From NCBI GenBank assembly GCA_964345005.1, contig CAYFPQ010000014.1, forward strand, positions 1-54,809: 54,809 nt of DNA, in the 5' to 3' direction. Position 1 is the stretch's first letter. Every line of letters begins with the position of its first letter. The position numbers and the translations under genes were made by a program. This document shows, piece after piece, positions 1 to 54,809 of this stretch. Below the pieces are notes generated by a model, which saw only the letters and a list, made by a program, of their open reading frames with translations, was not told where the DNA came from and ran no database searches. The DNA is from an uncultured Victivallales bacterium. GTDB taxonomy: Bacteria; Verrucomicrobiota; Kiritimatiellia; UBA8416; JABMPJ01.

Positions 1-226
1 ACAATAAACTCACGACCGCAGAAACCCAAGGGTGGCGGTTTGCTAAGACCTCTGGCGTTAACATCCGTTGTGGCTTGGCTCTTTAGTTCGGTGTTTAGAA
101 AATACATATTTGTAGTTGACAGGTATCCATATAATACAATATTGTTACATTATTGGGTATGAGGGGTGCATCCATGTCTTGTCGTAAGCACCTTGTAATA
201 TGTGACTTATAATAGAGATTACCTAT

Positions 227-241
227 TGGCACGCAGATTGC
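227..241 (+). promoter_or_regulatory. sigma-54 (RpoN) -24/-12 promoter candidate for glnN
   Basis: TGGCAC-gcaga-TTGC with exact GG-N10-GC spacing, 100 nt upstream of the glnN ATG. Lies at the edge of an AT-rich segment (~100-225) containing a perfect 10-bp palindrome ACAATATTGT at 136-145. Confidence 0.6.
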
Positions 242-340
242 GACAAGCCGCGGTAAGTCGAAGTGTCTACTGCTGCCTGTTCGGGCGCATACACGGCAGT
301 AGCGGGGGATAAGAGCTTCAAGACAAGGAGATGAGATACA

Positions 341-2398
341 ATGAGTGTGTTAGACTTCTATGGAGAGAACGTATTCAGCATCAAGACGATGCGCAGCTAT
401 TTGTCGGAGACGGCTTACGCGTCGCTGACAAAAACAATCTGCGAAGGCGCGACCCTCGATCCGTCAATCTCGGACGAGGTGGCGGATGCGATGAAGACTT
501 GGGCTTTGGAAAAGGGCGCAACTCACTATACGCATTGGTTCCAGCCGCTGACTGGCGCCACAGCCGAGAAACACGATTCGTTCGTGATGCCCGACCGTGA
601 GGGTGGGGCGATCTGTCAATTCTCGGGTAAGGAGCTGATCCAGGGCGAGCCGGATGCCTCCAGTTTTCCGTCGGGTGGCCTGCGCGCAACGTTCGAGGCT
701 CGCGGCTACACCGGTTGGGACCCCAGCAGTCCTGCCTTCATTAAGGAGACGGACAACGGAGCCACGCTCTGTATTCCGACGATCTTCTGTGGTTATCATG
801 GGGAAGCGCTCGACAAGAAAACGCCGCTCCTCCGTTCAATGGCCGTGCTCTCGACACAGGTTTGCCGTCTCGGCAAGCTCTTCGGTATCGAGGGCAACGG
901 TCGCGCGTACGCGACGCTCGGTTCCGAGCAGGAGTATTTCCTGATCGATAAGGATTTCTACCTGGATCGGTTGGACCTGATCCAGACTGGCCGCACGCTT
1001 TTCGGGCGTGAGCCGGCCAAGCATCAGCAGATGGATGACCACTACTTCGGCGCCATCAAACGTCGCGTGATCGAGTACATGACCGATGTCGACTCGGAGC
1101 TGTGGCGCCTGGGGGTCCCGGCCCGCACCCGCCATAACGAGGTGTCGCCGGCTCAGTTCGAGCTCGCCCCGATGTTCGAGGAACTGAACCTGGCGGTCGA
1201 CCACAACATGATTATGATGGAAGTGCTTCGTGACGTGGCCGATCGGCATGGTTTTGCCTGCCTGCTGCACGAGAAGCCGTTTGCCGGCGTTAACGGTTCC
1301 GGTAAGCACAACAACTGGGCGGTTGCCGGTCCGGATGGTAAGAACTGGCTGACCCCGGGCGACAACCCGCACGAGAACGCCAAGTTCCTCACCATGATCT
1401 GCGCGTTGATCAAGGCGGTGGATGAAAACGCGGACCTGCTACGTTCGGCCGTACAGGGCGCGGGCAACGACCACCGTCTGGGCGCCAACGAGGCCCCGCC
1501 GGCGATCATATCGATCTTCCTGGGCGAACAGCTTGCAGACGTGATCGACCAGATCGAGGCCGGTGGAGCGAAGAGCTCGAAAAATGGCGGCAAGATCGAG
1601 ATCGGCGTCAGCCATCTGCCGGATCTGCCGCGTGACGCGACGGACCGTAACCGTACGTCTCCGTTTGCCTTCACAGGCAACAAGTTTGAGTTCCGCGCCG
1701 TGGGATCGAGCCAGAGTTGTGCAGGCGCCAACATCGTGATGAACACGATCGTGGCCGACGCACTCGATTTCATTTGTGAGAAGTTGGAGGCCGGCGACGG
1801 TGACTTCAACGAATTGCTCCAGGGCGTGCTCGCCGACATCATCAAGACGCATAAGCGCGTGCTCTTCAACGGGGATAACTACACCGAGGAGTGGCATACC
1901 GAAGCCGAGAAGCGTGGGCTGCCCAACCTGCGCAACACGCCGGCCGCACTCGAAGTGATGAAGAGTGAGAAAGCCGTCAAGTTGTTCGAGAAGCACGGCG
2001 TTCTGAGTGCTCGCGAGCTCGAGTCGCGCTACGAGGTCTACCATGAGACCTACGAAACGATGATCGGTATCGAGGCGAGTTGTGCCCTGACGATCGCAAA
2101 GACCATGATCGCGCCGGCCGCGCTTGGCTACCAGGCTGAGCTTGCCGAGACGGTCGAGAAGGTTACCGCAGCCGGGGCGTCTGCCGAGGCGGCGAAGAGC
2201 ACGCTGACAGCCGTATGCGCCGAAACCGATAAGCTCTGCAAGAGCATCGCAGAACTTGAAGCCGTGGAGGAAGATGCCGCGAAGGCGATCACTGTCATGG
2301 GTGATCTACGTGCCGCGGCGGATGAACTGGAAGGCTTGGTGCCGTACGACGCATGGCCGCTGCCTTCCTACGCGGAAATGCTGTTTGTGCTTCAGTAG
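341..2398 (+). CDS. glnN: glutamine synthetase type III
   Basis: 685-aa ORF. N-terminus FYGENVF...[12 protein letters not shown]...AEKHDSF and the NGSGKHNNW motif are typical of GSIII. Length fits (~700 aa). Confidence 0.93.
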
Positions 2399-2429
2399 AA
2401 GCCTGACAAAAAAGGGGTTTAAACCGCGT

Positions 2430-2463
2430 AGGACCCGCCGCCCGTAATAGGGCGGCGGGTCCT
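2430..2463 (+). terminator. perfect 14-bp GC-rich hairpin after glnN (no clear U-tract)
   Basis: AGGACCCGCCGCCC-gtaata-GGGCGGCGGGTCCT, 32 nt after the glnN stop. Confidence 0.5.
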
Positions 2464-2495
2464 GCCGTCGAAACAACAGGCGGGGGTCTGGAAAG

Positions 2496-5400
2496 ATGGA
2501 TGAGGAAAGTGGCCAGGTACACCAGAGGTGGGGACGATTCGCGAGTCCACAGGGACTCTACTCTCCGGAATACGAACACGACGCCTGTGGTGTAGGTTTT
2601 CTTGCCAACGTGAACGGTGAGCCTTCCCACGCGATCATCGAGCGTGGCATTGAGGTGCTCAAGAATCTCCTTCATCGCGGGGCAACAGGAGCCGACACCA
2701 ACACGGGCGATGGTGCGGGCCTACTCTTTCAGGTTCCGGACAAGTTCTTCCGCCGCATCGCGCCGGAGTTCATGAAGAATTTGCCGCCTGTCGGGGCCTA
2801 CGGTGTTGGCATGTTCTTCCTCCCGCGCAACGACAAGGCGCGCGTAGCCTGCTGCCGCATCGTCGAAGCGGTCGTTGAAGAGGAGGGCCTCAGCTTCCTG
2901 GCGTGGCGTGATGTGCCGGTGGATAGCAGTGTGCTGGGCGAACAGGCACGGCAGGAAGAGCCAGCCGTCATGCAGTGCTTCATCGGGAGCGGTGATCTTT
3001 CCGGCGAGGTGCTTGAGCGCAAGCTCTACGTGGTTCGCCGCGTGATCGAAAAACGCGTCGCCGAGACGCATCCTGACGAAACGGCATTCTATATCCCGAG
3101 CTTCTCCTGTCGCACCATCGTTTACAAGGGTTTGATGATGGCAACACAGGTGCCGGGCTATTTTCTGGACCTGGCCGACAAGGACCTCGAATCGGCGGTG
3201 GCGGTCGTGCACCAGCGCTACAGCACAAACACATTTCCGTCGTGGCCGCTGGCGCAGCCGTTCCGGACGCTGGCACATAACGGCGAAATCAATACGCTGC
3301 GCGGCAATCTCAACGGCATGCGCTCGCGCGAGCGCAACATGACGTCCGAGGCATTTGGGGACGATATCAAGAAGTTGATTCCGGTTATTCAGCCCGGCGG
3401 GAGCGACTCTGCCGCGCTCGACAACACGCTCGAGCTGCTTTCGCAGGCGGGCCGATCGATCGATCACTCGGTCCTGATGCTTGTACCCCAGGCGTGGGGC
3501 GCGAAGTACCCGATGGGACCGAACATGCGCGGGTTTTTCGAGTATCACGCTGGTGTGATGGAGCCGTGGGATGGTCCTGCTGCCCTGGCGTTCACGGATG
3601 GCCGTTTCGTTGGTGCGCTGCTGGACCGCAATGGGCTGCGTCCCGCGCGCTACACGCTGACCACGGATGGATTCATCGTATTCGCCTCCGAGGCGGGCGT
3701 GCTCGACATTCCTGCCTCCGAGATCAAGGAGCGCGGTGCGCTCCGGCCCGGTCGAATGATCATGATCGACCTCGAACGCGGCCAGATCATGAAGGATGCG
3801 GAAATCAAGACCCAGTTGGCGCGGCGTCAACCGTATCGCCGCTGGGTGGAAGAAAACCACATCCTGATCCACGGCTTCTTCAATGCGATGAATGCCATCG
3901 AGCCGGAGCGCGAGACGCTCCTGCAGCGCGAGCGCCGTTTCGGCTACACGCGCGAAGACCGTAGCGTCATCATCGGCCCCATGGCGGAGAAGGGCAAGGA
4001 ACCGGTCGGATCGATGGGTTCCGATCAGCCACTCGCCGTACTGTCGGAGAAACCGCAGCTTCTCTACTGGTACTTCAAACAGATGTTCGCCCAGATCACC
4101 AATCCGGCAATCGACTCGATCCGTGAAGAGCTGGTGATGTCGCTGACGACGTTCATGGGAACGACCGAACAGATTCTGACCGAAACGCCGCGGCATGCCC
4201 GGCTCGTTAAGTTGCGCCATCCGATCCTCTCGGACGAAGATCTGTCCCGGATCCGGTCGCTGAATATCCCCGACTTCGACACGATGACGATCCCTATGGC
4301 GTTTGCCGCAGGCGGTAGTGGCAGCGACCTCGAAGCGGCACTGGCGCATATGTGTGAGCGCGCCGAGAAAGCCATTCTCAGCAACGGCGTTCGTTTCATC
4401 GTGCTGAGCGACCGTGATCTGCCGGAAGAGATGATCCCCATCCCTGCGCTGCTTGCCGTGTCGGCGGTGAACCAGCACTTGGTGCAGATTGGTGCGCGCA
4501 CGAGCACAAGCCTGATTCTTGAGACGGGCGAAGCCCGCGAAGTGATGCACATGGCCGTGCTACTCGGGTACGGCGCGTCGGCGATCAACCCCTATCTGGC
4601 GCTCGAAATCGTGGCGGACCTGGCCTTGCAGGACGAGTTGGAGAAAACCATCCCGGTTCCCAAGGCGATGGAGAACTACGTCCATGCCATCTGCACGGGG
4701 CTGCTCAAAGTCATGTCGAAGATGGGTATCTCGACCCTCCGCAGCTATCGTAGCGCCCAGGTGTTCGAGGCAGTGGGGCTCAATTCACGAGTCGTGAACA
4801 AGTACTTCCCCGGCACCGCATCGCGTATCGAGGGCATAGGGCTCGACGAAATAGCCAAGGAGGCCCATGCGCGTCACACGGCGGCCTACCCGGAAGCCAT
4901 CTATGACAACAGGCTCTTGCCTGCCGGTGGGATGTACAAGTTCCGCAATGGCGGTGAGCGTCATCTCTGGTCGCCGGATGCCATTTCGTTGCTGCAGCGC
5001 GCGACGGGCGAAGAGAACTACGACTATTTCAAGGAGTACTCCCGCCTCATCAATGACCAGGAACAGGCGCAAATCACATTGCGTGGTCTCCTGAAGTTCA
5101 AGCCAGGGAACCCGATCCCGCTTGAGGAGGTGGAGCCGGCCTCCGAGATTATGAAACGGTTTGTGACCGGCGCCATGTCGTTCGGATCCATCAGTCGCGA
5201 GGCCCACGAGACGCTGGCCATTGCCATGAACCGGATCGGGGGAAAGAGTAACAGCGGTGAGGGGGGCGAAGACCCCGCGCGCTATGAGCCGCTCCCCAAC
5301 GGTGACAGTCGCAGCAGTGCGGTTAAGCAGATCGCAAGCGGGCGATTCGGCGTGACGGCTAACTATCTCGCCAACGCACAGGAGTTGCAGATCAAGATTG

Positions 5401-7061
5401 CCCAGGGCGCCAAGCCCGGCGAGGGCGGACAGCTTCCGGGACACAAGGTCAACGCGGAGATCGCGCGGACCCGCCATTCGACACCCGGTGTGACACTCAT
5501 CTCGCCACCGCCGCACCATGACATTTACTCGATCGAGGACATCGCCCAGCTCATCTACGACCTGAAATGCAGTAACCTTGACTCACGGGTGTCGGTGAAG
5601 CTGGTGTCTGAGGTGGGTGTCGGGACGATTGCCGCCGGTGTGGCGAAAGCGCACGCGGACATGATTCTGATCAGCGGCTACGACGGTGGGACCGGCGCCT
5701 CGCCGCTTTCTTCCATCAAGCATGCCGGCATGCCGTGGGAGCTGGGCCTCGCCGAGACGCAGCAGACCCTCGTGCTGAACGGACTGCGCAGTCGCGTGAG
5801 GCTGCAAACCGACGGTCAGATGCGTACCGGTCGCGACATAGTCATCGCCGCTATGCTCGGTGCCGAGGAATACGGCTTTGCCACGAGTTCGCTGGTGGTA
5901 TGCGGCTGCATCATGATGCGCAAGTGCCATAGTAACACCTGCCCCGTCGGCGTCGCCACACAGGACCCCGAGCTGCGCAAGCTTTACACGGGCAAACCGG
6001 AACACGTCGTAACGTACATGCGCATGCTGGCCGAGTCGGCCCGCGAGACCATGGCCGAGCTCGGGTTCCGCTCGATTGACGAGATGATCGGGCGTTCGGA
6101 CTGTCTCGAGATGAACCACGCCATAGATTTCTGGAAGGCGCGTGGCGTCGATTACTCGCGTATCCTGCACCAGCCCGAGGCCGAGCGTCGCGAAATGCTC
6201 TGCACGATCAAGCAGGATCATGGTGTAGAAGGGGCGCTCGATATGGAGCTGCTGCCGCGGCTTAAGGGCGCGCTGGAAGACAAGATGCCGGCTCACATCA
6301 AGCTGCCCATCCGTAATGTCAACCGTACGGTTGGCACCATCATTTCCGGTAAAATTGCGAAACGCTATGGTGACGACGGGCTACCGGACGACACGATTAC
6401 GCTCGAATTCAAGGGCGCAGCCGGGCAGAGCTTCGGGGCTTTCTGCTCGAAGGGCATGACGCTGATCATGGAGGGCGAGGCCAATGACTATCTCGGCAAA
6501 GGACTCTCAGGCGCGCGAATCATCGTGAAACCCTCTCCCGACGCCACGTTCGAGCCATCGGAGAATATCATTGCCGGGAACGTGCTGCTCTACGGGGCCA
6601 CAGGCGGTGAGGTCTACATCAACGGTCAGGCCGGTGAACGATTCTGCATCCGTAACAGTGGCGCCTATGCTGTGGTCGAAGGGGTGGGGGACCATGCCTG
6701 CGAGTACATGACCGGGGGGCGGGTAGTGATTCTCGGGCCCACCGGCGTCAACTTCGGCGCCGGTATGAGCGGCGGCATCGCTTATGTGCTCGATGAAGAC
6801 GGTATGTTCGACAACAACTGTAACCTCGAGATGATCGACCTTGAGCGGGTCGATTCCGACGAGGATCTCGCCGAACTGAAGGGCATGATCGAAAACCATG
6901 TTTCATATACCGGCAGCACGCTCGGGACGAAGATCCTCGACGGATGGGACCACTACAAGCGCCAGTTCGTAAAGGTCTTCCCGATGGAATACCGGCGTGT
7001 GCTGGGCCAGATGAGCCAGGACGATGAAGCCACCGAACGCGAAGAAAAGGTATTTATGTGA
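2496..7061 (+). CDS. gltB: glutamate synthase large subunit
   Basis: 1521 aa. Ntn-amidotransferase Cys in CGVGFLAN after a short propeptide. FMN/FeS region with GEGGEDP and [20 protein letters not shown]-terminal GXGXG beta-helix domain. Confidence 0.95.
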
Positions 7062-8491
7062 TGGGCAAGGAACGCGGATTCATGGAGATAGAAAGGCGTG
7101 ATCCCGGGTATCGGCCTGTGGAAGAGCGCGTTAAGGACTATCGGGCGGTGGAGCGGCAGCTCAGCCGCACGCAGCTTGTCGAGCAGGCCACGCGGTGCAT
7201 GGACTGCGGTATCCCGTTCTGCTGCAGCACCGGCTGCCCCCTCGCGAACGTGATTCCCGAGTTCAACGACCTGGTTTACCGGGAGCGCTGGCAGGATGCA
7301 CTGGACATGCTCCTGTTGACGAATCCCTTTCCGGAGTTCACCGGACGGATCTGTCCCGCTCCCTGTGAGACGTCGTGTACATTGGCCATCAACAAGGAGG
7401 CGGTTGCGATCCGGCAGATCGAAGTGTCGATTGTGGAGAACGCATTTCGGCGCGGACTGCTGAAAGCGGCGCCGCCATCGCGCCACTACGATGCGCGTAT
7501 TGCCGTAGTCGGTTCTGGTCCGGCCGGCCTGGCCGCGGCGGACGTGCTCAACCGACAGGGCTACAACGTCGTCGTCTTCGAGAAGAACCAGTACCCGGGC
7601 GGTCTGCTTCGCTACGGTATTCCCGACTTCAAACTGGAAAAGTGGGTTGTCGAACGCCGCATCGATTTGATGACAGAAGAAGGCGTGGTCTTCGAAACGG
7701 GTGTGGACGTTGGCCTTGACCTCTCGTCGAAGTACCTGCTCGACCGGTTCGATGCTGTCGTCCTGGCCGCGGGAGCCGAAAAGCCGCGCGATCTGCCAAT
7801 TCCAGGGCGTGACCTGGGAGGGATTCACTTTGCCATGGACTTCCTGGTGCAGCAGAACCGGCGCATCAGCGGCGAGGAGATCAAGAACGATGATATCACG
7901 GCCCGCGACAAGCATGTCGTGGTGATCGGCGGCGGTGACACCGGCTCCGACTGTGTCGGCACGTCTAATCGTCAGGGCGCGGTAAGCGTAACGCAGCTCG
8001 AGATTCTGCCGGAGCCGCCGTCAGATCGGCCGACTGAAACACCTTGGCCGCTCTGGCCGGCCAGTCGGCGCGACTCCAGCAGCCACAAGGAAGGCTGCGA
8101 GCGGCGCTGGGCGGTGCAGACCGAGGAGTTCGTGGGTACCCAGGGTCGCGTGAGCAAGTTGAAATGTTGCGAGGTGGAATGGGAAACGGCCGCGGATGGC
8201 GGCCGTCCCGCACCCCGGAAGGTGAAGGGCTCCGACTTCCTCCTGCGCGCCGACCTCGTGCTGTTCTCCATGGGCTTTACCGGGCCCGCCACGAGCAAAC
8301 TCATCGACGACATGGAGTTGAAACTCGATCCGCGCAGCAACGTTCAGCGTGATGGCGATCACAAGACCAGCCATGCTGGCGTTTTTGTTGCTGGCGACAT
8401 GACTCACGGCGCCAGCCTGGTCGTCAGTGCCATCAATGACGGTTTTCAGACTGCGAAAAGTGTCATGGAATGGTTCAAGACGCGCGCTTGA
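7058..8491 (+). CDS. gltD: glutamate synthase small subunit (NADPH)
   Basis: 477 aa. 4-nt overlap with glt[10 protein letters not shown] and CPAPCETSC FeS motifs, [14 protein letters not shown] and [13 protein letters not shown] dinucleotide folds. Confidence 0.95.
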
Positions 8492-8536
8492 CTTAGACGC
8501 CAATCCACGTACACTTCGCGAGTCCTTTTTCAATGG

Positions 8537-8612
8537 GCCAACGTAGCTCAGTTGGTAGAGCAGCTCACTCGTAATGAGCAGGTCGTCGGTTCGATCCCGA
8601 CCGTTGGCTCCA
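8537..8612 (+). tRNA. tRNA-Thr (anticodon CGU), CCA encoded
   Basis: Hand-folded cloverleaf. Acceptor GCCAACG/CGTTGGC, D arm GCTC-AGTTGGTA-GAGC, anticodon arm GCTCA-CTCGTAA-TGAGC, T arm GTCGG-TTCGATC-CCGAC, discriminator T then CCA. Confidence 0.9.
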
Positions 8613-9222
8613 ATGAAGCCCTTCAATCAGCACTGACGCGTTGGAGAAACCGGATAACTTCGTCAACCGTGCGCAGTTTGGACTGATTCACATAGTGTTG
8701 CCGGTCTAAGTTGTCGACGAAGTGTCATCTCCTCTCAGTTCTCACCCAGAGCCTTATACTTCTGATCAGGTTGGGTTATCCGGGTAGAGGTAGTTGACGT
8801 GACCGGCAGCCATGAGGCGACGGAGGCTCCGCTGGCGCAGGTGCTCCATTTTTCGGCCCGCGAGAACCTGTAGCTCCGGCCACTATTGGCGCAGAACTTG
8901 TATCACGGAATCCTGTTGGTAGGATCCCGAACGTTTGCTCAGAGCGCCAATTCTGACGGCGAGTGCCGGTGGCAGCTTCTCGCTCAAGGCCTTCTGCTGC
9001 TCACTTATGCCTTTGTGTCTTGCGGACGATTCCGCACGGATGAAGTCATAACAGGCACGGTGCATGGCAGTTCTTTCCCGGTTTCTGTCAGAAGGCGCCT
9101 GCAAAGCAAGTGTGCATCCGTTTTACATATGCAGACGAACGTGTAAAAGAATTGCAATTTTCTTTACATGTTCAGGCGCAAGAGTAGAGTTTCTCTCAGT
9201 TTTCTACATGTAGAGGCAGATC

Positions 9223-10308
9223 ATGATACTCAGTCCGTTACCGCCTGAAGTCGACTTGGAGACCCGGCCGATTCTGAGACGGTTGGCGATTGCGCACCGC
9301 CATCTTGCCGAGCTCAAAGGAGCGGCGTCGACCATTCCGAACGAGTCGATACTCATCAACACGCTCGGCTTACAGGAAGCTCGGGCCAGCTCCGAGATCG
9401 AGAATGTTGTCACAACGCACGACGAACTGTTCAAAGCGCAGCTTGGAGAGGAGTCCTCAGATCCTTCCGCAAAAGAGGTGGCTCGGTACGCGCAGGCCCT
9501 GCAGGAAGGCTTCAACCATCTGCGTCAAGGAGGCGTGCTGTCGACCTCTTTGATTCTGAGAATACAGGAGATTCTTGAGGAAAGCTCAGCGGGCTTCCGG
9601 AGACTTCCAGGGACGGCCCTCAGAAACTCAGCGACGGGCGAGGTCGTGTACACGCCTCCACAGAGTCTTGCAGAGATTGAGCCGCTAATGTCTGACTTGG
9701 AGAAGTTCATCAACGACGATTTACTCTGTAGCCTTGATCCGCTCATCAAGCTGGCGCTGATACACCTTCAGTTCGAGAGCATCCATCCCTTCTACGATGG
9801 GAATGGTCGAACGGGGCGAATTCTGAACGTTCTATACTTGGTGGAGCAGCGCTTGCTTGATCTTCCTATTCTCTACATGAGCCGGTATATCGTGCAGAAC
9901 AAGAACCAGTACTATGACTTGCTCCAGTTGGTTCGAGACGAAGAAAGATGGGAGGAGTGGGTGCTCTATATGCTGGAGGCCATCGCGGTCACCTCCATGC
10001 ATACTCTAAGCATTATTGAAGGGATCAGAGAGCTGATGATGAGCGTGAAGCATCGCATGCGTAGCGAGCTCCCGAAGATCTATAGCCAGGATCTGCTCAA
10101 CAACCTCTTCAGGCATCCCTACACTCGAATCGCCTACGTCCAGGAAGACCTTGGTGTTTCCCGACCGACAGCAACGACCTACCTTGACTCCCTTGCTGAG
10201 AAAGGGTTCGTCAGCAAGCACCGGGCGGGGCGAAGTAACTACTACATCAATCTGCCATTGGTGGACTGCCTGACGAATATCCCCGATATGCCAGCGATAC
10301 CCCAGTAG
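9223..10308 (+). CDS. Fic family protein (class II, N-terminal inhibitory motif)
   Basis: 361 aa. Fic core HPFYDGNGRTGR. Upstream SSEIEN fits the (S/T)xxxE(G/N) auto-inhibitory helix. C-terminal wHTH-like tail. Confidence 0.9.
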   Translation: MILSPLPPEVDLETRPILRRLAIAHRHLAELKGAASTIPNESILINTLGLQEARASSEIENVVTTHDELFKAQLGEESSDPSAKEVARYAQALQEGFNHLRQGGVLSTSLILRIQEILEESSAGFRRLPGTALRNSATGEVVYTPPQSLAEIEPLMSDLEKFINDDLLCSLDPLIKLALIHLQFESIHPFYDGNGRTGRILNVLYLVEQRLLDLPILYMSRYIVQNKNQYYDLLQLVRDEERWEEWVLYMLEAIAVTSMHTLSIIEGIRELMMSVKHRMRSELPKIYSQDLLNNLFRHPYTRIAYVQEDLGVSRPTATTYLDSLAEKGFVSKHRAGRSNYYINLPLVDCLTNIPDMPAIPQ

Positions 10309-10513
10309 TGGTCCCCCCCGCGCCAGCTTCTTTGGCTTGCCAGCCCGAATAATGTCCCCGCCAGTGTCCCGAGTTCGCTCCCGGGCGGCGCAGGTGACAG
10401 CAGTTGAGTTGCCTCTGCAAGTGTGCCCGCTACTGTGCCCGTCCTGTGTTCTCATAGTGTCCTACGTGTAAAGATTTGCTGCTGAATACCGTGATTATTG
10501 GCTTTCCTATTCC

Positions 10514-10560
10514 CTCGTAATGAGCAGGTCGTCGGTTCGATCCCGACCGTTGGCTCCAAT
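10514..10560 (+). repeat. att-like direct repeat: copy of tRNA-Thr 3' half
   Basis: 47/47 identical by eye to 8568-8614 (anticodon loop to CCA plus 2 nt). Confidence 0.85.
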
Positions 10561-10691
10561 TCTATAGTGTTTACGCTACACGCCTTACGCCGACGATGCT
10601 CGGAAGTGCCTGTGTTTCCATACCGCCGGTTTTGCACGGTGTCCACCACTGTTGCCACCAGTAACAAGCAGCTCACTGGAAATGAGAAGGT

Positions 10692-11480
10692 CTACAGCTT
10701 CTCAATCAGTTCCTCGCGAACGAGCTGGGCGGCGGTCTCGATATTGTAGTCGAGGTCCGCGGACACGAGCGGCTGAACATCACCGACAAAGCTGGGATTA
10801 GCCAGCTTTGCATCCAGGTTCGCCTGGTACTCGGTCTGTGATACGGAGTGTTCCTCGTGCTTCATGTACTGACGGAAGATATCGACGATGGACGCTGGCT
10901 CTCCCAGTCCTTCCGCCAAACCAAGCCAGAGATCGAATAGGTCTCGGCCCTTGCGCCGTTGATAGAGCGCACGCATCTTCGTACCCATGATTTCGGCTCG
11001 AGAGTAGGTTGTGACCTCGCATTCGGCCTCATGCCAACGGCAGGATACGGAGTAGGGCAAGTTCTGGAATCCTTGGACGGCGAAGTGCTCGCGTGTGTTG
11101 ATCTCGACCTTCAGACGTAAATTCCGTTCAGGATCGCTTTCGGCCGGTACACGGTATGTCAGGGCTGCGACGCCCGGCCCCATGTCGCGGGACGGTTTTC
11201 CCAGCCATGGGCCGAGCACCTCGCGGAGGGCATCGAAGATTGGCCCGATCGGCCCCGCACTGACCTGAACCAGATCGATGTCCTCGGAGTAGCGCCGTGG
11301 TGCTCCCAGGAAGAGCTTGTGCAGCGCAGTACCACCCCGGAATGCCAGCTTCGTCTCCAGCTCTGCATGTGAGAAGATGTCAACAATCGCCCGCGAGATA
11401 AGTAGATCCTGCTCGACCATATCCATGGTCTTCCACGGAACATGGTTTCGCCATTCAATGAGGTACGCGTTTGGTATCAT
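10692..11480 (-). CDS. nucleotidyltransferase AbiEii/AbiGii-family toxin
   Basis: 262 aa. FRGGTALHKLFL...RYSEDIDLV NTase signature. 4-nt overlap with the upstream AbiEi-like gene. Confidence 0.85.
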   Translation of the reverse strand: MIPNAYLIEWRNHVPWKTMDMVEQDLLISRAIVDIFSHAELETKLAFRGGTALHKLFLGAPRRYSEDIDLVQVSAGPIGPIFDALREVLGPWLGKPSRDMGPGVAALTYRVPAESDPERNLRLKVEINTREHFAVQGFQNLPYSVSCRWHEAECEVTTYSRAEIMGTKMRALYQRRKGRDLFDLWLGLAEGLGEPASIVDIFRQYMKHEEHSVSQTEYQANLDAKLANPSFVGDVQPLVSADLDYNIETAAQLVREELIEKL

Positions 11481-12274
11481 GATTCAGTATCCGGATGTAC
11501 GTCGGTGTTCTCGATGATCTTCCATCGGTTGCTCTTCGGTCCGTTGGATGGCAGGCGGCTGTCTAGCGAACGCCACGCTCTACGATGGGAATGCAGCGTG
11601 GCATGAAGCTGATCCGTCTTGTTGTTCCATCCACACCGGTCAAGAAGCCACCCGACCCGTTGTAGTACGGCAATGCTGCAGCCATACTCCGGCAGGCTGG
11701 CCAATCTGTCAGGGTCGATCGTTTCGCCCAGCTCCGCAAAGACCGTCGCAGCCAGATCGGTCGAGGCACAACACCGCTCAAAGGCCACCACATCGTAGGC
11801 CGTCATCTCAGCACTACTGATACAGTAGTAACCGGCAGATGATTTCCGTTGCTCTATCAAGTCGCCTGCAATGTCCTTCTTGGAGCACACCTGCACCTTC
11901 ACGCTACCACACTTCACTGAGCGCACACTCCGATTCATCATGACTTGAAAGACGGCCGGTCGTTGGTGAGCAGCTCCGTGCATGGCCGCGGCGCTCAACC
12001 CACAGACGTAGTACTGCGCGCCAAGGAACTTCGCCCAGTCATCGATGAACCAAACAGGATCTAGCATTCCTGATGCCTGATGTTGTACGTCGAGAGCAAG
12101 GTAGAACCCTTTTGAGAAGGGAAGCACCCACCCATCTCGCTTCAGACGCTGGAGCATCATATTCAGCGCCTGACCACCAAGTCCCGTAGCCTCCGCCGCC
12201 TCCTTGAGCGTGAAGCTGAATCGCCCGCTCCCGAGGATGGCGCGCACGAAATCCAATCCTTTCTGCACTTTCAT
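11477..12274 (-). CDS. AbiEi-family antitoxin/transcriptional regulator (start taken at internal ATG 12274)
   Basis: N-terminal wHTH-like segment (FSFTLKEAAEATGLGGQALNMMLQRLKRDGWV). Operon position directly upstream of AbiEii. The longer ORF to 12400 has an implausible Arg/His-rich leader. Confidence 0.72.
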   Translation of the reverse strand: MKVQKGLDFVRAILGSGRFSFTLKEAAEATGLGGQALNMMLQRLKRDGWVLPFSKGFYLALDVQHQASGMLDPVWFIDDWAKFLGAQYYVCGLSAAAMHGAAHQRPAVFQVMMNRSVRSVKCGSVKVQVCSKKDIAGDLIEQRKSSAGYYCISSAEMTAYDVVAFERCCASTDLAATVFAELGETIDPDRLASLPEYGCSIAVLQRVGWLLDRCGWNNKTDQLHATLHSHRRAWRSLDSRLPSNGPKSNRWKIIENTDVHPDTES

Positions 12275-12315
12275 ACTCGACTTATAACGATAATGGTTAT
12301 AAATCGCAAGCATAT

Positions 12316-13342
12316 GTGTCGCGTTCCGGGAATGGTGCGCATGTCTGGACCTTCTTCGAAGAAGCCATTCCTGCCGTTCTTGCCCGGAAGTTGGGCGCAC
12401 ACATTCTCACCGTAACCATGGACTGTCGTCCTGATGTCGGCTTGGACTCCTACGACCGGTTCTTCCCCAACCAGGATACCTTGCCAAGAGGCGGACTGGG
12501 GAACCTGATCGCTCTGCCACTGCAGAAGCAACCAAGGGCCAACGACAATACCGTCTTTCTGGATAATAGTCTCACTCCGTGGCGGGACCAGTGGGCCTTT
12601 CTGTCAGGAGTGGCGAAACTCAGCAAGAATCGGTTAGACACAATTGTCGGTGGTGCAGAACGTAGCGGTAATGTCGTGGGCGTACGACTGGTATTCGACG
12701 ACGAGGATAGCGAATCGTCGTGGCTTGCACGGCCATCACGTCGACGCGCTCCCCCAGAGGTGCATGGGGCCCTCCCGAAGAAGATGGAAATGGTTCTCGG
12801 TAACGAGATCTACATCCCCAAGACGGATGTCTCACCATCGCTAAGGAACCGCCTATTACGCTTGGCAGCCTTTCAGAATCCAGAGTTCTACAAGGCTCAG
12901 GCCATGCGCCTACCTCCTTTCATTCACATGAGCCCGAGGAAGAGAACGCAGGCATTCAGTTTCACAAGCTATACCAGGCGTTGATGGTTGATGAGGCCCG
13001 CAATCAGCAGATTGTTGCAGACGTTACCGAGTCAGTGCGTGAAGGACGCAAGCCGGTAGTCCTGACTGAACGCCGTGAGCACCTGGAACTCCTGGCCGAA
13101 GCGCTGTCACCTGTCGTTCAGCACTTGATCGTTCTGAAGGGGGGCATGGGCAAGAAGAAGCTGGATGCTGCAATGACCCAGCTTGCCACCGTTCCAGAGG
13201 ACGAAGCTCGTGTGGTGCTTGCAACAGGACGCTATCTTGGTGAGGGATTCGATGATGCAAGACTCGATACGCTATTCTTGACGCTGCCCGTGTCATGGCG
13301 TGGAACGATCACCCAGTATGTCGGTCGACTGTGTGTCCTGGA
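12316..13342 (+). pseudogene. remnant of an AEP-primase / SF2-helicase fusion gene (5' truncated, internal deletion plus frameshift, 3' cut by att copy)
   Basis: Two frames. The first has GNGAHVWTFF...GLDSYDRFFPNQDTLPRGGLGNLIALPLQ (AEP-like). The second has FHKLYQALMVDEARNQ...PVVLTERREHL...ATGRYLGEGFDDARLDTLFLTLP (helicase C-domain). The ATP-binding core (motifs I-III) is absent. Reading runs straight into the tRNA fragment at 13343. Confidence 0.6.
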
Positions 13343-13388
13343 CTCACTCGTAATGAGCAGGTCGTCGGTTCGATCCCGACCGTTGGCT
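13343..13388 (+). repeat. att-like direct repeat: second copy of tRNA-Thr 3' half (lacks CCA)
   Basis: 46/46 identical by eye to 8564-8609. Confidence 0.85.
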
Positions 13389-13397
13389 TACCGCTCC

Positions 13398-13475
13398 GGA
13401 ACAGGGGTATCCTCTGGGCTGGAGCATTGCCTCGCTGCGCTTGGCCTGCTAGGCCTCAGAGGATACCCCTGTTCC
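13398..13475. repeat. perfect 19-bp inverted repeat with 40-nt spacer (hairpin or MITE-like unit)
   Basis: GGAACAGGGGTATCCTCTG (13398-13416) pairs with CAGAGGATACCCCTGTTCC (13457-13475). Flanked by CCGCTC on both sides. A related second unit follows to ~13560. Confidence 0.6.
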
Positions 13476-13644
13476 TCCGCTCTTGGTAGAGCCCCCTTGG
13501 CTGGAGTATTGCTTCGCGATAATAGGCCTGCGGGGGCGCACCCCCGCCTCCGCTCTCGGTTGATGAGGAAGCGTTCGATCTGCCAGGCTTCGGCAAACAC
13601 CTGTGCTCATCCGCATCTGGTTGCCTGCCAATGCCCTTGCATAG

Positions 13645-14649
13645 TTGGGGCTAGACGATCAATATACGCCTTCTGTGGAAACGACGCCTGATTTTGCGCA
13701 TTTGTTGCCGGATGTCATGCTCGATGCTGTCGAGGATGCGCTGGGCTGTCGCATGAGCGGATTGGCCACGCCTTTGCCGAGCTATATCAACCGGGTCTAC
13801 GAGGTCCAGACGATGGAAGGCGAGCGTCTCATCGCCAAGTTCTACCGGCCGGGCCGGTGGTCACGCGAGGCGATCGAGGAGGAACACGCCTTCACGCTCG
13901 ATTGCGCCGCTGACGAGATCCCGGTTGTACCACCTATGGAATTGCCCTCGGGGGACACGCTGCACGAAGTGGACGGTATATGCTTTGCGGTGTTTGCCAA
14001 ACGTATGGGACGTCAGTTTGAATTGCGGTCGCGCACCGACTGGCTGCGCGTGGGACGCTTGCTTGGACGTCTTCATGTGGCCGGCCAGCGACAAGATGCG
14101 GTGCACCGCACGAACTTACATCCGGAAGAATCGACCGCTTCTCACATCGACTACCTTGTCGATAACGACATCGTCGCTCTGGCCCACCGGGCGGCGTTCG
14201 AGGATGTGGCCGACACCATACTTGATGAGATCTGTGGGTGCTTTGACGACGCGGCGTTCATTCGTATACATGGCGACTGTCATGGCGGCAATATCCTGAC
14301 GCGCCCGGGTGAAGGTCTCATGATGATCGACTTTGATGACATGATGGTCGGCCCACCTGTACAGGATCTGTGGCTCCTTCTTCCCGGTACGGTAGAGGAG
14401 TGCCGCTTCGAGATTGATCTGCTCCTGCGCGGTTATGAGCAGTTCTGCGAATTTGACGACACCTCGCTGTGTCTCGTTGAACCGCTACGCGTCATGCGCA
14501 TGATCTACTATCTGGCATGGTGCGCTCATCAAGTCGACGACTACAAGTTTCGTCATGACAATCCGCAGTGGGGCAGCGACGCGTTTTGGAAGCAGGAAAC
14601 GGTCGACCTCGTCGCTCAACTCCAGGTCATTCGCAATCTGTCGAATTGA
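13645..14649 (+). CDS. SrkA/YihE-like Ser/Thr kinase (aminoglycoside-phosphotransferase fold)
   Basis: 334 aa, TTG start. IHGDCHGGNIL catalytic loop and IDFDD metal-binding motif. Confidence 0.8.
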   Translation: MGLDDQYTPSVETTPDFAHLLPDVMLDAVEDALGCRMSGLATPLPSYINRVYEVQTMEGERLIAKFYRPGRWSREAIEEEHAFTLDCAADEIPVVPPMELPSGDTLHEVDGICFAVFAKRMGRQFELRSRTDWLRVGRLLGRLHVAGQRQDAVHRTNLHPEESTASHIDYLVDNDIVALAHRAAFEDVADTILDEICGCFDDAAFIRIHGDCHGGNILTRPGEGLMMIDFDDMMVGPPVQDLWLLLPGTVEECRFEIDLLLRGYEQFCEFDDTSLCLVEPLRVMRMIYYLAWCAHQVDDYKFRHDNPQWGSDAFWKQETVDLVAQLQVIRNLSN

Positions 14650-14657
14650 CGCCGATC

Positions 14658-14999
14658 ATGCTACGCGTCGTTGACCGGGCCAGGATATTCCGCTACGGCC
14701 TCTTGCTGCTCTCCGGTTGGTTTGCACTATTGAGCCCGATTGTGGCACCCGAAGAACGCGGCAGATTCTTTGGCCGGTTGCGCTTGTCTTGGACCGTTGT
14801 AGCCATCGTCTTTGCTGGCATCTGTGCGCTCTTTCTTTCGCAGGACACCCCTGTGGTCTATTTTCAAGCCATCATTTTCCTGATTGCTATCGGATCGTTT
14901 GTGCGGATTCTGAGCTATCGGAAGCTTCCTGAAAAGGGTATTGGCCGGGATGGGGATAAGTCTGCAGGTGCTGATCGGCGCGCATGCGTTCTAGAATGA
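14658..14999 (+). CDS. small 3-TM membrane ORF, possibly an MFS-type fragment
   Basis: ATG at 14658 inside track ORF 14568-14999. Hydrophobic helices. Its 3' end overlaps the convergent IMPase gene by ~113 nt, so it may be a relic. Confidence 0.3.
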   Translation: MLRVVDRARIFRYGLLLLSGWFALLSPIVAPEERGRFFGRLRLSWTVVAIVFAGICALFLSQDTPVVYFQAIIFLIAIGSFVRILSYRKLPEKGIGRDGDKSAGADRRACVLE

Positions 15000-15747
15000 C
15001 GTCGTGCAGGAAGCCGTTGGATAGGATGATCGAGCCGTTGTGGACGGTGCGGTTTCCCTCGATGTCACTGTAAGTGCCCCCGGCCTCAACGACAATGCAG
15101 GCAGCGGCGGCACAGTCCCAGGCTTTGTCGAGCAGGTTCACACAGAGGTCAATACGTCCTGCTGCTACACAGCCATAACTGTAGTTATCCATGAAGCCGT
15201 AGGCGTAATTCCATTCGCTCATGGCGACAAGAAGCTGTTTGCCGATGGGCTCGTCCTTCCGCTCCACCTGCCCGAGCCCGCTGCCCATGGCCCGATCCAG
15301 TTGGCGGGTGTCGGAGACGTGAATAGGTTGGTCGTTCAGGAACGCACCACCACCGCGAGACGCACCGTAGGTTTCTCCCAGGCCGGGAAAATGCATGACA
15401 CCCACGACCGGCTCTCCCTCTACTTCGAGCGCGATGAGACATGCATACGTGGGGATGCCGCGAATGAAGGGACGTGTTCCGTCGAGCGGATCGACGATCC
15501 AAGTGCGACCGCTTGTTCCGTCGTGCGTTCCGGTCTCCTCACCCAGAAAGCCATCGCCGGGGAAGGCATCGCGCAGCCCCTTCAGAATAAGGTCTTCGCA
15601 GGCACGGTCCACAGCGGTAACGGGTGAGTCGTCCGCCTTCCGTTCTATATCGAGCGTTCCCTGCTGTGCGGCAAGCTGGATCTCCCCTGCTTGCTGTGCC
15701 AGCTCAATGGCCACCTTCAGTTCTGCTGCATAGTTCATAGGTGACAC
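14887..15747 (-). CDS. inositol monophosphatase family protein
   Basis: 286 aa. DSPVTAVD, WIVDPLDGT and WDCAAA motifs. Has a ~28-aa C-terminal tail beyond the usual family end. Confidence 0.85.
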   Translation of the reverse strand: MSPMNYAAELKVAIELAQQAGEIQLAAQQGTLDIERKADDSPVTAVDRACEDLILKGLRDAFPGDGFLGEETGTHDGTSGRTWIVDPLDGTRPFIRGIPTYACLIALEVEGEPVVGVMHFPGLGETYGASRGGGAFLNDQPIHVSDTRQLDRAMGSGLGQVERKDEPIGKQLLVAMSEWNYAYGFMDNYSYGCVAAGRIDLCVNLLDKAWDCAAAACIVVEAGGTYSDIEGNRTVHNGSIILSNGFLHDVILERMRADQHLQTYPHPGQYPFQEASDSSESAQTIR

Positions 15748-15784
15748 TCTACACGTGCCCTACGGCATGAAACAAGCCCGTAGC

Positions 15785-16732
15785 CTACGCTGTGAAGAGA
15801 TCGCCCTGGCGGCGGTTGGTGGTTTGCATGCGCTGCTCTACCATATGGATGAAGGAGCCCTTCTTCAGGCGCCAGTGGGGAGCAATAAGGTCTTCTGCCG
15901 GGGTGTCGGTGTTGATGCGCAGGATGGCCATGTGCGGGGGGAGGTGTTGGATGAACCCGATCAGTTCCTCGGCGTAGTCGTCCTCGTCCATCAACGGGAA
16001 CGGCGCTACCCGATACTCCTTCGCGAGGGCCGTGTCGTGGATGATGTGAAGGTTGTGGATCTTCACGCCGTCTAACGGGAGCTGTGCCAGCGCGTCAGCG
16101 GTCTGGGCATAATGCTCGGGAGTCTCGCCGGGCAGGCCGAGAATGACGTGGGCGATTATACGAATACCGCGTGAGGTGAGTGCGTCGATGGCAGCACGGC
16201 TCTCGGCCCAGTGATGATCGCGCCGGATGCGGTCGAGCGTGGCGTCGTGAATCGTCTGCACGCCCAGCTCCACGATCACGTCGACCTCCTGTTTGAACTC
16301 GCTCAGCAGGTCCAATGTTGATTCCGGCAAACAGTCCGGGCGCGTCCCGATGCTGAATGATTCAAAGGGATAGCTGGCCAGCACGCGCCGGTACTGCACT
16401 TCCTGTTCGCCTAAGCCGGCATGTGTGCCGGTGTAGGCTTGGATGTAGGCCATGAAGTACTCGACCCCATACCGCTCGCGTGCGAAGTCGACACCGGCCT
16501 TCACTTGGGCATCGATATCAATTTTCCCGGTGATCTGCATTCCGCGTGCGCCGTCGCCGGGACAGAACGTACACCCGCCTGCTCCGTCGTCGTCGCGGTT
16601 GGGGCATCCCCAGCCGAGATCGATCGGCACGCGATAGACCCGGTGGCCGTACGTATCGATCAGGTACTGTTTATAGGTGTAATAAGGGGATGACACGTCG
16701 CTCAACGGTATCGCCAGCACACCGGAAAGCAA
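15785..16732 (-). CDS. TIGR01212-type radical SAM protein
   Basis: 315 aa. GCPNRDDDGAGGCTFC cluster motif near the N-terminus. Overall YtqA/YhcC-like layout. Confidence 0.82.
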   Translation of the reverse strand: MLSGVLAIPLSDVSSPYYTYKQYLIDTYGHRVYRVPIDLGWGCPNRDDDGAGGCTFCPGDGARGMQITGKIDIDAQVKAGVDFARERYGVEYFMAYIQAYTGTHAGLGEQEVQYRRVLASYPFESFSIGTRPDCLPESTLDLLSEFKQEVDVIVELGVQTIHDATLDRIRRDHHWAESRAAIDALTSRGIRIIAHVILGLPGETPEHYAQTADALAQLPLDGVKIHNLHIIHDTALAKEYRVAPFPLMDEDDYAEELIGFIQHLPPHMAILRINTDTPAEDLIAPHWRLKKGSFIHMVEQRMQTTNRRQGDLFTA

Positions 16733-16762
16733 GGGGGAATTGCTTCCCGGCGGTACAGCGCC

Positions 16763-18127
16763 TCAAGCGTCGAGGTACATCTCGAAGTCGATGTTACTCG
16801 GGCGGGCGCGGTATTGCTGACACTCCTCACGTTTTGACGATAGGAAGTTGCTGTAGATATGCTTACCCAGGGCGTCCTGGAGAACCGTGTCCTGCTCGAG
16901 GTGATCGAGCGCCTCTTCGAGGGATCCCGGTAGCGTGGCGATGTCACCGGCGTCATGGAAGAGATCGCGTTCGGTTGCCTTGCCGGGGTCGAGCTGGCGC
17001 TTAATGCCATCCAATCCGGCGGCAAGTGTTACCGCAAACACGAGATAGGGATTGCAGCTTGGGTCCGGCGAGCGATATTCGGCGCGTGTGGCACGCGGAT
17101 CTCCGTGTGGCACGCGGATCAGGGCGGTACGATTCTTCCGTCCCCACGCGATGTTCACCGGGGCTTCCCAGCCCGGTACAAGGCGCTTGTAGCTGTTGCA
17201 GATGGGGTTGGTGATGGCTGTGATGGCGGGCGCGTGTTCGATTAGCCCCCCTATGAACCAGAGCGACAGGTCGGACAGGTCATCCTTCTCGGGATCGTAG
17301 AACAGGTTGGTCTTTGTCGGTTTCTTACCGCCTTGGCTTTCGTACATCGAGAGGTTGAGGTGGCAATGCATCCCGCTCCCGTTCATACCGAAGAAGGGCT
17401 TGGGCATGAAGGTAGCAACCATGTCGTTGTGGCTCGCGTAGTTGCGGATGATATCCTTAAGGGTGATCGCCGCGTCGGCAATCTCGAGTGCTTCACCATA
17501 GCGGAAATCGAACTCAAACTGCGAGGGTGCCACTTCGTGGTGGTAGACCTCGTATTTGATCCCCATCTGGTTCATTGCTTCCATGACCTCGGTCAGGAAC
17601 CTCCGCATCGATGCAGTGGGGGCGTCGAAATAGCCCAGACTGTCGATATGTCCGTGGTCTCCATCCAGCACGAAGAACTCAAGCTCGGGCGCCACGTGAT
17701 ACTGAAATGAGACGTCTCCTTCAGGAACGCCGTACTGTCCGCGCAGGGCTTCCGGAATCCGGTCGAGCATGAGCCTGAGCGCGGAACGGGAATCGCCCTC
17801 GAACGGGACCGGGTTGCCTTCAGGGGAGGGCGTGTGGATATCGCAGATCACGCGTGACACATCGGGCGCCCAGGGGACAGCGCCGAAAGTATTGGGATCC
17901 GGCATGATAAGAAGATCCGATTCTTCAACCGGCACGCCGTATCCGTCGATAGAAGAACCGTCCACGCCGTACCCCTTCAGGTACTCTTTCTCGTGCACGA
18001 ATTCGTCAAACGAAACGGTCTTGAACTTGATATTGCCGAAGATATCGACGAACTGGAGATCAACGGTACGAATACCCTTTTCCGCGGCCGCTGCGAGCTT
18101 GTCAACAAAGGTCCCATCTTTGCCCAT
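16763..18127 (-). CDS. glnA: glutamine synthetase type I
   Basis: 454 aa. FVDIFG N-terminal beta-grasp, HHEVAPSQFE, NGSGMHCHLN motifs. Confidence 0.93.
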   Translation of the reverse strand: MGKDGTFVDKLAAAAEKGIRTVDLQFVDIFGNIKFKTVSFDEFVHEKEYLKGYGVDGSSIDGYGVPVEESDLLIMPDPNTFGAVPWAPDVSRVICDIHTPSPEGNPVPFEGDSRSALRLMLDRIPEALRGQYGVPEGDVSFQYHVAPELEFFVLDGDHGHIDSLGYFDAPTASMRRFLTEVMEAMNQMGIKYEVYHHEVAPSQFEFDFRYGEALEIADAAITLKDIIRNYASHNDMVATFMPKPFFGMNGSGMHCHLNLSMYESQGGKKPTKTNLFYDPEKDDLSDLSLWFIGGLIEHAPAITAITNPICNSYKRLVPGWEAPVNIAWGRKNRTALIRVPHGDPRATRAEYRSPDPSCNPYLVFAVTLAAGLDGIKRQLDPGKATERDLFHDAGDIATLPGSLEEALDHLEQDTVLQDALGKHIYSNFLSSKREECQQYRARPSNIDFEMYLDA

Positions 18128-18228
18128 GAGTTGTCCCTCCTTTGGCTCGGAGCATAGCGAGCCACTTGAGAAGTAGAAAGCCGTTTCTCACCTTTTCACT
18201 CTCCCGCTTGCTCGCTACTATCGTTCGC

Positions 18229-19848
18229 ATGAACCACCTCGACTGGATCATTGTCGCCTTCTACATGGTCGGTATGGTGTTTCTCTCGGCCTTGGTCGGG
18301 CGTTCGCAGAAGCACGAGCGCGACTACTATCTCGGTGGCAACCGGATGCATTTCTGGACGATCGGTATCTCCACCATGGCAACCCAGTGCTCGACGAACA
18401 GCCTGCTGGGCGCGCCGGCGTTCGTGATCGCCTCGGGTGGCCTGCTGTGGCTGCAGTACGAATTGGCCGTCCCGCTCGCCATGGTGGGCATCATGCTCTT
18501 CCTGTTACCGTTCTTCCGGCGCCGCAACGTGGTGTCGGTCTATGAGTATCTCGAGCACCGATTCGGCGTTGTAAGTCGCACGCTACTCTCGGTGTTGTTT
18601 CAGTTCCTGCGGGCTTTCTCGACCGGGGTTACCGTCTATGGCATTTCACTGGTGATCCAGAAGCTCGTGGGCATTCCGTTCTGGGCGGCCGTGCTCTGTC
18701 TGGGTGCAATCACGGTGCTCTACGATTTACTTGGCGGCATTCGTGCCGTGGTCTACTCCGACGTCATCCAGATGGTGGTGCTCTATGCTGGTATCGCCGT
18801 CTGTCTCGTGTATGCGCTGAACCTGGTGGGGGGATGGTCGGCCATGTGGTCGGCTTTCCCCGCCGCACAGGCCCGCACGCTTGATTTCAGTGGGCACGGG
18901 CTGGGTGACGGTAAGACCTTCGCCTTCTGGCCGATGCTGCTCGGGGGCTTCTTTCTCTATATGAGTTACTACGGCTGCGATCAGACGCAGGTGCAGCGGG
19001 AGCTCTCCGCCCGTAGCGTGGACGACACCAACATGTCGCTCTTTCTGAATGGGCTCTTGCGCTTTCCTCTGGTGATTACGTATTGCCTGGTGGGCGTCGC
19101 GATCGCCGCCTATGTTGCGCTCCACCCCGAGTTTCTACAGGCCATCGCCGATCCCGATACCGGTGCGACCAACTACAACCTCGCCGTACCGGCTTTCTGT
19201 CTCGCGTTCCTGCCGCACGGTGTGATCGGGCTGATCATTGTCGCCCTCTTCGCTGCGGCCATGTCGTCGCTCGACTCCACGATTAACTCGCTTTCCGCGA
19301 CGACCATGCGCGACGTCGTGGAACGGTTCTTTGTGAGGCAGAAGCTGTCCGCATCCGCATCGCTGCTCTGGTCGCGCCTGGCAACTGTGTTCTGGGGGGT
19401 GCTGTGTGTGGCGTTTTCCTTCTTCGTTGGATCGATCTCGGACACAATCATAGAATCCATCAACAAGATCGGGTCGCTAATCAACGGTCCCATTCTCGCG
19501 ACCTTCCTGCTGGCCACACTCACGCGGCGGACGAATGACCTGGGGGTTTCGGTTGGCATCATAGCCGGATTCGTGGTGAATCTTCTGCTGTGGAAGTATG
19601 CGCCGGGCGTTTCGTGGCTCTGGTGGAATGTGATTGGCTGCTTCATCACCGGCGGGGTCGGCTACGCGGTTAGTGTGCTCGCGCCGGGAGGCGTGAGGCC
19701 GGGCGTCGAGGTGTTGGTCTGGCACCGCGACGCGAGCACGTTCTTTGAGTACAAACGGCGCTGGCCACGCTACCAGCTTGTGCTGGTTCTGTACTTTGTG
19801 GTGTTGCTCGTCGTACTATGGGCGATCCAACAGTGGATCGCCGGTTGA
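18229..19848 (+). CDS. sodium:solute symporter (SSF) family transporter
   Basis: Start at ATG 18229 (MNHLDWIIVAFYM...). Polytopic, with SSF-like GGNRM...STMATQ segment. Confidence 0.85.
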   Translation: MNHLDWIIVAFYMVGMVFLSALVGRSQKHERDYYLGGNRMHFWTIGISTMATQCSTNSLLGAPAFVIASGGLLWLQYELAVPLAMVGIMLFLLPFFRRRNVVSVYEYLEHRFGVVSRTLLSVLFQFLRAFSTGVTVYGISLVIQKLVGIPFWAAVLCLGAITVLYDLLGGIRAVVYSDVIQMVVLYAGIAVCLVYALNLVGGWSAMWSAFPAAQARTLDFSGHGLGDGKTFAFWPMLLGGFFLYMSYYGCDQTQVQRELSARSVDDTNMSLFLNGLLRFPLVITYCLVGVAIAAYVALHPEFLQAIADPDTGATNYNLAVPAFCLAFLPHGVIGLIIVALFAAAMSSLDSTINSLSATTMRDVVERFFVRQKLSASASLLWSRLATVFWGVLCVAFSFFVGSISDTIIESINKIGSLINGPILATFLLATLTRRTNDLGVSVGIIAGFVVNLLLWKYAPGVSWLWWNVIGCFITGGVGYAVSVLAPGGVRPGVEVLVWHRDASTFFEYKRRWPRYQLVLVLYFVVLLVVLWAIQQWIAG

Positions 19849-19908
19849 GCGGCACGGGCAGCATCATCAGGACGTTCGCGCACAACTTGAAGCAGATAAC
19901 GGAGTGAG

Positions 19909-21297
19909 ATGATGAGAGAGATGCTCATGGACCTCAATACGGCCGTGAATGACCTGGTATGGGGTCCGCCCATGCTCCTGTTGCTAGTCGGGGTGGGGGT
20001 GCTCATTTCGCTCCGTACCAAGTTCATCCAGTTCTCCCGGTTCGGCCTGATGTGGCGCGAGACCATGGGCAGCCTGTTCCGGAAGGGCGAACGGAAGCGG
20101 GGCGAGGGAGATGTTTCGCCCTTCCAAGCACTGACGGTGGCCATGGGCGGTACCGTAGGAGTTGGGAATATCGCCGGTGTTGCGACCGCGATTGCGGCTG
20201 GCGGACCGGGCGCGCTGTTCTGGATGCTGGTGTCCGGCATTGTCGGCATGGCAACCAAGTATGCCGAGGTACTGTTGGGTGTGCACTACCGCAAGCGTGA
20301 GCCAAACGGCCCAATGCTGGGCGGCGCTATGATGTACATCGAACGCGGGCTGGGGCCGAAGTGGAAGTGGCTTGCCATCATCTTCAGTCTCTTCGGTGCA
20401 CTGGCGGCCTTTGGCATCGGCAATATGACCCAGGCACAGGCCGTGGCGACCGGCATGGCCGAGACGGCAAGTGTGCCGACGTGGGTGACGGGCCTGGTTC
20501 TGGTTGTGGCTGTAGGCCTGGTGACCATTGGTGGCATCAAACGCATCGCCCACGTGGCGATGGTTTGCGTGCCGTTCATGACGGTAATATATATCCTCGC
20601 CGCCCTCGCTGTTATAGCAATGAATGCCGCGGCGGTCCCAGCAGCCGTAGCTCTTGTCTTCAAGCATGCTTTCACTCCGACTGCTGCGACCGGCGGGTTC
20701 GCCGGCGTGGGCGTGATGATGGCGATCCGGTTTGGAATCGCACGCGGCGTATTCAGCAACGAAGCCGGCATGGGCAGCGCACCGATGGCGCATGCTACCG
20801 CGGCGACAGATCATCCGGCACGCCAGGGACTGTGGGGCGTGTTCGAGGTGTTCTTCGACACACTGGTTATGTGTAGTTTGACTGCTCTGGTCATTCTGCT
20901 GACCGGTGCCTGGACGAGCGGCGAGAACGGCGCCGGTCTAACGATCCACGCCTTCTCTCAGCAGTTCGGCAGTCGAGCCGGGAGTATCATCGTAACGCTC
21001 TGCATGGTCCTGACCGCCTACGACACAATCCTGGCCTGGTGCTTCTATGGTGAGACGTGTGCGGCCTATATGATCGGGCACGGCAAGATTGTGCGGCAGA
21101 TCTACCGTGTCGCATGGTTGCCATTCATTATGCTCGGTGCGACCGGTCAGCTTGATGTGATCTGGAAAGTCTCCGACACGCTCAACGGCCTCATGGCCCT
21201 CCCAAACCTGATCGCCCTCGTGGTCCTCTCCGGGGTAGTCGTCAAACTGACCCGCGGCTTCCTCAAGGGGGAGGCGTATGAGCTGCCCGAGGGGTGA
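19909..21297 (+). CDS. alanine/glycine:cation symporter (AGCS) family
   Basis: 462 aa. N-terminal LVWGPPMLLLLVGVG..., FQALTVAMGGTVGVGNIAGVATAI. Start may be ATG 19927. Confidence 0.9.
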   Translation: MMREMLMDLNTAVNDLVWGPPMLLLLVGVGVLISLRTKFIQFSRFGLMWRETMGSLFRKGERKRGEGDVSPFQALTVAMGGTVGVGNIAGVATAIAAGGPGALFWMLVSGIVGMATKYAEVLLGVHYRKREPNGPMLGGAMMYIERGLGPKWKWLAIIFSLFGALAAFGIGNMTQAQAVATGMAETASVPTWVTGLVLVVAVGLVTIGGIKRIAHVAMVCVPFMTVIYILAALAVIAMNAAAVPAAVALVFKHAFTPTAATGGFAGVGVMMAIRFGIARGVFSNEAGMGSAPMAHATAATDHPARQGLWGVFEVFFDTLVMCSLTALVILLTGAWTSGENGAGLTIHAFSQQFGSRAGSIIVTLCMVLTAYDTILAWCFYGETCAAYMIGHGKIVRQIYRVAWLPFIMLGATGQLDVIWKVSDTLNGLMALPNLIALVVLSGVVVKLTRGFLKGEAYELPEG

Positions 21298-22010
21298 GGA
21301 CGAGCCAGTCGATGGCGATGAGGGCGCCGAGGATCGCGTAACATATCGGCACGAGGTAGAATGCCGAGGTAAGGTCGCCACTGCGATTGCCGATGACACC
21401 CATGAGATAGGTAAGCACGCCGCATCCCGGCACGCCGGCGCAGGAGAGAAGAACCAGCAATACGGTCGAGTTTTCTCCGGGTAGACGGTCGGTTGCATAG
21501 CTCTGAACACTGGGTTAGGAGGGCACCGGATATCAGAACCGTGACCAGGACGCCGACCGACCAGAAACCGTGAGTAAAGTTGATATAGCGTCCCGGCTCA
21601 TCGCCTTCGTGGAGGTCCCGCACAAATGGTGTCCCCAATCCCTCGACAGAGCCCTCGCCGCAGCCGGCAAGAAAGAGAGCCGCGAGCAGCACAGCATAGA
21701 CCGGGGCCACGGCGCAGAGCAGCATGCCTAATCCCATCAACAGGGCTGCGAACGCGAGAGAGCGGCGCGTGCCCCAGTGACCAGCCGCGAACCCGCTCAG
21801 CAACAGCGAACCCACCATGGCGATGGTACGCCCGAAATGCAGCGCACCACCTGCGCTCATGCCCCCGGCTTCGAGGGAGAACCCAAGATCCCGCGCCAGC
21901 ATTACCAGCGCCACCGGAATGACGACCGACCCTGATGCGTAAGTGAAGAAGGTCAGGAATGCCGCATAGTCATAGCGGCCAAAAACCATTTTGCGCGATG
22001 CCTTCATCAC
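21263..22010 (-). pseudogene. MFS transporter with central deletion and frameshift
   Basis: N-terminal ~172 aa are MFS-like (track ORF 21147-22010), then the frame degenerates at ~21494. A C-terminal TM pair survives in another frame (21263-21460). About 170 aa are missing. The 3' end overlaps the convergent AGCS gene. Confidence 0.6.
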
Positions 22011-22405
22011 AGGAGGGCAAAGAACGGCAGCGTGGCTGCACCTTTGTCGAAAGTGTCGCCCTTGTCACAACCACACGACTGGGCTGAACAGGCGATCAAG
22101 ATATCCGACAGGTCTACCTTGCTGAACCGCCGGCCGTCGTTCACCAATCGCTCAATGACCTCGTCTTTCTCGAAACGGAATACCGGCATCTGCCGCATAT
22201 TGGTGATCGCACCGAGTATCTCAGCGCGCGACTTGTCGTATGCACTCTCAAGAACCCAGATCGTTTCCAAGACGACGGCTAAAGAGATGAAAACCTGTGT
22301 GCGATCTGCCTCGGCCCGCTTCAGGCGACGATAGACAAGCTTTGCCTGTCTTTCGTCGTCTCGGACAAGGAAGCGGATAATCACATTCGTGTCCGCGGCG
22401 GTCAC
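22007..22405 (-). CDS. vapC: PIN-domain toxin
   Basis: 132 aa. DTNVIIRFL N-terminal acidic motif. 4-nt overlap with the upstream antitoxin. Confidence 0.85.
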   Translation of the reverse strand: MTAADTNVIIRFLVRDDERQAKLVYRRLKRAEADRTQVFISLAVVLETIWVLESAYDKSRAEILGAITNMRQMPVFRFEKDEVIERLVNDGRRFSKVDLSDILIACSAQSCGCDKGDTFDKGAATLPFFALL

Positions 22406-22650
22406 TGTTTGCGACTCCGCAATCTCTGGGTCACAGCTGCATTCATTTCTGCCACGGTGCGCCGCGGTTGCGACGGAGCGTGAAGCGTACCGAACACATC
22501 GTCAACGGATTTTGTTATGGGTTTGAGGACGGCTTCCGAGTCGCCATGCAGCACAAACGCAATCTTGTCCCCAGAATGTAGATGCAGCGAATCGCGCACT
22601 GATTTGGGTATCGTTATCTGCCCTTTTGTTGTCAGTGTTGCAGTAACCAT
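22402..22650 (-). CDS. vapB: AbrB/MazE/SpoVT-type antitoxin
   Basis: 82 aa. TKGQITIPKSVRDSL swapped-hairpin motif. Confidence 0.85.
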   Translation of the reverse strand: MVTATLTTKGQITIPKSVRDSLHLHSGDKIAFVLHGDSEAVLKPITKSVDDVFGTLHAPSQPRRTVAEMNAAVTQRLRSRKQ

Positions 22651-22776
22651 GGTTGCACCTCTTTACTTCCCGTAGTCTCCTTACATAGTAGTAAGGACGC
22701 GCGATTACGTCAACCGTCGTTTGCCGCGAGGAGGACTGTCCAGTGTGATGCCGTCTTGATGTACCATCGCTCTGTC

Positions 22777-22980
22777 CTATACCGCGCCACTCTGTACCAG
22801 CTCGGCAAATCGACCGAAGCTACGGTCATACGTCTTCTCAACGTTGTCCGGAAAACAGCAGGCCGGTAGCTGCCTCATGCCGAGATGATAGCGCAGGCAG
22901 TCGCAACAGGCGCCCTTCTTTGAGCAGCCGCCATAGCTGCAGTTACAGTTCTTGAGATTGACTTCCTTCTTGCACTCCAT
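22777..22980 (-). CDS. small Cys-rich protein (DUF6485-like)
   Basis: 67 aa from internal ATG 22980: MECKKEVNLKNCNCSYGGCSKKGACCDCLRYH...PACCF. The upstream part of the 169-aa track ORF looks non-coding. Confidence 0.5.
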   Translation of the reverse strand: MECKKEVNLKNCNCSYGGCSKKGACCDCLRYHLGMRQLPACCFPDNVEKTYDRSFGRFAELVQSGAV

Positions 22981-23075
22981 CGGTCTGCCCCCTTCTGGAT
23001 TCAAACAACGAGTCACAGGAAACCTAGTGTGCAAGGGGCGAGGTGTCGAGCGCGTATGGGTTATCCGGACCCCAT

Positions 23076-23103
23076 CTGAACCTTGAACCCCGAACCGTGA
23101 ACC
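23076..23103 (+). repeat. imperfect heptamer tract (NTGAACC)x4
   Basis: ctgaacc ttgaacc ccgaacc gtgaacc, ending 16 nt upstream of the gloB ATG. Confidence 0.6.
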
Positions 23104-23118
23104 CCGTAAGATGGCTCC

Positions 23119-23850
23119 ATGCAGATCGAGACACTTCGAATCGGCGAGAACTTCGTATACGTACTTTCTGTTGCGGGACGCGCCGCGGTGGTGGATCCCG
23201 GCGTGGCAGACCCGGTAGCGTCGTACCTCGAAGAAGCCGGGTTGACGCTGGAGCTGATTCTGTTGACGCATTATCACGGTGACCACATCGGGGGTGTTGC
23301 AGCGTTACGACGAGCAACCCGCGACGTGGTAGGTCCGGCGGGAGGGTCCCTGGATCTGGATCACACCGCAATGCATGGCGACGTGATCGACTTTGCCGGC
23401 TACTCCATCAGTGCGCTCGCGATACCGGGACACACAACCCACGACACGGCTTACTATCTGCCGGAAGCGCAAGCGGTGTTCACCGGAGACGTTCTTTTTG
23501 CATGTGGATGCGGACGAATGTTTGGTTGTGATGCGGACCGAATGTGGGCCTCGCTTTCACGACTGCGGGATCTGCCCGACGAGACGCGTGTCTACGGTGG
23601 TCACGACTACACGCTCGAGAACCTCGAGTTCGCGGCCCACCTGGAGCCGGATAACGCTGTCGTACGCGACCGCCTCGATCAATACCGCGCAGACCCGGGA
23701 TCGGCTATGCCTTCCACCATTGCGGAGGAGAAACGTACCAACCCCTTTCTACGTTGCGACACCGAAGCCGTGGCTGAGGCCGCGGGGCTTCCCGGTCATA
23801 GTGCCGCCGATGTCCTTGCCGCGGTACGCGCGATGAAGGACCGCTGGTAG
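23119..23850 (+). CDS. gloB: hydroxyacylglutathione hydrolase (MBL fold)
   Basis: 243 aa. THYHGDHIGG metal motif. C-terminal NPFLRC segment typical of glyoxalase II. Confidence 0.87.
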   Translation: MQIETLRIGENFVYVLSVAGRAAVVDPGVADPVASYLEEAGLTLELILLTHYHGDHIGGVAALRRATRDVVGPAGGSLDLDHTAMHGDVIDFAGYSISALAIPGHTTHDTAYYLPEAQAVFTGDVLFACGCGRMFGCDADRMWASLSRLRDLPDETRVYGGHDYTLENLEFAAHLEPDNAVVRDRLDQYRADPGSAMPSTIAEEKRTNPFLRCDTEAVAEAAGLPGHSAADVLAAVRAMKDRW

Positions 23851-23989
23851 TCTGGAATTCGGGATTGTCTTCTCGTCTTTCCGGTTTAGAGTGTCAGCAT
23901 GAAGGTTGAGGCGTTGACCGACCCCGAGAGCTGGCTCGCATGGCACTCCGGCACGTTCTGGAGCGCGAGTCTTGATGTAGCCAGTGTGT

Positions 23990-24535
23990 TCAGCCGCCTG
24001 ACTCTGAGATAGAAATCGGTCGATCCGGGCGTGCGATGTCGTAGAAGTCCAACTGATCGGTAACGGTGTCGAGAATAGCCACCGTGGCAACCGACGGATA
24101 ACGTGGACCAGCGATGGCTCCGGGACAGATCACGCGAGTATCGCCAACGCGCACATCACGCGCGCGATGCGTATGCCCGTGACACACATAGGGAAAGCGC
24201 TGTTTTCGGATCAGCTCTTCGAGCAGCCCCTCGTTGTCGCCGTGTGTGGCAACAAGAAACTCGTCATTCTCGATCGGGACCTCGATGGAACTGTACCAGT
24301 AATTGATGGATGTCCCCTGGGACATGACCTCCAACTCATGCAGGAGATCTCGGTCCATATTCCCCGCGACGAGCCAGGTGGGGGTGCCCGTCAGCGCCAG
24401 TGAACTAAGACTCCGAATCGAGCAGGTATCGCCACAGTGTACCATCGCTTCCACACCCAGAGAGGACAGTACGTCCAGCGCAGTCTGCAACTTGCGGACC
24501 TTACCGTGTGAATCGCTCATTATGCCAATACGCAC
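23990..24535 (-). CDS. YfcE/MJ0936-type metallophosphoesterase
   Basis: 181 aa. MRIGIMSDSHG, CGD, GHTH motifs. Confidence 0.8.
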   Translation of the reverse strand: MRIGIMSDSHGKVRKLQTALDVLSSLGVEAMVHCGDTCSIRSLSSLALTGTPTWLVAGNMDRDLLHELEVMSQGTSINYWYSSIEVPIENDEFLVATHGDNEGLLEELIRKQRFPYVCHGHTHRARDVRVGDTRVICPGAIAGPRYPSVATVAILDTVTDQLDFYDIARPDRPISISESGG

Positions 24536-24730
24536 AGTTGCATCCTTCCGGGCTGGTCCAGGCTTCCTTTACGAATCACGTGGTAGGCACCGGTCTCGGT
24601 GTTCAGATCATAGATTCTGAAATGGGTCCCAATATCGAAGCTCCTCTACCTGTTGACAGAAAAGTATACTCGCTGACCGGTTCAGGCAAGTGCTACCGGC
24701 GAAGAGAGGATGTCATGCAAGCCAGTCGTA

Positions 24731-26611
<1,881 letters not shown>

Positions 26612-26706
26612 TCATCTATCTGATTGCGTCGCTCAGTGGTTTCAGGATAAAAAAAGTACTCTTTTCATTTGTGTGGGCGTGTTTGAAAGCGAGAGGGAGT
26701 GGAACC

Positions 26707-27744
26707 ATGGCTGAGAACAAACGGGCAACGGATTTACGCAACAAGGATGACCTGATCGTTATCGGCGGCGGCGGTGGGTTTATCGGAGGGTCGCTGGCCC
26801 GCTATTTCTCGGAGCAGGGCTTCACGCGTATTCGTGCGATAGACAAGAAGCCACTCTACGAGTGGTACCAGGTTGTTCCCGGCGTCGAGAGCCTCTGCAT
26901 GGACCTGAGCAGGGAGGAAAACTGTGTTCGTGCCTGCGAGGGTGCGATCGAAGTGTACAATCTCGCGGCCGACATGGGCGGAATGGGCTTCATAGAACGA
27001 TTCCGTGTCGAGTGCCTGCGGAGCATCCTGATCAATACGCACATGATCGAAGCGGCCTATAACGCCGGTGCCGATCGCTACTTCTATTCCTCCTCGGCCT
27101 GTGCCTACAACACGGATCTTCAGAAGGATCCGAACGTTCGTGCCCTCAAGGAGTCGGATGCCTACCCGGCCATGAGTGAGCGCGGCTATGGGTGGGAGAA
27201 GCTTATTTCCGAGATGTTCTGTCAGGAGTATTGGGCCGAGCGCGGAATGAAGACGGCGATTGCGCGTTTTCATAATGTCTTTGGTCCTCATGGGACATGG
27301 GATGGTGGGCGCGAGAAGGCACCCGCTGCATTGTGCCGCAAGGTGATCGAGGCCAAGGATACCGGCAACCTGACCATCGACATCTGGGGCGATGGGCTTC
27401 AGACGCGCAGCTTCATGTATATCGCCGAGTGCGTCGAAGGAATCGACATGATCATGCACTGCGACGACCTTATCGCAACTCCGATAAACCTCGGTTCAAG
27501 CGAGCTCATCGCGATCAACGACCTCGTCACGATGGCGGAGGAGATCGGTGGTGTGAAGTTGGAACGTACGCACAATCTCGATGCCCCACGAGGTGTCGCC
27601 GGACGCAACAGCGACAATACATTCATCAAGGAGGTTCTCGGCTGGGAGCCGCACTTGCCTTTCCGCGAGGGTCTCGAGCACACGTACAAGTGGATCGAGC
27701 AGCAGTACAACGATCGCAAAGCCGGCAAGCGGACGGTCAGCTAA
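26707..27744 (+). CDS. NAD-dependent epimerase, GDP-mannose 3,5-epimerase-like
   Basis: Start at ATG 26707. GGGGFIGG Rossmann motif. NLAADMGGMGFI string that I associate with GME. YxxxK present. Confidence 0.78.
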   Translation: MAENKRATDLRNKDDLIVIGGGGGFIGGSLARYFSEQGFTRIRAIDKKPLYEWYQVVPGVESLCMDLSREENCVRACEGAIEVYNLAADMGGMGFIERFRVECLRSILINTHMIEAAYNAGADRYFYSSSACAYNTDLQKDPNVRALKESDAYPAMSERGYGWEKLISEMFCQEYWAERGMKTAIARFHNVFGPHGTWDGGREKAPAALCRKVIEAKDTGNLTIDIWGDGLQTRSFMYIAECVEGIDMIMHCDDLIATPINLGSSELIAINDLVTMAEEIGGVKLERTHNLDAPRGVAGRNSDNTFIKEVLGWEPHLPFREGLEHTYKWIEQQYNDRKAGKRTVS

Positions 27745-27750
27745 CGGGAA

Positions 27751-27852
27751 GAACCACGAATAGACACGAATTGGCACGAATGAATTGGAAAGCCCGCCGG
27801 GATACCGGCGGGCTTCTCCTTATTCACGTCCATCAGTGTCCATTCGTGGTTC
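27751..27852. terminator. bidirectional terminator hairpin (core 27790-27815) embedded in a ~100-bp imperfect palindrome
   Basis: Core AAGCCCGCCGG-gata-CCGGCGGGCTT between convergent genes. Outer arms GAACCACGAAT (27751-27761) and ATTCGTGGTTC (27842-27852). Left arm carries 3x CACGAAT. Confidence 0.6.
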
Positions 27853-27859
27853 TAACGGA

Positions 27860-29185
27860 CTACGCCCGGATCTTCGCCAGCACCTCGTCGCGTTTGGCTT
27901 CCATCATCTCGGTCGTCTTGGCCTCGAGGTTGAGGCGGATGAGCGGCTCGGTGTTGGACATGCGTACGTTGAACCACCAGTCATCGTATTCGAAGCTGAC
28001 GCCATCGAGCTCGATCAACTCGCCGTCCGAGTAGTCTTCACGCAGGCGGGCGATCACCGCATCGGGATCGGCGACTCCGGAGTTGATCTCGCCGCTGGCG
28101 AAATAGCGCTGGATCGGCTTCACCAGTTCGGAGAGCGTCTTATCGGAGCGGCTCACGATGTTCGCCACGCAGATCACGGCCAGGCTTGAGCTCTCGGTGA
28201 AGTAGTTGTCGCGGAAGTAGTAGTGCCCCGACAGTTCGCCGGCGAAACTGGCGTTGGCGTCGCGCATCTGCTGCTTGATGAAGGCGTGTCCCACACGGCT
28301 CATCAACGGCGTGCCGCCGTTCTCCTCGATGACTTCCTTAACCGACCAGCTACTGCGCAGGTCGTAGTAGATGTTCCCCTTCTCGTGCGCCAGCATGTCC
28401 TCCGCAATCAGGGCGGTGATCATGTCCATGGGGACCACGGTACCGTTCTCGTCGACGAATCCGGCACGGTCGGCATCGCCATCGAACGCCACGCCAAAAT
28501 CGTACTGTCCCTGGCGGATCTTCGCCTGTAACGCCTCGAGTGTGTCGAGTTTGAGAGGATTAGCTTCGTGGTTGGGGAAGGTGCCGTCCAGCTCTTCGAA
28601 GAGCGGATCCACCTCCATGATACCGTCGAACACGCGTGCCTCGACAGCGCCCATCGAATTCGCCATATCTGCCGCAATTTTGACAGGGCGCGGAAACTCG
28701 GCGTGTTTCTGAATGTGCGCGATGTACTCGTCCATAATGGTGTGTTGGCTGATGGTGCCCGGTGTTTCGGCGGGAGGATCGAACGACTCGTCGTTGCAGA
28801 TTCGCTCGATATCCATAATTCCGGTTGCGCCGCTGATCGGTACTGCGTCAGCGCGGGTCATCTTGATGCCGTTCCATTCGCCCGGATTGTGGGAAGCCGT
28901 GATCATGACGCCTGCATCGGAGCCGAGACTGCCGCATCCGAAATATGCCATCGGGGTCGAGGCGAGCCCGAGGTCAATCACGTCAGCTCCCTGCATGGTT
29001 GCGCCCTTGGAAAAAGCGTCGAAAAGCGGAGTCGAGTGGGGGCGCATATCGCGACCGACGGTGACGGTTTTGCATTTCAGCAGCGTCACAAACGCCCGAC
29101 CAATCTTGAACATGATATCCTCATCGAGGGTATCGCCATACACACCACGGATATCGTAAGCCTTGAAGATTCCTGCCATGATCAT
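27860..29185 (-). CDS. phosphomannomutase/phosphoglucomutase
   Basis: 441 aa. TASHNPGEWNGIK phosphoserine loop, DGDADR metal loop. Confidence 0.9.
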   Translation of the reverse strand: MIMAGIFKAYDIRGVYGDTLDEDIMFKIGRAFVTLLKCKTVTVGRDMRPHSTPLFDAFSKGATMQGADVIDLGLASTPMAYFGCGSLGSDAGVMITASHNPGEWNGIKMTRADAVPISGATGIMDIERICNDESFDPPAETPGTISQHTIMDEYIAHIQKHAEFPRPVKIAADMANSMGAVEARVFDGIMEVDPLFEELDGTFPNHEANPLKLDTLEALQAKIRQGQYDFGVAFDGDADRAGFVDENGTVVPMDMITALIAEDMLAHEKGNIYYDLRSSWSVKEVIEENGGTPLMSRVGHAFIKQQMRDANASFAGELSGHYYFRDNYFTESSSLAVICVANIVSRSDKTLSELVKPIQRYFASGEINSGVADPDAVIARLREDYSDGELIELDGVSFEYDDWWFNVRMSNTEPLIRLNLEAKTTEMMEAKRDEVLAKIRA

Positions 29186-29273
29186 TTCCTTTCTTGAGCC
29201 AACTTGCGGAAAGGGGGCATTGTAGTCGCCGTGAGCTCAAGGGATCAAGAACAAGCGCTGTATGCGGGGCAGA

Positions 29274-29350
29274 GCGGCTCGCTGGGGACAGCTCGCCCTA
29301 CCCCCACACAGCAGAATGGTACAGGTAGGGCGAGCCGTCCCGGCGAGCCG
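29274..29350. repeat. REP-like palindromic element, copy A
   Basis: GCGGCTCGCTGGGGACAGCTCGCCCTACC ... GGTAGGGCGAGCCGTCCCGGCGAGCCG. Same family as 43503-43585 and 46031-46106. Confidence 0.7.
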
Positions 29351-29365
29351 TTGCTGCTTGGCTCG

Positions 29366-30091
29366 GTGGCGTGGTGTGACAGTCTACCGTCAACGAACAG
29401 CGAGTTGCTGCGACGCGTAAGTGAAGGCCAGGGCGTGACAGCCGGGCATGTCCTTGCCGCCCGCCACCAGACCGCAGGCCGCGGCCGACAACAACGTGTC
29501 TGGCAAAGCGGAGCCGCTCTCGATTTGACGTTTTCCTTCCTGTGGCGGGTCGAACCGCCGGAGCGCATGGTCTCCCTCCCGATGGCGGTGGCGCTAAGCG
29601 TCGTGGATCTGCTCAAGGGATATGGGATTGAGGCCGCCACAAAATGGCCGAATGACGTTCTCGTCGACATGAAGAAGATCTGTGGCCTGTTGGCCGAGAC
29701 GGCTACGGACGACGCAAGACGAGCTGTGGGCCTCGTCGTGGGAGTTGGCCTGAACGTAAACATGAGCGTGACGGAAGCGGCGGCAATCGACCGTCCCGCC
29801 ACGTCGATGCAGATTCTGACGGGCAAGACCTACGAAATCACCACCGTGCTCGACTGCTTGCTGCCGCTACTGGAACTCCGGCTGACCCAGTGGGGCGAAG
29901 GTGGCTTTGCCGCCATCCGGTCAGACTGGCTGGCCCACGCGATTTGGATGAATCGCACCGTGGAACTCCACACCGAAAGCGGCCCTCTCACCGGCGTCCT
30001 GCGTGGCTACGGCGACAGCGGAGAGCTGCTGCTGGAGGCTGAGGGCGAAACCCGTGAGGTCTGGAGTGCCGAGCTGATGCGGTCTGTCTGA
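29366..30091 (+). CDS. birA: biotin-[acetyl-CoA-carboxylase] ligase (class I, no HTH)
   Basis: GRGRQQRVW biotin-binding motif, KWPNDV. Start set at in-frame GTG 29366 (or TTG 29351), because the track ORF N-terminus (29204-) is translated REP element. Confidence 0.8.
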   Translation: MAWCDSLPSTNSELLRRVSEGQGVTAGHVLAARHQTAGRGRQQRVWQSGAALDLTFSFLWRVEPPERMVSLPMAVALSVVDLLKGYGIEAATKWPNDVLVDMKKICGLLAETATDDARRAVGLVVGVGLNVNMSVTEAAAIDRPATSMQILTGKTYEITTVLDCLLPLLELRLTQWGEGGFAAIRSDWLAHAIWMNRTVELHTESGPLTGVLRGYGDSGELLLEAEGETREVWSAELMRSV

Positions 30092-30182
30092 TCGCGTTCC
30101 TGTAGAACGATATCCACACCGTATGTGTCAAACAGCGGGTGCCAGTTACCGCGCACCGTTGAGTTGTCGCGCCTTACTCTAG

Positions 30183-30527
30183 ATGAGACCGGCGTCTCAC
30201 GTGAATGAGACTGCTTTCGAAAGACTGCGCCATCTTTGTCCCGATCATCGTTCCGATCGTCGTCCCGATCGTCGTCGATCTGCACACAGCAATGACTCAA
30301 CATACACGGCGTGTCTTTTTGCAGACACCTTTGGCGTGTTTGAGGATCCGAATGCCCTCACTCTCGATCAGCTCGTCAGTGGCGAGGAACGCCACGTGAC
30401 GATCGGGATGGATGTGTTCGGCCGCGTTCTTGTCGTTGTGTACACGTGGCGAGGTGACAACATCCGCATCATCTCGGCACGTAAAGCCGTGCGGTCTGAG
30501 GTACGACAGTATGAAAGCGAATTATGA
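30183..30527 (+). CDS. brnT: BrnT-family toxin, N-terminal region replaced (possibly inactive)
   Basis: C-terminal two thirds are BrnT-like (VFEDPNAL...GEERHVTIG...VVVYTWRGDNIRIISARKA). The usual FEWDxxKxxxNxxKHGV start is absent and replaced by sequence containing a 12-bp tandem repeat. Confidence 0.6.
   Translation: MRPASHVNETAFERLRHLCPDHRSDRRPDRRRSAHSNDSTYTACLFADTFGVFEDPNALTLDQLVSGEERHVTIGMDVFGRVLVVVYTWRGDNIRIISARKAVRSEVRQYESEL
30241..30280. repeat. 12-bp tandem repeat x3.3
   Basis: ccgatcatcgtt ccgatcgtcgtc ccgatcgtcgtc gatc, inside the aberrant 5' part of brnT. Confidence 0.7.
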
Positions 30528-30765
30528 CTTCAGCAAGGCACGCCGCGGAGCGGTCGTGCCCCCATCGGGAAACAAGACGCGAATCACGATCCGGCTAGAT
30601 CGTAATCTTGTCGAGTGGTTCAAGTCCAAGGCAGAAGCCCAAGGTGGTGGGAACTACCAAACGATGCTCAATGATGCCCTCAGGGCATACACCGAGCATC
30701 AGGATGCATCCCTCGAGAAGCTCCTCCGCAAAGTCGTCCGAGAAGAGCTCAAGAAGGCATCCTGA
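30511..30765 (+). CDS. brnA: BrnA-family antitoxin
   Basis: ATG 30511 overlaps the brnT end by 17 nt. RITIRLDRNLVEWFK...GGNYQTMLNDALRAY matches the BrnA RHH-like pattern. Confidence 0.8.
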   Translation: MKANYDFSKARRGAVVPPSGNKTRITIRLDRNLVEWFKSKAEAQGGGNYQTMLNDALRAYTEHQDASLEKLLRKVVREELKKAS

Positions 30766-30919
30766 GGGACTGGCGAACACCACGTTGGAATCGCTGATAG
30801 CGTAGCACAGATTTCTGCACAATATTTGCTGATAGCGCGCTTTCAGCAAAACCATGAGCATGACGGTTGGCCATGAGAAGGATCTTGCGGCGTGGTGCTG
30901 AATATAGTACCGTAGCGAC

Positions 30920-31339
30920 ATGAAGAAATACAGAGCTGTCATCGACACGAACGTCTTGCACGCTGGGCTCTACTCCGTCTCTGGCGCATCGTACCAGCTT
31001 CTGCGACTGATAGAGCGTGGCCGTGTGATACCTCTCCTGTCGACGGCACTCTTGTTCGAGTATGAAGAGGTGTTGAAGCGCAATCAGAGGATGCTCGGTC
31101 TGTCGGGTCGCGCAGTCAACGACGTCCTGGACGGCTTCTGCGTGCGTGGCGAATCCCGGAAAATTCATTTCCTCTGGCGCCCGCATCTTTCCGATCCGAA
31201 AGATGACCATGTTCTGGAACTGGCTGTCGCAGCCAATGGGGCAGACATCGTGACGCACAACGTAAAGGACTTCTTACACGCTTCATCATTCGGAGTTAGA
31301 ATAGTCACACCAGCACAGTTGTTAGGAGAATTGAAATGA
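30920..31339 (+). CDS. PIN-family toxin (TIGR00305-like)
   Basis: 139 aa. VIDTNVL, PKDDHVLELAVAANGADIVTHNVKDF. Confidence 0.85.
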   Translation: MKKYRAVIDTNVLHAGLYSVSGASYQLLRLIERGRVIPLLSTALLFEYEEVLKRNQRMLGLSGRAVNDVLDGFCVRGESRKIHFLWRPHLSDPKDDHVLELAVAANGADIVTHNVKDFLHASSFGVRIVTPAQLLGELK

Positions 31340-31599
31340 GCGCATTGAACCTACGACTACCCGATTCTGTTCATCGCCACATCAGAGAGATTGCGAAACA
31401 GGATGGGGTGTCCATCAACCTGTTCATCACCTCTGCAGTGTCGGAGAAGATCTCCGCACTCACGACGGAGGACTATATCGCCAACCGGGCGCAACACGCC
31501 CGCAAGGGAGCCTTCAAGAAGGTCCTCGACCGTGTTCCCAAGCGGAAACCGCTTCTCGGCGATGAGATGGCCAACAAGCCGTCGCACCATACCGCTTGA
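31336..31599 (+). CDS. RHH / HicB-family-type antitoxin encoded downstream of its PIN partner
   Basis: 87 aa. LNLRLPDSVHRHIREIAKQDGVSINLFITSAVSEKI. 4-nt overlap with the PIN gene. Confidence 0.75.
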   Translation: MSALNLRLPDSVHRHIREIAKQDGVSINLFITSAVSEKISALTTEDYIANRAQHARKGAFKKVLDRVPKRKPLLGDEMANKPSHHTA

Positions 31600-31611
31600 A
31601 GCCGCAGCGAA

Positions 31612-31836
31612 GTGAAGGAAGGTCCCTACATAGCCATGGAGTATGTGCCGGGCCCGAACGTTCCCTCGGTGGACGGTCTGCCCGGGCCATCGGTCGCCCT
31701 GCACGATGTTGTCCAGCAAGACGGCGTGCTGAGCGTTCATGAAGCCGTTGACTTGCTCATTAAGCTCTGCCGTGCGGTCGAGTTTGCTCACGACCAGCGC
31801 GTTATTCATCGCGACCTCAAGCCATCACTTCGCTAA
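31612..31836 (+). pseudogene. fragment of a Hanks-type Ser/Thr protein kinase
   Basis: Only subdomains V-VIb remain (YIAMEYVPG ... VIHRDLKPS). No ATP-binding lobe and no activation segment. Confidence 0.6.
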
Positions 31837-32064
31837 GAGAGGCGTATGTTCTGGAATTGACTGCGATGCAAAGTCAACTGACCAAACAGGGCCTGATGGC
31901 CGCGGCGGCCGCGGCGGTCAATGCCGAGATAAAGCTTGTATCGGGGCAGGAAGAAGAGCCCGTCCCCTCGTTACCTGACGTTGACGAGCAACCTGCTAGA
32001 GCATTCCGCAGGTCCTTCAACCACGCTGCTGATGGCTGGTAATGCTGCCGTGGGCTGACACACC

Positions 32065-32715
32065 CTACAGCTTCACAGAGAAGATCGCAAAATAGAGGAG
32101 GGCCAACCCGAAGAAAATGTAGGGAAGGGCCTTTTCTATGTGTCCTTTGATGCTGTGGTGAATTCCGTGGCCGGCGATGAGGACGAGCTGCATGACGAGA
32201 GTGATGGTCAGGCAGTAGACGAAAAGCAGCACCCCGCCCGTGATGACTTCGCCCGTACCGATGGCGGCGGCCAGCGCGGCGTAGAGTACGCCGCACGGGA
32301 GGAGCGAGGCGGCGCAGCCGCTGGTGAAGAGACCGACCTTCCCGAGCAGCTTTTTGAGCAGGGGTGTGACGGCTCCGGAAACCCCGCGTTTACGTACCGC
32401 GCCGATCCCGAGCGCGAGGAACATGATGGCGGGGATCAGTGTGGAGAAGATAGGCGGCGAGGTGGCGTTGCCGCAGCAGCTCACGCCGGCCTTGTTGACC
32501 AGGAACCCGGCACCGCCGGCAATGCCGCCGAGGATCGTGTAGCCGACGATTCGTCCCAGGTTGAAAAGGGAGAGCGAGCGAATCGGGCGCTCGGAGTGGA
32601 TGCAGCTGACGGTGAGATGCAGTGCACCGCACATCCCGAAGCAGTGGGGGATCGAAATCCAACCCAGCCCGACTCCGGTAACCAGGGCCGCAATGATGGC
32701 AGCGGGTGTTGGCAT
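32065..32715 (-). CDS. DsbD_2/TauE-like membrane protein with HCxxMCG motif (putative cbb3 maturation or metal handling)
   Basis: 216 aa, about 6 TM. PHCFGMCGALH near the N-terminus. Last gene of the respiratory operon, 4 nt after the preceding ORF. Confidence 0.7.
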   Translation of the reverse strand: MPTPAAIIAALVTGVGLGWISIPHCFGMCGALHLTVSCIHSERPIRSLSLFNLGRIVGYTILGGIAGGAGFLVNKAGVSCCGNATSPPIFSTLIPAIMFLALGIGAVRKRGVSGAVTPLLKKLLGKVGLFTSGCAASLLPCGVLYAALAAAIGTGEVITGGVLLFVYCLTITLVMQLVLIAGHGIHHSIKGHIEKALPYIFFGLALLYFAIFSVKL

Positions 32716-32719
32716 CGAC

Positions 32720-32866
32720 TTATACCGGTCGCGTCAGATGCGTGAAGAAGTAGATGATACAGATAAGGACCAGCAGTCCCGCTACCAGTAGTATCAGTTT
32801 GCTGACACCGTGTTCGGCCTGGTCAACCAGGTTGGTCTCCTCGATGTCGTAGTCTTTGTCTTTCAT
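32720..32866 (-). CDS. 48-aa single-TM ORF, CcoQ-like by position (not in the ORF track)
   Basis: Hand translation: MKDKDYDIEETNLVDQAEHGVSKLILLVAGLLVLICIIYFFTHLTRPV. GAGAGG about 8 nt upstream of the ATG. Wedged between ccoO and the HCxxMCG gene. Confidence 0.45.
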   Translation of the reverse strand: MKDKDYDIEETNLVDQAEHGVSKLILLVAGLLVLICIIYFFTHLTRPV

Positions 32867-32890
32867 GGCTAGCCTCTCTGTGAGAACGCG

Positions 32891-33478
32891 CTACTCCTCG
32901 TAGTCGTTCAGCAATCTGCCATCCTTGTCTTTGCGCCAGTTCTGGTTGCGGCCGAGGGTCTGGATGAAGGCGGTCAGGTCCTCGATCTGTTGGTCGGTCA
33001 GATAGTCGAACGACGGCATGATCGAAGCCTTCTGCAGCTTGGCCTCCTCCGCGGTCTGCAACTTCTCGCCCAGGTCGCGCGGGTTCTTGAAGTGCGACCA
33101 ATGCCATTCGGACGAGTACTTTCCGCCTACGCGCGCGAGGTCCGGGCCTGTGCGGCGGGTACCTATGAAATGGGGCTTATCGTACGCGTACTCCCATCCC
33201 TTCGAGGGGGGGGCATCGACCAGGCGCCAGCCGTAGCGTTTCTGGTCCGACTTCATGTGACGGATCTGCTGGGTGTGGCAGTAGACACAACCCTCGGCCA
33301 GGTAGACCCGGCGGCCGCGCTCTTCCTGTTCGGTATAGGGGCGCATGTTTGGCTTGGGGTCCATCAGTTCGTGGTCCACGAACTTCGGAAGGACCGTGGT
33401 GCAAAATACGCCAACGGAGAAAATGCCGAAGGCCCCTACGGCGAGAATGGCAATGTTTCTTTCGGTGAGCAGTTGCAT
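32891..33478 (-). CDS. ccoO: cbb3-type cytochrome c oxidase subunit II (monohaem)
   Basis: 195 aa. N-terminal TM, single CVYCH haem site, conserved YLAEGCVYCHTQQIR context. Confidence 0.9.
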   Translation of the reverse strand: MQLLTERNIAILAVGAFGIFSVGVFCTTVLPKFVDHELMDPKPNMRPYTEQEERGRRVYLAEGCVYCHTQQIRHMKSDQKRYGWRLVDAPPSKGWEYAYDKPHFIGTRRTGPDLARVGGKYSSEWHWSHFKNPRDLGEKLQTAEEAKLQKASIMPSFDYLTDQQIEDLTAFIQTLGRNQNWRKDKDGRLLNDYEE

Positions 33479-33479
33479 G

Positions 33480-34862
33480 TCAGGCCACCTTCTCTTGTGT
33501 GGGGTTCAGGAAATAGCTCTTACCGAATACCGTCTCCCACAGATTGTAGAAGAAGAGTGCTTGCGCGAAGAGGATGAGCAGGCCGGATAGCATGCGGATC
33601 ACCCAGAAGACGCGCTGTTCGGCGAGGATCTCCAGGAACGTACGCTCGATCTTCATCCACGCCAGTCCCTGGAGCGGGCCGCTCACGAACATAGGCATGA
33701 TGAACAGCAGCACGCCGATGAAGGTGAGCCAGAAGTGCGTGTTGGCAAGGCGTTGCGAGTAGAGCGGACGCTTCACAATGCGCGGGATGAAGTAGTAGCA
33801 GCCCGCCATGGCGTAGAGCGCGAAGCAGCCGAGCACAGCCATGTGCGCGTGCGCGATAATCCAATCGGTCTTGCTGACCACGGCATTCACCGAACGCATC
33901 GAGTGGAACGGCCCTTGGAGACAGGTGGCCAGATAGTAGATCGTACCCGTGAAAAGCAATTTGGCTTCGGCCGATTTGAAGCGCGTGGCGCGCGGGGCGG
34001 TGGCGAAGGTTCCGAGGAAGTTGGTCACGACGGCGAGCACCGGTATGATCAGGCTCCACGAAAAGAGAATGGCGACCGTCTCCAGCCAGTAGCTGTTGGG
34101 GCCGTGAATCATGTGATGTGCGCCGGTCCAGCAGTAGGTGAACGCAATGACCCAGAACCCGATCAGGCTCAACTTATGTGAGTAGAGCGGGGTGTTGAGT
34201 ACCTTCGGGATAAGGTAGTAGGCTGCGGCAAGACCGCACGGCGTGAATACCAGGCCCACCGCGTTGTGGACGTAGAACCAGGTCAGGTTGGCCTGGTTCA
34301 GTCCGGCCGTGAACTGCGTGAGAATGCTGCCGGTGATGTAGACGACGGCCGTCCACAGCAGTGTTCCGACGATGTACCAGACCGACACGTAGAAGCAGCG
34401 TACCTTGCGCTGCAGGATCGTCCCCATGACATTGACCAGCAAGAGTACCCACGCCAGCACGACCAGGTAGTTAAACGGTGGCGCGATCTCGGCGTACTCG
34501 ATGCCCTGGTTGATTCCGAGCAGGATACGGACGACCCCGCCCACGGCGCCGATGTTGAAAGCGGCCCATGTGGCGTATCCCAGCCTCTCCGAGAAGAGCT
34601 TGGTGTGAAGCAGGCGCGGAATGAAGTAGAGGATCATTCCGATATCGGCTTGCAGCAGGAAAGTGAACAGGATCACATTCGTGTGGGCCTGCCGGATGCG
34701 ACCGAACGAGAAGAGCGGATGGTCCCCAAGCTCGGGGAAGAGGAATTTCAGGGCGACAAATACGCCGAGACCCATTCCCAGTAGCAGGTAGATACAGGCT
34801 GATACCATGAACAGGTATGCCGCCCGGTGCTCTCTTGGTTGCGTTTCGTTCATAGGATTCAA
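33480..34862 (-). CDS. ccoN: cbb3-type cytochrome c oxidase subunit I
   Basis: 460 aa, 12 TM. GAHHMIHGP and WIIAHAHMAVLG His ligand regions. Confidence 0.92.
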   Translation of the reverse strand: MNPMNETQPREHRAAYLFMVSACIYLLLGMGLGVFVALKFLFPELGDHPLFSFGRIRQAHTNVILFTFLLQADIGMILYFIPRLLHTKLFSERLGYATWAAFNIGAVGGVVRILLGINQGIEYAEIAPPFNYLVVLAWVLLLVNVMGTILQRKVRCFYVSVWYIVGTLLWTAVVYITGSILTQFTAGLNQANLTWFYVHNAVGLVFTPCGLAAAYYLIPKVLNTPLYSHKLSLIGFWVIAFTYCWTGAHHMIHGPNSYWLETVAILFSWSLIIPVLAVVTNFLGTFATAPRATRFKSAEAKLLFTGTIYYLATCLQGPFHSMRSVNAVVSKTDWIIAHAHMAVLGCFALYAMAGCYYFIPRIVKRPLYSQRLANTHFWLTFIGVLLFIMPMFVSGPLQGLAWMKIERTFLEILAEQRVFWVIRMLSGLLILFAQALFFYNLWETVFGKSYFLNPTQEKVA

Positions 34863-34871
34863 TCCCGTCCG

Positions 34872-36614
34872 TTACTTCGTTAATGTCCTGATATAAGCAA
34901 TAAGATCCAGAATGGTCTGGTCGCCCAGGTGACTGTGCGACGGCATGGGCGTGCCGGGAACGCCGAGAATGATGGAGTCGTAGAGGCGATCGTCCGTCAG
35001 GTCGTCGCGTTTCATGAACCTGTCGTTCAGCAGGTTGCGCGGGTAGACGTTGCCCATGGTGTAGGCATTCGGCCCTTTACCATTGGCCAGCTTGCCGTGG
35101 CAGCCTGTGCAGTGTGCCAGGAAGGCGGTTTCGCCACGCGTCGCGTCGACCTCAACAATTTCCTTTTCCGTGAGCCGGTCCGTGTCGCCAACCTTTGGGA
35201 GCGGGGCATCGATTCGCACGAACTTGCGGTCCGGGTTCTTCATGCGGCTACGCTGCACGATGAATTCCACAACGGTTTGGATCTGATCGTCCGACAGCAC
35301 TTTCTCCCACGGTGGCATGGCGGTGCCCTCGATGCCCTTCGCGATCGAGTTGGGGAAGCGATCCTTGTAGCTCTCCACAAATTGCGGTCGGGCCAGGTTG
35401 CGGGGGTAGGGGTCCAGCAGGCGGTAGTTATCGCCACGTCCCCTCATATCCATGCCGTGGCAGCTTGCGCAGTAGGTCGTATAGATGCGCGCTCCCGATT
35501 CCGCGCCCGTGTCGACGTAGTCAAGTGATTTGAGGTAGAGCAACAGGCTGTCGACCTCGGTGTCGGTCAGGTTGTAGAAGATCGGCATAACCGAGTCGGG
35601 CGCGTGATCGCGCGAGTTACGAATGTGTTCTCTGATATATGTCTCTGAACGGGCGCGGCCGACATAGGTAAGCTCGGGACCGACGTGCCCGCCCCGGAGC
35701 TGCCCGTCGGATTCACGAATCGTATGGCAGTTGATGCAGCCGCCATGACGCGGGTTGTTGCTGTCTTGGATAGCGTGAAAGACCTTGCGGCCGGCGTTAG
35801 CCGTGGCGGTCTGGAGATCCTCATAGGTGACCGTGGGCACCTTGGTGCCTATAGGCGCAAGCGCATACTCTTTGAGGCGGGTCTTGCGCTGGCTCTTCAG
35901 GTAGATCGTCAGCGGCGTTACAATGGAGTCGTCCTCCACCCAGTCGAACTTGGGCATCTTGGAACTGGCGATGTTGGCCTCCGGGTGCACGATTGATTCA
36001 CGCAGGTAATCCATGCTGAAACGAGCTCCGGCATCGGTCAGGTCGGGTCCAATCTTCCCGTCTGACACGCCATCGATGGTATGGCATGACCAGCAGACTT
36101 TCTCGACATAGAGCTGGCGGCCCCGATTGAGCTCCGGTGCCCCGGCCAGCGGCTCAGCGTTGGTGTCGTGGCAGCGGATGCAGTTGGCTTGAACCTCCGA
36201 ACCGGTCAGAAGCGGCGCCGGCCACATATGGAAGTGCCCGTGCGCATCTTCCATCGTCGTAGCTCGCCCGTTGCCGTCGTGGCAGACCACACAGCCAATC
36301 TTGCCCAGGTCATGGGGATCTGCGGCTGTGCCGGGTGCAATCGGCGGGTGGGTGGTGAGGGGCTGCTCGAAGTCGGCGGCATCGGGATTGGCGTATCCCA
36401 CATGGCAGGTTGTACAGCGGTCGATCAAAGTCTTCCCGCCGACATCGACGTTGAGTTGCTTGATGCCGATCTCGTAATTGTCCACCTCGCACATCCTCGC
36501 GTATTGGCGCTGGTGCTTAGAGAACTCGGTCCGTAACGCCTTGCCGATCGCCAGGATGACAGCCACCAGGGCAAGAAGGGATGCAGCAGCCAGGAGTTTG
36601 TAGTCTTTGATCAC
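34872..36614 (-). CDS. membrane-anchored heptahaem cytochrome c (3 multihaem-type + 4 class-I-type sites)
   Basis: 580 aa. N-terminal TM. CxxCH x7 (CTTCH, CVVCH, CIRCH, CWSCH, CINCH, CASCH, CTGCH). The last four are each followed by an MP(x) Met-ligand segment. Confidence 0.85.
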   Translation of the reverse strand: MIKDYKLLAAASLLALVAVILAIGKALRTEFSKHQRQYARMCEVDNYEIGIKQLNVDVGGKTLIDRCTTCHVGYANPDAADFEQPLTTHPPIAPGTAADPHDLGKIGCVVCHDGNGRATTMEDAHGHFHMWPAPLLTGSEVQANCIRCHDTNAEPLAGAPELNRGRQLYVEKVCWSCHTIDGVSDGKIGPDLTDAGARFSMDYLRESIVHPEANIASSKMPKFDWVEDDSIVTPLTIYLKSQRKTRLKEYALAPIGTKVPTVTYEDLQTATANAGRKVFHAIQDSNNPRHGGCINCHTIRESDGQLRGGHVGPELTYVGRARSETYIREHIRNSRDHAPDSVMPIFYNLTDTEVDSLLLYLKSLDYVDTGAESGARIYTTYCASCHGMDMRGRGDNYRLLDPYPRNLARPQFVESYKDRFPNSIAKGIEGTAMPPWEKVLSDDQIQTVVEFIVQRSRMKNPDRKFVRIDAPLPKVGDTDRLTEKEIVEVDATRGETAFLAHCTGCHGKLANGKGPNAYTMGNVYPRNLLNDRFMKRDDLTDDRLYDSIILGVPGTPMPSHSHLGDQTILDLIAYIRTLTK

Positions 36615-36615
36615 G

Positions 36616-37989
36616 CTAGTGTCCTCCCCCGTGGCTCAGCACTTCCCAGGGCATCATGAAGTCCCAGTTGGGACCTCTGAAGAGCGACCCTATAATAATG
36701 AGATAGAGCATCAGAAGCGTGACGGAGATGCAGACCAGGTTCTGCGGCCAGCGATAGCGTGAGAACCAGACGCCTGAACCCCGGATCTTCTTGTTCATGA
36801 GCACTTCGAAAGCGATCTCGACGTAGGGCACAATCATCGCCAGCAGCACCAACGCTCCCGGGATGGCCACGCCACCGATGAAGCCGTGGTAGCTGGTCAG
36901 CTCCTGCAGCCCCACGAAGTACCACGGCGCCTTGGCCGGGTTCTCCGGTTCGGCCGGGTTGGCGGGTCCTTCGAGCGGCGCGTCGAACCAGACCGCCACG
37001 AGTGACACGGCAGCCAGCACGAGCATGAAGAGCACGACTTCGCGTACGATCAGCTTGGGCCAGGCAAAGACCATCTGATCGACCGGTTCGTCGACCTTGG
37101 GCTCCTTGCCCTTTACCACCTCGACGAGCTTGTAGGAGCGGGTCGAGTGAAATGCCGAGGCATTCTTCACTGTGCCACATTCATCGACCGGGATCAGCTT
37201 GTCCTCGTCCAGCTTTTCCGGGTGGGCCAAGCCGCCATCCTTGCGGATGCGCCAGAAGTGAAGCCCGATCAGGAGCCCCATAATAGAGGGCAGCACCGCC
37301 ACGTGCAGCACGTAGAAGCGGAGCAGCGCTTCGCTGCCGACGTCCGAGTCACCGAGCAGGAACTGTCGGATTATGGCGCCGCCCGGCGCGATGCGGGCAA
37401 TCTCGGTACCAACCTTTACGCCCCAGTAGGCGAGCTGATCCCACGGCAGCAGATAGCCGGTATAGGACATGAAAACCGTGAGGAGACCGAGCACGCACCC
37501 GATCAGCCAGTTGAACTCGCGTGGCCGTGAGTAGGCGCCTGTAAAGAAGACACGGAGCATGTGCAACCAGACAGCCGCGACCATTGCGTGCGCCGACCAG
37601 CGGTGCAGGTTGCGCAGGAACCCGCCCCAGAAGATGTTGCTGCGCAGGTTGAGCATACGCTGGTAAGCGACGGGGTAGCCATCGGGCCCGATGGCGTCGG
37701 AGGGTACGTAGTGGAACATCAGCAGGATGCCGCTCACCACCAGGATCAGGAAGAGGTAGAATGCGATCAGTCCGAGTCCCAGTGTTGTGGGGAATTGCAG
37801 GCTATGCCGGTGTACCTTGACCGGCTGGATGTGCAGCAGAAAGTTGCCGAACATGATTTTGGACTTGGTCAGACCCGTCTGGTCAAAGTTGTGCCGGAAG
37901 AATGTCTTCAGGTAGACGCGGCCCAGTTCCCGGACCTTTTCCGGGACGAGCTTTTCCATAAGCTGCTTTACCTCAATCGCCATCGCCAT
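36616..37989 (-). CDS. cytochrome b (fused b6 + subunit-IV-like, extra C-terminal helices)
   Basis: 457 aa. His pairs in NLHRWSAHAMV and YVLHVAV...GLHFWRIRK. APWYF in place of PEWY. Confidence 0.9.
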   Translation of the reverse strand: MAMAIEVKQLMEKLVPEKVRELGRVYLKTFFRHNFDQTGLTKSKIMFGNFLLHIQPVKVHRHSLQFPTTLGLGLIAFYLFLILVVSGILLMFHYVPSDAIGPDGYPVAYQRMLNLRSNIFWGGFLRNLHRWSAHAMVAAVWLHMLRVFFTGAYSRPREFNWLIGCVLGLLTVFMSYTGYLLPWDQLAYWGVKVGTEIARIAPGGAIIRQFLLGDSDVGSEALLRFYVLHVAVLPSIMGLLIGLHFWRIRKDGGLAHPEKLDEDKLIPVDECGTVKNASAFHSTRSYKLVEVVKGKEPKVDEPVDQMVFAWPKLIVREVVLFMLVLAAVSLVAVWFDAPLEGPANPAEPENPAKAPWYFVGLQELTSYHGFIGGVAIPGALVLLAMIVPYVEIAFEVLMNKKIRGSGVWFSRYRWPQNLVCISVTLLMLYLIIIGSLFRGPNWDFMMPWEVLSHGGGH

Positions 37990-37995
37990 TCCTTT

Positions 37996-38529
37996 CTATG
38001 CCACCGAGTAGAAGCTGTTCTTTTCAACGCGTGTGCCGGAGTCTATCTCCACCTGTCCACCAGGCATGGCCTTTACCGGTAGCCATGCCAGCCCTTCAGG
38101 TGCGGGTCCCGCTACCACCTCGGCCTCGTTGTCGTATTGCGATCCGTGACAGGGGCACTGGTAGCCCGTGGCAACGCGGTAGACCGTGCAGCCCAGGTGC
38201 GTGCAGATGAGGGAGATTGCCGCCACCTTGCCATCGTCGCGTCGCAACACGATGACGCGCTGCTCCGGGTAGATTAGCTCGTTACCCGGCGTCGGCAGGT
38301 CGGATACCTTGACCAGGAACTTCTTGGGCGTGAGGTACGTTACGGTTGGCAACATGAACTTCGCTATACCGGCCAGCCCGGCCACTCCAGCCAGTCCGGC
38401 ACACCCCAGACCCACGCTACGCACCATGAACTCGCGCCGGCTGGTCTTCTCGGCCTCGTCAGTCTGGCGTTTCTTCAGTTCGTCTTCCATCGGTCTCTCC
38501 TTCGGGCGGCGCGTGGTGTATGTGCTCAT
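37996..38529 (-). CDS. Rieske [2Fe-2S] subunit with twin-arginine signal
   Basis: 177 aa. SRREFMV TAT motif, CTHLGC and CPCHGS boxes. Start may be ATG 38490. Confidence 0.9.
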
Positions 38530-38668
38530 CTGCGTCGTCTTCCCTGAACATCAGATACTTCGCCTCTTCGGGGTCCTTGAATTGTCCGCCGCGTACGGCC
38601 CAGATATAGAGCCAGAGGAAGAGTCCTCCCAGGGCCAGCGATCCGAAAAGCAGGATCATGTGGAGCAC
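38459..38668 (-). CDS. ccoS: cbb3 oxidase maturation protein CcoS/FixS
   Basis: 69 aa. One TM followed by [23 protein letters not shown], matching the CcoS WA(V/L)xSGQ(F/Y)DD...DDD pattern. Overlaps both neighbours. Confidence 0.8.
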
Positions 38669-40530
38669 GGCTTCACCTCCACATACGTGTCATTGAACGT
38701 GTTGACGGACATTCTGCAGGCACCGGTCGGGCAATTCTGGGCACACATTACGCAGCGCACACACTTAAGCGGATCAAACAGCATCACCGAACCGGCATCT
38801 TCGAAAGCTTCCTTCTCGCCGTATTCGGTCTTCAGCGCGGCCACCACGTTGTCGTCGCCGTCCACACGGCCTGCATCGACCATGCGCAGGCAATAGGAGG
38901 GGCAGACATCCACACAGCCGCCACACAGAATGCAGAGATTGGAGTCGAACGTGGGGTGGACATGGCACTCCAGGCAGCGTCCCGCTTGCGCCTTGGCCTC
39001 GCACTCGCTGTATTCCTGGATCACCTGCAGCGCGCGCGGATCGGCGGGATCGTAGGCATCCTCCTCGCGGTTCTTCCATTCCTCGTCGAGGTACGGCGAG
39101 TCACGGTCGTAGACATCTTCGTCGCGCCACTCGATTTCGCGGTAAGGCTTCTGGAGCGGCTTGCTGCTCAAGTAGGCGTCGATGGCCAGCGCCGCCTTGC
39201 TTCCTTCGGCCACGGCGTGGATAAAAAGCATACCGCCGTTCTGGATGTCGCCACCGGCGAAGATGCCGTCGACGGAGGTCCTAAGCGTTTCCGGATCGCA
39301 CTCGAGGGCACCGCGTTCCGTCGTCGCGAGACCCAAGGCTTTGATTGACTCGTCAAAATCGGTCTCCTGTCGCACGGCCCAAATCATCATGTCGCACTCG
39401 ATGAAGCGGAACTCGTCCTCGATGATCTCCGGGTCGAGTCGCCCGCCCTTCTTCGTGAACACGAGGTGCGGTGCGCCGTTGACTTTCTTCATCTTGAGAC
39501 CGCGCAGGACGCCATCTTCGACCACGATCTCTTCGGGCAGGGAGCTGCCGTTCAGGATCACGCCTTCTTCCAGCGCGCCAACCAGCTCGTCTTCGGTACA
39601 GACCTGTTCGTCGCCGCGCCGCCCGCGCAGGTTGCGGCTCCAGAGCGCTTCCATACAGGCCAAGTCGACCCGCTCGGCTCCGCAGCGCACGGCGGAGCGG
39701 GCGGCGTCCATTGCGGTGTCACCGCCACCATAGATCAGCACCCTCTTGCCGGACAGGTCCCACGGCTTGTAGAGATTGAAGTCGAGCAGAAACTCCATCG
39801 CGGTTACCACGTCCTGGTGGTCGGTGTTGTCGAACGGGAGCCGCTTGCCCGCCATCAGGCCCACACCGATGAAGACGGCGTCGAACTGCTCTTTGAGTTC
39901 CTGCAGCGTGATGTCCTTGCCAACATCAACACCGGTCTTCACCTCGATGAGGCCGAGGGCCAGGATCGAGTCGCACTCCGCCTGGACCACTTCACGGTTG
40001 AGACGGTTGATCGGCACGCCCTGCACGAGCTGGCCGCCGAGTACCGGGTGACGCTCGAAGACCGTGACCTTGTATCCCATGCGTGCCAGGTCGTGCGCAC
40101 AGGTCATACCGGCGCAGCCGGCACCGATGACCGCTACGGTCTTGCCGTTGGGTGCGGGCTCGGTTGTGCCGCGCGCGGAGGAGTAGGAGAGGGGTGTCTT
40201 GAGGTCGCCGGTCTCCGGGCCGTGACGTTGCGTGAGGAAGCCCTTGATGTTGCGGATCGCGAGTGGTTGGTCCACGTCACCGCGGCGGCAGGCGGTCTCG
40301 CACGGCGCACCGCAGACGACGCCGCAGATGGAAGCAAACGGATTGGTGGCGCGCGAGATCGCGTAGGCCTCGCGGTAGTTGCCCTTCGCGGTTTCGATCA
40401 GATAGCCACGCGCATCGGTACGGGTGGGGCACCCGGTCCGGCACTCCACCTCATCCTCGTAATAATCGTGATCGGGCAGCGAGACGTGGAAGTCTCGTCC
40501 TGCCTCCTCTTCAGAGTAGACTGGTTTCAT
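38656..40530 (-). CDS. soluble GltD/NfnB-like NAD(P)H flavoprotein fused to a 2x[4Fe-4S] ferredoxin domain
   Basis: 624 aa, no TM or signal. N-terminal Cys clusters (CRTGCP, CGVVCGAPCETAC), VAVIGAGCAGM and VLIYGGGDTAMD dinucleotide folds, C-terminal CILCGGCVDVCP and CVRCVMCAQNCP. Confidence 0.85.
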   Translation of the reverse strand: MKPVYSEEEAGRDFHVSLPDHDYYEDEVECRTGCPTRTDARGYLIETAKGNYREAYAISRATNPFASICGVVCGAPCETACRRGDVDQPLAIRNIKGFLTQRHGPETGDLKTPLSYSSARGTTEPAPNGKTVAVIGAGCAGMTCAHDLARMGYKVTVFERHPVLGGQLVQGVPINRLNREVVQAECDSILALGLIEVKTGVDVGKDITLQELKEQFDAVFIGVGLMAGKRLPFDNTDHQDVVTAMEFLLDFNLYKPWDLSGKRVLIYGGGDTAMDAARSAVRCGAERVDLACMEALWSRNLRGRRGDEQVCTEDELVGALEEGVILNGSSLPEEIVVEDGVLRGLKMKKVNGAPHLVFTKKGGRLDPEIIEDEFRFIECDMMIWAVRQETDFDESIKALGLATTERGALECDPETLRTSVDGIFAGGDIQNGGMLFIHAVAEGSKAALAIDAYLSSKPLQKPYREIEWRDEDVYDRDSPYLDEEWKNREEDAYDPADPRALQVIQEYSECEAKAQAGRCLECHVHPTFDSNLCILCGGCVDVCPSYCLRMVDAGRVDGDDNVVAALKTEYGEKEAFEDAGSVMLFDPLKCVRCVMCAQNCPTGACRMSVNTFNDTYVEVKPCST

Positions 40531-40909
40531 ATTCCCGTCCTTGCAGACCCACAGATGGACGCCAGCCAGCCTCGCGCGGAGCAGGGCCTAGATCCTAACA
40601 AGGCCAAACTCGAAGAATCAAGATTCATCTAGTTTATACTCCGCATTCTGGCCCGATACGCATCGGGAGCGCAAGTTCCATTGCCTATTCCCTGAGCTTC
40701 AAGTAATGATGGTCTCCTCGACCCCATTCTGGTGTGAGCAGGAGACAGGAGGCGGAACACCTTGGGTGTCTGGGTACTTCGTCATTCGTCATTCCTGCTG
40801 CTTCTCGCACTCGTGAAGTATGCAGGCGAATTCCTCTGCTTGTGGCCACCCCGCGGCAGGCGTATACTCGGGACATACTGCGAGTGAATCAGTAGGTGGA
40901 GAAACGACG

Positions 40910-42325
40910 ATGAAGAAGATCCTGCAGGTTATAGGGAGGGTGCTGGGCTGGATAGTCCTGGTGGTTGTGATTCTGGTGGCCGTGGTCCTTATCATCGGTC
41001 CGAACGTGGCGGTGAAGGTGGTCAACGCCAAGGCGGGCGACTTCGTGAATGCCGAGGTGTCGCTGAAGGACGTCGACCTCAACCTGTTCCGGGGCTACGT
41101 CGAGATCGAGGGTCTGACGGTGGGCCAGCCGGAGGGCTTCGAAGGCGATCCGTTGTTGGAGCTGCCGCATGCGCACGTGAAGATCGATGTTGGCTCACTC
41201 ATGAAACAGCCTATCGTGGTTAGCGACATCGTTGTCCAAGACCTGTCCGCCAACATCATCAAGAATGCTGACGGGGTGATGAACGTCGAGAAGCTGGCGA
41301 AGACGCCTCCCGAGCCCAAAGAGAAGGAGCCCGAGGAAGAGAAGGCGCCGGCCGGCGAGCCGCCCGCCGTGGCGCTGGACAGTCTCCTGATCGAGAACCT
41401 GAAGGTGCGCTACGTCGATTCGTCGTTCGACGACAAGGAGCCGCTTGACGTTGGCGTGAGTGAGCTGGTGCTGTCTGTCACAGACATTCTCTTCGATACA
41501 TCCGCCAAGCCGGCGCGGATCTTGCCCGGGCGTGTCAAGTTGACCAGTAAGATCACGCAGGGCAAAGCGGCCGACGCGCACCTTGGCACCATTGCACGGC
41601 TTGGTGTCTTGAGCACGAACACCCCCGCCGTCAATGCCGGCGTGCGTTTGGCCGGTCTGGATCTGGATGTGATCGATCCTGTGTTGCCCGCGGGCATCGG
41701 CACCAGCATAGCTGCTGTGCTTGGCGGGAGTTGCCTCGACGTGGAGGCGGACATCTCAATGGCGGAAGGTATTCAGGACATCGAGGCCGTTCTAGTAAAC
41801 AAGAGCACTCGGTTGCCGCTGCCGACGGGCGGCGGATTAGACAGCATCATGGCGGACCTTACCAAGCTGCTCGCCGCGCGCTTGGCCGGACAGGTTACCG
41901 CGATGGCCGGCAACGTTGGCGAGGCCGGCGTGGAGGTGGTTGGGACAGCCGCGGAATCGGCGCTTGCTGTGGGCAAAGGGGCCGGGAAGCTCGTCGGCAA
42001 CGTCGGCGGCGGGCTCTTCAAGATGGTGAAGGGTGTGGCCAAGGGCGATATCAAAGAGGTGGGGTCGGCCTTGAAAGACACCACGGTGGGCTCCGTCAAG
42101 GACGCTGTCAGCACGGTCACGAATACGGCGGCCACGGCCGTGAGTGGCGTTGGCGATGCTGCGGGCAAAGGGCTTGGCACGGACAGTGCGGAAGCGTGGC
42201 GCACGGGCGCATCCGCGCGCTGGGCCGAGACGTGGGAGACCACCGTCACGGTGGTCGACAACATGCCTTACCCGACAGCCCCCCAGTCGAACACTGAGTC
42301 TAAGCCCGCACAGGATACCGAATGA
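40910..42325 (+). CDS. AsmA/DUF748-like envelope protein
   Basis: Start at ATG 40910 (MKKILQVIGRVLGWIVLVVVILVAVVLII TM anchor). Repetitive beta-rich body, Gly/Ala-rich C-terminal half. Confidence 0.55.
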   Translation: MKKILQVIGRVLGWIVLVVVILVAVVLIIGPNVAVKVVNAKAGDFVNAEVSLKDVDLNLFRGYVEIEGLTVGQPEGFEGDPLLELPHAHVKIDVGSLMKQPIVVSDIVVQDLSANIIKNADGVMNVEKLAKTPPEPKEKEPEEEKAPAGEPPAVALDSLLIENLKVRYVDSSFDDKEPLDVGVSELVLSVTDILFDTSAKPARILPGRVKLTSKITQGKAADAHLGTIARLGVLSTNTPAVNAGVRLAGLDLDVIDPVLPAGIGTSIAAVLGGSCLDVEADISMAEGIQDIEAVLVNKSTRLPLPTGGGLDSIMADLTKLLAARLAGQVTAMAGNVGEAGVEVVGTAAESALAVGKGAGKLVGNVGGGLFKMVKGVAKGDIKEVGSALKDTTVGSVKDAVSTVTNTAATAVSGVGDAAGKGLGTDSAEAWRTGASARWAETWETTVTVVDNMPYPTAPQSNTESKPAQDTE

Positions 42326-43500
42326 CACGCTGGCTGCGTCTGCTACTTTGCATTGTGTTGTTGCTTCCGCTGATCGGGTGCGATAGCGACGACAACGACG
42401 GCCGATCTTCGGGCAAGCTGGTCAGCGTAGAACACCTCGGTGACGTGTCGCCCGGCACGATACCGCAGCTTCTGGCGATTGCGGGGGTACAACTCAACCT
42501 TGAACTCAATTACTCGGTAGGGGTCTACCGAATCGAATACACGACGCGCAATCCCGACGGTGACATCGTGGAAGTGTCCGGGGCTATGTTCGTGCCCATT
42601 GGGGCTCCGGCGGTGCCGTTTGCCTGTGCACAGCATGGCACACAGACACTGCGGCACAATGTGGCGTCGACTACACCGCTGATCTACGGCGCCGATGCGT
42701 TGATGCTGGCCGCGGAAGGATACGTGGCCTGCTCGCCGGATTACATCGGTTACGGGTCGTCAACGGACCCGCACCCTTACCTGCATGCCGACACATCGGC
42801 CGGGACCGTGTTGGACGCCATTCGTGCGGGCCGGCGTTTCTGCGAGCAGCGCGACATCGAGCTGGACGGACAGCTCTTCCTGGTGGGCTACTCGCAGGGC
42901 GGCTACGTGACGCTCGCGGCGCAGCGGGCGATCGAGGAGGGGGCCAACGTGGGGCTGACTCTCGCCGCGGTAGCGTCGCTGTCGGGCGCCTACGATCTGA
43001 CCGGTATCGTGGACATCATGCTGGCCAACCCAAACGATGACGACGTCGTGCTGGCGGCCCTCTTTGTGACGTCATACAATCACGTGTACGGTTGGGGGCG
43101 ACTCAGCGAGATATTCCGCACGCCCTACGATGCGCGGGTGACCTGGCTGTTCGACGGGACGCGCTCTTTTTCCACCATTGAAGCGCAACTTGCCCCGACC
43201 GTTGGACAAATGCTGGATCCCGGTTTTGTCGGCCGTTATTTGCGCGGCGATGAGCCGGAGGTGCGTGGGGCGATTGCCGAGAACTCGTTGCTGGATTGGA
43301 CGCCGCGGGCGCCGCTACGCCTCTTCCATGGTAGTGCCGACACAACGGTACCCTACATCAACGCGGTCACTGCACTCGACACGTTCACCCAACGAGGCGC
43401 CCCGGACGTTCAGCTCATTACGCTGAACGGGCTTGGCCACGAGTCAGGTATCGAGGCCGCGATTGAGCCTGCATTGGGCTGGTTTCGGGCGATGAAGTAA
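42322..43500 (+). CDS. lipoprotein, alpha/beta hydrolase (lipase-like)
   Basis: 392 aa. Lipobox LLPLIGC, nucleophile elbow GYSQGG, late FHGSADTTVP and GH catalytic segments. 4-nt overlap with the previous gene. Confidence 0.75.
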   Translation: MTRWLRLLLCIVLLLPLIGCDSDDNDGRSSGKLVSVEHLGDVSPGTIPQLLAIAGVQLNLELNYSVGVYRIEYTTRNPDGDIVEVSGAMFVPIGAPAVPFACAQHGTQTLRHNVASTTPLIYGADALMLAAEGYVACSPDYIGYGSSTDPHPYLHADTSAGTVLDAIRAGRRFCEQRDIELDGQLFLVGYSQGGYVTLAAQRAIEEGANVGLTLAAVASLSGAYDLTGIVDIMLANPNDDDVVLAALFVTSYNHVYGWGRLSEIFRTPYDARVTWLFDGTRSFSTIEAQLAPTVGQMLDPGFVGRYLRGDEPEVRGAIAENSLLDWTPRAPLRLFHGSADTTVPYINAVTALDTFTQRGAPDVQLITLNGLGHESGIEAAIEPALGWFRAMK

Positions 43501-43502
43501 CC

Positions 43503-43585
43503 GCGGCTCGCTGGGACAGCTCGCCCCACCTCGCACAGGGTGAAGATGCGCCCTTGGGCAGGGCGAGCTGTCCCCAGCGAGCCGC
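43503..43585. repeat. REP-like palindromic element, copy B
   Basis: GCGGCTCGCTGGGACAGCTCGCCCC ... GGGCGAGCTGTCCCCAGCGAGCCGC, immediately after the hydrolase stop. Confidence 0.7.
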
Positions 43586-43660
43586 AAGCCGAGTCCTATT
43601 AACGTGACTCCGATAGCATGTCTGTGCTTATATTTGCCCCTCTAACGAAGGCAATGCCCA

Positions 43661-44683
43661 ATGATTATTCGCAGAAAAGCTTATCCGCGGGGTGGGTTGG
43701 TCGGGAACCCGTCCGATGGGTACTTTGGCAAGACGATCGCGTTCAGCTTCCGTAACTTCCATGCTGAAGTCGTGCTCTACGAGTCGCCGGAGATCGAAAT
43801 CCTGCCGAACACCCGCGACCACTCTGTGTTCAAGAGCATGTCCCACTTGGCTGAGGACGTGAGCCTCTTTGGTTATTATGGCGGGATCCGACTCCTCAAG
43901 GCGACGATCAAACGATTCAGTGACTACTGCCGGGACGCCGGCATCGAGCTGCCCGAGAAGAACTTCACGATCCGCTACCACTCGAATATCCCGCACTTGG
44001 TGGGGCTGGCCGGATCCTCCGCGATCATAGGCGCGTGCATGCGGGCCCTGAGAGCGTTCTTTGAGGTAACGATTCCGCGACCGATCGAAGCCAACCTGAT
44101 TCTGGCGGTGGAAACAGAGGAACTCGGCATCTCGGCGGGACTGCAGGATCGGGTCGCGCAGGTGTACCGCGGGCTGGTCTACATGGATTTCGATCAGGAA
44201 CTGATGGAGCGCCAGGGCTACGGCAAGTATGAGGCAATGGACCCCGCGCTCTTGCCACCACTCTATGTAGCCTATCGATCAGATCTTTCGGAGGGGTCGG
44301 AGATATTCCACAACGACATAAAGGGGCGGTTCAACGGTGGTGACGAGACGGTCGTCAATGCGATCAATTTCTGGGCGGACCTGACCGAGCAGGTGCGCGA
44401 GATGCTCATGGCGGGGGAGGGTGAAGCGATGGGCCCGCTGCTCAATGCCAACTTCGACCGGCGCGCCTCGCTCTGCCGCATTTCCGACGGAAACCAGCGT
44501 ATGGTTGATGCCGCGCGGTCAGTTGGCGCGAGCGCTAAGTTCACCGGCTCGGGCGGTGCGATTGTCGGTACCTACGAGGGCGAGAACATGTATGGCAAGC
44601 TCTGCGAGGTGTTGAGCCCAATGGGCATCAAGGTGCTGAAGCCGGAGATCACAGTGGCGGCGGGAGGTCTCGATGAAGGTTAA
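43661..44683 (+). CDS. GHMP sugar-1-kinase, glucuronokinase-like
   Basis: 340 aa. GNPSDGYFGKTI, GYYGGIRLL, GLAGSSAI (GHMP motif II), GLQDRVAQVYRGLVYMDF and KFTGSGGAIV. From memory these strings match plant glucuronokinase closely. Confidence 0.72.
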   Translation: MIIRRKAYPRGGLVGNPSDGYFGKTIAFSFRNFHAEVVLYESPEIEILPNTRDHSVFKSMSHLAEDVSLFGYYGGIRLLKATIKRFSDYCRDAGIELPEKNFTIRYHSNIPHLVGLAGSSAIIGACMRALRAFFEVTIPRPIEANLILAVETEELGISAGLQDRVAQVYRGLVYMDFDQELMERQGYGKYEAMDPALLPPLYVAYRSDLSEGSEIFHNDIKGRFNGGDETVVNAINFWADLTEQVREMLMAGEGEAMGPLLNANFDRRASLCRISDGNQRMVDAARSVGASAKFTGSGGAIVGTYEGENMYGKLCEVLSPMGIKVLKPEITVAAGGLDEG

Positions 44684-45560
44684 GAAAGCGGTTATACCGG
44701 CGGCAGGATTCGGCACGCGTTTTCTACCCGCCTCCAAGTCGCAGCCGAAGGAGATGCTTCCGATTGTCGATACCCCGGCCATCCAGTACGTGGTGGAGGA
44801 GGCGGTGGCCTCGGGCATCACAGACATCCTGATGGTCATCGGGAAGGGCAAGCGCGCAATCGAGGAGCACTTTGACCGCAACTTCGAGCTGGAGTCGGAA
44901 CTGCAGGAGAAGAACAAGGAAGCAGAGCTGGAAACCATCCGGCGCATCTCGAACCTGGCGGATGTCCACTTCGTGTGGCAGAAGGAACTGAAGGGGTTGG
45001 GGGACGCCGTCTACTGCGCGCGCCATCACGTCGGCCGCGAGCCTTTCGCCGTATTGCTCGGTGACACGCTTGTTCAATCCCCTTCACCCGTTACGCGTCA
45101 ACTGTTGGATGTGTTCGAGCGCTACCAGGAGTCCGTTGTGGCGCTGGAAGAGGTGGAGCACAGCAAGGTCACCCGCTACGGCATTATGGACGGTTCGTGC
45201 ATTGTCGATAACGTCTATCTCGTGAAGGACTTCATCGAGAAGCCCAGCGTCGAAGAAGCGCCATCCAACCTGGCGATAGCAGGACGGTACGTGCTGACAG
45301 CCGACATCTTCGAGTGCATCGAAAATACGAAACGAGGCAAGAACGACGAGATTCAGCTAACCGATGCGCTGCGTTTGCAGGTAACAAGGCGGGCCGCTTA
45401 CGGCGTGCGCTTCGAAGGTCGCCGTCACGACATTGGCAACAAGCTCGACTTCATCAAGACCAACATCACCTTTGCCCTGCAACGCGACGACATGCGCGGA
45501 GCGCTTTTGGAGTACCTCCAACAAACAGTCGAGCAATCGAACAGCCGAACTACGAAGTAA
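44673..45560 (+). CDS. galU: UTP-glucose-1-phosphate uridylyltransferase family
   Basis: 295 aa. AVIPAAGFGTRFLPASKSQPKEMLPIVD. 11-nt overlap with the kinase gene. Confidence 0.9.
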   Translation: MKVKKAVIPAAGFGTRFLPASKSQPKEMLPIVDTPAIQYVVEEAVASGITDILMVIGKGKRAIEEHFDRNFELESELQEKNKEAELETIRRISNLADVHFVWQKELKGLGDAVYCARHHVGREPFAVLLGDTLVQSPSPVTRQLLDVFERYQESVVALEEVEHSKVTRYGIMDGSCIVDNVYLVKDFIEKPSVEEAPSNLAIAGRYVLTADIFECIENTKRGKNDEIQLTDALRLQVTRRAAYGVRFEGRRHDIGNKLDFIKTNITFALQRDDMRGALLEYLQQTVEQSNSRTTK

Positions 45561-45592
45561 AGAGGAATACTCAGCTGAGCGCCATGCTGAGA

Positions 45593-45627
45593 GAACTCAC
45601 AACTCAGAACTCACAACTCTACTCTCA
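45593..45627 (+). repeat. imperfect heptamer tract x5
   Basis: gaactca caactca gaactca caactct actctca, running into the ATG at 45627. Confidence 0.6.
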
Positions 45628-46025
45628 TGCGACACCCGAAGGCACTACAGTGGGAGCGGAAGCTCAAGAAGGTCTTCCGCCGGATTGACGCGCGACTTGA
45701 AGCCGAGTACGGCGATCGTTACCCGTTGCATCCCGCCCGTCCGAGTGAAGGAGCCACCGCGAACCCCGCCCACGACGGCCTGTTCAACATCGGGGCCTCC
45801 TTCTCTGGCGGGTTTGGGTCCGAGCATGGCGCCGGCTACGTGGTCAGCGTCCAGATGGCCACGCTCGAAAATGTCGATGCCGCGATGCGAGAGAAAATCG
45901 AGCAGCGTGTAGCAACCGAGTTGGCGGCAGAACTGCCCAAGACTTTCCCAAACCGTGAGCTGAAGGTCAGCCGCGACGGCCACTCATTCAAGATTCATGG
46001 GGATCTGAGCTTGGGGAATGCGTAG
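45627..46025 (+). CDS. hypothetical protein
   Basis: 132-aa ORF with coding-like composition. No motif that I recognise. Confidence 0.45.
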   Translation: MRHPKALQWERKLKKVFRRIDARLEAEYGDRYPLHPARPSEGATANPAHDGLFNIGASFSGGFGSEHGAGYVVSVQMATLENVDAAMREKIEQRVATELAAELPKTFPNRELKVSRDGHSFKIHGDLSLGNA

Positions 46026-46030
46026 CCCTC

Positions 46031-46106
46031 ACGGCTCGCTGGGGACAGCTCGCCCACAGTTAGGATGCGCCCTTGACCAGGTAGGGCGAGCTCTCCGAGC
46101 GAGCCG
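46031..46106. repeat. REP-like palindromic element, copy C
   Basis: ACGGCTCGCTGGGGACAGCTCGCCC ... GGTAGGGCGAGCTCTCCGAGCGAGCCG, between convergent genes. Shares the internal GATGCGCCCTTG with copy B. Confidence 0.7.
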
Positions 46107-46128
46107 CATTCAACGGCCTTGGGCCTCT

Positions 46129-46689
46129 CTAGTACTTCCCAATCAGCCGCAGGAACTCTGCCCGTGTGGAGGGATCGTCGTGGAAGCTGCCGAGGACGGT
46201 TGAGGTCGTCATCACGGAGTTCTGTTTTCCCACACCGCGCATCATCATGCAGAGGTGCTGGCATTCCATGACGACGCCGACGCCCTCAGCGCCGACGGTG
46301 TCCAGTATAGCACGGGCAATCTGCTCGGTCAGGCGTTCCTGGAGCTGGACCCGCTTGGCAAAGACGTCTGCGATGCGCGCGAGCTTGCTCACTCCCAACA
46401 CCTTGTCCTCGGCGATGTAACCGATATGACAGCGTCCGAAGAATGGAAGCATGTGGTGCTCGCACATGCTATATACCTCGATATCGCGCGCGATGATCAT
46501 GTTGTTCGCCTGGGCCTCGAACACGGCATTGTTGATCACCTCATCGAGGTCCATGCGGTAGCCTTCGGACAAGTGTGCCCAGGCGCGGGCCACGCGATCG
46601 GGTGTTTTGAGCAGTCCCTCTCGATCGGGATCTTCCCCGATTTCGACCAACAGTTCTTTAACCAGTTCGGCAACGCGTGCTTCGTTCAT
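46129..46689 (-). CDS. folE: GTP cyclohydrolase I
   Basis: 186 aa. VYSMCEHHMLPFFG zinc and active-site motif. Confidence 0.93.
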   Translation of the reverse strand: MNEARVAELVKELLVEIGEDPDREGLLKTPDRVARAWAHLSEGYRMDLDEVINNAVFEAQANNMIIARDIEVYSMCEHHMLPFFGRCHIGYIAEDKVLGVSKLARIADVFAKRVQLQERLTEQIARAILDTVGAEGVGVVMECQHLCMMMRGVGKQNSVMTTSTVLGSFHDDPSTRAEFLRLIGKY

Positions 46690-47111
46690 TCTTGCATGTC
46701 CTCTTGGGTTCGTGTGATGTCGACTTCAACGGTGCGTGCAAAACGGAGGGCGCCGGGCTTGGCGACGCGGACGCGTGCTTCCCGGACCCTCGAATCATCC
46801 AGACATATTTTCGCGATGCGTTCGGCGAGACGTTCCACAAGCAAGAACGATGAGCCATCGACCATCGCGATTACGTTCTTCTTGATGGCCTTGTAGTCCA
46901 CGGTGTCATCAATATCGTCCGTCTTCCCTGCCTTGCGAAGGTCGGCATGCAGCGTGATATTGATCACCACGTCCTGCTTCTCTCGCCGCTCCTCATCATA
47001 GATACCGATGATGCACCGCTGCAACAGGTCGCGAATGTGAATCTTATCCAGTGACTCTGAAGCCGGTTCCACCTGAGCGCCCTCCAGTTCTTCCCGCACA
47101 AGGTAGTCCAT
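46686..47111 (-). CDS. folB: dihydroneopterin aldolase (copy 1, coupled to folE)
   Basis: Start at ATG 47111. IHIRDLLQRCIIGIYDEER...VAKPGALRFARTVEVDITR fits FolB. 4-nt overlap with folE. Confidence 0.82.
   Translation of the reverse strand: MDYLVREELEGAQVEPASESLDKIHIRDLLQRCIIGIYDEERREKQDVVINITLHADLRKAGKTDDIDDTVDYKAIKKNVIAMVDGSSFLLVERLAERIAKICLDDSRVREARVRVAKPGALRFARTVEVDITRTQEDMQE
46750..47060. repeat. folB direct duplication, left copy
   Basis: 46813-46982 is identical to 49367-49536 (170 bp, offset 2554). Flanks are progressively diverged. Confidence 0.85.
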
Positions 47112-47181
47112 AGGGCATTTCAACGCAAACGCTCTATGCGCCGGCCGAGAATCCTCATGCTTGAGTACATCTGCCGCGCCC

Positions 47182-47210
47182 ATTATAGTTGGGGCATGAA
47201 GACCGAGCAA
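47182..47210 (-). promoter_or_regulatory. sigma-70-like promoter candidate facing folB copy 1
   Basis: On the minus strand, TTGCTC (47210-47205), N17, TATAAT (47187-47182), about 70 nt upstream of ATG 47111. A perfect -10 hexamer is unusual in this GC-rich context. Confidence 0.3.
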
Positions 47211-47411
47211 GAAGCGCGGGCCAATATGGCGACGACCATCATGCTGATGGACAGCGGCATTGCGCTGATGCGGCAGAACATCAGGCGGCGCCGTCCTGGC
47301 AACACGGAAGAACAGATCGATACCGAACTGAACGCATGGCTGTATCGCACGAGCGATCCCATTCCCGGTGATACGTCGGGATCTGTCCGTGTGCGGAGCC
47401 GGAATCCATGA
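47196..47411 (+). CDS. small helical protein, putative partner or antitoxin of the downstream NTase
   Basis: 71 aa from ATG 47196 (MKTEQEARANM...MRQNIRRRRPGNTEEQIDTELNAWL). 4-nt overlap with the next gene. Start is uncertain. Confidence 0.5.
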   Translation: MKTEQEARANMATTIMLMDSGIALMRQNIRRRRPGNTEEQIDTELNAWLYRTSDPIPGDTSGSVRVRSRNP

Positions 47412-48007
47412 CGACCATCGAGACGCTTCTCAGGCAGGTATCAGCGTTGTTCGATAAGCAGAATCGATCTTGGGCACTGGTCGGAGGCTTGGCCGTATCC
47501 GCGCGGACAGAGCCGCGCTTTACGCGCGACATCGACCTTGCATTGGCTGTTGCAACCGATTCAGAGGCCGAGCATTTGGTTCGCGATCTCGAGTCGGTGG
47601 GATTGCGCGTGCAGGCCATTGTAGAGCAGGAAGAGGTCGACCGACTCGCCACGGCACGTCTGGTTCCATCCGGGGACCCGCCACAGGGCCTCATGCTGGA
47701 TCTTCTCTTTGCTTCGTCAGGTATCGAAGTGGAAGTATGTGAGGAAGCAGAACGATTGCAGGTGATTCCCGATTGCACGATTCCAGTGGCAAGGTTACAC
47801 CATCTCATAGCGCTCAAGGTACTGGCACGCGATGATCGAACACGCCCTCAGGATGCCGCCGATCTTCAACAGCTAATGACGGTGGCACAGGAATCCGATC
47901 TGGAAGCCGCCTGTGCCTGCGTACGCCTGATTGAAGCGCGGGGATTCAATCGTTCCCGCAATCTGGTCGAAGCACTGATGAATGCCTGGCATGCGTTCAG
48001 ACCTTGA
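47408..48007 (+). CDS. minimal Pol-beta-superfamily nucleotidyltransferase
   Basis: 199 aa. VGGLAVSARTEPRFTRDIDL (G-G/S ... DxD) followed by a helical C-terminal domain. Confidence 0.72.
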   Translation: MTTIETLLRQVSALFDKQNRSWALVGGLAVSARTEPRFTRDIDLALAVATDSEAEHLVRDLESVGLRVQAIVEQEEVDRLATARLVPSGDPPQGLMLDLLFASSGIEVEVCEEAERLQVIPDCTIPVARLHHLIALKVLARDDRTRPQDAADLQQLMTVAQESDLEAACACVRLIEARGFNRSRNLVEALMNAWHAFRP

Positions 48008-48152
48008 TTCCTCCTACATCTTCGTGCCGGACAACGTGCATGAAGGCCCGGTCCTATGGGAAATGATCGGCCAGTTCGTTTCGGTGACGGGCATCGTCGG
48101 CGACCGCATGGTCCTGAACATTCGGCTGGCCAGTGCATGGCGTGATTGTTAG
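47991..48152 (+). CDS. possible 53-aa ORF bridging the two NTase modules (not in the ORF track)
   Basis: Hand translation: MRSDLDSSYIFVPDNVHEGPVLWEMIGQFVSVTGIVGDRMVLNIRLASAWRDC. Strong G/C third-position bias. Overlaps the previous stop by 17 nt. Confidence 0.25.
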   Translation: MRSDLDSSYIFVPDNVHEGPVLWEMIGQFVSVTGIVGDRMVLNIRLASAWRDC

Positions 48153-48714
48153 CTTCTTAAGCGTGCAACACGAACGGGCAACGTTGGCTTCACGGCTGGG
48201 CAAGACGGTTCATGTTTCGCCGCTTCGAATGAAGGTCGCGGCTCTACGGCAACGCTTTCCGTGCGCCTGCGCGGAGGAGATCGAAGATTGGCTCGTGGCT
48301 GTGGCCAATGCGAGAGGAGCGCAAGTGGTCATGCTGCCACATGAATCGGTATCGGCTTTCCATGCTCCGCCACTTGATGCACTGTCCTGCGAGGAGCTGG
48401 TGGTATCGATTTGCGGGCTCCAGTGTCTCGATCGGCCGCAGATGCTGAGACTGGCCGCGCAGTTCATCTCGCGAAACGCCGTGGACGCGGAAGCTTTGCT
48501 TCTGGTCGCAAGACGCGAAAGGGTCGAGCCCGTTCTTGCCGAACTCTCCAGGCAGGCGCTCAAGGTGAACCCGAACCATACGTTGTGGAGGCAGATTCAA
48601 GATGCCTTTCTCGATTACGGAGTTCGAGAGCCGCTCTTGCACTGGACTCGCTTGGCAGAGCCTCTTATGGAGAAGGGGCGGTGCAACGCCGTGTCATGGA
48701 GGCTGGTGGCATGA
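48133..48714 (+). CDS. hypothetical protein, partner of the DUF6036-like NTase (start may be ATG 48229)
   Basis: 193-aa ORF with GTG start. No recognisable motif. 4-nt ATGA overlap with the next gene. Confidence 0.5.
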   Translation: MHGVIVSFLSVQHERATLASRLGKTVHVSPLRMKVAALRQRFPCACAEEIEDWLVAVANARGAQVVMLPHESVSAFHAPPLDALSCEELVVSICGLQCLDRPQMLRLAAQFISRNAVDAEALLLVARRERVEPVLAELSRQALKVNPNHTLWRQIQDAFLDYGVREPLLHWTRLAEPLMEKGRCNAVSWRLVA

Positions 48715-49277
48715 CGCATCCCCAACGGATACTGGCGACGTTGGATTCAGCGCTCACAAGCCGTGTAGAACTGACTCTTTACGGGCGTGCGGCGCTGTTC
48801 CTCGGTTATGAAGATGCTCCGGCGCAATACGCCTTGAGTCTTGATGTTGATGCCGTGATGTGGATCGGTCAGGCGGAGGAACTGAGTGAAACAACCGACT
48901 TCTGGGAGGCCGTGGACAAGACGAATGCCGAATTGGCTGGGGATGGTCTGTATGTGAGCCACTTCTTCACCGAAGACCAGGTTGCCCTGCGTCCGACTTG
49001 GCGAGAACACCGGGTTGCCTTGGTGGGCGACTGGCTGCATCTGGATCTCTTCAGGCTTGGAGACCTCGACTTGCTGCTCAGTAAGCTCATGCGGAACGAC
49101 CCCTTGGATTTTTCCGATGCACAATTCATTATCGAACGCGCCGGATTGACCGAGGAGAACGTACGAAAAGCCATCGCGGATGTACGTTTGCCCGAGTCCG
49201 TGGAAGTACGCGATGAATTCAGAGATGCTTCCGCGCAGCTTCTGTCGTCACTTGCCGCTTCGAACAGATCCGAATAG
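48711..49277 (+). CDS. DUF6036-like nucleotidyltransferase-fold protein
   Basis: ATG 48711 within track ORF 48411-49277. LTLYGRAALFLGY...ALSLDVDAV resembles the G(S/R)xA...DxD NTase signature. Confidence 0.62.
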   Translation: MTHPQRILATLDSALTSRVELTLYGRAALFLGYEDAPAQYALSLDVDAVMWIGQAEELSETTDFWEAVDKTNAELAGDGLYVSHFFTEDQVALRPTWREHRVALVGDWLHLDLFRLGDLDLLLSKLMRNDPLDFSDAQFIIERAGLTEENVRKAIADVRLPESVEVRDEFRDASAQLLSSLAASNRSE

Positions 49278-49629
49278 AAGAAGTACCGAAAACCGTTCCT
49301 TGGGCACCGGGCTTGGCCACCCTCACATCGGCCATTCGAACACGTACATCCCCGAGGCATATTTCGGCGATGCGTTCGGCGAGACGTTCCACAAGCAAGA
49401 ACGATGAGCCATCGACCATCGCGATTACGTTCTTCTTGATGGCCTTGTAGTCCACGGTGTCATCAATATCGTCCGTCTTCCCTGCCTTGCGAAGGTCGGC
49501 ATGCAGCGTGATATTGATCACCACGTCCTGCTTCTCGCGCCGCTCCTCGTCATAGATACCGATGATGCACCGCTGCAGCAGATCGCGAATATGAATTCTG
49601 TCCAGGCAATCGGTGTTCGAAAGCGTCAT
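49219..49629 (-). CDS. dihydroneopterin aldolase paralogue or partial duplicate (copy 2, divergent C-terminus)
   Basis: 136 aa. Short native-looking N-terminus (MTLSNTDCLDRIHIRDLL...), core identical to copy 1. After VAKPGA the sequence diverges and overlaps the convergent NTase gene end by 59 nt. Confidence 0.55.
   Translation of the reverse strand: MTLSNTDCLDRIHIRDLLQRCIIGIYDEERREKQDVVINITLHADLRKAGKTDDIDDTVDYKAIKKNVIAMVDGSSFLLVERLAERIAEICLGDVRVRMADVRVAKPGAQGTVFGTSSIRICSKRQVTTEAARKHL
49300..49612. repeat. folB direct duplication, right copy
   Basis: See 46750-47060. Same orientation, 2554-bp offset. Confidence 0.85.
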
Positions 49630-49875
49630 CGTGCTCTCCAGTTACTTGGGTGCAGGATAGTGCATCTGTGTGTGGAGCGCAAATGTTGAGATGGAGGCTC
49701 CGGAGACAGGGTCAGACCTAGAAACTAGAAAATAGGTGTTTGTTCCGATGTGTGGACGAGGTGGGGGGATGGCGTTGCCACCCACTTCGTTGGGGCCGGA
49801 GAACATAGGCTTGCCAACGGAACGAGATCTGTGCAATCTGATAGAGCAACTATCATATTGTACAGGAGGTGAGGC

Positions 49876-51048
49876 GTGATAAAGCGGATTGCAGAACAAG
49901 AACTGAGGACACTGGCGCGCGAGTTTCGGGCTGTTGTCGTGACAGGCCCCAGGCAGTCAGGAAAGACCACTCTGGTGCAGAAGGTGTTTCCTCGGAAGCC
50001 TTATGTCCTGTTAGAGGACCCGGATACACGTGCTTTTGCCAAGGAGGACCCGCGCCGCTTCTTGAATCAATTTCCCAAGGGCGCTGTTCTTGATGAAGTC
50101 CACCGCGCTCCGGAGTTGCTTTCGTACATCCAAGGTATTGTGGACAGGACCAAGATGATGGGGCAGTTCGTTCTCACCGGATCCTGCAATTTCAGGCTCA
50201 TGGAGTCGATTACGCAGTCACTTGCAGGCCGGGCTGGAATCCTTGAGTTGCTTCCATTCTGCCTCAGGGAACTGCAGAAGGCGTCTTGTGAACCGGCAGA
50301 TCTAGACAATTTGATTTTTCGAGGACTGTACCCGGCCATATACGACACGGAGCCTCGGGTTTCACGCTGGTACAATGCCTATATCGCGACTTATCTGGAG
50401 CGCGATGTGCGGCAGTTGGTCAATGTGAAGGATATCGACATGTTCAGGCGCTTCATGGGGTTGTGTGCCGCGAATACCGGTCAGTTGCTCAACACGGTCC
50501 GCTTGGGGGCCGATTGCGGTGTTCACCACAACACGATTCGGTCATGGCTGAGCGTCCTCGAGACCAGCTATCTCGTGTTTCGTCTGCAACCCCATTTCCG
50601 GAATTTCCGGAAACGTCTGGTGAAGACGCCAAAGCTCTATTTTGTTGATACCGGGTTGGCGGCGCAGTTGTTGGGAATTGAGAATGAACAACAATTGGCA
50701 ACACACCCGTTGCGGGGTGCGTTGTTTGAGAATTGGTGTGTTGTGGAGTTGTTGAAGCTGCGCCTTAATCGAGGGATGTCACCGAATCTGCATTTCTGGC
50801 GGAACAACGCAGGGATCGAGATCGACGTGATCGTCGATCATGGGGCTAAGCTTCTGCCGGTCGAGATCAAGTCGGGCGCTACGGTAGCGTCCGATTGGTT
50901 TGCCGGCATGAAGAAGTGGCAAGCATTGGCCGGTGACAAGAGTCAGAGAGGTTTTGTTGTCTATGGCGGAGAGGAATCACAGAAGAGAAAAGAAGCTGCG
51001 GTGGTACCTTGGCGTGAGATAGACAGAATCCTGGCAACAGGCGAATGA
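49876..51048 (+). CDS. AAA+ ATPase with DUF4143-type C-terminal domain
   Basis: 390 aa, GTG start. Walker A GPRQSGKTTL, Walker B VLDEV. C-terminal restriction-endonuclease-like segment (EIDVIVD...PVEIK). Confidence 0.85.
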   Translation: MIKRIAEQELRTLAREFRAVVVTGPRQSGKTTLVQKVFPRKPYVLLEDPDTRAFAKEDPRRFLNQFPKGAVLDEVHRAPELLSYIQGIVDRTKMMGQFVLTGSCNFRLMESITQSLAGRAGILELLPFCLRELQKASCEPADLDNLIFRGLYPAIYDTEPRVSRWYNAYIATYLERDVRQLVNVKDIDMFRRFMGLCAANTGQLLNTVRLGADCGVHHNTIRSWLSVLETSYLVFRLQPHFRNFRKRLVKTPKLYFVDTGLAAQLLGIENEQQLATHPLRGALFENWCVVELLKLRLNRGMSPNLHFWRNNAGIEIDVIVDHGAKLLPVEIKSGATVASDWFAGMKKWQALAGDKSQRGFVVYGGEESQKRKEAAVVPWREIDRILATGE

Positions 51049-51089
51049 GTGGCTACAAGGGCAGACCCGAAAGCTTTCTGTGACAGGAT

Positions 51090-51500
51090 GAACAGGATTG
51101 CCGGCCCTGATTGCGCCTGCATATCGTGTCGGCTGGCATTGGGGGTTGCGCGTCAGGTTTGTGGTCGTGGTGTGGATCCAGATGCTTGCAGCGGCCTTGG
51201 CCTGTTTGCCTATCTTCCGCTGGCCACACTGTCTATCGCCGGCGTGGTGCAGCTTGTGCGGACGCGTTATCGTCTCGGGTTGTGGATGTCAGGCATGGTC
51301 CTGATGCACTGGGCTCTGGTGGGCATCTTCCCGGACTGGCGAGGGGGGTTATGTCCGCCGCTGCGATACTGGATTCCGGTGGCTGCGCTTTTCGCCGCTC
51401 CCTGTGCCGCCATTCTGGCTGCGGTTCGTGCCGCATGGTTTCGGGCAACGGCCGTGGCATTGATGCGGTGCGGGTCGAACTGCTTGAGAAGGTGTTGGCC
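51090..51500 (+). pseudogene. remnant of a paralogue of the 53150-54685 membrane protein (5' truncated, ~160-codon internal deletion, frameshift)
   Basis: PALIAPAYRVGWHWGLRVRFVVVVWIQMLAAALACL (frame of 51098) matches PALITPAYRIGWHWGKRVRFTVVIWLQMLAALLACL. LFAYLPLA...GIFPDWRGGLCPPLRYWIPVAALFAAPC (frame of 51049) matches residues ~345-440 of the intact gene. Confidence 0.68.
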
Positions 51501-51698
51501 TCTAACTGCTGCCGAAGCATCTTGCTCAGGCAGCGACAACGAGAGGAACTTGAACCGGCGGCGTAGATGCCGCCGACATGACCATGAAGACGGCGATCAC
51601 AGAACAGGTGTGTCAACGTCCGGCGAAAGATGGCCCGACCAAGGCCCTTTGCCCGCGGAAATGCCGCGACAGCCGCACCTCACGGCCCGAACCGCGCC

Positions 51699-51754
51699 TG
51701 AACTCTGAACTCCGAACTCTGAACACCCCCATCCGAAACCCTTTTCGGATGGGG
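51699..51754. repeat. heptamer tract (YGAACYC)x4 followed by a 12-bp-stem hairpin
   Basis: tgaactc tgaactc cgaactc tgaacac (51699-51726), then CCCCATCCGAAA-ccct-TTTCGGATGGGG (51727-51754). Confidence 0.55.
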
Positions 51755-51760
51755 TCTAGA

Positions 51761-51957
51761 TAGGCTCTCAAGATTGCGCTTGGCACTGCGTAGTTTGGGG
51801 TCCTTGCTCAGAGCCGTTTCGAATCTTGCTCTAGCCTGTAATCGATCACCCACGGAGAGGAAGACGGCACCGGCGGCGTTATCGTATTCTGCCGAGGACT
51901 GACTCCCCGTGAGGGCCGGGTCAGATTCGTACGCATTAAGGAAGTCTTGAGCTGGTT
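51761..51957 (-). pseudogene. C-terminal TPR-repeat fragment without start
   Basis: Hand translation of the minus strand: ...AEYDNAAGAVFLSVGDRLQARARFETALSKDPKLRSAKRNLESL. Bounded upstream by an in-frame TAA, with no start codon. Confidence 0.4.
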
Positions 51958-52445
51958 ATGCCGGACGGAACTGTCCTAGATCATGCTGCTGCACAGGTCG
52001 ACCCGCACATAGACCTGAGCGAGTATGGGCGCTCTGAGTTCTTGAGGGTTAGGGAGCCCGTTCCCGGCGTCTGGACGGTCCGCATCGCTTGGAATACACC
52101 ACCAACCTCCTCAACACATCGGCATGGTCATGCTGTTACATTGCTATCCCCCCACGCCAACAACCAACTCATGGGACGATCCCTGCAGCGATGTTGCCAG
52201 GAACCGCTTCTACCGACTGCGCGCAACCCGGTAAAATCCACGTATCTTCCGCCCCGATTTCGGCTCTACCGAGTCAACTCATTACCAAGCATGGAGTGTA
52301 GGGCATAGGTCATATCGGTGGTTGACGGTGTCTGCTGCCACGTGAATACTGGAGTGTATTACCGATGAGGCCGGGGGGAGGTGCTGTAGTCGCAGGTCAC
52401 GGCCCGCAGCTGAGCCAGAATGGGATACCACAGGAAACCACGGAG

Positions 52446-53150
52446 ATGAGACGGTTCATAGCAGTGGTGCTCCTTCTGTTGTCCGTTGTCCTGCTCGCCG
52501 GATGCGACGATGACGGATCGCCTGTAATCTCCATTGCCGATGCTCATGATTTTGGTGACAATAACCGAGCGCTTGTTGTGATCATGGGTGATAGCATTAC
52601 CTATGGCATTGACGTAACCCCGTACCCCGAGATGCTAGGGAGCCTGGTTCCCTTGGCGATCGTAAACGAAGGAATCAGTGGCGAACGTGCGTTCGAGGGA
52701 GCTGATCGCGTGAACGAGGTGCTTGCACGCTACAGGCCCGGCTATCTTTTCGTCCTATATGGCGCCAATGATGTTATTCATTCCAGGCGTGCCGATAGAA
52801 TTGCCGAGGATCTCCGGGCCATTGTGCATGCATCCAAGGCGGCGAAGACCATTCCGATCGTGTGTACGTTGACACCCATGGCGCGTGCGCGCGGTGTGTT
52901 CGACGAAGCCGTCAAATCTGTCAGTCACTTCATCCGTGCGATGGCGGCAGAAGAAGATGTTCTGGTTGTGGACCTGGAGGTCATCTTCGACGGTTTCGAT
53001 AACGACGAGGATCCTTTTGTCATGGAGGCGGACGACCTCTTGCAGTGGGATGGTCTGCACCCCAATGAGATCGGGAACTGGGAGATCGCCCTGGCATTCG
53101 CCGATATGCTTGCTGACATCGACGGCAGTGTTGTTGTGAGTCAGCCCTAA
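52446..53150 (+). CDS. SGNH/GDSL hydrolase lipoprotein
   Basis: Start at ATG 52446. Lipobox LLAGC. Blocks VVIMGDSITYG, LYGANDV, WDGLHPN. Confidence 0.8.
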   Translation: MRRFIAVVLLLLSVVLLAGCDDDGSPVISIADAHDFGDNNRALVVIMGDSITYGIDVTPYPEMLGSLVPLAIVNEGISGERAFEGADRVNEVLARYRPGYLFVLYGANDVIHSRRADRIAEDLRAIVHASKAAKTIPIVCTLTPMARARGVFDEAVKSVSHFIRAMAAEEDVLVVDLEVIFDGFDNDEDPFVMEADDLLQWDGLHPNEIGNWEIALAFADMLADIDGSVVVSQP

Positions 53151-54685
53151 TGGAGCCTTTGGAGCGCAGCGTGGATATGGAGAACCGTTATGATCTTCGC
53201 GGGTGGCGTGGTGTTGCATCCTGGTGCGCGCTCTACCTGCTGTTTCTTGTTATCTACTTCTGCTTGCGCGGCCCGGGAATCACTCATGATCCGACTTCGA
53301 ATGACCGTTTCTACCACTTGACGGGAGATGAGCCGCACTACCTGTTGCTGGCCCACAGTATGGCCTTTGATACGGATGTGGATCTACACAACAACAAGAA
53401 GGATCGGGATTGGGAGGCATTCTCGCACAAGAAGATAAGCGGCTACACAAAGCGCAAATCTTACTGGCTTAAGTTTGCACGTGGGCATGTCAAGAATGGC
53501 TCGGATGAGTACTGGGCACGACGCGCATATTCGATATGCCCCGTAGGTTTGCCGGCGCTCATTACCCCCGCTTATCGCATCGGTTGGCATTGGGGGAAAC
53601 GGGTTCGATTCACAGTGGTGATATGGCTTCAGATGCTCGCGGCGCTGTTGGCGTGTCTCTGTGTCTGGATGGCGTTGAGGGTTACGCATAACTGGTTCGC
53701 ATCGCTGTTGGTTGGGGTGGCAATCCCGCTCTCGGGGCCGCTGCTTTACTACACAAACCAGATATACACGGACCTTCCTGCCGGACTCTGTATAGCAGCA
53801 AGTTTCTGGCTCATCTCCCGCGCGCAATCGCGCCTGCAGCAGAAGAAGTCTTGTACGATGGCCTTGTTCTCGCTTGGGCTGGTGCTGTCTCTGCTTCTCT
53901 GGCTGCACACAAAGTTCTGGCTACATGCGGCGGTGTTGGTTGTCTGTGCCGTGACAGAGCTGAATGCGAACAGGGGCATGAACCGTCGCTCGCAGTGGCT
54001 CTGCATGGCGGCACCCTTGGCGGCTTCATTTGCCGCAGTCAGTTTCTATCACTACCTGCTCTATGGGGTCCCCCTGCCGGTGTCTGTGCATCCGGAGCTG
54101 TCTGTGGCAGCCGGGCTCGCAAGGGGGTGGCCCGGGCTGTGGTTTGACAGGGACAGCGGTCTCTTCGCCTACATTCCCCTGGCTGTGCTCTTCGTGTCAG
54201 GTGTGGCGGAGCTCATACGTATCCGTCATCGACTTGGGTTGTGGATGACCGGAATGATTCTTGTGCATTGGGCGGCTGTGGGCATCTTCCCGGACTGGCG
54301 AGGAGGGCTCTGTCCTCCCCTACGTTACTGGGTTCCTGTCGTGGCGCTATTTGCAGCGCCCTGCAGCGCGATCATAGGAGCGGTTCGCACGACGTGGTTT
54401 CGCCTGCTGGCGGCACTTACCGCCGCCACGGGCATCTGGTTTGGCGTGGTGGGCATGCTGCATTCCGGGCGGCTGTACGATTATTACCATCCTGTCATGC
54501 ACAGAGTTCTCTACCGATGGCCGTGGATACGGTATTCACGCTGGTCGCCGCTCTTCAATGGCCAGCAGCCGATCCATACCGCGGTCACCGCCGTGCTGGC
54601 GGCAACAGGAGTGATCGTTGTCACGATCGTTGCCTTAAGGCTGGTAAGAACGTCGCGGATCAATGAGAGGTACGGACTTGTCTAA
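53150..54685 (+). CDS. large polytopic membrane protein, GT-C/ArnT-like (putative glycosyltransferase)
   Basis: 511 aa, at least 10 TM. First periplasmic loop has GDEPHYLLLAHSMAFDTD (acidic DE motif as in GT-C enzymes). Start shares the TAATG with the SGNH stop. Confidence 0.6.
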   Translation: MEPLERSVDMENRYDLRGWRGVASWCALYLLFLVIYFCLRGPGITHDPTSNDRFYHLTGDEPHYLLLAHSMAFDTDVDLHNNKKDRDWEAFSHKKISGYTKRKSYWLKFARGHVKNGSDEYWARRAYSICPVGLPALITPAYRIGWHWGKRVRFTVVIWLQMLAALLACLCVWMALRVTHNWFASLLVGVAIPLSGPLLYYTNQIYTDLPAGLCIAASFWLISRAQSRLQQKKSCTMALFSLGLVLSLLLWLHTKFWLHAAVLVVCAVTELNANRGMNRRSQWLCMAAPLAASFAAVSFYHYLLYGVPLPVSVHPELSVAAGLARGWPGLWFDRDSGLFAYIPLAVLFVSGVAELIRIRHRLGLWMTGMILVHWAAVGIFPDWRGGLCPPLRYWVPVVALFAAPCSAIIGAVRTTWFRLLAALTAATGIWFGVVGMLHSGRLYDYYHPVMHRVLYRWPWIRYSRWSPLFNGQQPIHTAVTAVLAATGVIVVTIVALRLVRTSRINERYGLV

Positions 54686-54809
54686 TCGCGCTGCTTTGCA
54701 TCACCCGGGATCGTTGAGACATCCATTAACGCTGCTTCACATCGAACCGAATTTCAAATACCTTTGGCTAGCGTTGAGAGAGCCGGGCGCAACCATGTTC
54801 TTTGCGCTT

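What the first reader, a model, noticed from the sequence alone, without database searches (positions are those of the whole stretch)
32065..40530. Gap-free 9-gene operon joining a GltD/NfnB-like flavoprotein, a Rieske/cytochrome b complex and a CcoP-less cbb3 oxidase
Seen in sequence:
- Nine minus-strand ORFs run 40530->32065.
- The junctions are -13, -71 (or -32 from the next ATG), +6, +1, +9, +1, +24 and +4 nt. This leaves no room for internal promoters.
- Gene order: soluble 624-aa GltD-type FAD/FeS protein with a C-terminal 2x[4Fe-4S] ferredoxin, CcoS, TAT-Rieske, fused cytochrome b, anchored heptahaem c, CcoN, CcoO, a 48-aa TM ORF, and an HCxxMCG membrane protein.
- There is no cytochrome c1, no CcoP and no ccoGHI in the window.

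Established knowledge:
- bc-type complexes and cbb3 oxidases are usually encoded at separate loci.
- To my recollection, GltD-like NAD(P) oxidoreductase subunits inside Rieske/cyt b clusters have been discussed for anammox planctomycetes. There, quinol-driven NAD(P)+ reduction by bifurcation was proposed but not demonstrated.

Inference: this may be a single-transcript quinol:O2 supercomplex with a cytoplasmic NAD(P)(H) branch. As far as I know, that combination has not been described together with an oxygen reductase.
Basis: partly seen in the sequence, partly recalled or inferred. Interest (0 to 1): 0.75.

Follow-up and report, generated by a model that had tools for sequence, protein, structure and literature searches.

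The report
Respiratory operon wiring quinol, oxygen, NAD(P)
Nine tightly packed genes encode a quinol-oxidising Rieske/cytochrome b complex, a seven-haem wire, a high-affinity cbb3 oxygen reductase and a cytoplasmic NAD(P)-linked iron-sulfur flavoprotein; the block is conserved across several bacterial phyla and would let a long-proposed but unproven reaction (quinol-driven NAD(P)+ reduction) be tested with oxygen in cultured bacteria.

Summary
The block is a conserved unit rather than a chance juxtaposition.

- **Synteny.** Flavoprotein-CcoS-Rieske-fused cyt b-heptahaem c-CcoN-CcoO recurs in Lentisphaerota/Victivallales, Kiritimatiellota (including cultured Pontiella sulfatireligans), Chlamydiota (Waddlia, Parachlamydiaceae), Planctomycetota and a Chitinivibrionales MAG. 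Acidobacteriota carry it in permuted order.
- **What the flavoprotein is tied to.** It is primarily tied to this Rieske/cyt b clade (Qo motif APWY), because it also sits beside clusters that lack cbb3. It is homologous to the NAD(P) oxidoreductase of an anammox-type R/b-3 locus (33% identity, collinear).
- **Shared and missing features.** The cyt b shares the family-invariant His53, equivalent to the proposed extra-haem ligand in anammox, but lacks haem cn. CcoN keeps all C-family active-site residues.
- **CcoP.** There is no separate CcoP gene, but the heptahaem protein carries CcoP-like domains.
- **Mechanism.** The most likely one is a hard-wired quinol:O2 supercomplex whose low-potential branch is wired to NAD(P)(H). 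The direction of flow (NAD(P)+ reduction or NAD(P)H input) is unresolved.

Verdict: a new variant of a known kind.

The parts
38656..40530 (-). Soluble 624-aa FAD/NAD(P)-binding iron-sulfur flavoprotein with a GltD/NfnB-like fold. The N-terminal two-cluster domain is completed by a relocated RCLxC motif at residues 518-522, and a C-terminal 2x[4Fe-4S] ferredoxin domain follows, which predicts four clusters in all.
   Evidence: Pfam Fer4_20, Pyr_redox_2 and Fer4_7; NF009410 scores 386 bits, below its cut-off of 516. PDB sequence hits are NfnABC large subunit, StnC, NfnI-L and GltD. The AF2 model (pLDDT 79.7) has the same top Foldseek hits. It is 26% identical to the window's true GltD, with a permuted N-terminal motif, and 33% identical and collinear with the anammox-type R/b flavoprotein of L169. 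All cluster cysteines are invariant in 14 homologues. No TM segment.
38459..38668 (-). CcoS/FixS-like single-TM protein (69 aa), a cbb3 cofactor-insertion factor. Its acidic C-terminal tail overlaps the Rieske ORF.
   Evidence: PF03597, 41.5 bits (cut-off 23.1); TIGR00847, 32.3 bits (cut-off 28.35). In the tblastn survey it was detected only in loci of cbb3-linked lineages and in no locus of the cbb3-less lineages.
37996..38529 (-). TAT-exported Rieske [2Fe-2S] protein of b6f-like type, with box I CTHLGC and box [10 protein letters not shown] (the Ser-Tyr 'high-potential' signature). The true start is probably Met14 (38490).
   Evidence: PF00355. The best PDB hits are b6f-type Rieske proteins and the Kuenenia anammox Rieske entries 9rk4 and 9rk3. 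In 76 orthologues RR is invariant, the box cysteines and histidines are invariant, Ser is present in 73, and the Tyr position is Tyr in 49 and Phe in 27. Orthologues are 157-170 aa long.
36616..37989 (-). Fused cytochrome b (b6-like part plus subunit IV-like part, 457 aa). Haem ligands are H129/H229 and H143/H244. The Qo motif is APWY. An extra invariant His53 lies on the N-side. There is no haem cn site (TLGL in place of CxGG).
   Evidence: PF13631 and PF00033; NCBIfam ExtP and ExtQ hits. Conservation in 71 orthologues: the four ligands in 70/71 and His53 in 69/71. APWY is invariant. The alignment to the anammox-type cyt b puts His53 opposite His59 of L169, which is Kuste4571 His43 if numbering starts at Met17.
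34872..36614 (-). Membrane-anchored heptahaem cytochrome c (580 aa): an N-terminal TM helix, three c7/NrfH-like haems, then four class I domains, the last ones CcoP-like. It probably replaces both cytochrome c1/f and CcoP.
   Evidence: Seven CxxCH motifs and one TM helix. PF00034 x4, PF13442 x4, PF14522; TIGR00782 ccoP scores 64 bits, below cut-off. Weak PDB hits to CcoP, CcoO and the Kuenenia dihaem protein 6h5l_B. 38 of 43 cbb3-linked orthologues have exactly seven haem motifs; most of the other five ORFs are markedly shorter, possibly truncated.
33480..34862 (-). CcoN, the catalytic subunit of a C-family (cbb3-type) haem-copper oxygen reductase.
   Evidence: PF00115, 273 bits. TIGR00780 scores 284 bits (cut-off 583), so it is divergent. 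It aligns with P. stutzeri CcoN (3mk7_A, E 8.5e-66) and 9g6b_A. I read the printed alignment by eye and found the equivalents of H60, W203, H207, Y251, H257, H258, H345 and H347 all conserved. NorB matches only at E 4e-8.
32891..33478 (-). CcoO, the monohaem subunit II of the cbb3 oxidase.
   Evidence: PF02433 FixO, 138 bits. TIGR00781 scores 128 bits (cut-off 200.65), so like CcoN it is divergent. One CxxCH motif and one TM helix.
32720..32866 (-). 48-aa single-TM protein in the position of CcoQ. Function unknown.
   Evidence: No family hit; one TM helix. It is 50-75% identical in the three closest relatives. Small ORFs of 46-67 aa without Pfam hits follow ccoO in Pontiella, Chitinivibrionales, Planctomycetota, Chlamydiota and Solibacter loci.
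32065..32715 (-). DsbD_2-family polytopic membrane protein with an HCFGMCG motif. It is probably a biogenesis or metal-handling factor for the oxidase (inference).
   Evidence: PF13386, 88.7 bits. In relatives it lies next to ccoG and ccoI and recurs downstream of cbb3-linked clusters.
40531..40819 (.). 289-nt divergent intergenic region upstream of the flavoprotein gene. It is the only gap in the block large enough for a promoter.
   Evidence: Sequence read. No sigma-70-like site was called on the minus strand, and no FNR/FixK-type box with 2 or fewer mismatches lies here.

Best explanation
The nine genes most likely encode one membrane-bound machine, together with its assembly factors.

**Proposed path (inferred)**
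1. Menaquinol is oxidised at an APWY-type Qo site of a dimeric Rieske/cytochrome b complex.
2. The high-potential electron goes Rieske -> anchored heptahaem cytochrome c (standing in for both cytochrome c1/f and CcoP) -> CcoO -> CcoN, where O2 is reduced.
3. The low-potential electron crosses the membrane through haems bL and bH. It is not simply recycled at a conventional Qi site. It is connected, possibly through an extra bis-His53 haem at the dimer interface, to four [4Fe-4S] clusters and the FAD of the 624-aa cytoplasmic flavoprotein.
4. The most likely net reaction is 2 quinol + O2-side acceptor + NAD(P)+ -> 2 quinone + NAD(P)H. This is a quinone-based electron bifurcation in which the strongly exergonic oxygen branch pays for NAD(P)+ reduction, as proposed for the anammox complexes. 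The wire is in principle reversible.

**Accessory genes.** CcoS, the 48-aa protein and the DsbD_2 protein serve oxidase assembly or are small subunits.

**Shown here:** gene content, cofactor-binding residues, homology to the anammox R/b module, and conserved synteny.

**Inferred:** physical association, co-transcription and the direction of the NAD(P) branch.

**On the confidence value.** The figure of 0.45 is for the whole statement including the direction. For the architecture alone (one R/b-cbb3 unit with an N-side NAD(P)-linked flavoprotein) I would say about 0.8.
For: 1. **Tight operon.** Junctions are at most 24 nt. The block is conserved as a unit while its flanks differ even in relatives whose proteins are 81-88% identical.
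2. **Synteny across phyla.** Flavoprotein-CcoS-Rieske-cyt b-7-haem c-CcoN-CcoO occurs in Kiritimatiellota, a Chitinivibrionales MAG, Planctomycetota, Chlamydiota and Lentisphaerota; Acidobacteriota carry a permuted order. The flavoprotein is adjacent to R/b in 77 of 86 loci. In the cyt b-seeded survey every CcoN-linked locus with both flanks readable carries it (4 of 4).
3. **Not an oxidase maturation factor.** The flavoprotein also accompanies R/b clusters with no cbb3. Their P-side content differs: one carries a molybdoenzyme and the anammox type carries an HAO-like protein.
4. **Homology to the anammox module.** The flavoproteins are 33% identical and collinear, and the cyt b proteins are 41% identical. 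The Rieske protein's second-best PDB match is the Kuenenia Rieske entry 9rk4. Hauser et al. 2025 (PMC12954380) state that the anammox subunits were observed to co-migrate. They also measured Rieske potentials of +303 and +335 mV and modelled a path haem bN/cN -> extra haem b (His43) -> four FeS clusters -> FAD.
5. **The extra histidine is conserved.** His53, the equivalent of that His43, is present in 69 of 71 orthologues.
6. **Predicted high-potential Rieske.** Box II carries Ser-Tyr (Ser in 73 of 76). The APWY clade is predicted to have Mid+ to high-potential Rieske proteins (Kao & Hunte 2014, PMC4122944). Cultured Pontiella, which has the same operon, makes only menaquinones (PMC7356697). 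My own estimate, an inference, is 2 x (-80) - 260 = about -420 mV available for the low-potential electron. That is enough for NAD(P)+ at -320 mV.
7. **The N-side is remodelled.** There is no haem cn, and Asp35 of subunit IV is replaced.
8. **A wire of fixed length.** Seven haems are conserved in 38 of 43 cbb3-linked clusters, including the 1,100-1,400-aa chlamydial versions.
9. **A true oxygen reductase.** CcoN keeps all C-family oxygen-reductase ligands. P. sulfatireligans F21 is oxidase-positive when grown anaerobically.
Against: - No transcript, protein or activity data exist for this operon or any cbb3-linked relative.
- The hosts are organoheterotrophs or fermenters (Lentisphaerota, Kiritimatiellota, Chlamydiota, Acidobacteriota) with no obvious need for reverse electron flow to NAD(P)+. 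This favours the opposite direction, NAD(P)H oxidation.
- The high Rieske potential is predicted from two residues only.
- The presence or absence of a working Qi site cannot be read from the sequence. If one exists, electrons would go to quinone rather than uphill to NAD(P)+.
- The nucleotide-binding strand reads C-[LM]-E instead of the canonical Y-R-R found in the anammox R/b-3-like protein and the Nfn-type large subunit 9bov_A. The cofactor (NAD or NADP) is therefore unknown.
- The extra haem is itself only an AlphaFold3 prediction in another organism.
- Four Armatimonadota loci carry the flavoprotein with no R/b genes within 10 kb.
Confidence: 0.45

Rival explanations
1. The architecture is the same but the flow is opposite. 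The flavoprotein is a built-in NAD(P)H dehydrogenase. NAD(P)H -> FAD -> four FeS clusters -> (His53 haem) -> haem bH reduces quinone at an N-side site. That quinol is re-oxidised at Qo and the electrons go to O2. The complex would then be a self-contained NAD(P)H:O2 oxidoreductase, equivalent to NDH-2 plus bc plus cbb3. It would be useful to fermentative anaerobes for scavenging O2 and re-oxidising NAD(P)H.
For: - The hosts are heterotrophs. Pontiella is an obligate anaerobe that appears to consume or keep out O2 in gradient tubes and is oxidase-positive (PMC7356697).
- GltD and DPD, which share the fold, oxidise NADPH physiologically through a linear FeS chain.
- By their title and as discussed in PMC5600118, Dibrova et al. 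regard such cyt b plus oxidoreductase assemblies as 'membrane-anchored dehydrogenases'.
- Thermodynamically this direction is downhill and needs no special Rieske potential.
- The n-side loop WRIRKDGG is invariant.
Against: - It does not explain why the family carries the high-potential Ser-Tyr or Ser-Phe Rieske signature in menaquinone users.
- It does not explain why the flavoprotein-R/b module sits next to a high-potential terminal reductase in the two cases where the partner can be identified (cbb3 here, HAO-like in anammox).
- Chlamydiota already have Nqr, and some have Nuo, for NADH input (PMC9816063).
- Canonical Qn-site elements (haem cn, Asp35 of subunit IV) are missing.
Confidence: 0.3
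2. This is an ordinary co-transcribed respiratory branch. A conventional Q-cycle Rieske/cyt b complex and a cbb3 oxidase, possibly as a supercomplex, are expressed together. The flavoprotein is an independent cytoplasmic enzyme, or a regulatory or redox-sensing partner, that merely shares the promoter.
For: - bc1 and cbb3 complexes do associate in Pseudomonas and Rhodobacter without any flavoprotein (titles and abstracts listed).
- Four Armatimonadota loci have the flavoprotein without R/b genes within 10 kb.
- In Acidobacteriota the gene lies after ccoO rather than before the Rieske gene.
Against: - Adjacency to R/b survives gene-order rearrangements and exchange of the P-side partner across more than ten phyla.
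- The flavoprotein tree groups the cbb3-linked proteins into two coherent groups, which suggests long co-inheritance. This is a neighbour-joining tree without support values.
- Hauser et al. state that the homologous anammox subunits were observed to co-migrate (PMC12954380).
- An N-side His invariant in the family and absent from the b6 and bc1 sequences as I recall them (not aligned here) points to a dedicated interface.
Confidence: 0.12
3. The flavoprotein serves oxidase biogenesis, for example as the NAD(P)H-dependent electron donor for the cupric reductase CcoG or for haem or copper insertion together with the adjacent CcoS.
For: - It is immediately followed by ccoS here and in PVC relatives.
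- In Solibacter-type loci it precedes DsbD_2-ccoG-ccoI.
- The physiological donor of CcoG is, to my knowledge, not established.
Against: - The same flavoprotein sits next to R/b complexes in at least 17 loci where at least 5 kb downstream was read without finding ccoN, and no ccoS or DsbD_2 match was found in them either. These are Nitrospirota, Chloroflexota, Ignavibacteria, Poribacteria and similar lineages, and the anammox-type locus is a further case.
- This window has no ccoG.
Confidence: 0.04
4. The terminal enzyme works mainly as a nitric-oxide reductase or other non-O2 reductase, so the block is a denitrification or detoxification module rather than an oxygen-respiring one.
For: - CcoN and CcoO score well below the NCBIfam CcoN and CcoO cut-offs (284 against 583; 128 against 200.65), so this is a divergent C-family clade.
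- cbb3 oxidases have some NO-reductase activity (established knowledge).
Against: - All O2-reductase hallmarks are conserved: three CuB histidines and the helix-VII Tyr equivalent to Y251.
- NorB matches only at E 4e-8, against 1e-66 for CcoN.
- CcoS, a cbb3-specific factor, is present.
- A cultured carrier is oxidase-positive.
Confidence: 0.04

Closest known systems
Anammox Rieske/cytochrome b complexes R/b-2 (Kustd1480-85) and R/b-3 (Kuste4569-74) of Kuenenia stuttgartiensis, which carry an NAD(P) oxidoreductase subunit
   Same: - b6f-like Rieske protein.
- Homologous cyt b (41% identity to an R/b-3-like locus) with the same extra N-side histidine.
- Homologous flavoprotein with four predicted FeS clusters plus FAD (33% identity, collinear).
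- A membrane-anchored multihaem c in place of cytochrome f/c1.
- Adjacency to a high-potential terminal reductase.

   Different: - Here cyt b is fused with subunit IV and lacks the CxGG haem cn site.
- The flavoprotein gene comes first, not second.
- The P-side partner is a cbb3 O2 reductase rather than an HAO-like octahaem protein.
- The nucleotide-binding strand differs from R/b-3 (CME against YRR).
- The host is a heterotrophic PVC bacterium, not a chemolithoautotroph.
- In a neighbour-joining tree the anammox proteins fall outside the cbb3-linked groups, nearest to cbb3-less Planctomycetia.
bc1-cbb3 respiratory supercomplexes (CIII2CIV) of Pseudomonas aeruginosa and Rhodobacter capsulatus
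   Same: Quinol oxidation by a Rieske/cyt b complex feeding a cbb3 oxidase through membrane-attached c-type haems (titles and abstracts listed).
   Different: - As far as I recall, those complexes are encoded at separate loci.
- They use cytochrome c1, CcoP and mobile or anchored c cytochromes, PEWY-type bc1 and ubiquinone.
- They have no cytoplasmic flavoprotein.
- Here one operon encodes everything and one heptahaem protein replaces c1 and CcoP.
Actinobacterial bcc-aa3 supercomplex and ACIII-oxidase gene clusters
   Same: The principle of a hard-wired quinol:O2 oxidoreductase, in which a multihaem c subunit bridges complex III and the oxidase without a soluble carrier (established knowledge; ACIII-oxidase clustering is noted in PMC3362086).
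   Different: - A different oxidase family (A-type).
- A different or unrelated quinol oxidase (ACIII).
- No NAD(P)-linked subunit.
NfnB/NfnI-L, NfnABC large subunit and StnC (electron-bifurcating transhydrogenases); GltD; the DPD N-terminal module
   Same: - The fold and cofactor set of the 624-aa protein. Its best structural and sequence matches are 9bov_A, 8oh5_C, 9n5u_A and 5jca_L, followed by GltD and DPD.
- Like the NfnABC and Stn large subunits, it has the relocated RCLxC motif and a ferredoxin domain after the flavin domains.
   Different: - No NfnA, HydBC-like or GltB partner gene lies in the operon.
- The partner is a membrane cytochrome b.
- The window's true gltBD pair is 30 kb away.
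Ferredoxin/FNR interaction with cytochrome b6f in cyclic electron flow
   Same: The idea of a stromal or N-side NADP-linked flavoprotein exchanging electrons with the n-side haems of a b6f-type complex (recalled from established knowledge; not tested here).
   Different: - That interaction is transient and runs through haem cn.
- Here the flavoprotein is a dedicated FeS protein encoded in the operon, and haem cn is absent.
'APWY clade' of cytochrome b (Kao & Hunte 2014) and subfamily G / clade G' (Dibrova et al. 2013, 2017)
   Same: - An invariant APWY Qo motif and Rieske proteins predicted to be Mid+ to high potential.
- Co-occurrence with NAD(P)/FeS oxidoreductases.
- Long (fused) cyt b 'in large conserved operons ... 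of an unknown function'.

   Different: - As far as I could read, those papers classify sequences and do not describe the cbb3 linkage or propose a function.
- That clade G' is this operon is a lead, not a verified identity, because no supplement was available.

Membership tests
C-family (cbb3-type) haem-copper oxygen reductase | CcoN with the ligands of low-spin haem b, of haem b3 and of CuB (three His), plus the cross-linked Tyr in helix VII | tested here: met
   The alignment to 9g6b_A and 3mk7_A (E 1e-66) conserves the equivalents of H60, W203, H207, Y251, H257, H258, H345 and H347. I read the printed alignment by eye.
C-family (cbb3-type) haem-copper oxygen reductase | Monohaem CcoO subunit encoded next to CcoN | tested here: met
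   PF02433, 138 bits; one CxxCH motif; 1-nt gap after ccoN. TIGR00781 scores 128 bits against a cut-off of 200.65, so CcoO is divergent.
C-family (cbb3-type) haem-copper oxygen reductase | Separate dihaem CcoP subunit (canonical ccoNOQP) | tested here: not met
   There is no separate gene in the window. CcoP-like class I domains occur only inside the heptahaem protein (TIGR00782, 64 bits against a cut-off of 180). CcoP is known to be dispensable or absent in some C-family enzymes, so this does not exclude membership.
C-family (cbb3-type) haem-copper oxygen reductase | Curated NCBIfam equivalog score for CcoN | tested here: not met
   TIGR00780 scores 284 bits against a cut-off of 583. This is a divergent subclade.
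C-family (cbb3-type) haem-copper oxygen reductase | O2-reduction activity | not testable with these tools
   The only indirect evidence is that P. sulfatireligans F21, which carries the orthologous operon (L001), is oxidase-positive (PMC7356697).
Rieske/cytochrome b (bc/b6f-type) complex | Rieske protein with CxHxGC and CxCH boxes and an export signal | tested here: met
   CTHLGC and CPCHG are invariant in 76 orthologues, as is the RR motif.
Rieske/cytochrome b (bc/b6f-type) complex | Four His ligands for haems bL and bH, and a Qo motif | tested here: met
   H129, H143, H229 and H244 are present in 70 of 71 orthologues. The Qo motif is the invariant APWY variant.
Rieske/cytochrome b (bc/b6f-type) complex | Cytochrome c1 or cytochrome f subunit | tested here: not met
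   None is present. An anchored heptahaem c occupies that gene position.
Rieske/cytochrome b (bc/b6f-type) complex | Haem cn site (CxGG), which defines b6f/b6c-type complexes | tested here: not met
   The motif reads TLGL, whereas the anammox-type cyt b has CMGG.
Anammox-type R/b complex with NAD(P) oxidoreductase subunit | A homologous FeS flavoprotein encoded in the R/b cluster | tested here: met
   33% identity over 608 aa, E 9e-89, collinear in all domains with the L169 protein. It is adjacent to R/b in 77 of 86 loci.
Anammox-type R/b complex with NAD(P) oxidoreductase subunit | The N-side His proposed to ligate an extra inter-monomer haem b (Kuste4571 His43) | tested here: met
   His53 aligns with that His in the R/b-3-like cyt b and is present in 69 of 71 orthologues. 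Whether a haem is actually bound is not testable here.
Anammox-type R/b complex with NAD(P) oxidoreductase subunit | Split cyt b plus a 5-TM subunit IV, and an HAO-like or other nitrogen-oxide partner | tested here: not met
   Here cyt b is fused and the partner is CcoNO. L169 shows the split form plus an HAO-like protein.
Anammox-type R/b complex with NAD(P) oxidoreductase subunit | Co-migration of the flavoprotein with the membrane subunits; high Rieske potential | not testable with these tools
   Only the Ser-Tyr box II signature could be read. Measured values exist only for Kuenenia.
Glutamate synthase small subunit (GltD) | Adjacency to and function with GltB; canonical N-terminal RCxxC...CxxxCP motif | tested here: not met
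   The true gltB (2496-7061) and gltD (7058-8491) lie elsewhere in the window. The 624-aa protein is only 26% identical to that GltD, and its RCLxC motif is relocated to residues 518-522.
Nfn/Stn electron-bifurcating transhydrogenases | GltD-like NADP(H)-binding subunit fold | tested here: met
   Foldseek top hits are 9bov_A, 8oh5_C, 9n5u_A and 5jca_L (probability 1.00, TM-score 0.58-0.65 on the query).
Nfn/Stn electron-bifurcating transhydrogenases | Partner subunits (NfnA ferredoxin-reductase-like, or NfnBC/HydBC-like) in the operon | tested here: not met
   None of the nine genes or their neighbours encodes such a subunit.

The most novel reading that the evidence does not exclude
A widespread, oxygen-driven version of quinone-based electron bifurcation. 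The complex would oxidise menaquinol, send one electron to O2 through a hard-wired heptahaem-cbb3 branch, and send the other up to NAD(P)+ through cytochrome b, an extra inter-monomer haem and a four-cluster flavoprotein. This amounts to an 'extended Q cycle' that returns electrons to the pyridine-nucleotide pool rather than the quinone pool. Re-oxidation of that NAD(P)H by Nqr or Nuo would raise the ion-translocation yield per O2. That would be an advantage for microaerobic or O2-limited PVC bacteria, environmental chlamydiae and Acidobacteriota. It would also show that the mechanism proposed for anammox is general.
Probability: 0.35. Interest if true: 0.85.

Novelty: new variant of a known kind. 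Interest (0 to 1): 0.62.

Why it matters
Whether Rieske/cytochrome b complexes can use quinol bifurcation to reduce NAD(P)+ has been an open proposal since it was made for anammox bacteria. Those organisms are slow-growing, and the high-potential partner reaction in them is uncertain.

This operon shows that the same flavoprotein-R/b module is hard-wired to a cbb3 oxygen reductase in many lineages. Several of them have cultured members:
- Pontiella
- Waddlia and Parachlamydiaceae
- Chloracidobacterium
- Bryobacteraceae and Solibacter

With O2 as a simple, controllable acceptor, the reaction and its direction become directly measurable in membranes. The complex is also an attractive cryo-EM target.

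The finding would revise current metabolic reconstructions that list 'PetBD', 'CcoNO(P)' and an 'FAD-dependent oxidoreductase' (also named formate dehydrogenase beta or glutamate synthase beta by some sources) as unrelated items.

If the direction is instead NAD(P)H -> O2, the complex would be a one-piece respiratory chain. That could explain O2 consumption by 'obligate anaerobes' of the PVC group.

Tried and rejected
1. **Spacing argument, rejected.** I first equated His53 with Kuste4571 His43 from the His-to-Arg spacing (203 against 204). The direct alignment with an anammox-type cyt b showed this was coincidental, because the two proteins differ by indels. The equivalent of Arg247 lies in the WR(I/V)RKDGG motif (R249/K250). 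The His53 = His43 equivalence now rests on the alignment itself.
2. **Cofactor specificity, rejected.** I tried to infer NADH specificity from C-M-E replacing the canonical Y-R-R on the nucleotide-binding strand. The window's own GltD has Q-L-E at that position, and I assumed (not tested) that it is NADPH-dependent like characterised GltDs. The cofactor is left open.
3. **Promoter and terminator scan.** The consensus scan of 31.5-41.2 kb was at chance level.
4. **FNR/FixK box search.** None lies upstream of the operon. Window-wide counts are only marginally above shuffles (25 against 15.9).
5. **Oxidase maturation role.** Considered and rejected because of the cbb3-less clusters.
6. **Nitric-oxide reductase reading.** Considered and rejected from the active-site residues.
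7. **Literature not held.** Dibrova 2013, Ducluzeau 2008 and de Almeida 2016 could not be read. No supplement was available for Dibrova 2017. Prior description therefore cannot be fully excluded.
8. **Attempt to fetch Kuenenia itself.** The 9rk4 Rieske fragment returned only relatives of 85% identity or less. One contig (L167) stopped at the Rieske gene. L169 served instead.
9. **AF2 model.** The model of the flavoprotein gave only fold-level information. Multimer or cofactor modelling was not available.

Full report
**1. The observation**

One search lists nine minus-strand ORFs between 40530 and 32065.

Pfam and NCBIfam identify them in order:

| Gene | Coordinates | Identification |
|---|---|---|
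| 1 | 38656-40530 | 624-aa protein: Fer4_20 two-cluster domain, FAD/NAD(P) Pyr_redox_2 fold, C-terminal 2x[4Fe-4S] domain |
| 2 | 38459-38668 | CcoS/FixS |
| 3 | 37996-38529 | Rieske protein |
| 4 | 36616-37989 | 457-aa cytochrome b fusing a b6-like and a subunit IV-like part |
| 5 | 34872-36614 | 580-aa c-type cytochrome |
| 6 | 33480-34862 | CcoN |
| 7 | 32891-33478 | CcoO |
| 8 | 32720-32866 | 48-aa ORF with no family |
| 9 | 32065-32715 | DsbD_2 protein |

A simple hydropathy and motif count gives:
- no TM segment in the flavoprotein;
- one TM helix each in CcoS, Rieske, the c-type cytochrome, CcoO and the 48-aa ORF;
- seven CxxCH motifs in the cytochrome.

The promoter/terminator scan is at chance level. 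Operon status therefore rests on spacing and on conservation.

Pfam scans of the rest of the window find no cytochrome c1, separate CcoP, CcoG, CcoH or CcoI.

**2. Whose genome**

The closest relatives of the flavoprotein (81-90% identity) come from MAGs labelled Lentisphaerae, Victivallales or Verrucomicrobia. The next tier (about 54%) is Kiritimatiellales/Pontiella. The window therefore most likely comes from a Lentisphaerota-like PVC bacterium.

**3. Conservation**

Contigs encoding homologues at 54%, 55%, 45%, 39% and 38% identity were fetched.
- Pontiella sulfatireligans (a cultured strain), a Chitinivibrionales MAG, a Planctomycetota MAG and a Chlamydiota MAG all carry flavoprotein-CcoS-Rieske-cyt b-multihaem c-CcoN-CcoO-small ORF.
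- A Solibacter MAG carries (cyt b)-multihaem c-CcoN-CcoO-small ORFs-flavoprotein-DsbD_2-CcoG-x-CcoI.

A scan of one genome per GTDB species with a flavoprotein profile returned 573 confirmed relatives. The best 80 loci were analysed by tblastn with all nine window proteins.
- Together with the six loci above, 77 of 86 have Rieske/cyt b genes adjacent.
- 42 of these also have CcoN.
- At least 17 have 5 kb or more of readable sequence downstream with no CcoN. The rest have too little flank to tell.
- Of the nine without R/b, five are truncated contigs and four form one Armatimonadota group.

The cbb3-linked form occurs in Lentisphaerota, Kiritimatiellota, Chlamydiota (Waddlia, Parachlamydiaceae, Protochlamydia), Planctomycetota, a Bacteroidota-labelled MAG and many Acidobacteriota (Bryobacteraceae, Pyrinomonadaceae, Vicinamibacteria, Chloracidobacterium).

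The cbb3-less form occurs in Nitrospirota, Chloroflexota, Myxococcota, Ignavibacteria, Poribacteria, Binatota and others. Its P-side content varies; in an Ignavibacteria locus a molybdopterin oxidoreductase plus an FeS subunit follow the multihaem cytochrome.

A reciprocal survey was seeded with cytochrome b in metagenome contigs.
- The flavoprotein is present in 25 of 36 loci with at least 3.2 kb of upstream sequence.
- The misses are mostly cyt b of 41% identity or less, or Acidobacteria-type contigs cut before the downstream position.
- With both flanks readable the counts are: flavoprotein plus CcoN 4, flavoprotein only 9, neither 4, CcoN without flavoprotein 0.

In the three closest relatives the nine genes are kept but none of the window's flanking genes is present. 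The block is therefore the conserved unit.

In a neighbour-joining tree (no support values) rooted on the window's true GltD, the R/b-linked flavoproteins are far from GltD. The cbb3-linked ones form two coherent groups: a PVC-type group and an Acidobacteriota-type group.

**4. The parts in detail**

*CcoN.* It aligns with P. stutzeri CcoN at E 1e-66. It keeps the equivalents of H60, W203, H207, Y251, H257, H258, H345 and H347. NorB matches only at E 4e-8. It is a genuine, though divergent, C-family oxygen reductase (TIGR00780, 284 bits against a cut-off of 583).

*Heptahaem cytochrome.* It has a c7/NrfH-like trihaem part followed by four class I domains. The last domains resemble CcoP. Exactly seven haem motifs are kept in 38 of 43 cbb3-linked orthologues, even where the protein has grown to 1,100-1,400 aa in Chlamydiota. 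It sits where c1/f and CcoP would be, and it most likely replaces both.

*Rieske protein.* It is b6f-like. Its best PDB matches include the two Kuenenia anammox Rieske structures, 9rk4 and 9rk3. Box II reads CPCHGSQY. Across 76 orthologues the Ser is kept in 73, and the Tyr position is Tyr in 49 and Phe in 27.

*Cytochrome b.*
- The four haem ligands are invariant.
- The Qo motif is an invariant APWY.
- The CxGG haem cn motif is replaced by TLGL.
- An additional His53 before helix A is present in 69 of 71 orthologues.

Kao & Hunte (PMC4122944) defined an 'APWY clade'. They stated that none of its members had been characterised. They also stated that its Rieske proteins are predicted to be Mid+ (S-F, about 260 mV) to high potential (S-Y, above 260 mV).

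*Flavoprotein.*
- Its nearest solved relatives by sequence and by predicted fold are the NADP(H)-binding large subunits of the bifurcating transhydrogenases NfnABC, Stn and NfnI. GltD and dihydropyrimidine dehydrogenase follow.
- It is not the glutamate synthase subunit. The window has a true gltB-gltD pair at 2496-8491, next to a type III glutamine synthetase.
- The two proteins share 26% identity. The RCxxC motif that opens GltD is found at residues 518-522 of the 624-aa protein. The NfnABC large subunit 9bov_A shows the same arrangement in the printed alignment.
- Counting the invariant cysteines predicts four [4Fe-4S] clusters between the FAD and the protein surface.

**5. Direct comparison with anammox**

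Hauser et al. 2025 (PMC12954380) describe the two Kuenenia R/b complexes that contain an NAD(P) oxidoreductase.
- They report Rieske potentials of +303 and +335 mV.
- Their AlphaFold3 models contain an extra b-type haem, ligated by His43 of each Kuste4571 monomer. It links haems bN/cN through four FeS clusters to FAD.

Using the Rieske fragment printed for PDB 9rk4, I retrieved an anammox-type locus, L169, whose Rieske protein is 83% identical. Its gene order is Rieske-flavoprotein-cyt b-subunit IV-multihaem c-HAO-like octahaem.
- The window's cyt b is 41% identical to its cyt b (E 9e-67).
- His53 aligns with His59 of that protein. This is His43 if numbering starts at its Met17.
- The anammox protein has CMGG where the window has TLGL.
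- The flavoproteins are 33% identical and collinear over 608 residues (E 9e-89).

The window's module is therefore homologous to the anammox one. It is a different variant: cyt b is fused, haem cn is absent, the gene order differs and the partner is an oxygen reductase.

**6. Mechanism**

*Shown:* the cofactor-binding residues, the homologies and the conserved linkage.

*Inferred:*
- The proteins form one complex.
- Quinol (menaquinol; Pontiella, which carries the operon, makes only MK-6 to MK-9; PMC7356697) is oxidised at Qo.
- One electron passes Rieske -> seven haems -> CcoO -> CcoN -> O2.
- The other passes haems bL and bH to the N-side, where it is wired through the flavoprotein to NAD(P)(H).

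The direction of that last branch is the open point.

*For NAD(P)+ reduction (bifurcation):*
- The high-potential Rieske signature in menaquinone users. My estimate of 2 x (-80) - 260 = about -420 mV leaves room for -320 mV plus part of the membrane potential.
- The remodelled N-side without haem cn.
- The pairing of the module with a high-potential terminal reductase where the partner can be identified.

*For NAD(P)H oxidation:*
- The heterotrophic or fermentative lifestyle of the hosts.
- The downhill thermodynamics.
- The way GltD and DPD normally work.

I put bifurcation at about 0.45 and NAD(P)H input at about 0.30. A role in oxidase maturation is made very unlikely by the cbb3-less clusters.

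**7. Known or new**

- R/b complexes with an NAD(P) oxidoreductase are known as a proposal in anammox.
- Dibrova et al. 2017 (PMC5600118) note that such oxidoreductase genes lie near subfamily G cyt b genes 'in many other cases'. [quoted passage not shown] The word cbb3 does not occur in that paper.
- Papers on Chlamydiae (PMC9816063) and Pontiella list PetBD and CcoNO(P) as separate items and do not mention the flavoprotein.
- bc1-cbb3 supercomplexes are known structurally in Proteobacteria. As far as I recall they are encoded at separate loci; they include c1 and CcoP and have no flavoprotein.
- Ten full-text searches found no description of the combined unit. Several key subscription papers could not be read.

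I therefore rate it a new variant of a known kind. It is not unique to this window; it is widespread.

**8. Verdict**

It needs the corrections given above, and the functional claims remain untested.
- The main value is that it moves an unproven bioenergetic mechanism into cultured, oxygen-using organisms.

Noticed in passing
window 341-8491 and 16763-18127: A complete ammonium-assimilation set lies in the same window: type III glutamine synthetase (341-2398), gltB (2496-7061), a true gltD (7058-8491, overlapping gltB by 4 nt) and a GlnA-type glutamine synthetase (16763-18127, minus strand). The true GltD served as an internal control showing that the 624-aa protein is a distant paralogue.
   Followed up: partly
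window 30183-31599: Two toxin-antitoxin pairs lie directly downstream of the operon on the opposite strand: BrnT/BrnA (30183-30765) and a PIN-domain toxin followed by a HicB/Arc-like antitoxin (30920-31599). They are absent from the flanks in the closest relatives.
   Followed up: partly
window 9223-13691: A small defence or mobile-looking island: a Fic/DOC protein (9223-10308), an AbiEii/AbiEi type IV toxin-antitoxin pair (10692-12400, minus strand) and a fragment matching only the C-terminal half of the TOTE-system AEP primase domain (12316-12984). It lies just after tRNA-Thr (8537-8612).
   Followed up: no
window 46794-47051 and 49348-49605: A 258-nt direct repeat (95% identical, 2,554 nt apart), with a further 19-nt match just upstream of each copy. 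The first copy lies inside the folB ORF (46686-47210). The interval contains ORFs with no Pfam hit (47281-47817, 48133-49277). It looks like an insertion that duplicated part of folB. The palindrome GTGATATTGATCAC occurs in both copies.
   Followed up: partly
window 38459-38529: The CcoS ORF has an unusually long acidic C-terminal tail (69 aa, against 45-59 aa in relatives) that overlaps the annotated Rieske start by 71 nt. Orthologous Rieske proteins are 157-170 aa long, so the real Rieske start is probably Met14 (38490) or later.
   Followed up: partly
window 39610-39660 (flavoprotein residues about 291-307): The window's flavoprotein, its Lentisphaerota relatives and P0024 carry an insertion of about 8 residues rich in Arg (ALWSRNLRGRRGDEQ) on the predicted nucleotide-binding strand. 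The AF2 model has pLDDT below 50 there. The family reads C-[LM]-E where the anammox R/b-3-like protein and the Nfn-type large subunit 9bov_A read Y-R-R. The cofactor preference (NAD or NADP) is unresolved.
   Followed up: partly
L005, L020-L053 (Chlamydiota loci): In environmental Chlamydiota the heptahaem cytochrome has expanded to about 1,080-1,410 aa (still seven CxxCH motifs) and CcoO to about 370-445 aa (one CxxCH motif). The extra sequence has no Pfam annotation.
   Followed up: no
L067:15407-19558: In an Ignavibacteria MAG the flavoprotein-Rieske-cyt b-multihaem c module is followed by a molybdopterin oxidoreductase and a four-cluster FeS subunit instead of cbb3. This suggests that the module is used with other periplasmic redox enzymes, possibly electron-donating ones.
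   Followed up: partly
L018, L028, L038, L040: An Armatimonadota (Capsulimonadaceae) group of the flavoprotein has no Rieske/cyt b genes within 10 kb. L040 is labelled Janthinobacterium lividum but clusters tightly with these loci, so that contig is probably mis-binned.
   Followed up: no
L168:1274-3104: In a second anammox-related locus the flavoprotein gene is called in two pieces (72 aa plus 535 aa), which suggests a frameshift or assembly error. This protein has the C-L-E type nucleotide strand, like the window's family, and unlike the Y-R-R of the R/b-3-like locus L169.
   Followed up: no
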